NCBI GenBank assembly: GCA_037147375.1
Contig: JBAWVI010000013.1
Coordinates: forward strand, 1 to 14,917
Reading direction: 5' to 3'
Length of the DNA: 14,917 nt
From: an archaeon
GTDB lineage: Archaea > Iainarchaeota > Iainarchaeia > Iainarchaeales > CSSED10-239
Shown here: positions 1-14,917 of the stretch, piece after piece
Numbering within the stretch: the stretch's first letter is position 1
Layout of the letters: every line of letters begins with the position of its first letter
Notes under the pieces: model-generated
Database searches by the model: none
What the model saw: only the letters and a program-made list of their open reading frames with translations
Told to the model about the DNA's origin: nothing
Translations under genes and position numbers: made by a program

Positions 1-305
1 CAACCATAACACCAAATGCAACTCCAGTTCAAGCAATTACACAAACAAGTGCAAAGATTGCTTTCGATTCAAATGAATCAGGATATGCACACGTACATTA
101 TGGATTAGATGCTAACTATGGTATGATAACGCCTGATTCAGCAGTAGTTGCTGATGTAGATAAAAATATCCAATTATCAAGTCTTACATGTGGACGTGTG
201 TACCATTATATAATCTCCGCAAGAGATACATCAAATAATGAAGCAAGTACAAGTGATGCAAACTTTACAACAAGTGCTTGTACTCCTGGTGACACAACAC
301 CACCA
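1..305 (+). repeat. Intragenic long direct repeat, copy 1 (type-A module DNA)
   Basis: Hand alignment of nt 1-300 against 595-894 gives about 29 mismatches in 300 nt. The first 55 nt are identical. The offset is exactly 594 nt (198 codons). Confidence 0.9.
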
Positions 306-3014
306 GCAGTTTCAAATATTGTTGTTACTCCTGCACAAACAACAGCTTCTGTAGCATTCGATTCAAATGAAGCAGGTACTGCAAAAATTGGATATGGTTT
401 AACAGTAACTCATGGGTCAGTTACAAGTTATCAAACAATGATTTCAGGATCTAATGCAATAGTTATTACAGGTCTTACTTGTGAAACATTATACCATTAT
501 TCAGTTTATGCAAAAGATGGATCAAATAATGAAAGCGTTTCAACAGATGCAAATTTCATAACAGAAGATTGTACTCCTGAGGATACATTAGCACCAACCA
601 TAACACCAAATGCAACTCCAGTTCAAGCAATTACACAAACAAGTGCAAAAATTGCTTTCGATTCAAATGAATCAGGATATGCACATGTACATTATGGATT
701 GGATTCAAGCTATGGTATGGTAACACCAGATTCAGCAGTAGTTGCTGATGCAGATAAAAATATCCAATTATCAAGTCTTACATGTGGAAGTATATATCAC
801 TATATAATCTCTGCAACAGATGCAGCAGGTAATGAAGCAAGTACAAGTGATGCAAACTTCGAAACAGCTGGTTGTACACCTGGTGATACAACACCTCCTG
901 AATTTACAATACTTCAACCATCAACAATTCAAACTGCTGGAGATGTAAATATTGTTGTTGAAGCAACTGATGAAACAGCATTTGATACAACATATGTAAA
1001 TAATGTTGTTATTTTTACTGTTGACGATGTTAATAAAATATCAACTTTAACAACTACTGGAAGTACTGCAACAAACTTAAAGATACAACTAACAACAAGT
1101 TTAGTTGCAGGAGAATATGAAGTTGTTGTAAAAATTAAGGATAGTGCAGGAAACTTTAATCAAGAAACATTTAATATTGTTGTTGAAGCCGCAGGTGACA
1201 CAACATTACCTACAATTGATATAAACACAATTAACACAACTTCACAAACAGCAACAATTGAAGCTGATGTTAATGATAACGTAAGCGAATGGTTAGATGT
1301 TTATGCATATGTATATAACGCTGATACAAATGCTTTAATGGTTTCACCTACAAGAGCTTATAGAGCTGGAACAGATATTTCATATCTTATATCTGATCTA
1401 GACGCAAACACAGACTTTAACGTTACAATTTACGTTAAAGATGCTGCTGCAAATATAGGAAATGATTTAGGTACATTTACTACACAAATAAGTACAGATG
1501 ATGTTACAGTACCAACAGTAGATATAAATGTAACAGATATTGCATCAGATGGTGCAACAATAAATGCAATAATCGATGATGATTCAAATGGTTTATTAGA
1601 AGTTTGGTTAGAATATACTGAAGTTGGACATTCAGGTACATATGTTGAAAATCCAGTATATTTTGATTCAAATTCAAATATTTCAATGGATCTTGGTAAC
1701 TTAGATGCAAACACAGACTATAATGTTACATTAAAAGTTAAGGATGCATCTGGAAATATAGGAAGCGATTCAAATGTATTTACAACACTTGTAGATACAA
1801 CTGATGTAAATGAACCTGTTATCTCTGATGTTTCTGTTACTAAACATCAAACAACAGCTGATATAAATTTCACTTCTGATGAAGCTGGTAATGCAAAGAT
1901 TGTATATGGTTTAAGTTCAACTTACGGATCTTCTACAAGTTATCAAACAATGAGTGCAGGATCTAATGAGATTACTATTACAGGACTTACATGTAACACA
2001 GAATACCATTATTTAATTAATGCAAGAGATGCATCAAATAATGAAAGAATTACAGGTGATGCAAATTTCACAACAAGTATTTGTACTGCAAGGGTTACAC
2101 AAGCACCCGTAATTTCAAGTGTTCTTGTTATTGTAGGACAAACAACAACAGATATAAATTTCACTTCAAATGAAGCAGGTACTGCAAAGATCGGATATGG
2201 TTTAACTGCAACACATGGGTCTCTTACAAGTTATCAAACAATGATTTTAGGAACTAACAGTATAGTTCTTACAGGACTTGCATGTAATACATTATACCAT
2301 TACATAATCTATGCAAAAGATGCATCACCTAATGCAAATGAAAGCGTTTCAACAGATGCAAATTTCATAACAGGTACATGTGCAGACACAACAGTTCCTC
2401 TTGTTATTCAATCTGGTCCTTCTGGAATTGTAACAAACAATAATCCAACATTATTTGTAAAGCTTGAAGGTATTGATAATAATTCATCAACTACTTGTAA
2501 GTACAGTACTTCTGCATTTTCATTTGCAACAGAAGGTACAGTAATGACTTGGATGTCAGCAACATCAAGATTTGATGTTAATTTAACTGGATTAACAGAT
2601 GGTACTCAGACATATAATGTAATATGTAAAGATGTTACAGGAAATCAAATGACTGCATACCCAATATCCTTTAATGTGAATACAACTGGTAACTTTGACT
2701 ATACACAAGCACTAAACAAAAATTGGAATACATTATGGTTACCACCTACATTAGCTGAAGATGATAGCAATACAACAATTGGTCATGTTGTTGGTTATAC
2801 TTCATCTGATTATGGATATCTTAACCATTGGTTATCAGCAACAAGTAATTGGGAAACAATCTATCACTATGATGGAACTAACTGGCTTGTTCAATATAGA
2901 GGAGGAATCAATAACGGAATTGGAACTCTAACAGATATGAACGTAGCTTTACAAAATCCATTCTGGATTGATATGAATGTAGCAGATAGATTCCAACTTG
3001 ATTTAGTTGGTTAA
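1..3014 (+). CDS. Giant secreted/cell-surface modular repeat protein (FN3/Ig-like beta-sandwich array), 5'-truncated by the window edge
   Basis: The frame of ORF 123..3014 stays open back to nt 3. The upstream codons (TITPNATPVQAITQTSAKIAFDSNESGYAHVHYGLDANYG) reproduce the module that starts again at nt 597, so the listed ATG at 123 is internal. At least 9 tandem modules of about 95-100 aa are present. Type A occurs twice. Type B occurs three times with motif GYGL..(T)(H/Y)GS.TSYQTM..G.N.I.(I/L)TGL.C.T.YHY.I.A.D.S.NE....DANF.T..C, which resembles FN3 / purple-acid-phosphatase-N domains. One Ig-like module follows. Type D occurs twice (LDANTD[FY]NVT..VKDA.GNIG). A further module precedes a Trp-rich C-terminal domain (NWNTLWLP...YHYDGTNWL...NPFWIDM). 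The TAA stop at 3012-3014 is followed by a hairpin terminator. Confidence 0.85.
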   Translation, partial: TITPNATPVQAITQTSAKIAFDSNESGYAHVHYGLDANYGMITPDSAVVADVDKNIQLSSLTCGRVYHYIISARDTSNNEASTSDANFTTSACTPGDTTPPAVSNIVVTPAQTTASVAFDSNEAGTAKIGYGLTVTHGSVTSYQTMISGSNAIVITGLTCETLYHYSVYAKDGSNNESVSTDANFITEDCTPEDTLAPTITPNATPVQAITQTSAKIAFDSNESGYAHVHYGLDSSYGMVTPDSAVVADADKNIQLSSLTCGSIYHYIISATDAAGNEASTSDANFETAGCTPGDTTPPEFTILQPSTIQTAGDVNIVVEATDETAFDTTYVNNVVIFTVDDVNKISTLTTTGSTATNLKIQLTTSLVAGEYEVVVKIKDSAGNFNQETFNIVVEAAGDTTLPTIDINTINTTSQTATIEADVNDNVSEWLDVYAYVYNADTNALMVSPTRAYRAGTDISYLISDLDANTDFNVTIYVKDAAANIGNDLGTFTTQISTDDVTVPTVDINVTDIASDGATINAIIDDDSNGLLEVWLEYTEVGHSGTYVENPVYFDSNSNISMDLGNLDANTDYNVTLKVKDASGNIGSDSNVFTTLVDTTDVNEPVISDVSVTKHQTTADINFTSDEAGNAKIVYGLSSTYGSSTSYQTMSAGSNEITITGLTCNTEYHYLINARDASNNERITGDANFTTSICTARVTQAPVISSVLVIVGQTTTDINFTSNEAGTAKIGYGLTATHGSLTSYQTMILGTNSIVLTGLACNTLYHYIIYAKDASPNANESVSTDANFITGTCADTTVPLVIQSGPSGIVTNNNPTLFVKLEGIDNNSSTTCKYSTSAFSFATEGTVMTWMSATSRFDVNLTGLTDGTQTYNVICKDVTGNQMTAYPISFNVNTTGNFDYTQALNKNWNTLWLPPTLAEDDSNTTIGHVVGYTSSDYGYLNHWLSATSNWETIYHYDGTNWLVQYRGGINNGIGTLTDMNVALQNPFWIDMNVADRFQLDLVG
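595..899 (+). repeat. Intragenic long direct repeat, copy 2 (type-A module DNA)
   Basis: Same alignment as for copy 1. Type-B modules (306-596, 1818-2108, 2109-2399) also share long nucleotide-identical runs, for example caaatgaagcaggtactgcaaa and gaaagcgtttcaacagatgcaaatttcataacag. Confidence 0.9.
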
Positions 3015-3025
3015 AATCAAATATA

Positions 3026-3061
3026 ATGTTCACAAAAAATGTGAACATTTCTTTTATTTTT
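3026..3061 (+). terminator. Intrinsic-type terminator after the giant surface-protein gene
   Basis: A perfect 9-bp stem, atgttcaca (3026-3034) / tgtgaacat (3040-3048), encloses an A5 loop and is followed by the T-rich tract ttcttttattttt. Confidence 0.65.
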
Positions 3062-3080
3062 AAATTATGGGGTGTAATAT

Positions 3081-4421
3081 ATGAAAAAGTATTTTATAGT
3101 ATTAATTTCACTAATTTTCTTTATATCTTCTGTTTTTGCAACACCAGGCGATTGGAAGGGTATTGTAGATATTAATGGTAGTGAACCTGCAATAGGAACA
3201 GTAGTTTCTGTATATTCTGGAAGCACAAGTCTTGCAACCACAACAACTCCTACAACCGAAGCAGGTGCAATTGCTTATGATTCTAATGGATTTTATATTT
3301 TAGTTTTTGAAACTACCAATAGTGCAGCTTTAAGTTTTAGAGTTTGTGGAATAGAAGCAGAAACAAGTACTTTTAGTTCAGGCACTCATGATTTTAATAT
3401 TTCAGCTAGTTTACAAACAAGTGGAACAACAGGTTGTACTTGTTCAGGTGTTTGTTCAGGTGGTTATTGTGTAAACCCAGGAACAACAGGAGTATGTTCT
3501 TCAAATACATATTATTGTGATAGTGATGGAACATGTGAATCTACATATGGAGAAACAACTTCAAATTGTTCACATGATTGTTCATCAAGTGGCGGTGGAA
3601 GTTCAGGTAGTGGTACAGGATCTGGAACAGGTACTGGTACAGGAACTGGAACAGGCACAGGAACTGATACAAATACAGGAACTGGAACAGGTACTGGAAC
3701 TGGAACAACTACTTTAATAACTGGTGCTGAAAGAGATAACTTATTATCTCAAGCAGATATTAATAGTCTTTTCGGAGCAGGCGTAATAGAAGCTAACTTA
3801 ACTGTTAATTCTTTATATTCAGAAACAAATGTATTAACTTCTGAAGAAGTAAATACATTAACAGAAAATCTTAGTCCAGAATATCAGAATCTTGTTAATG
3901 GCTTAATAGCAAGTCATTCAAATGAAAATGTTCAAGTTACAACTCACTTACAATCTTATGTAGTTACAGATACTTTAACTGGAGTTTCACAAATTGTAAG
4001 TAGAATATCAATAACAATTACTGCTTTAGATGATCTTGGACAAGTTACATATATTGAAGAAATTCCAAAAACAATAGCAGCAAATATAGCTGAACTTACA
4101 TTTAATATCCCTCCAACACAGATATTGAATGCAGATCCTGTAGTATTATTTACTTTTAATAACCTTGCAAGAGGAGAAACAAGAGAAATAACATACATGG
4201 TTAATAAAAACGTACAGACCTTACAAAATAACAACTATTTTGCAGCTGGTACACTTGTAGTTACAACACCAGGCACAACACCACCAATAACAGATACACC
4301 ACCAACTACTCCACCAAAGAGTAATATGTGGTTATATGTTGTAGTAATACTTTTAGTTATTTTGTTAGTAGCTGGTTCAATCCTATATTTAAACAAAAAG
4401 AAACAACCAAAAGGATTATAA
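3081..4421 (+). CDS. Membrane-anchored surface protein: signal peptide, Cys-rich module, (Gly-Thr)n linker, Pro/Thr stalk, C-terminal TM anchor
   Basis: The ATG has GGGGTG (3069-3074) 6 nt upstream. The signal peptide is MKKYFIVLISLIFFISSVFA. The Cys-rich block reads CTCSGVCSGGYC..GVCSSNTYYCDSDGTCE...NCSHDC. A GSGTGSGT(GT)n run follows, then the stalk TTPGTTPPITDTPPTTPP. The TM helix MWLYVVVILLVILLVAGSILYL is followed by the basic tail NKKKQPKGL. Confidence 0.85.
   Translation: MKKYFIVLISLIFFISSVFATPGDWKGIVDINGSEPAIGTVVSVYSGSTSLATTTTPTTEAGAIAYDSNGFYILVFETTNSAALSFRVCGIEAETSTFSSGTHDFNISASLQTSGTTGCTCSGVCSGGYCVNPGTTGVCSSNTYYCDSDGTCESTYGETTSNCSHDCSSSGGGSSGSGTGSGTGTGTGTGTGTGTDTNTGTGTGTGTGTTTLITGAERDNLLSQADINSLFGAGVIEANLTVNSLYSETNVLTSEEVNTLTENLSPEYQNLVNGLIASHSNENVQVTTHLQSYVVTDTLTGVSQIVSRISITITALDDLGQVTYIEEIPKTIAANIAELTFNIPPTQILNADPVVLFTFNNLARGETREITYMVNKNVQTLQNNNYFAAGTLVVTTPGTTPPITDTPPTTPPKSNMWLYVVVILLVILLVAGSILYLNKKKQPKGL
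3606..3713 (+). repeat. Imperfect hexanucleotide (ggw-acw)n microsatellite encoding a (Gly-Thr/Ser)n linker
   Basis: Codon by codon the region reads ggt agt ggt aca gga tct gga aca ggt act ggt aca gga act gga aca ggc aca gga act gat aca aat aca gga act gga aca ggt act gga act gga aca act act. Confidence 0.9.
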
Positions 4422-4466
4422 AAGAAGATCTTAATCATATCTTCTTTTTCTTTTTTTATTTTTTTC
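4421..4466 (+). terminator. Intrinsic-type terminator after the anchored surface-protein gene
   Basis: A 9-bp stem, aaagaagat (4421-4429) / atcttcttt (4439-4447), is followed by a long T tract (ttc tttttttatttttttc). Confidence 0.6.
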
Positions 4467-4521
4467 TAATCTTCCTTGGACGTAAGTTTCTGTAATATTA
4501 TTAAATTACTTGATTATTTTG

Positions 4522-4554
4522 GACATTAAAGTATTATACTCGTTACTCCAAAAT
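4522..4554 (+). repeat. Direct repeat DR1, left copy (33 bp perfect; about 48 bp imperfect from about 4507)
   Basis: gacattaaagtattatactcgttactccaaaat is identical to 6157-6189. The upstream flanks are also related (tacttgattattttg versus tcacttgttaatttca). Confidence 0.95.
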
Positions 4555-4563
4555 AACACTATT

Positions 4564-4571
4564 TTTAAATA
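4564..4571 (+). promoter_or_regulatory. Candidate archaeal-type TATA box (TTTAAATA) for the ATPase gene
   Basis: The box centre lies about 24-25 nt upstream of ATG 4592. No Shine-Dalgarno motif lies between, which fits a leaderless transcript. The call holds only if the host is archaeal. Confidence 0.45.
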
Positions 4572-4591
4572 TATCTTACTATGTTATATGT

Positions 4592-6130
4592 ATGATAGCA
4601 GATAAAAAATTTGTTAATAGAGAGAAGGAATTACAGTTCCTAAATAAACTATATAAAAATAATAAATCAGATTTATTTATACTTTATGGAAGAAGGAGAA
4701 TAGGTAAAACCCAATTAACTTTAGAATTTTTAAAAAATAAGAAAGGCACATATTATATGTGTAGTGAGGAAGGGGATTTAATAAATATTAAAAGCTTTCA
4801 AAAGGAATTATCAAAAAATATTGATAATGAATTTAATACTTTAAAAATAGATAATTGGTATGATTTGTTTTCCATATTTTTTAAGTTATATACTAAAAAA
4901 GAAAAATTAATAATAATTATTGACGAGTTTCCTTATTTGATTAAAAAAAACCCAGCAATTCCATCTATTTTTCAAAAATTATGGGATGAATTATTAATTA
5001 ATAAAAATATATTTTTAATTTTAACTGGGTCATCAGTCTCAATTATGGAAAAAAAAGTATTAAATGTTAAAAGTCCATTATATGGGAGAAGAACTGCACA
5101 ATGGGATTTAGGACCAATTCCATTTAAGCACATTTCTTCTTTTTTACCAAATCACAATTTAATTGATTTGTATAAAATATATTTTGTTTTTGGTGGTATT
5201 CCTGCCTATTTACAAAAATTAAACAAAGGGATAAGTAAGATAAATGGGATACCCATTTCTGAAAAAAGTAAGATAAATGGGATACCAATTTCTAACAAAA
5301 GTAAAATAAATGGGATTTCTATATTTGGGGACTCATTTGAAACGAGTGTAATTGAACAAATATTTACTAAGGGTAATTTTTTAAATCAAGAAGGTAATCT
5401 TCTTTTAAATTATGAATTTTCAGAAACAACAAATTATAAACTTATTTTAAGTGCAATCTCACAAGGTAATTTAAAACAAAAAGAAATAGTTGATTTCACA
5501 CATCTTGATTATTCATTAGTTTCTAAATATTTATCTGTTTTGAAAAATATATCTATAATAACAGAAGAAATCCCAGTAACTGAAAGTAAAAGATTTAAAG
5601 GTAGATTATATAAAATAAAAGATAATTATTTACAATTTTGGTTTAGATATTTATTTTCTGATTTATCATATGTTGAATCACATGAACCAGAAGAAATATA
5701 TAATTTTTATAAAACGGATATGGATGCTTATTTTGGATATAAATTTGAAGATCTAATTAAAGAATTATTTACAAATTATGAATTACCCACCAAAAATAAA
5801 TATAATTTGTTTGGTAGAGTTTGGGGTAAAATGCCATTAAAATATATTGTTGCTAATAATAAGTCAACATATGAGATTGATATTGTTGGTATTGATAGTA
5901 TTACAAAAAAGAACATTCTTTTTTGTGAAGTTAAATGGAAAGATAATGTAGATGCAAGTATAATTGCAAAAGATCTTATTTTAAAATCTAAATATATTAA
6001 ATGGGGAATAGATAATAGATCTGAAGAATTTATTATTATTGCAAAAAGCTATTCTAATAAAATAAGCCAAGTTGATGATGTTAAATTTACTTGTTTTGAT
6101 TTAAAAGATATTAATACTTTTCTTAAATAA
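4592..6130 (+). CDS. AAA-type ATPase of the Arch_ATPase (PF01637-like) family with a DUF234-like PD-(D/E)xK nuclease-fold C-terminus
   Basis: Walker A is LYGRRRIGKTQL (GRRRIGKT = 4688-4711). Walker B is LIIIIDEFPYL. LILTGS and GGIPAYL motifs are present. The C-terminal YEIDIVGID...LFCEVKWK matches the D...E.K core. The gene contains an in-frame 33-nt tandem repeat. Confidence 0.8.
   Translation: MIADKKFVNREKELQFLNKLYKNNKSDLFILYGRRRIGKTQLTLEFLKNKKGTYYMCSEEGDLINIKSFQKELSKNIDNEFNTLKIDNWYDLFSIFFKLYTKKEKLIIIIDEFPYLIKKNPAIPSIFQKLWDELLINKNIFLILTGSSVSIMEKKVLNVKSPLYGRRTAQWDLGPIPFKHISSFLPNHNLIDLYKIYFVFGGIPAYLQKLNKGISKINGIPISEKSKINGIPISNKSKINGISIFGDSFETSVIEQIFTKGNFLNQEGNLLLNYEFSETTNYKLILSAISQGNLKQKEIVDFTHLDYSLVSKYLSVLKNISIITEEIPVTESKRFKGRLYKIKDNYLQFWFRYLFSDLSYVESHEPEEIYNFYKTDMDAYFGYKFEDLIKELFTNYELPTKNKYNLFGRVWGKMPLKYIVANNKSTYEIDIVGIDSITKKNILFCEVKWKDNVDASIIAKDLILKSKYIKWGIDNRSEEFIIIAKSYSNKISQVDDVKFTCFDLKDINTFLK
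5234..5326 (+). repeat. In-frame 33-nt tandem repeat, about 2.8 copies (SKINGIPISEK / SKINGIPISNK / SKINGISIF)
   Basis: The units are agtaagataaatgggatacccatttctgaaaaa (5234-5266), agtaagataaatgggataccaatttctaacaaa (5267-5299) and agtaaaataaatgggatttctatattt (5300-). Confidence 0.95.
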
Positions 6131-6156
6131 TATCTTTTAATCACTTGTTAATTTCA

Positions 6157-6189
6157 GACATTAAAGTATTATACTCGTTACTCCAAAAT
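6157..6189 (+). repeat. Direct repeat DR1, right copy
   Basis: Identical 33-mer to 4522-4554. It lies 27 nt after the ATPase stop codon. Confidence 0.95.
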
Positions 6190-6227
6190 CTAGTTGATTT
6201 TAAGATTTAGATTTGTGACAACCAGTT

Positions 6228-6245
6228 TAATTATGCTTGGCCAGG
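6228..6245 (+). promoter_or_regulatory. GC-rich shared motif DR2, copy 1 (taattATGCTTGGCCAgg)
   Basis: 16 of 18 positions, including an exact 11-mer atgcttggcca, recur at 7356-7373. It stands out as a GC-rich island in AT-rich spacer, about 60-70 nt upstream of the next gene start. Confidence 0.6.
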
Positions 6246-6258
6246 AGCCTAGGAAAGC

Positions 6259-6266
6259 TTTAAATA
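6259..6266 (+). promoter_or_regulatory. Candidate TATA box (TTTAAATA) for the RhuM-family gene
   Basis: It is preceded by the purine-rich ggaaagc (BRE-like). The expected TSS is near 6288-6292, and GGTG at 6294-6297 lies 6 nt before ATG 6304. Confidence 0.4.
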
Positions 6267-6303
6267 CAGATTTTAAGACATTATTTATAGATTGGTGGAT
6301 TTT

Positions 6304-7332
6304 ATGGATAATAAATTAACTATAAGAAATAGCACAACTGAATTTTTAATATTTACTTCTCAAGCTGGAGAAGATGGTATTGAAGTTAAATTCGAAGATG
6401 AAAATGTTTGGTTAAGTCAAAAGATGATGTCCAAATTATTTGATGTTCAAATAAATACAATCAATGAACATCTAAAACATATTTTTTTTTCAAATGAATT
6501 AGATGAAATTTCAACTATTCGGAATTTCCGAATAGTTCAAAAAGAGGGTAATAGGAATATAACTAGAAAAATTGATTTTTATAATCTAGATGCAATAATC
6601 TCTGTAGGATACAGAATAAATTCCCAAAAGGCAACTAGATTTAGAATCTGGGCTACAAAAATCCTAAAAGAATTTGCAATAAAAGGATATGTTCTTGATT
6701 CTGAAAGATTAAAGAATGGTACTTTCCTAAATAGAAAATATTTTGATGATTTATTATTAGAGATTAGAGAAATTAGAGCTAGTGAAAGACAATTCTATCA
6801 AAAGATAACAGATATTTATTCAACCTCAATTGATTATAATAAAGATGATGAATTAACAAGAGAGTTTTTCTCAGTAGTTCAAAATAAATTGCATTTTGCA
6901 GTTCATGGAAATACTGCTGCAGAACTAATTATGACTAGAGCAAATAAAGAAAAAGATCATATGGGTTTAACAACTTGGAAGAAATCACCCAATGGGAAAA
7001 TAATAAAAAGTGATGTTAGTATTGCTAAGAATTATTTAAATAAGAAAGAAATTGAATCATTAAATAGAATTGTAACAATGTATCTTGATTATGCAGAAGA
7101 TCAAGCAAAAAGAGGTGTGCCAGTAACTATGAGTGATTGGTCAAAAAAGCTTAATGCATTTTTAAAATTTAATGATAGAGATATTTTGAATAGCCCTGGC
7201 AAAGTAACAAATGAGATTGCAAAACATTTTGCAGAAAATGAATTTGAAAAATATAGACTAGTTCAAGATAAACTTTTTGAATCAGATTTTGATAAAGAAA
7301 CAAAAAAACTATTATCAACCAAAAAGAAATAA
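6304..7332 (+). CDS. rhuM: RhuM-family protein (Virulence_RhuM-like)
   Basis: The core FYNLDAIISVGYRINSQKATRFRIWATKILKEFAIKGYVLDSERLK and the N-terminal ..VWLSQKMMSKLFDV..NTINEHLKHIF are characteristic of the RhuM family. The ORF track starts at TTG 6292. I prefer ATG 6304 because GGTG lies 6 nt upstream, the same pattern seen at other genes here. Confidence 0.8.
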   Translation: MDNKLTIRNSTTEFLIFTSQAGEDGIEVKFEDENVWLSQKMMSKLFDVQINTINEHLKHIFFSNELDEISTIRNFRIVQKEGNRNITRKIDFYNLDAIISVGYRINSQKATRFRIWATKILKEFAIKGYVLDSERLKNGTFLNRKYFDDLLLEIREIRASERQFYQKITDIYSTSIDYNKDDELTREFFSVVQNKLHFAVHGNTAAELIMTRANKEKDHMGLTTWKKSPNGKIIKSDVSIAKNYLNKKEIESLNRIVTMYLDYAEDQAKRGVPVTMSDWSKKLNAFLKFNDRDILNSPGKVTNEIAKHFAENEFEKYRLVQDKLFESDFDKETKKLLSTKKK

Positions 7333-7355
7333 TTTTTTTCTATGTAGTTTATATC

Positions 7356-7373
7356 TAATGATGCTTGGCCACG
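7356..7373 (+). promoter_or_regulatory. GC-rich shared motif DR2, copy 2 (taatgATGCTTGGCCAcg)
   Basis: See 6228-6245. It lies 24 nt after the RhuM stop and 57 nt before ATG 7430. It is followed by a tccc-GAAA-ggga hairpin (7379-7390) and the palindrome ggatatatatcc (7388-7399). Confidence 0.6.
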
Positions 7374-7429
7374 CACCCTCCCGAAAGGGATATATATCCA
7401 TAAAACTATAGTATATTTGGCGATTAACT

Positions 7430-8269
7430 ATGATTGATCTTATATCTGATAGAAAAATTTTAGATAAGTTTATTATTGAATTTACAAATGTATTAGAAAA
7501 ATATTCAAAATATGTAGTTGTTTCTGGTTTTGTTGCAATCTCAAATGCAAGATCAAGAGGAACAGAAGATATTGATCTTATTGTTGAAGAAATGTCTTTT
7601 ACTACTTTTAATAACTTTTTCAAAGATATATATAATTTAAATTTTGAATGTATTCAATCTGATGATGTAAATGAAATATATAATAATTATTTATTACATA
7701 AAGAGATAATTAGATTTGCATATAAAGATACATTAATTCCAAATATTGAATTTAAGTTTCCTAAAAACAAAATTGATGAATATACTTTATCAAAAAGAGT
7801 TAAACTTCCATTAACTGGACTAGATATATATTTTGCAACAATTGAATCAACTATTGCATATAAAGAACATTATCTTTGTGGAGAAAAAGATTATGAAGAT
7901 GCATATCATCTTAGAAAACTATACGTAGATACTATTAATTTTGAAGAGATTGAATTAATTAAAAGAATGATAGATAAATATCTTTATAATAAAGTAGAAG
8001 ACAAGGGAAAATTAAAAGAAAATATTGAACCAATAATTTATTTTACAAAGAGAGATAAATCTCATTTAGAATTTATTGATAAATGGGTTGAATTTGTTAA
8101 AACTCATCCTTATGAAGAATGGAAAAAGCAGCATTCTGATTTTTTAGATTCTCAAATTATTCATTCTATGGAATTCTATCAAAGATTATTAAAAGAACCA
8201 GATGGCGCAAAGAAAATAAGAAGTATTATGGGCTGGAACAAAAAGACTCCTTATTGGTTTGAAAAATAA
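7430..8269 (+). CDS. Pol-beta-superfamily nucleotidyltransferase (AbiEii / DUF2204-like) with an uncharacterised Trp-rich C-terminal extension
   Basis: The NTase signature hG[GS]-x13-DxD reads VVVSGFVAISNARSRGTEDIDLIV. A downstream acidic strand NIEFKF is present. The helix IAYKEHYLCGEKDYEDAYHL resembles the (K/R)xKDxxD helix of this NTase group. The last 90 aa or so (WVEFVKTHPYEEWKKQHSDFLDSQ...) are unrecognised. Confidence 0.6.
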   Translation: MIDLISDRKILDKFIIEFTNVLEKYSKYVVVSGFVAISNARSRGTEDIDLIVEEMSFTTFNNFFKDIYNLNFECIQSDDVNEIYNNYLLHKEIIRFAYKDTLIPNIEFKFPKNKIDEYTLSKRVKLPLTGLDIYFATIESTIAYKEHYLCGEKDYEDAYHLRKLYVDTINFEEIELIKRMIDKYLYNKVEDKGKLKENIEPIIYFTKRDKSHLEFIDKWVEFVKTHPYEEWKKQHSDFLDSQIIHSMEFYQRLLKEPDGAKKIRSIMGWNKKTPYWFEK

Positions 8270-8393
8270 TCATCCTAGTTTCTATATTCTTCAATTTCTG
8301 TAATCATTATATTTTTAAATAAAACGGCTTATCTATATATACCTAATTATATTTTATTATCAGCCTACTAAATTTCGAGAGTGAAAACAAGTT

Positions 8394-9545
8394 ATGCCTA
8401 CAAAAATCAGAAGAAAAGTATACAAGGATGAATCCTGGTCTGATACTATTATCTCTGATATTAAGAAAGGAGAAGTTGTAGACATTACAAAAATATTACC
8501 TCTTGTAACTCCAGGCACAGAACTTAGAAAGGGCCTTGATGAAATCCTAAATGGTAACCTTGGAGCTTTAATTGTTCTTGGAATAAACGATGAACTTAAA
8601 TCCCTTCTTCAAGGTGGAATTAATCTAGATGTTCCTTATGGTTCATCAAGATTATTTGAACTTGCAAAAATGGATGGAGCTATTGTTGTATCTAATGATT
8701 TAAAAAAAATAGTTTCAGCAAACACTCATCTTATGCCAAACAAAGAAATACCTTCATCAGAAACAGGAATAAGGCACAGAAGTGCAGAACAAACTGCAAG
8801 GCAAACAGGCTTACCAGTTATTGCAATCTCACACAGGAGAAGCATTATTTCTTTATTTTATAGAGATCAAAAGTATGTTCTTCAAGACCTAAGATTATTA
8901 CTTGTTAAATCAAACAATAGTCTAAACAACCTAAAAGACTATAGAATAAGAATAGATTCAGATCTTAATTACTTAATACATAATGAAATAAACAGTTTAT
9001 CAACTGTCTCAGAAGATGCACTTTCAATTATTCAAAAACTACTTTATTTCTTTAAGCACTCAAGCGAGCTTGATATGCTTGTTATTGAGCTTGGAGAACA
9101 AGGAACAGACATCATGCAAAGCTTGTATGAAATCAATTATGGAATAGAAGAAACCTTAGCTATGCTTATCTTAGACTACTCAAGCAAGGAAATGAGTAAG
9201 CAAGAAGCTCTTACACAAGTTGAGAACCTAAAGAAGATGGGTTTAAGGATGATATCTGATACTGATAAGCTATCAGAATTTGTATCTTTAGGCTCAAGTA
9301 GTACAGTTCCATCACTTGACTTCCATTATCCAAGAGGATATAGGATATTATCAAAGATACCGAGATTATCTCCTAAGTTAATTGAAGACATGATAAAAAA
9401 GTACAAATGCATATCAAATATGCTTAATTTAGATGCAGAAGAACTTTCAAAAGATCTAAGTATTAATCTAGTTCAAGCAAAGTACATAGTAAGTCAGTTA
9501 TCTAGTTTATCAGAGAACATAACAACAGATTTCTTTGATATTTAG
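8394..9545 (+). CDS. disA: DNA integrity scanning protein DisA (diadenylate cyclase, c-di-AMP synthase)
   Basis: The DAC domain motifs are present: PGTELRKGLDEIL..NLGALIVLG, LAKMDGAIVVS and ETGIRHRSAEQTARQTGLPVIAISHRRS. The PRGYRILSKIPRLSP linker/C-terminal signature is typical of DisA. The length is also DisA-like (383 aa). Confidence 0.85.
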   Translation: MPTKIRRKVYKDESWSDTIISDIKKGEVVDITKILPLVTPGTELRKGLDEILNGNLGALIVLGINDELKSLLQGGINLDVPYGSSRLFELAKMDGAIVVSNDLKKIVSANTHLMPNKEIPSSETGIRHRSAEQTARQTGLPVIAISHRRSIISLFYRDQKYVLQDLRLLLVKSNNSLNNLKDYRIRIDSDLNYLIHNEINSLSTVSEDALSIIQKLLYFFKHSSELDMLVIELGEQGTDIMQSLYEINYGIEETLAMLILDYSSKEMSKQEALTQVENLKKMGLRMISDTDKLSEFVSLGSSSTVPSLDFHYPRGYRILSKIPRLSPKLIEDMIKKYKCISNMLNLDAEELSKDLSINLVQAKYIVSQLSSLSENITTDFFDI

Positions 9546-9621
9546 TGTATTTTCCTTCTATAAATATGTTTATATACTTATCTTGCCTATATTATATATA
9601 ATTGGTTAATATAAAATCTAA

Positions 9622-9646
9622 AAGCATGAGAGTGCTTCTTTTTTTT
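9622..9646 (+). terminator. Hairpin + T8 terminator downstream of disA
   Basis: The stem is aagca (9622-9626) and tgctt (9633-9637) with loop tgagag, followed by c and tttttttt (9639-9646). Confidence 0.5.
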
Positions 9647-9706
9647 GTAGAACACCAATAAATATCAGCAAAGACTGAACATCGAATATAAAAAAGTGAT
9701 TTTAGA

Positions 9707-9898
9707 ATGGAAGGAACAGTAAAGTTTTATAACTTCAAGAAAAGATTTGGTTTCATAACAGGAGAAGACGGTAAAGACTACTTCGTACATGAAACAGGAA
9801 TTATACAAAAGGGTTCTGTAAGAGACGGAGCTAAAGTAACATTTGAAGTTGTAACAGATGATAGAGGAGCAAAAGCAACAAACGTTAACGTAGTTTAA
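9707..9898 (+). CDS. Cold-shock domain protein (CspA family, 63 aa)
   Basis: The sequence GTVKFYNFKKRFGFIT..DGKDYFVHETGI...G..V.FEV..DDRGAKATNV contains RNP1-like (K)RFGFI and RNP2-like YFVHE motifs. The size is typical. GTGAT lies 6 nt upstream of the ATG. Confidence 0.85.
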   Translation: MEGTVKFYNFKKRFGFITGEDGKDYFVHETGIIQKGSVRDGAKVTFEVVTDDRGAKATNVNVV

Positions 9899-9932
9899 AC
9901 TCTATTGTTTAAAGAACTTACGAATAATTTTT

Positions 9933-9983
9933 TAGATGATTCTTTCCTCTTTTAAAAAAAGCTTCATCTAATATCTTTTTTTT
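9933..9983. terminator. Hairpin/T-tract terminator region between convergent csp and DUF1003 genes
   Basis: A 7-bp stem, tagatga (9933-9939) / tcatcta (9964-9970), has inner cttt(t)/aaaag pairing and is followed by T8 (9976-9983) on the + strand. On the - strand, a T7 run lies inside the loop. Confidence 0.45.
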
Positions 9984-10016
9984 AATAAATATATTAAATT
10001 AGAACCTTAGCTATAT

Positions 10017-10733
10017 CTATAGCTTGTTTTTCTTATTTTTTCTTTCTTGTTCTTCAAGTATATCAAGCTGAAGCTTTTGTATTTCAAGTAGTCTTTGCCA
10101 TTGATCTCTAGTTAAGTGATCAAGCTTTTCATGTATGTGTCTTATCTCAAGCTCAGCTTTAAGATTAATCTTGTAATCGTTTTCAGATCTTAGTCTATCC
10201 TTTTGTTCCTTCCTGTTTTGGCTCATCATAATGATTGGAGCTTGAATAGCAGCAAGACAAGATAAGATTAAGTTTAAAAGAATGAATGGATAAGGATCAT
10301 ATGGTTTAGCCATCATAAGACTTGTATTAATTATTATCCAGATAACTAAAACAATAAAGAAAGAACTAATAAATCCCCAAGAACCTCCAAAGGTTGCGAC
10401 CTTATCAGCTATTCTTTGTCCTTTTGAAAGTCCGGTTTCATCTAAGCTAAGTTCCTTAACAAGAGATTCTTGATCAATCATGCTTTTTACAACTTGCTTA
10501 TCAATCTTAGATATTTCTCCTTTTTCTTTCTTTAAGAGATCTTCCATGTATTGATATCTATATTTTTTATATTCTTCTCTTGAAATATAATTCGTATTAT
10601 TAAATTCAGGATATTTCTTTTTAATAAGTTCAATTACTTGTAAATTAATTAAATCATAAGGAACTGCATCTATTATCTTAATAGGTTTTTTAGTAATATA
10701 GCAAATTACATTTACTTCTTTTTTATTTTCCAT
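10017..10733 (-). CDS. DUF1003-family integral membrane protein
   Basis: GSWGFISSFFIVLVIWIIIN (TM1) and PYPFILLNLILSCLAAIQAPIIMMSQNRKEQKDRLRSENDYKINLKAELEI..IHEKLD match the conserved DUF1003 core, including the two-TM layout and the coiled-coil tail. Confidence 0.75.
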   Translation of the reverse strand: MENKKEVNVICYITKKPIKIIDAVPYDLINLQVIELIKKKYPEFNNTNYISREEYKKYRYQYMEDLLKKEKGEISKIDKQVVKSMIDQESLVKELSLDETGLSKGQRIADKVATFGGSWGFISSFFIVLVIWIIINTSLMMAKPYDPYPFILLNLILSCLAAIQAPIIMMSQNRKEQKDRLRSENDYKINLKAELEIRHIHEKLDHLTRDQWQRLLEIQKLQLDILEEQERKNKKNKL

Positions 10734-10846
10734 AAGTTAATCCTTTAATACAAGTCTTGATTATCTATTATATCCAGAAGATAAATATTAATTTAAATGT
10801 ATGGTTTTTATATATATTTATAGATATATTTTAAAAGTTGATAAAT

Positions 10847-11548
10847 ATGAAAATGAAAATAAAAAGTGTAGTTAATGTATTTAAGAAACCTAAGGAATCT
10901 TTGGTTAAGAAGAAACCAGTTATAAAACCAAAAAGAAAAGAGTTAATTAAAAAGTTTTTTGGGTTTGAGTTTAATATTAAAAAAGAAGTTAAAAAACCAA
11001 CAGATCTTTTAAAAAAGGAAAAGCATATAATGGATAGGCTTGTTCATGTTAAAGAAAAATGTCAAAACTTAAACAACATGCATAATACATACAAGTTTAT
11101 AAGAACATTAAAAGAAGAAGGAATAACTGGAAAAAACATAAGAGAATACACAAATTTATATCCAGAGCATATTTATAGTAAGCTTGGAAATATGGAACCA
11201 AAGGATAAAATAAATATTTTACATCTAATGGGCTTTGATCTTGGTAAAATGGAAACTATTAAACCATTTGATTTAGAATATAATCAGCACATGCCAAGCT
11301 TACGAACACAATTATATAAAAAGTTTGGTTCTAATAAAGAAGCATTAAAAGAATTAAATAAATTTTATAGTTTAAGACATATTGGAAAAGGTTTTCCAAT
11401 AAGAGAAATGCTTGAAACATTTCCAATTGATGCTATGCTTAGAGAATTTAGTTATGAGGATATAAGAAATAGGATTAGTAGTGTAGATGGAAGACTTCAT
11501 ACTGATGAAGGAGTTAGAAAGTTTGCAGAATTAATTTATAGAAAGTAA
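10847..11548 (+). CDS. Hypothetical Lys-rich protein (ORFan by eye)
   Basis: A long ORF with coding-like composition. The ORF track starts at TTG 10838 and the first ATG is 10847. The tatatattta box at 10811-10820 lies about 27-36 nt upstream. No recognisable motif was found. Confidence 0.55.
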   Translation: MKMKIKSVVNVFKKPKESLVKKKPVIKPKRKELIKKFFGFEFNIKKEVKKPTDLLKKEKHIMDRLVHVKEKCQNLNNMHNTYKFIRTLKEEGITGKNIREYTNLYPEHIYSKLGNMEPKDKINILHLMGFDLGKMETIKPFDLEYNQHMPSLRTQLYKKFGSNKEALKELNKFYSLRHIGKGFPIREMLETFPIDAMLREFSYEDIRNRISSVDGRLHTDEGVRKFAELIYRK

Positions 11549-11549
11549 A

Positions 11550-11882
11550 CTATTTTTTATTTTTGCAATTTTTACATCTCTTAAGTAAATCAGTATAACT
11601 TTTCTTTTTATTAACTTTATGATTTAAGTGGCCCTTAATGGTTTTAGATGAAAAACTAATTTTTGGAAGAGGGCTTTTATGATTGAAACCTCTGTTCTTC
11701 ATTTCCTTTACAATTTCTTCATGTCTTTTGTAAATGCTTTTAGGTTCTAGTAGATCATTTTTTATATATCCATCAATAGATATTCCTTTTTTAATAGTTC
11801 CAACAAACATATGTATTTCAACATGTTCCCCAAGAAGATGCTTATCGCACATCTTATTTGTAGGTGTCATCCACATTCTCAT
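11550..11882 (-). CDS. Small DenV/Pyr_excise-like protein (putative pyrimidine-dimer DNA glycosylase family), tentative
   Basis: The N-terminus MRMWMTPTNKMCDKHLLGEHVEIHMFVG resembles the MR(L/M)W..P..L....LLGEH.E.H signature of short pyrimidine-dimer-glycosylase-like proteins. The C-terminus CKNCKNKK is basic and CxxC-containing. The call rests on memory of the motif only. Confidence 0.4.
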   Translation of the reverse strand: MRMWMTPTNKMCDKHLLGEHVEIHMFVGTIKKGISIDGYIKNDLLEPKSIYKRHEEIVKEMKNRGFNHKSPLPKISFSSKTIKGHLNHKVNKKKSYTDLLKRCKNCKNKK

Positions 11883-11976
11883 GTTAATCAGTTTTAAATA
11901 ATTGGGATTAAAAATTAGAAAGAGCCTCTAGAGCTGATTCTAAATTTAGTTATTAGCTAGTTTTAAATTTATCTAC

Positions 11977-12022
11977 CCCCCACATATACTAAGAAAGCAT
12001 CTATTTATATACTTTGTGGGGG
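11977..12022 (+). promoter_or_regulatory. Fic promoter region: TTTATATA box (12004-12011) bracketed by the GC-rich inverted repeat CCCCCACA / TGTGGGGG
   Basis: The arms at 11977-11984 and 12015-12022 are perfect reverse complements. The TATA centre lies 26.5 nt upstream of ATG 12034. Confidence 0.45.
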
Positions 12023-12033
12023 TGTATATCTAT

Positions 12034-12918
12034 ATGGTGTACATAAAGGAAAAAAAGATCGGAAAAAGAAAAATATACTCCCTTCGTCATAATTTTAGAT
12101 ACAAAGATGCATACAGAACAGAAGAGAGATACTTAGGTACAGAAATACCAAAAGACATTGATAAACAAAAATTTGATTTTTATTTAGAAGTTATATCTGA
12201 TAAATTAAAAGAAATAGATTTAATTAAAGAAAAAATAGATAAGGATCATAAAAAAGCACCATCAATTGTATTAGATAAAGAAAATGAGCAGTTTGCATTA
12301 TTATTCACCTATAATACAAACAAAATTGAAGGGTCAACCTTAACATATAAAGAATCAGTAAACTTATTAATTCATAACATCTCTCCAAACAAACCAACAA
12401 GGGATATTAAAGAAACTGAGGCTCATCAAAACTTATTTTTAGAATTAATTAAGAAAGAGCAAAAGATAACTTATCAAAATCTTCTTGAATGGCATTATAA
12501 ACTATTTAAAGATACAAAACCAGAACTTGCTGGAAAAGTGCGAGATTATAAAGTTATTATATCAGGTTCTAAATTCGTTCCTCCATCTCCTATAGAAGTA
12601 AATTCAGAATTAATGGATTTCTTTAAATGGTATTTAAAGAACAAAGATGTTCTTCATCCTGTTGTTCTCTCTTGTTTATGTCATTTAAAATTGGTAACAA
12701 TACATCCATTTGGTGATGGGAATGGAAGAATAACAAGATTAATAATGAATGTGGTATTAAATAATTATAATTATCCATTGTTTGTAATAAAATATACAGA
12801 TAGAGTTGATTATTATAATTCACTCCAAGGATCAAACCTAAAAGAAGACCAAACAATATTTATAAAATGGTATATTAATGAATACATTAAGTTTACAAAA
12901 GAATGGTACAAGATTTAA
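12034..12918 (+). CDS. Fic/DOC-family protein (AMPylase-type), class II with an internal inhibitory helix
   Basis: The canonical Fic motif HPFGDGNGRITRL lies at 12703-12741. The upstream inhibitory motif [S/T]xxxE[G/N], here TNKIEG, lies at 12316-12333. The ORF track starts at GTG 12016. ATG 12034 is preferred because of TATA spacing and the gggggtg upstream. Confidence 0.85.
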   Translation: MVYIKEKKIGKRKIYSLRHNFRYKDAYRTEERYLGTEIPKDIDKQKFDFYLEVISDKLKEIDLIKEKIDKDHKKAPSIVLDKENEQFALLFTYNTNKIEGSTLTYKESVNLLIHNISPNKPTRDIKETEAHQNLFLELIKKEQKITYQNLLEWHYKLFKDTKPELAGKVRDYKVIISGSKFVPPSPIEVNSELMDFFKWYLKNKDVLHPVVLSCLCHLKLVTIHPFGDGNGRITRLIMNVVLNNYNYPLFVIKYTDRVDYYNSLQGSNLKEDQTIFIKWYINEYIKFTKEWYKI

Positions 12919-12978
12919 ATAAACATAAGTTGTATTTTATTAATCCTTTTGAGAAATGGCTTTTAACTTTTGGTGTTA

Positions 12979-13050
12979 AGCCTCTAGAGGGATTTGAACC
13001 CCCGACTTTCAGTTTACAAGACTGACGCTCTACCACTGAGCTATAGAGGC
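12979..13050 (-). tRNA. tRNA-Thr (anticodon UGU), 72 nt, no intron, CCA not encoded
   Basis: The reverse complement folds by hand into a cloverleaf: acceptor GCCTCTA/TAGAGGC, D arm GCTC-AGTGGTA-GAGC, anticodon arm TCAGT-CTTGTAA-ACTGA, variable loop AAGTC, T arm GGGGG-TTCAAAT-CCCTC, discriminator T. Confidence 0.9.
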
Positions 13051-13175
13051 ATATAACTTTTCTTTTACTAAACAAAAATACTCTTTTTTATTAAAAAAAT
13101 AGTTATACTATAATATAATATATATAAGAAATCTTTATAAATAATTGGGTTCCTATCTTTTCATAAGGTGTGCTT

Positions 13176-13976
13176 ATGGTAAGTGATTTAGATACTAAAT
13201 TAGATGAAATATATCATAAGTATGGATATGGATATAATTCTTCTGAAATACAGAAATTAAGAGAAATAACAAGAAACCCAGAATTAACTAAATGGTTAAT
13301 CTCTGCAATAGGAAGTTATTATTCGATTGCAAAGAAAAGATTAGGTACAAGTAATAAAATAACTATAACCGATGTTCTAGAAAGATTAAAACCATCAATT
13401 GAATTTATGAAAAACAAGAAGAATCTAGAATCTATTAAACTAAATGATTATATTATTAAAACAGAGTATGGATTCCCAAAGCATGTTGAAAATATAATTG
13501 AATATAGAATTTATTCAAAAGAAAATAAAGTTATTGGAACAATTGGTTTTGTTATATCTAAAAACAAAAGAGGATCTTCTCAATTAATTATGAATCATCT
13601 TCAAGGACTAGAACCAAATGTTAATACTCTTGAAACAATAAACAAATTAAATAAAGATCTTGGTGTATCTTGGAGAAACCTAGTTATTAAATTCTTAAAA
13701 AACTATGCACATAAGAATAAACATAAATTTGTTTATTTATTACCTCGTGATTTTAATGCATCTTTACCTGAAAAGATGTACAGAACAGAATACAAAAGAC
13801 AACTTAGAATGTATATTAATAGTGCATTAAAATCTGGAGTTCTTCCTGAAGAAATTGCGTTCTCAAAAGTTCCAAAAAGAAGTGGAACAAAAATAAAGAG
13901 TGCCTTGAAAGCAACAGTTAAAGGAAAGAATCTAAAAGAATTAAGAAAAATAAATGTTTATAAAATAATCAAATAA
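13176..13976 (+). CDS. Hypothetical Lys-rich protein (ORFan by eye)
   Basis: A long ORF. The ORF track starts at GTG 13170. ATG 13176 has AAGGTG (13165-13170) 5 nt upstream. No recognisable catalytic motif was found. Confidence 0.55.
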   Translation: MVSDLDTKLDEIYHKYGYGYNSSEIQKLREITRNPELTKWLISAIGSYYSIAKKRLGTSNKITITDVLERLKPSIEFMKNKKNLESIKLNDYIIKTEYGFPKHVENIIEYRIYSKENKVIGTIGFVISKNKRGSSQLIMNHLQGLEPNVNTLETINKLNKDLGVSWRNLVIKFLKNYAHKNKHKFVYLLPRDFNASLPEKMYRTEYKRQLRMYINSALKSGVLPEEIAFSKVPKRSGTKIKSALKATVKGKNLKELRKINVYKIIK

Positions 13977-13978
13977 AC

Positions 13979-14917
13979 TTACATCTTATTTCTAAGTGCA
14001 TCAACTGTATTCATGTGCTCTGCACGTCTTGCAGGAAGAACACCTGAAAGAATACCAGTAAGTAATGCAAGACCAAGACCTAAAAGAATAACTTTACCTG
14101 TAATTATTATTGTTAGCATAGTAAAACCTTGAGAAAGTGCATACCATTCAACTGCTTTTGCAATTCCAATTCCAAGTAATATACCAAGTACACCACCAAT
14201 AAATGAAAGAATTATTGATTCTGAAATAAATATATAATTAATATCCTTTGGCTGTGCTCCAATTGCTATAAGTACCCCAATTTCTTTAGTTCTTTCAAGA
14301 ACAGAAGTATAAATTGAATTCATTATTCCAATTGCACCAACAACTATTGATATTCCTGCTATTGCTGTTAGAATGATTTTAAGAACATTTAATATACTTT
14401 TAATAATTTCAAGAATTTGTACAGCAGTTATTACTATAAAAGAATTTTTCTCATGTGTTTTTTCTAATTTTTTTTGAATCTTATCTTTAATCAAGGTTAC
14501 ATCTTCTAATGGGTTTGTTTTAATAAATATTTCATCAACTTGATCTCCAATTCCATAAACTCCTTCTGCAAATTCTCTTGTCATGTAAATAGAACTATCA
14601 TCTTGTGAATTTCCTATATATTCCATAATTCCTACAACTTTGAAATCAAGATCATCAACTTTAATTGTATCTCCAACCTTTATCTTACGCTTGAACATAT
14701 CATCAGCAACTAATGCACCAATTATTATTTTTCTACCTTGTTTACCAGTAAGCCCAGTACCAGAACGAAGTTTCATATTCATTATTTTAATTGTTGTATC
14801 TGCTTGTGCTTCTTTAACAATATATACAGTTTTATATTGAGTTTCACGATTAAATTCAAGCTTAGTCATTTTAAATGAGAAAGGTATTACCTCAGTTACT
14901 CCAGCAATATTTTCAAT
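13979..14917 (-). CDS. ABC-transporter permease, FtsX/MacB-like, N-terminus beyond the window
   Basis: The C-terminal FtsX-type block of three TM helices reads AIAGISIVVGAIGIMNSIYTSVLERTKEIGVLIAIGAQPKDI...LSGVLPARRAEHMNTVDALR. An extracytoplasmic MacB-like domain precedes it. The frame stays open upstream of the listed ATG to the window end (IENIAGVTEVIPFSFK-M...). Confidence 0.8.
   Translation of the reverse strand: MENIAGVTEVIPFSFKMTKLEFNRETQYKTVYIVKEAQADTTIKIMNMKLRSGTGLTGKQGRKIIIGALVADDMFKRKIKVGDTIKVDDLDFKVVGIMEYIGNSQDDSSIYMTREFAEGVYGIGDQVDEIFIKTNPLEDVTLIKDKIQKKLEKTHEKNSFIVITAVQILEIIKSILNVLKIILTAIAGISIVVGAIGIMNSIYTSVLERTKEIGVLIAIGAQPKDINYIFISESIILSFIGGVLGILLGIGIAKAVEWYALSQGFTMLTIIITGKVILLGLGLALLTGILSGVLPARRAEHMNTVDALRNKM

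What the first reader, a model, noticed from the sequence alone, without database searches (positions are those of the whole stretch)
4467..8393. Low-GC three-gene accessory island: DUF234-type ATPase/nuclease, RhuM and Pol-beta NTase, a candidate uncharacterised conflict/defence module
Three same-strand genes sit between a surface-protein operon that ends in a strong terminator and disA. They are an Arch_ATPase with a PD-(D/E)xK-like DUF234 tail, a RhuM-family protein and an AbiEii/DUF2204-like nucleotidyltransferase. By eye this stretch is clearly more AT-rich than its neighbours: a spot count of one 60-nt line gave 16/60 G+C at 4921-4980, against 25/60 at 301-360. Each gene has its own TATA-like element, and repeats bracket the first two genes. 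From established knowledge, AbiEii-type NTases are toxins of type IV TA/abortive-infection systems, and NTPase+nuclease fusions are a common architecture among anti-phage systems. From memory, and unverified here, RhuM genes are often embedded in R-M or defence islands. I do not know of this trio as a named system. The functional link between the three genes is inference only.
Basis: partly seen in the sequence, partly recalled or inferred. Interest (0 to 1): 0.7.

Follow-up and report, generated by a model that had tools for sequence, protein, structure and literature searches.

The report
Defence-gene hot spot, not one system
The three genes upstream of disA in this DPANN archaeon are three separate gene cassettes that come and go independently, not one three-gene defence system, and the third is a fusion of a toxin-like nucleotidyltransferase with a small partner protein that most archaea encode as a separate gene.

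Summary
Three same-strand genes lie between a surface-protein operon and disA. They are G1 (ATPase_2+DUF234, PADLOC candidate PDC-S27), G2 (RhuM, PDC-S05) and G3 (a Pol-beta-fold nucleotidyltransferase). Direct repeats bracket G1 and G2.

The low G+C is real (0.241). However, it comes from codon positions 1 and 2. GC3 matches the neighbouring surface-protein genes, so it is not evidence of foreign origin.

None of 80 species loci with a G3 relative carries G1 or RhuM within 10 kb.

Close relatives instead show independent cassettes:
- One population lacks RhuM exactly between the 16-nt repeats and carries a 45%-identical NTase.
- Another has RhuM elsewhere, upstream of disA, among other PADLOC candidates (PDC-S02, PDC-S13).
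- Forterrea has only the G3 homologue.

G3 is the new element. Its N domain resembles the tRNA-modifying toxin MenT1 in fold and motif I. Its C domain is the small protein DUF8150. In 71 of 79 species loci this protein is a separate downstream gene, usually overlapping the NTase gene by 4 nt.

Whether G3 is a fused toxin-antitoxin or a housekeeping RNA enzyme is unresolved.

The parts
4422..4470 (+). End of the surface-protein operon: a 10-bp A/U-rich hairpin followed by a long T-run
   Evidence: Sequence read. Fold: -9.2 kcal/mol, z -0.84. It is plausible as an archaeal oligo-T terminator but is not statistically exceptional.
4493..4554 (+). Copy 1 of the 62-nt direct repeat (D2), just upstream of the G1 TATA box. 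It contains the palindrome TTTTGGA-N23-TCCAAAA.
   Evidence: 33-nt perfect core, 0 expected by chance. The hairpin is -10.1 kcal/mol, z -3.25. About 80 nt upstream of G1 is conserved upstream of G1 homologues in L086 and L089.
4592..6130 (+). G1: AAA+-type ATPase (ATPase_2) + weak winged-helix match + DUF234 with a PD-(D/E)xK-like motif; PADLOC candidate PDC-S27
   Evidence: Pfam. PADLOC 4.3e-46 and a full-length match at 3.3e-25. Walker A at residues 33-40, Walker B at 107-112, D430...E446-V-K448. More than 7,500 homologues, mostly archaeal.
5233..5331 (+). In-frame 33-nt tandem repeat (3 copies) inside G1, encoding KSKINGIPIS-type peptide repeats. It accounts for the 512 aa length versus about 477-479 aa in most of the closest homologues.
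   Evidence: (family D1). Also present in L092 (512 aa).
6128..6189 (+). Copy 2 of the 62-nt direct repeat (D2). It starts at the G1 stop codon.
6228..6243 (+). Copy 1 of the 16-nt direct repeat TAATTATGCTTGGCCA. This is the left boundary of the RhuM cassette.
   Evidence: Homology to L092 ends here. Homology to the L095 RhuM cassette begins at 6230.
6304..7332 (+). G2: RhuM-family protein (PADLOC PDC-S05), with its own BRE/TATA-like element (6253-6266) and an SD-like GGTGGA (6295-6300)
   Evidence: Pfam 1.1e-111. PADLOC 8.1e-155. 67-76% identical to proteins of many bacterial phyla and of Woesearchaeota. Absent in L092. Located elsewhere in L095.
7356..7371 (+). Copy 2 of the 16-nt direct repeat TAATGATGCTTGGCCA. 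This is the right boundary of the RhuM cassette.
7362..7429 (+). Shared 5' module of G3: TGCTTGGCCA-N3-ACCCTCCCGAAAGGGATATATAT...TTGGCGA-N5-ATG (BRE/TATA-like plus SD-like)
   Evidence: The same module precedes the NTase of L092. In L095 it sits just 5' of, or close upstream of, six accessory genes, including two PDC-S02 genes, one PDC-S13 gene and ORF6N-type genes.
7430..7990 (+). G3 N domain (residues 1-187): minimal Pol-beta nucleotidyltransferase with a MenT1-like fold
   Evidence: Invariant S32-G33, T45-E46-D47-I48-D49, E107 and K109. AF2 model. Foldseek versus MenT1 8an5/8an4: E 6e-6 to 1e-5, prob 1.0, TMt 0.57-0.61. The profile aligns motif I with MenT1 T39-R40-D41-V42-D43.
7994..8050 (+). 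G3 linker (residues 189-207), predicted to be disordered. It includes RDKSH, which corresponds to the N-terminus (MRDK[ST]H) of the free small partner.
   Evidence: pLDDT below 50. Alignment of the free partners.
8051..8269 (+). G3 C domain (residues 208-279): three-helix domain equivalent to the separate 62-75 aa protein DUF8150 (PF26477)
   Evidence: tblastn of the C part finds it adjacent to the NTase in 84 of 85 loci. Of 79 species loci, 71 are split and 8 fused. PF26477 is recorded on the free small ORFs.
8394..9545 (+). disA: the conserved right-hand flank of the variable stretch (not part of it)
   Evidence: NCBIfam DisA 7.8e-100. The disA-CSD-DUF1003 block is syntenic and 83-87% identical at DNA level in L095.

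Best explanation
The stretch 4467-8393 is a variable-gene hot spot directly upstream of disA. The organism is a Diapherotrites/Iainarchaeota-type DPANN archaeon, and its closest named relative is Candidatus Forterrea. The hot spot holds three autonomous cassettes, each with its own promoter-like element. They are not a co-functional trio.

(1) G1 is a PDC-S27-type protein: a Walker ATPase, a weak winged-helix match and a DUF234 domain with a PD-(D/E)xK-like motif. Inferred action: NTP-dependent recognition and cutting of foreign nucleic acid. A 62-nt direct repeat brackets it.

(2) G2 is a RhuM/PDC-S05 single-gene module. It has an N-terminal domain like those of ORF6N-type proteins and a RhuM domain of unknown chemistry that has been proposed to be a toxin. 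It is an 1,128-nt insertion/deletion unit bounded by a 16-nt direct repeat.

(3) G3 fuses a MenT1-like minimal nucleotidyltransferase to its cognate small partner, DUF8150. Inferred action: the NTase adds nucleotides to RNA or tRNA 3' ends, and the partner domain regulates it in cis. This would be a fused toxin-antitoxin-like arrangement.

Shown here: the gene families, the repeats, the presence/absence and position polymorphisms, the lack of co-occurrence, and the fusion.

Inferred: defence function, biochemical activities, and recombination at the shared repeats as the exchange mechanism.
For: Families and motifs.

No co-occurrence. In 80 species loci (1.09 Mb) around G3 relatives there are 0 RhuM hits and 1 distant ATPase hit.

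Contexts of G1 homologues:
- L086 (78% identical): RhuM lies 5.8 kb away, split in two, with three genes (two of them surface-protein-like) in between.
- L089 (65%) and L094 (72%): no RhuM.
- L092 (94.5%): G1 is followed directly by an NTase gene only 45% identical to G3. RhuM is missing exactly between the 16-nt repeats.

Related genomes:
- L095 is a close relative (DisA 88%, CSD 97% identical). A 90%-identical RhuM cassette (window 6230-7396) lies next to an MBL hydrolase gene, 6 kb upstream of disA. It is followed by two PDC-S02 genes, one PDC-S13 gene and other accessory genes. G1 and G3 are absent.
- Forterrea has the G3 homologue plus a viperin-like fragment upstream of disA, without G1 or G2.

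Repeats. Direct repeats also flank G1 homologues in L086 (about 290 nt), L089 (42 nt) and L092 (33 nt).

RhuM is 67-76% identical across bacterial phyla and archaea, which indicates horizontal transfer.

G3 fusion. MenT1-like fold and motif I.

Literature. DPANN genomes are enriched in single-gene PADLOC candidates, and PDC-S27 is described as an ATPase fused to a PD-(D/E)xK domain (PMC12988326). One PDC-S05 gene protected E. coli against T7, T5 and T4 (10.1101/2024.09.26.614923). RhuM has been proposed as a toxin (PMC3710099).
Against: - None of the three proteins has been tested. In the one published trial, the PDC-S27 representative was not among the four protective candidates (10.1101/2024.09.26.614923).
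- GC3 of G1-G3 is host-like, so composition gives no sign of recent acquisition.
- The left flank of the hot spot is not conserved. It is a surface-protein operon here but GluRS/MBL hydrolase in L095 and Forterrea. Only the disA side supports calling it the same locus.
- The direction of the RhuM polymorphism (insertion or deletion) cannot be told.
- The G3 family is unusually conserved: median 60% pairwise identity and 31 invariant residues. In three lineages examined in detail its neighbours are housekeeping genes: NMD3, Trm112, EF-1beta, an RNA ligase, HIT. This fits a housekeeping RNA enzyme at least as well as a toxin.
- No G3 relatives were found on viral contigs.
Confidence: 0.7

Rival explanations
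1. One reading: ATPase/nuclease, RhuM and NTase form one three-component defence system that works together.
For: The genes are adjacent and on the same strand in the window and its near-identical contigs L003 and L093. All three are defence-type families.
Against: There is no RhuM, and only one distant ATPase hit (L081, 2.3e-12), near a G3 relative in 80 species loci. The 94.5%-identical G1 in L092 lacks RhuM and has a different NTase. RhuM occurs without G1 and G3 in L095. G3 occurs without G1 and G2 in Forterrea. Each gene has its own promoter-like element, and the intergenic gaps are 97-173 nt.
Confidence: 0.04
2. G3 (NTase + DUF8150) is a housekeeping RNA- or tRNA-directed nucleotidyltransferase with a regulatory subunit, not a toxin or defence gene. 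Only G1 and G2 are conflict genes.
For: The family is highly conserved: median 60% identity and 31 invariant positions. Neighbours in Methanoperedens, Pacearchaeota and Micrarchaeota are housekeeping or RNA-related: RNA_lig_T4_1, Trm112, NMD3, EF-1beta, HIT, LysRS. There is no PADLOC model beyond a weak 0.0048 hit. There are no viral copies. In Forterrea it sits next to GluRS and an MBL hydrolase.
Against: Distribution is patchy: 340 of 185,579 species genomes. Identity across phyla reaches 88%. The allele is swapped for a 45%-identical one at the same site in L092. The gene is absent in the close relative L095. It shares its 5' module with PDC-S02 and PDC-S13 genes. The best structural match is a toxin, MenT1. 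A 4-nt-overlapping small partner is a typical toxin-antitoxin layout.
Confidence: 0.3
3. G3 is a small-molecule nucleotidyltransferase, an antibiotic- or metabolite-modifying enzyme like ANT(2'')-Ia.
For: Foldseek matches ANT(2'')-Ia with TMt 0.57-0.58. One remote family member passes the Pfam Aminoglyc_resit threshold, 23.1 versus 21 bits.
Against: MenT1 scores better, E 6e-6 versus about 1e-2. The matched ANT(2'')-Ia PDB chains are single proteins of 174-185 residues, and, from my own knowledge (not tested here), that enzyme has no obligatory partner protein. Here the partner is present in 84 of 85 loci.
Confidence: 0.08
4. The hot spot is an integron-like cassette array. The shared TGCTTGGMCA...GGGATATA module and the D2 palindrome would be recombination sites used by a dedicated site-specific recombinase encoded elsewhere.
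For: The RhuM cassette boundaries coincide with the module in the window, L092 and L095. There are seven module copies in 19 kb of L095, all just 5' of or close upstream of accessory genes. Direct repeats bracket G1 in four lineages.
Against: No integrase or recombinase gene is present in the window or in L095. The module reads as an ordinary BRE/TATA promoter plus SD and has no exceptional fold. Homologous recombination between repeated promoters would suffice, and it is documented as a major force in Forterrea populations (PMC5905446). The repeats that flank G1 differ in sequence and length between lineages.
Confidence: 0.1

Closest known systems
PADLOC candidate PDC-S27 (ATPase_2 + DUF234, archaeal AAA+ ATPase fused to a PD-(D/E)xK domain)
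   Same: G1 matches the models (4.3e-46, and full length at 3.3e-25). It has both Pfam domains and intact Walker A, Walker B and D...ExK motifs. It is a single gene, and the family is abundant in archaea (PMC12988326).
   Different: G1 carries a lineage-specific 33-aa peptide repeat insert. The family is only a candidate. The one representative tested was not among the four reported as protective against T7, T5 and T4 (10.1101/2024.09.26.614923).
RhuM / PADLOC PDC-S05 single-gene candidate
   Same: Full-length match at 8.1e-155 and Pfam Virulence_RhuM at 1.1e-111. It behaves as a one-gene mobile unit. One PDC-S05 gene lowered plating of T7 and T5 about 1,000-fold (10.1101/2024.09.26.614923).
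   Different: Here it is in a DPANN archaeon rather than a bacterium, and it is not embedded in an R-M operon. The mechanism is unknown: there is no solved relative and the AF2 model was poor.
MenT1/MenA1 (Rv0078A/B) and the wider AbiEii/DUF1814 nucleotidyltransferase toxins
   Same: The G3 N domain has the same minimal NTase fold of about 190 residues (Foldseek prob 1.0, TMt about 0.6). Motif I includes the Thr-x-Asp-x-Asp that aligns with MenT1 T39/D41/D43. It pairs with a very small helical protein of 62-75 aa, compared with 68 aa for MenA1 (PMC10435456).
   Different: Sequence identity is only 12-15%. No member matches Pfam AbiEii above threshold. The partner, DUF8150, lies downstream with a 4-nt overlap rather than upstream. 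It gave no detectable sequence match to the 8an5 (MenAT1) entry, the only match being the toxin chain. Here it is fused in cis. Activity and toxicity are untested.
Fused toxin-antitoxin proteins (CapRelSJ46, EzeT) - recalled from my own knowledge
   Same: A toxin-type catalytic domain and its neutralising partner sit in one polypeptide, while relatives encode them as two genes.
   Different: The enzyme families are different. For G3, neither toxicity nor cis-inhibition has been shown. CapRel appears only as a weak fold hit (7ztb, E 0.06).
Defence islands / variable hot spots next to conserved genes
   Same: Different defence-type genes occupy the space upstream of the same core block (disA-CSD-DUF1003) in related genomes.
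   Different: The hot spot is very small and has no integrase or tRNA at the hot spot (the window's one tRNA gene, 12979-13050, lies beyond disA). The cassettes share a lineage-specific promoter-like module.

Membership tests
PDC-S27 (PADLOC) | Match to the PDC-S27 profile HMMs over the full length | tested here: met
   PDLC04984 at 4.3e-46. PDLC04985 at 3.3e-25 over residues 4-500.
PDC-S27 (PADLOC) | ATPase_2 domain with Walker A/B, plus a DUF234 PD-(D/E)xK-type domain | tested here: met
   Pfam 4.5e-29 and 2e-16. GRRRIGKT at 33-40, IIIIDE at 107-112, D430...E446-V-K448.
PDC-S27 (PADLOC) | Protection against viruses | not testable with these tools
   The family is only a candidate. One representative was tested in E. 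coli and was not among the four reported as protective (10.1101/2024.09.26.614923).
RhuM / PDC-S05 | Virulence_RhuM domain and a full-length PDC-S05 profile match | tested here: met
   Pfam 1.1e-111. PDLC04851 at 8.1e-155 over residues 5-343.
RhuM / PDC-S05 | Acts as a single-gene unit | tested here: met
   It occurs as a one-gene cassette in different places and is absent in a near relative. This shows genetic autonomy, not function.
AbiEii / MenT (DUF1814, PF08843) | Profile match above the Pfam threshold | tested here: not met
   0 of 30 family members. Only sub-threshold hits (E 0.03-0.09) in remote members.
AbiEii / MenT (DUF1814, PF08843) | NTase motif I hG[GS]x9-13Dh[DE]h, with the Ser/Thr two residues before the first Asp | tested here: met
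   S32-G33...T45-E46-D47-I48-D49 are invariant. They align to MenT1 T39-R40-D41-V42-D43.
AbiEii / MenT (DUF1814, PF08843) | MenT-like three-dimensional fold | tested here: met
   Foldseek versus 8an5_B/8an4_A: E 6e-6 to 1e-5, prob 1.0, TMt 0.57-0.61 over about 190 columns.
AbiEii / MenT (DUF1814, PF08843) | C-terminal motifs III/IV (MenT1 K137, D152) | not tested
   The candidates K145/E146, K153/D154 and D157 are invariant or nearly invariant. No residue-level structural superposition was available.
AbiEii / MenT (DUF1814, PF08843) | Cognate antitoxin encoded upstream (AbiEi/COG5340 or MenA1-type) | tested here: not met
   The conserved partner is downstream (DUF8150, 62-75 aa, mostly with a 4-nt overlap) and is unrelated in sequence.
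AbiEii / MenT (DUF1814, PF08843) | Growth-arresting tRNA nucleotidylation | not testable with these tools
   This needs expression and biochemistry.
DUF2204 (PF09970) | Profile match above the gathering score (20.3 bits) | tested here: not met
   12.7 bits, E 0.1, although it covers 172 of 181 profile positions. Only 1 of 30 members matches.
MNT-HEPN toxin-antitoxin pair | Partner is a HEPN domain with the Rx4-6H motif | tested here: not met
   The partner is 62-75 aa. It has no Pfam HEPN match, and its RDK[ST]H has only three residues between R and H.
Three-gene ATPase-RhuM-NTase system (as proposed) | Conserved co-occurrence of the three families | tested here: not met
   No RhuM hit and only one distant ATPase hit (L081, 2.3e-12) in the 80 species loci. 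Close relatives carry different subsets.
Fused toxin-antitoxin | The two domains exist as separate adjacent genes in relatives | tested here: met
   71 split and 8 fused among 79 species loci. Fused L013 is 94.7% identical to split L053, so fusion has recurred.
Fused toxin-antitoxin | Toxicity of the catalytic domain, neutralised by the partner domain | not testable with these tools

The most novel reading that the evidence does not exclude
The NTase + DUF8150 pair is a previously undescribed archaeal toxin-antitoxin or abortive-infection family. The toxin would be a MenT1-like tRNA 3'-end nucleotidyltransferase and the antitoxin a new 62-75 aa downstream protein. The pair is spread by horizontal transfer through DPANN, Altiarchaeota and Methanoperedens. 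In the window's lineage it has become a single self-inhibited polypeptide. In addition, the disA-proximal hot spot exchanges such one-gene cassettes by recombination at a shared promoter module of about 80 nt, which would amount to an integrase-free cassette array.
Probability: 0.3. Interest if true: 0.62.

Novelty: new variant of a known kind. Interest (0 to 1): 0.42.

Why it matters
DPANN archaea have tiny genomes and few CRISPR or R-M systems. They are reported to rely on compact single-gene defence candidates (PMC12988326). This window shows how such genes are organised in one lineage.

The layout is a short hot spot next to disA. One-gene cassettes (PDC-S27, RhuM, NTase) are gained, lost and swapped independently, often at short repeats that double as promoter elements.

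The analysis also pairs the Pfam domain of unknown function DUF8150 with a MenT1-like nucleotidyltransferase that has no Pfam family. I found this pair in 340 species genomes. Together with the repeated fusions, that gives a concrete and testable hypothesis for both proteins.

If the pair is a toxin-antitoxin, it extends the MenT/AbiEii mechanism into archaea with a new antitoxin type. If it is a housekeeping enzyme, it is an unrecognised RNA-modifying activity in small-genome archaea.

Tried and rejected
- Composition as evidence of foreign origin. Rejected: GC3 is host-like, and the contrast lies in codon positions 1 and 2.
- G3 as a core gene syntenic with disA. I considered this after seeing Forterrea. 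I dropped it once L095 (no G3) and L092 (a 45%-identical allele) were seen.
- Sequence-level placement of G3. Pfam, NCBIfam, PADLOC and PDB sequence searches gave nothing significant. Only structure and motif I place it.
- The small partner as HEPN or MenA1. There is no support.
- Viral origin. There are no G3 relatives and no 5'-module matches on IMG/VR contigs. The BFVD fold search gave only generic NTase hits.
- RNA elements. Rfam found only tRNA-Thr at 12979-13050. The G3 5' module has no exceptional fold.
- RhuM structure. The AF2 model was too poor to search (pLDDT 53.8, pTM 0.37; only residues 30-120 were confident), so no fold search was run.
- The sigma-70 promoter and intrinsic-terminator scan is uninformative for an archaeon. 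It found 35 sites against 36 expected.
- The literature search for DUF234 returned only unrelated DUF2345 (T6SS) papers.

Full report
WHAT IS THERE

The window is a complete 14,917-nt contig of an NCBI metagenome-assembled "archaeon" (P0241 is 100% identical and its contig length is 14917). It has 28% G+C.

On the + strand it encodes, in order:
- a 963-aa and a 446-aa surface protein (123-3014, 3081-4421);
- G1 (4592-6130);
- G2 (6304-7332; an alternative TTG start at 6292 lies just 5' of an SD-like GGTGGA at 6295-6300, which favours the ATG at 6304);
- G3 (7430-8269);
- disA (8394-9545; NCBIfam DisA 7.8e-100).

Downstream come a cold-shock protein, DUF1003, an unknown protein, a Pyr_excise glycosylase, a Fic protein, tRNA-Thr, another unknown protein and a permease.

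The closest genomes are Candidatus Forterrea multitransposorum and Candidatus Iainarchaeum MAGs, which are Diapherotrites-type DPANN (PMC5905446).

CHECK OF THE OBSERVATION

The family calls for G1 and G2 are confirmed.
- G1: ATPase_2 4.5e-29 and DUF234 2e-16.
- G2: RhuM 1.1e-111.
- In PADLOC they correspond to the single-gene candidates PDC-S27 (4.3e-46) and PDC-S05 (8.1e-155).
- G1 has intact Walker A and B motifs and a D430...E446-V-K448 nuclease-type motif.

G3 has no significant hit in Pfam, NCBIfam or PDB sequences. DUF2204 reaches only 12.7 bits.

G+C of 4467-8393 is 0.241, against 0.329 upstream and 0.278 downstream. GC3 of G1-G3 (0.10-0.14) equals that of the two surface genes (0.09-0.11). 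The contrast therefore reflects the Thr/Gly/Ala-rich surface proteins, not foreign codon usage.

The repeats are real.
- A 62-nt direct repeat with a perfect 33-nt core brackets G1 at 4493-4554 and 6128-6189. None is expected by chance.
- The 16-nt repeat TAAT[T/G]ATGCTTGGCCA brackets G2 at 6228-6243 and 7356-7371. The chance expectation is 0.03.

Each gene is preceded by a BRE/TATA-like box, read directly.

ARE THE THREE GENES ONE SYSTEM? NO.

I fetched 80 loci from 80 different species genomes that encode a G3 relative, with up to 10 kb on each side.
- tblastn with the window's proteins found G1 and G2 only in the window's own contigs.
- Profile HMMs built from 116 G1 and 120 RhuM homologues found 0 RhuM hits and one distant ATPase hit (44 bits) in 1.09 Mb.

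Among close G1 homologues the neighbours differ.
- L086 (78% identical) has a split RhuM 5.8 kb away, beyond three intervening genes, two of them surface-protein-like.
- L089 (65%) and L094 (72%) have no RhuM.

WHAT THE RELATIVES SHOW INSTEAD

A metagenome scan for the 22-mer core of the G1 repeat found two contigs.

L093 is the same arrangement as the window at 98.7% identity.

L092 carries G1 at 94.5% identity and then differs.
- Its sequence follows the window up to ATGCTTGGCCA (6243) and continues directly with the window's 7372 onward.
- RhuM is therefore missing as an exact 1,128-nt unit between the 16-nt repeats.
- The following NTase gene is only 45% identical to G3, although the sequence just upstream of it is conserved.

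L095 is a close relative (DisA 88%, CSD 97%, DUF1003 90% identical; 83-87% at DNA level).
- It carries a 90%-identical RhuM cassette whose homology spans the window's 6230-7396, that is, from repeat to repeat.
- The cassette sits at a different place: after an MBL hydrolase gene and 6 kb upstream of disA.
- It is followed by two unknown proteins, an ORF6N-HATPase protein, two DUF1016 nucleases (PDC-S02, 1e-124 and 1e-144) and a Bro-N protein (PDC-S13, 3e-125).
- G1 and G3 are absent.

Forterrea has GluRS, the MBL hydrolase, the G3 homologue (65%), a viperin-like radical-SAM fragment and other genes, then disA.

So the space upstream of the conserved disA-CSD-DUF1003 block holds different defence-type genes in each relative. 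One caveat applies: the left flank is not conserved between the window and L095 or Forterrea.

RhuM itself is 67-76% identical to proteins of Geobacteraceae, Dehalococcoidia, Bacteroidales, Parcubacteria and Woesearchaeota. This is the mark of a promiscuously transferred gene, and it agrees with PMC12988326.

REPEATS AND A SHARED 5' MODULE

The 16-nt repeat is part of a longer module: TGCTTGGMCA-N3-ACCCYCCCGAAAGGGATATA-N12-TATAATATATrTGGTGA-N5-8-ATG. It reads as an upstream motif, BRE/TATA, a short leader and an SD.
- It precedes G3 in the window and the NTase in L092.
- Seven copies occur in 19 kb of L095, just 5' of or close upstream of accessory genes. A diverged variant precedes RhuM.
- It is not found in front of disA, GluRS or the MBL hydrolase gene.
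- It is absent from viral contigs and has no exceptional RNA fold.

The 62-nt G1 repeat contains a palindrome (TTTTGGA-N23-TCCAAAA; hairpin z -3.25). It belongs to about 80 nt that are conserved upstream of G1 homologues in other lineages.

G1 homologues in L086, L089 and L092 are likewise bracketed by direct repeats of about 290, 42 and 33 nt, with different sequences.

I infer that the cassettes are exchanged by recombination at these repeats. Homologous recombination is documented as a major force in Forterrea populations (PMC5905446). A dedicated site-specific system is not excluded, but no recombinase gene is present.

G3 IS A FUSION

G3 relatives number 247 in the word-indexed search and 666 clusters (at 50% identity) in the exhaustive profile search. 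Nearly all named sources are archaeal: DPANN phyla, Altiarchaeota and Methanoperedens/Methanosarcinales. Most relatives are about 187 aa long and cover only residues 1-187 of G3.

Searching the two halves separately showed that the C part (residues 205-270) is encoded immediately downstream in 84 of 85 loci.
- In 71 of 79 species loci it is a separate 53-88-aa ORF (mostly 62-75 aa). In most of these the start overlaps the NTase stop by 4 nt.
- In 8 loci (the window's clade, a second clade and one Methanosarcinales contig) it is fused.
- A fused protein (L013) is 94.7% identical to a split one (L053), so fusion has recurred.
- The small protein is Pfam DUF8150 (PF26477). Its consensus is MRDK[ST]HxEQVERWAxYVRxNPxxWKxxxxxFIDSQIIMAxRFYxRL.

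The NTase has invariant S32-G33, T45-E46-D47-I48-D49, E107 and K109.

An AF2 model (pLDDT 83.4, pTM 0.81) shows an alpha/beta NTase domain, a disordered linker at 189-207 and a three-helix C domain.
- Its best PDB matches are the M. tuberculosis toxin MenT1 (E 6e-6 to 1e-5, prob 1.0, TMt 0.57-0.61).
- Next come MenT3/TglT, ANT(2'')-Ia and terminal uridylyltransferases.
- The family profile aligns motif I with MenT1 T39-R40-D41-V42-D43. T39 is the phospho-acceptor through which MenA1 silences MenT1, and D41 is catalytic (PMC11375011).

MenT1 adds cytidines to tRNA 3' ends and is blocked by a 68-aa antitoxin (PMC10435456).

No member of the G3 family reaches the Pfam thresholds for AbiEii or DUF2204. 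Remote members give sub-threshold hits to DUF2204, DUF6036 and AbiEii, and one passes Aminoglyc_resit.

HOW IT MOST LIKELY WORKS

G1 is inferred from its domains to be an NTP-driven sensor or motor with a PD-(D/E)xK nuclease effector that acts on nucleic acid, possibly autoregulated through its winged helix and the upstream palindrome.

G2 is inferred from the literature to have a DNA-binding N domain plus a RhuM toxin-like domain. One homologue gave a drop in plating of about 1,000-fold for T7 and T5 (10.1101/2024.09.26.614923).

G3 is inferred from fold, motif and partner architecture to be an RNA/tRNA 3'-end nucleotidyltransferase held in check by its DUF8150 domain in cis.

The main rival for G3 is a housekeeping RNA enzyme.
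- In favour: the family is unusually conserved (median 60% identity), and in the three split-type loci examined its neighbours are housekeeping or RNA-related genes.
- Against: patchy distribution, up to 88% identity across phyla, absence in L095, the allele swap in L092, and the 5' module it shares with PADLOC-candidate genes.

VERDICT

G1 and G2 are ordinary members of known candidate families. The new elements are the NTase-DUF8150 pair and its fusion, and the shared promoter-like module at the cassette boundaries.

Noticed in passing
window 7362-7429; L095 1474-1493(-), 10064, 11758, 12695, 13928, 15026; L092 298-345(-): A module of about 80 nt (TGCTTGGMCA-N3-ACCCYCCCGAAAGGGATATA...TATAATATATrTGGTGA-N5-8-ATG) recurs upstream of accessory or defence-type genes in three related genomes. 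It was not seen in front of disA, GluRS or the MBL hydrolase gene. It may be a shared promoter (a regulon) and/or a recombination substrate.
   Followed up: partly
L086 3388-3650 / 5226-5500; L089 7685-7726 / 9688-9728; L092; window 4493-4554 / 6128-6189: ATPase_2-DUF234 (G1) homologues in four lineages are each bracketed by direct repeats of 33 to about 290 nt, with a different sequence in each lineage. This suggests a recurrent insertion or duplication mechanism for this gene.
   Followed up: partly
window 5233-5331: A 33-nt in-frame tandem repeat (3 copies) inside G1 adds about 33 residues (KSKINGIPIS repeats) between the ATPase and winged-helix regions. It is present in this lineage and absent from most of the closest homologues (477-479 aa).
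   Followed up: no
window 12016-12918: A Fic-domain protein matches PADLOC PDC-S04 (1.3e-28) and SoFic (1.1e-26). It is a fourth single-gene defence candidate, 3.5 kb beyond disA, next to tRNA-Thr (12979-13050, - strand).
   Followed up: no
window 10017-10733 versus L004 3584-4048: In a near-identical contig from another sample (L004) the DUF1003 gene appears truncated. Only residues 1-155 align, and no gene was called there.
   Followed up: no
L098 4669-6527 (Methanoperedens): The split NTase-DUF8150 pair lies directly downstream of a T4-type RNA ligase gene and next to Trm112. This hints at an RNA-end-related role.
   Followed up: no
L008 (Forterrea) 11074-12115: Two adjacent ORFs (144 and 213 aa) downstream of the G3 homologue look like a split radical-SAM protein. 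The first matches PADLOC viperin models (pVip, 6.5e-20).
   Followed up: no
L094 2917-4352 and 16704-16986: Near a 72%-identical G1 homologue lie an AbiEii gene with an upstream 223-aa partner, a second AAA_14/DUF4143 ATPase and a DUF6036 NTase. This looks like another defence-type cluster next to surface-protein and T2SSE genes.
   Followed up: no
window 123-3014: The 963-aa surface protein is built of internally repeated domains of about 90-130 aa. It is only 52% identical to its counterparts in L086 and L092, while the neighbouring G1 is 78-94% identical, so the surface genes diverge fast.
   Followed up: no
window 11550-11882 (-): A T4 endonuclease V-type pyrimidine-dimer glycosylase (Pyr_excise, 3.8e-14) is present in this small-genome archaeon.
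   Followed up: no

Follow-up and report, generated by a model that had tools for sequence, protein, structure and literature searches.

A conserved 39-bp dyad upstream of an archaeal PDC-S27-type ATPase gene, a candidate operator whose copies bound gain and loss of the gene

In the hyperplastic regions of T4-type phages, single non-essential ORFs are flanked by short promoter-containing motifs, the PeSL cassettes (Arbiol et al. 2010, PMC2839356; PMC4122927). PeSL motifs bound insertions, deletions, and replacements between close relatives, and recombination between neighboring motifs deletes an ORF and also yields mini-circles in phages (PMC2839356; PMC4122927). The locus described here resembles these cassettes in that repeated promoter motifs bound ORF-sized indels, involving an ATPase gene (locus L038 compared with L021), a RhuM gene (the window compared with L002), and a YhcG gene (in L032). 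The window is the whole stretch of 14,917 nt that was analyzed; it comes from an AT-rich archaeal MAG, its homologues are archaeal, and L numbers are our designations for the loci and contigs compared with it. The differences from PeSL are that the locus lies in an archaeal chromosome, that a BRE/TATA promoter is combined with a 39-bp dyad and no terminator stem-loop, and that the dyad is specific to one gene family, whereas a PeSL motif is common to many ORFs. It would be a parallel to the T4-type phage regulatory cassettes in the cellular chromosome of another domain.

The ATPase gene of the window is bracketed by a direct repeat. The 33-mer GACATTAAAGTATTATACTCGTTACTCCAAAAT was found as an exact match on the + strand at two positions in the window, in copy A (4522..4554), which ends 37 nt before the ATPase ATG (4592), and in copy B (6157..6189), which starts 26 nt after the end of the stop codon (6130). 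No third copy was present in the window when up to three mismatches were allowed, and 200 dinucleotide shuffles gave no match to the 33-mer, which bears out, at both sites, the claim of a first-pass annotation that the exact repeat is beyond chance. The same annotation had described about 15 nt of degenerate similarity to the left of each copy; this similarity is present and is longer than claimed, covering 29 nt at 21/29 identity. The full direct repeat accordingly comprises 62 nt at 87% identity (4493..4554 and 6128..6189, both on the + strand), copy A being made up of a 23-nt left part, 'x', and a 39-bp dyad, and copy B having its first base on the ATPase TAA stop codon. Three assemblies independent of one another, L001 (at 99.98% identity to the window), L003 (98.7%), and L002 (93%), have the layout of copy, ATPase, and copy, and this recurrence, together with the absence of shuffle matches, rules out chance or an assembly artifact. 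No known RNA family was detected at the repeat by Rfam at E<=1 and no tRNA fragment by ARAGORN, the sole tRNA in the window being a tRNA-Thr (12979..13050).

The 33-mer forms the right-hand portion of a 39-bp dyad without strand assignment (Pal A, 4516..4554, ATTTTGGACATTAAAGTATTATACTCGTTACTCCAAAAT) of the form ATTTTGGA-N6-AGTATTATACT-N6-TCCAAAAT, in which ATTTTGGA and TCCAAAAT are the outer arms and AGTAT-T-ATACT is the inner palindrome. Seven nt past the dyad lies a TATA-like box of the ATPase core promoter, TTTTTAAATATAT (4562..4574, + strand), and the same geometry was observed at all orthologous loci. Since this box is situated about 25 nt before the ATG and a Shine-Dalgarno sequence is absent, the ATPase mRNA is probably leaderless. 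In ten lineages, with ATPases 60-95% identical, the dyad stands at the same place, with 36-37 nt between it and the ATG and 7 nt between it and the TATA box, and it keeps to the 5' side of the ATPase gene in every lineage examined. The dyad of copy B (Pal B, 6151..6189, again without strand assignment) is an orphan, and comparison with Pal A showed that its left arm has decayed to ATTTCAGA. The TATA-like stretch that follows it has also decayed (TTTTAAGATTTAG, 6198-6210), and in L002 the left arm of Pal B differs again (ATCTAAGA) while the 33-mer is unchanged.

At first pass, the repeat had alternatively been interpreted as a duplicated promoter module with a sigma-70-like TTGxxx/TATACT arrangement. 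The repeat is indeed promoter-associated and duplicated, but the sigma-70 logic is inapplicable because the organism is an archaeon. Both copies reach a sigma-70-like score of only 9/12, and such sites occur at background level (22 found compared with 17.2 +/- 5.0 in shuffles), so this type of promoter was rejected. The element is instead dyad-symmetric, has a fixed distance to BRE/TATA, and is conserved across orthologues beyond neutral expectation, as is typical of an archaeal operator or UAS. Its symmetry, fixed core-promoter distance, and sequence conservation, with a winged-helix gene alongside, recall the operators of autoregulated wHTH defense or toxin genes. It differs from a generic operator in being unusually long and tripartite, with two 8-bp outer arms 31 bp apart and an inner 11-bp palindrome, and in being often duplicated downstream of the gene. 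From these features, we lean toward the repeat element being an operator, a 39-bp dyad placed upstream of a BRE/TATA core promoter and recognized by a putative binding protein.

Across lineages, the identity of the dyad to the window copy reached a plateau at 85%, compared with third-codon-position identities that dropped to 50-69% and 60-nt flanks at background (~38-62%) in the same comparisons. Twenty-five of the 39 columns are invariant among 15 distinct copies, and the variable columns (9-13 and 27-31) are mostly unpaired. A search of 233 kb of related archaeal loci returned 36 dyad matches against 0.02 expected, all of them adjoining this ATPase or sitting at a single gene-less locus. A pattern scan of GTDB, which demanded the exact inner motif plus the right arm and could therefore miss diverged copies, gave one match in each of three archaeal genomes and seven matches in bacteria, all seven without the left arm; an exact 22-mer had no match in GTDB genomes. 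On viral contigs, neither an exact 18-mer nor the left-arm pattern was matched, and the right-arm pattern was matched once (L031), without the left arm. The possibility that the 33-mer is an ordinary element upstream of many unrelated genes, which had been raised at first pass, was not borne out. A dispersed REP/BIME- or MITE-like repeat was ruled out by the copy number of one per genome in the GTDB scan, with none off the ATPase slot in the related loci.

We also considered whether the dyad could be a single-stranded hairpin element (attC-like, of REP or MITE type, or a terminator) that acts through folded DNA or RNA. As ssDNA, the copy-A dyad adopts a fold in which an internal loop separates an outer stem of 8 bp from an inner stem, resembling the attC layout, and the more symmetric dyad copies also fold well (z-scores from -4.8 to -6.3). 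However, no fold was obtained for copy B (-0.4 kcal/mol, z = +0.3), no measure of covariation of the dyad as a hairpin rose above shuffles, the paired positions never vary, Rfam gave no match, and the single copy per genome stands against the tens to hundreds expected of a REP or MITE. Integrons have been reported in Archaea, and the attC R''/R' core has the consensus RYYYAAC/GTTRRRY. Integron cassettes and the present loci alike line up single-gene units in one direction with imperfect palindromes between them, and both have the paired-unpaired-paired ssDNA fold. They differ in that IntI and the R''/R' core are missing here, in that the palindrome is on the 5' promoter side of its gene rather than on the 3' side as in attC, and in that structural covariation is absent. 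An integron cassette with attC was consequently rejected on the lack of IntI, the outer arms ATTTTGGA/TCCAAAAT, and the lack of covariation, and the hairpin/attC model on pair counts and the non-folding copy B; we attach almost no credence to a folded element of any of these types. The conservation at the sequence level, combined with the absence of hairpin covariation, led us to read the dyad as a protein-binding operator.

Between the window and L002, copy B showed 0/33 differences in the 33-mer and 1/56 in the following stretch (6190..6245, + strand), which ends in the 18-nt element TAATTATGCTTGGCCAGG. Compared with an intergenic divergence of 14.5%, the resulting 1/89 corresponds to P ~1.5e-5. 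As a test of purifying selection on copy B, this value is confounded by the equally low divergence of the ATPase gene body (only ~1-2% in the same pair, the divergence being mosaic) and by a possible recent co-transfer, and we give it no weight. The low divergence of copy B could reflect constraint or, equally, recent co-transfer of the whole module.

The enclosed gene (4592..6130, + strand) encodes a protein of 512 aa for which Pfam, PADLOC, and a fold search indicated an AAA+ ATPase_2 domain (PF01637), a winged helix, and a DUF234 domain, and which is a PADLOC candidate of the type PDC-S27. The PADLOC profiles PDLC04984 and PDLC04985 matched at 4.3e-46 and 3.3e-25, respectively, and an EIDIV...CEVKW motif was visible in the ATPase alignment. 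DUF234 has been placed in the PD-(D/E)XK superfamily (PMC3424549), and the protein thus has both the profile match and the fusion of an ATPase to a PD-(D/E)XK domain by which PDC-S27 is recognized. PDC-S27 is reported to rank with the candidate immune genes that are most prevalent in Archaea, and it has neither a known regulation nor an experimentally validated antiviral activity (PMC12988326). A sharply defined, clade-wide 39-bp operator would offer a concrete handle on PDC-S27 in the form of a binding site, a promoter architecture, and possibly autoregulation.

The fold search pointed to an initiator-like AAA+ domain plus a winged helix, the best PDB matches being 2qen and the complex of Orc1/Cdc6 with origin DNA, 2qby, at low TM-scores of 0.24-0.36. 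On this predicted fold, the locus would be comparable to archaeal Orc1/Cdc6 and ORB, with the gene of an AAA+ winged-helix protein placed beside dyads that the protein could bind. An origin-recognition-box-like replication origin next to an Orc1/Cdc6-like gene would account for structural matches to Orc1/Cdc6 and ORC bound to origin DNA, for dyad repeats adjoining the gene, and for the AT-rich surroundings. Nevertheless, the protein consists of PF01637 and DUF234 (PDC-S27) and not of Cdc6, so that it belongs to a different family with similarity at the fold level only, and it carries a C-terminal PD-(D/E)XK nuclease. Moreover, the ATPase is a dispensable mobile gene (absent from L021 and L032) in a variable island, and the window shows no sign of an origin, its cumulative GC skew passing through no turning point. 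We regard an origin at this locus as extremely improbable.

A dyad copy was also found 3' of the ATPase in five of the ten lineages (the window, L024/25, L026, L029, and L038). Upstream and downstream copies are identical at 39/39 positions in L024/25 and at 36/39 in each of L026, L029, and L038. On the right, the duplication invariably stops where the dyad does; to the left, the repeat extends beyond the dyad by 0, ~15-18, 23, or at least 33 nt depending on the lineage, and homology between lineages sets in at the dyad's left edge, 5' of the gene. L038 has the arrangement of copy, ATPase, and copy, and in the related L021 the same flanks enclose a single copy without an ATPase, a difference of 1553 bp. 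Judged from these aligned loci, gene-sized gain and loss of the ATPase bounded by the repeat is real, and recombination between the two copies would be the simplest reading of the difference between L038 and L021. The empty site with a single copy that had been anticipated at first pass was found in this sister pair but not in the window's own lineage. There, the closest syntenic relative without the ATPase, L032, has no dyad copy at all, and its homology to the window breaks at ~4492/4493, the left edge of the 62-nt repeat.

The solo dyad of L021, the only one found in a scan of that genome, keeps all 25 invariant positions, and its flanks are ~14-16% diverged from L038. Its intactness without the ATPase argues against the ATPase as the only dyad binder, or else the gene was lost recently. 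The asymmetric positions and spacers of this solo copy are inverted relative to both L038 copies, which plain direct-repeat crossing-over does not predict; none of the simple crossover schemes worked by hand gives inverted spacers with an uninverted center.

A relic of a tandem ATPase array, as suggested at first pass, may be present but is not required. The unit of dyad, TATA, and ATPase would have been duplicated in tandem, the second ORF deleted or replaced, and copy B left behind as a passive, non-functional leftover that by chance is still intact. This sequence of events would explain why decayed TATA-like stretches stand at the right offset after orphan copies, why the left arm of copy B is decaying, and why the similarity in L024 reaches the former start codon (ATG, now AAT), and it would be in keeping with the ATPase paralogue arrays and A-B-A gene orders that are common in the islands (L024, L028). 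However, two steps would be needed, independently, in five lineages. In addition, each orphan dyad matches its partner at 36-39 of 39 positions, yet the bases directly to its right can no longer be recognized, and the L021 solo copy has retained its invariant positions despite its diverged flanks. We consider such a relic unlikely.

On balance, we favor by a modest degree an explanation in which the dyad is a promoter operator of the ATPase clade that doubles as a short-homology junction for gene gain and loss, with a putative binder and a presumed route of recombination. A DNA-binding protein, dimeric or tetrameric, would use the dyad as its operator or upstream activating site. The likeliest candidate would be the ATPase's own winged helix, through which a potentially toxic nuclease could control its own expression; throughout the clade that has the dyad, the wHTH segment EIVDFTHLDYSLVSKYL hardly varies. 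Copy B would represent an orphan operator copy with a decayed left arm and TATA box. The two direct copies may be the footprint of short-homology recombination that moved a promoter-plus-gene module, whether a circular copy was inserted at a resident dyad by a single crossover or crossing-over was unequal, and a dedicated integrase would not be involved. A crossover in the best-conserved stretch of the repeat would explain the perfect 33-mer beside a left flank of 72% identity. Short conserved promoter elements appear to be the route by which defense modules are exchanged, and the copy-gene-copy layout with its one-copy empty site would illustrate how single-gene defense modules swap in small, integrase-poor DPANN-like genomes.

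The first-pass statement that the window holds no integrase or transposase was confirmed by Pfam, and the genes called in ~233 kb of related loci include none either. The accompanying interpretation as a cassette stands as far as gene gain and loss is repeat-bounded (L038 compared with L021), but not with respect to site-specific insertion, in view of the missing recombinase, a repeat that is not target-derived, and the copyless L032. The 39-bp element that flanks the ATPase is the same in surroundings as unrelated as the interval between FtsJ and RPA (L029) and the interior of a DGR (L023), and is therefore not derived from the target. The occurrence of one element at different insertion contexts and the lack of a transposase also exclude a transposon, IS, or MITE target-site duplication. 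Integrase-made attL/attR sites were rejected because no tyrosine or serine recombinase was present in or beside the loci examined. As with Campbell-type attL/attR and solo LTRs, direct repeats bracket the insert and one is left at the empty site (L038 and L021); unlike Campbell-type integration, there is neither an integrase nor a tRNA target, the length of the left repeat varies, and some lineages have unrelated repeats instead. The ATPase genes of L004 and L009 stand between repeats of a different kind (~250 nt and 42 nt), of which the dyad is not a part. Gene X beside the ATPase in L026-L028, considered as a Rep protein or integrase, turned out to be a YhcG/DUF1016 PD-(D/E)XK protein.

A self-mobilizing one-gene cassette would dispense with a classical integrase: the AAA+/winged helix would recognize the dyad as a recombination or origin site, the PD-(D/E)XK domain would cut or recombine there, and a circle of dyad plus gene would be excised and would re-integrate at resident dyads in an att-like manner. 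The bracketing of the ATPase by dyads in 5/10 lineages, the single copy at the empty L021 site, and the presence of the module in unrelated contexts (L029, L023) are consistent with such a cassette. So are the lineage-specific spacers that the two copies within one genome have in common, the property of the paired palindrome copies of being terminal inverted repeats as well, the fusion of an origin-binding-initiator-like fold to a nuclease, and the flipped solo copy of L021, which hints at activity on the dyad arms. However, half of the lineages have the upstream copy only, the brackets in L004 and L009 lack the dyad, and generic homology-driven events fit better. No circular contigs or terminal overlaps were found among the contigs checked, and no ATPase relatives on viral contigs; furthermore, L032 is without a resident site, and PDC-S27 is a widespread chromosomal family. 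The gene order YhcG-ATPase-YhcG in L020, L027, and L028 fits a tandem array or a circle alike. A self-mobilizing cassette therefore seems quite unlikely to us, and we find it very doubtful that a PDC-S27-type ATPase-nuclease and the 39-bp dyad form a minimal autonomous mobile cassette, with the dyad perhaps acting as the origin of the excised circle and the L021 flip being a trace of the chemistry. If the protein did act on the dyad, it would define a new kind of minimal mobile element, and if the cassette were autonomous, part of the archaeal PDC-S27 'defense' family would be a selfish integrative element with no classical integrase.

In the same islands, promoter-proximal elements present in duplicate also bracket other single genes (RhuM, YhcG, and a BRO-N gene), whose presence varies between relatives; for YhcG in L032, a copy of the promoter module lies on each side of the gene. 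The neighboring PDC-S01 ATPase genes each have their own paralogue-specific tandem dyads upstream. In the window, the RhuM-family gene (PADLOC PDC-S05; 6304..7332, + strand), which has its own TATA and a GGTGG Shine-Dalgarno sequence, constitutes an insertion of ~1.13 kb relative to L002. It is bracketed by a second direct repeat, TAAT(T/G)ATGCTTGGCCA(G/C)G, whose left copy is located at 6228..6245 (+ strand); L002 has a single copy of this repeat and no RhuM. Repeat comparison placed the right copy at 7356..7373 (+ strand), where it is immediately followed by the BRE/TATA (CCCGAAAGGGATATATAT) of a DUF8150 gene.

The 33-mer GACATTAAAGTATTATACTCGTTACTCCAAAAT was found exactly at 4522-4554 (copy A) and 6157-6189 (copy B), before and after the ATPase gene; no further copy with three or fewer mismatches was found in the window, and none in 200 shuffles. 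The perfect 33-bp direct repeat around one ATPase gene described in the first-pass annotation is thus confirmed. Leftward, the repeat extends to 62 nt with 87% identity (4493-4554 and 6128-6189), and the TAA stop codon of the ATPase gene forms the start of the 62-mer in copy B. The same copy-ATPase-copy layout was present in three further assemblies, L001 (99.98% identity), L003 (98.7%), and L002 (93%), and an assembly artefact was therefore ruled out.

The 33-mer proved to be the right-hand 33 bp of a 39-bp palindromic element (the dyad) of the form ATTTTGGA-N6-AGTATTATACT-N6-TCCAAAAT, located at 4516-4554. We compared loci whose ATPase orthologues share 60-85% identity with the window protein (95% in L002, of the window's own lineage), and more loci were added from one genome-collection scan. 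The element lay upstream of the ATPase gene in 10 of 10 lineages, 36-37 nt from the ATG, and was absent at the more distant orthologue L030 (47% identity). Across 15 distinct copies, 25 of the 39 columns were invariant, the conserved parts being an inner palindrome, AGTAT-T-ATACT, and two outer 8-bp arms, each the reverse complement of the other. Dyad identity to the window copy reached a plateau at 85% in the same comparisons in which third-codon-position identity dropped to 50-69% and the 60-nt flanks were at background. A hairpin was considered and rejected: paired columns were invariant, the variable columns (9-13 and 27-31) were mostly unpaired, no measure of covariation rose above shuffles, and copy B did not fold at all (-0.4 kcal/mol). 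On these grounds, the dyad was read as behaving like a sequence-specific double-stranded DNA site, that is, a candidate protein-binding dyad.

A TATA-like box, TTTTTAAATATAT (4562-4574), follows 7 nt after the dyad and about 25 nt before the ATG. The ATPase ATG has no Shine-Dalgarno sequence, and several neighbouring genes have one of the GGTG type. With such an architecture, the mRNA would be leaderless and the dyad would directly adjoin the BRE. The repeat had also been interpreted as a sigma-70-like promoter module. However, the host is archaeal, and the 22 sigma-70-like matches counted lie at background (17.2 ± 5.0 in shuffles), both copies scoring only 9/12; the sigma-70 reading was rejected, and what stands of that interpretation is a probable promoter-associated operator.

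Across related archaeal loci totalling 233,030 nt, a relaxed dyad pattern matched 36 times where 0.02 matches were expected, and each match adjoined this ATPase clade or sat at the one gene-less syntenic locus. Scanning GTDB, one genome per species, with AGTATTATACT-N6-TCCAAAAT returned 10 matches, three archaeal (one per genome, in three genomes) and seven bacterial; the latter were attributed to chance because the left arm is missing. The 33-mer might have been a common element in front of many unrelated genes; this possibility fell away, since in the related loci scanned the dyads are confined to the ATPase clade and its slot. Neighbouring PDC-S01 genes (AAA_14/DUF4143) have their own, different dyads upstream: two tandem palindromes of ~20 bp, paralogue-specific, precede each gene (e.g. 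TTGTTCAATGCACTGAACAA and ATATGGATTGGTAATCCATA), at 7445-7500 in L008, 2040-2100 in L004, 850-910 in L024, 2490-2560 in L026, and 2730-2790 (minus strand) in L009. In L021, a related locus devoid of the ATPase gene, the PDC-S01 ORF is missing as well, yet its palindromes remain. The differing dyads ahead of the PDC-S01 genes suggest paralogue-specific operators.

The ATPase ORF (4592-6130, plus strand) matches PF01637 ATPase_2 and DUF234, with a weak wHTH match, and its nearest homologues come from unclassified archaea, Aenigmarchaeota, Woesearchaeota, and Nanoarchaeota. DUF234 is included in the PD-(D/E)XK superfamily (PMC3424549). Three genes of the window (GC content 20-36%) matched PADLOC profiles of candidate defence genes: the ATPase gene as PDC-S27 (4.3e-46), the RhuM gene as PDC-S05, and the Fic gene as PDC-S04/SoFic. 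By these three candidates, the region resembles a defence island, a slot with surface-protein genes on one side and a conserved DUF8150, DisA, CSD, and DUF1003 backbone on the other. PDC-S27, a PD-(D/E)XK domain fused to an ATPase, is abundant in Archaea and has no experimental validation (PMC12988326). The AlphaFold model of the ATPase (mean pLDDT 77.7) had as top PDB matches the Walker-type ATPase PAB2304 (2qen) and archaeal Orc1/Cdc6 on origin DNA (2qby), with ORC subunits next; from these matches, the front half is predicted to be initiator-like AAA+ and winged-helix, and the C-terminus nuclease-like. The wHTH segment is nearly invariant across the dyad-bearing clade, which fits autoregulation rather than demonstrating it. 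Inside the gene, a 33-nt unit is repeated three times in tandem and in frame (5233-5331), coding for SKINGIPISEK-like 11-mers. The resulting 33-aa insert, missing in every orthologue beyond the window lineage, lies in a low-confidence linker (residues 213-245) and counts among the hypervariable patches in the comparison with L002.

A second dyad follows the ATPase gene in 5 of the 10 lineages. The two copies are 37/39 identical in the window group, with 20 nt from the stop codon to the second copy (the dyad at 6151-6189); 36/39 identical in L029 (16 nt), L038-40 (46 nt), and L026 (108 nt); and 39/39 identical in L024/25 (234 nt). The right boundary of the duplicated segment always falls at the dyad's right end or at most 4 nt beyond, with just a decayed TATA-like stretch to its right. 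The left boundary is less uniform, lying 0, ~15-18, 23, or at least 33 nt outside the dyad. Spacers (N6) are lineage-specific and, within one genome, identical or nearly so. The left outer arm of copy B has decayed to ATTTCAGA in the window and differently in L002 (ATCTAAGA), where the 33-mer is unchanged. The more distant L008 has an ATPase with the upstream dyad only. L004 and L009 have a single dyad, but their ATPase genes lie between other direct repeats: ~250 nt with 85-88% identity, containing a small ORF, in L004 (3388-3639 and 5226-5498), and 42 nt with 93% identity in L009 (5685-5726 and 7688-7728).

The empty site envisaged at first pass, a single copy in a related genome, was found on comparing L021 with L038. 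Loci L038-40 have the order S-layer-like gene, Pal1, ATPase, Pal2, and right flank. L021, which belongs to a different archaeal MAG (382-kb contig), has both of these flanks (84-95% identical to L038), one dyad, and no ATPase, a difference of 1553 bp. When the L021 solo dyad (3101-3139) was compared with the L038 copies (2763-2801 and 4316-4354), the asymmetric positions read GGAGT...TGTCC in L021 and GGACA...ACTCC in L038, all 12 spacer bases being reverse-complemented; the L021 spacers match the gene-proximal halves of L038 at 12/12, and the central T is not inverted. Inverted spacers with an uninverted centre are not given by simple crossing-over. L032, syntenic with the window and 90% identical across DUF8150-DisA, has no dyad, and its slot is occupied by a YhcG/DUF1016 gene; its homology to the window stops at ~4492/4493, the exact left edge of the 62-nt repeat, and picks up again at ~7345. 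The bacterial-type DisA diadenylate cyclase and cold-shock-domain protein that this archaeal MAG encodes (window 8394-9898) are kept in L032.

Other genes showed comparable bracketing. The RhuM gene (6304-7332) is a ~1.13 kb insertion relative to L002, bracketed by an 18-nt direct repeat, TAAT(T/G)ATGCTTGGCCA(G/C)G (6228-6245 and 7356-7373). This repeat directly precedes the BRE/TATA of the DUF8150 gene, and RhuM forms a second one-gene unit with the geometry of the ATPase. In L032, YhcG lies between two copies of the whole DUF8150-type promoter module. A GC-rich promoter module, G(C/T)TTGG(C/T)CA(C/G)G followed by a C-rich stretch, CGAAA (BRE-like), and ATATATA, recurs before different genes (DUF8150, YhcG, and BRO-N), at ~4955-5040 and 6060-6135 in L032, 7360-7429 in the window, and 10590-10654 in L004, where the BRO-N gene is flanked by TTTTGCACTGGACA. 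Given the bracketing of RhuM, YhcG, and BRO-N, these islands as a rule hold single-gene units flanked by duplicated promoter-proximal elements. Three loci (L020, L027, and L028) have the order YhcG-ATPase-YhcG, with a YhcG 3′ end on one side of the ATPase and a YhcG 5′ start on the other; contig ends, including theirs, had no terminal overlap, and this order fits either a tandem array or a ~2.85 kb circle. The order in L026 is YhcG-ATPase-dyad-PDC-S01. In L023 (33-4100), a reverse transcriptase (RVT_1) and a bAvd-like gene flank the ATPase module, which puts it inside a diversity-generating-retroelement-like cluster.

The dyad is linked to the gene, strongly conserved, and fixed in promoter position; orphan dyads downstream of the gene recur, and one occupied/empty pair keeps one copy. 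The loci are free of recombinase genes, with integrase, transposase, and IntI genes absent from all those compared. We propose that the dyad acts as an operator or upstream activating site, to which the winged helix of the ATPase itself may bind. No other short stretch around the gene is as well conserved, so the dyad could double as the point where homology-driven crossovers bring the gene in or take it out. If a circular copy entered by a single crossover, or if exchange were unequal, the homology shared by donor and recipient would be duplicated, which would explain why the repeat ends sharply on the right, reaches variably far to the left, and combines a perfect 33-mer with a flank of only 72% identity. 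Later recombination between two dyad copies would delete the gene, with a solo dyad left behind. The earlier att/target-duplication reading holds as far as repeat-bounded gain and loss are real, but there is no integrase mechanism and the repeat is not target-derived. T4-type phages offer the closest functional analogue of the dyad-bounded module, the PeSL regulatory cassette, in which motifs containing a promoter delimit indels the size of an ORF and give rise to mini-circles (PMC2839356). Operators and regulatory-cassette-mediated modular shuffling are known kinds; here the dyad is attached to an uncharacterised candidate defence family abundant in archaea. A self-mobilising ATPase-nuclease cassette acting on its own dyad seems quite improbable.

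Divergence between the window and L002 formed a mosaic: just ~1-2% in the ATPase gene body, 12.5% in surface-protein CDS, ~35% in the DUF8150 region, and 14.5% in other intergenic DNA. The upstream dyad differed at 1/39 positions, copy B at 0/33, and the next 56 nt at 1/56, with hypervariable patches at 4571-4606, 5224-5298, and 6078-6155. The low divergence of copy B may come from constraint or from recent co-transfer of the whole module; across 3650-6245, the mosaic suggests that the ATPase module was recently exchanged between lineages. At 1-3014 and 3592-3719, the surface-protein genes contain long fn3/Ig-like tandem repeats of ~291-303 nt and a 12-nt GT-rich (Gly/Thr-coding) repeat, and the 446-aa protein has a C-terminal transmembrane anchor.
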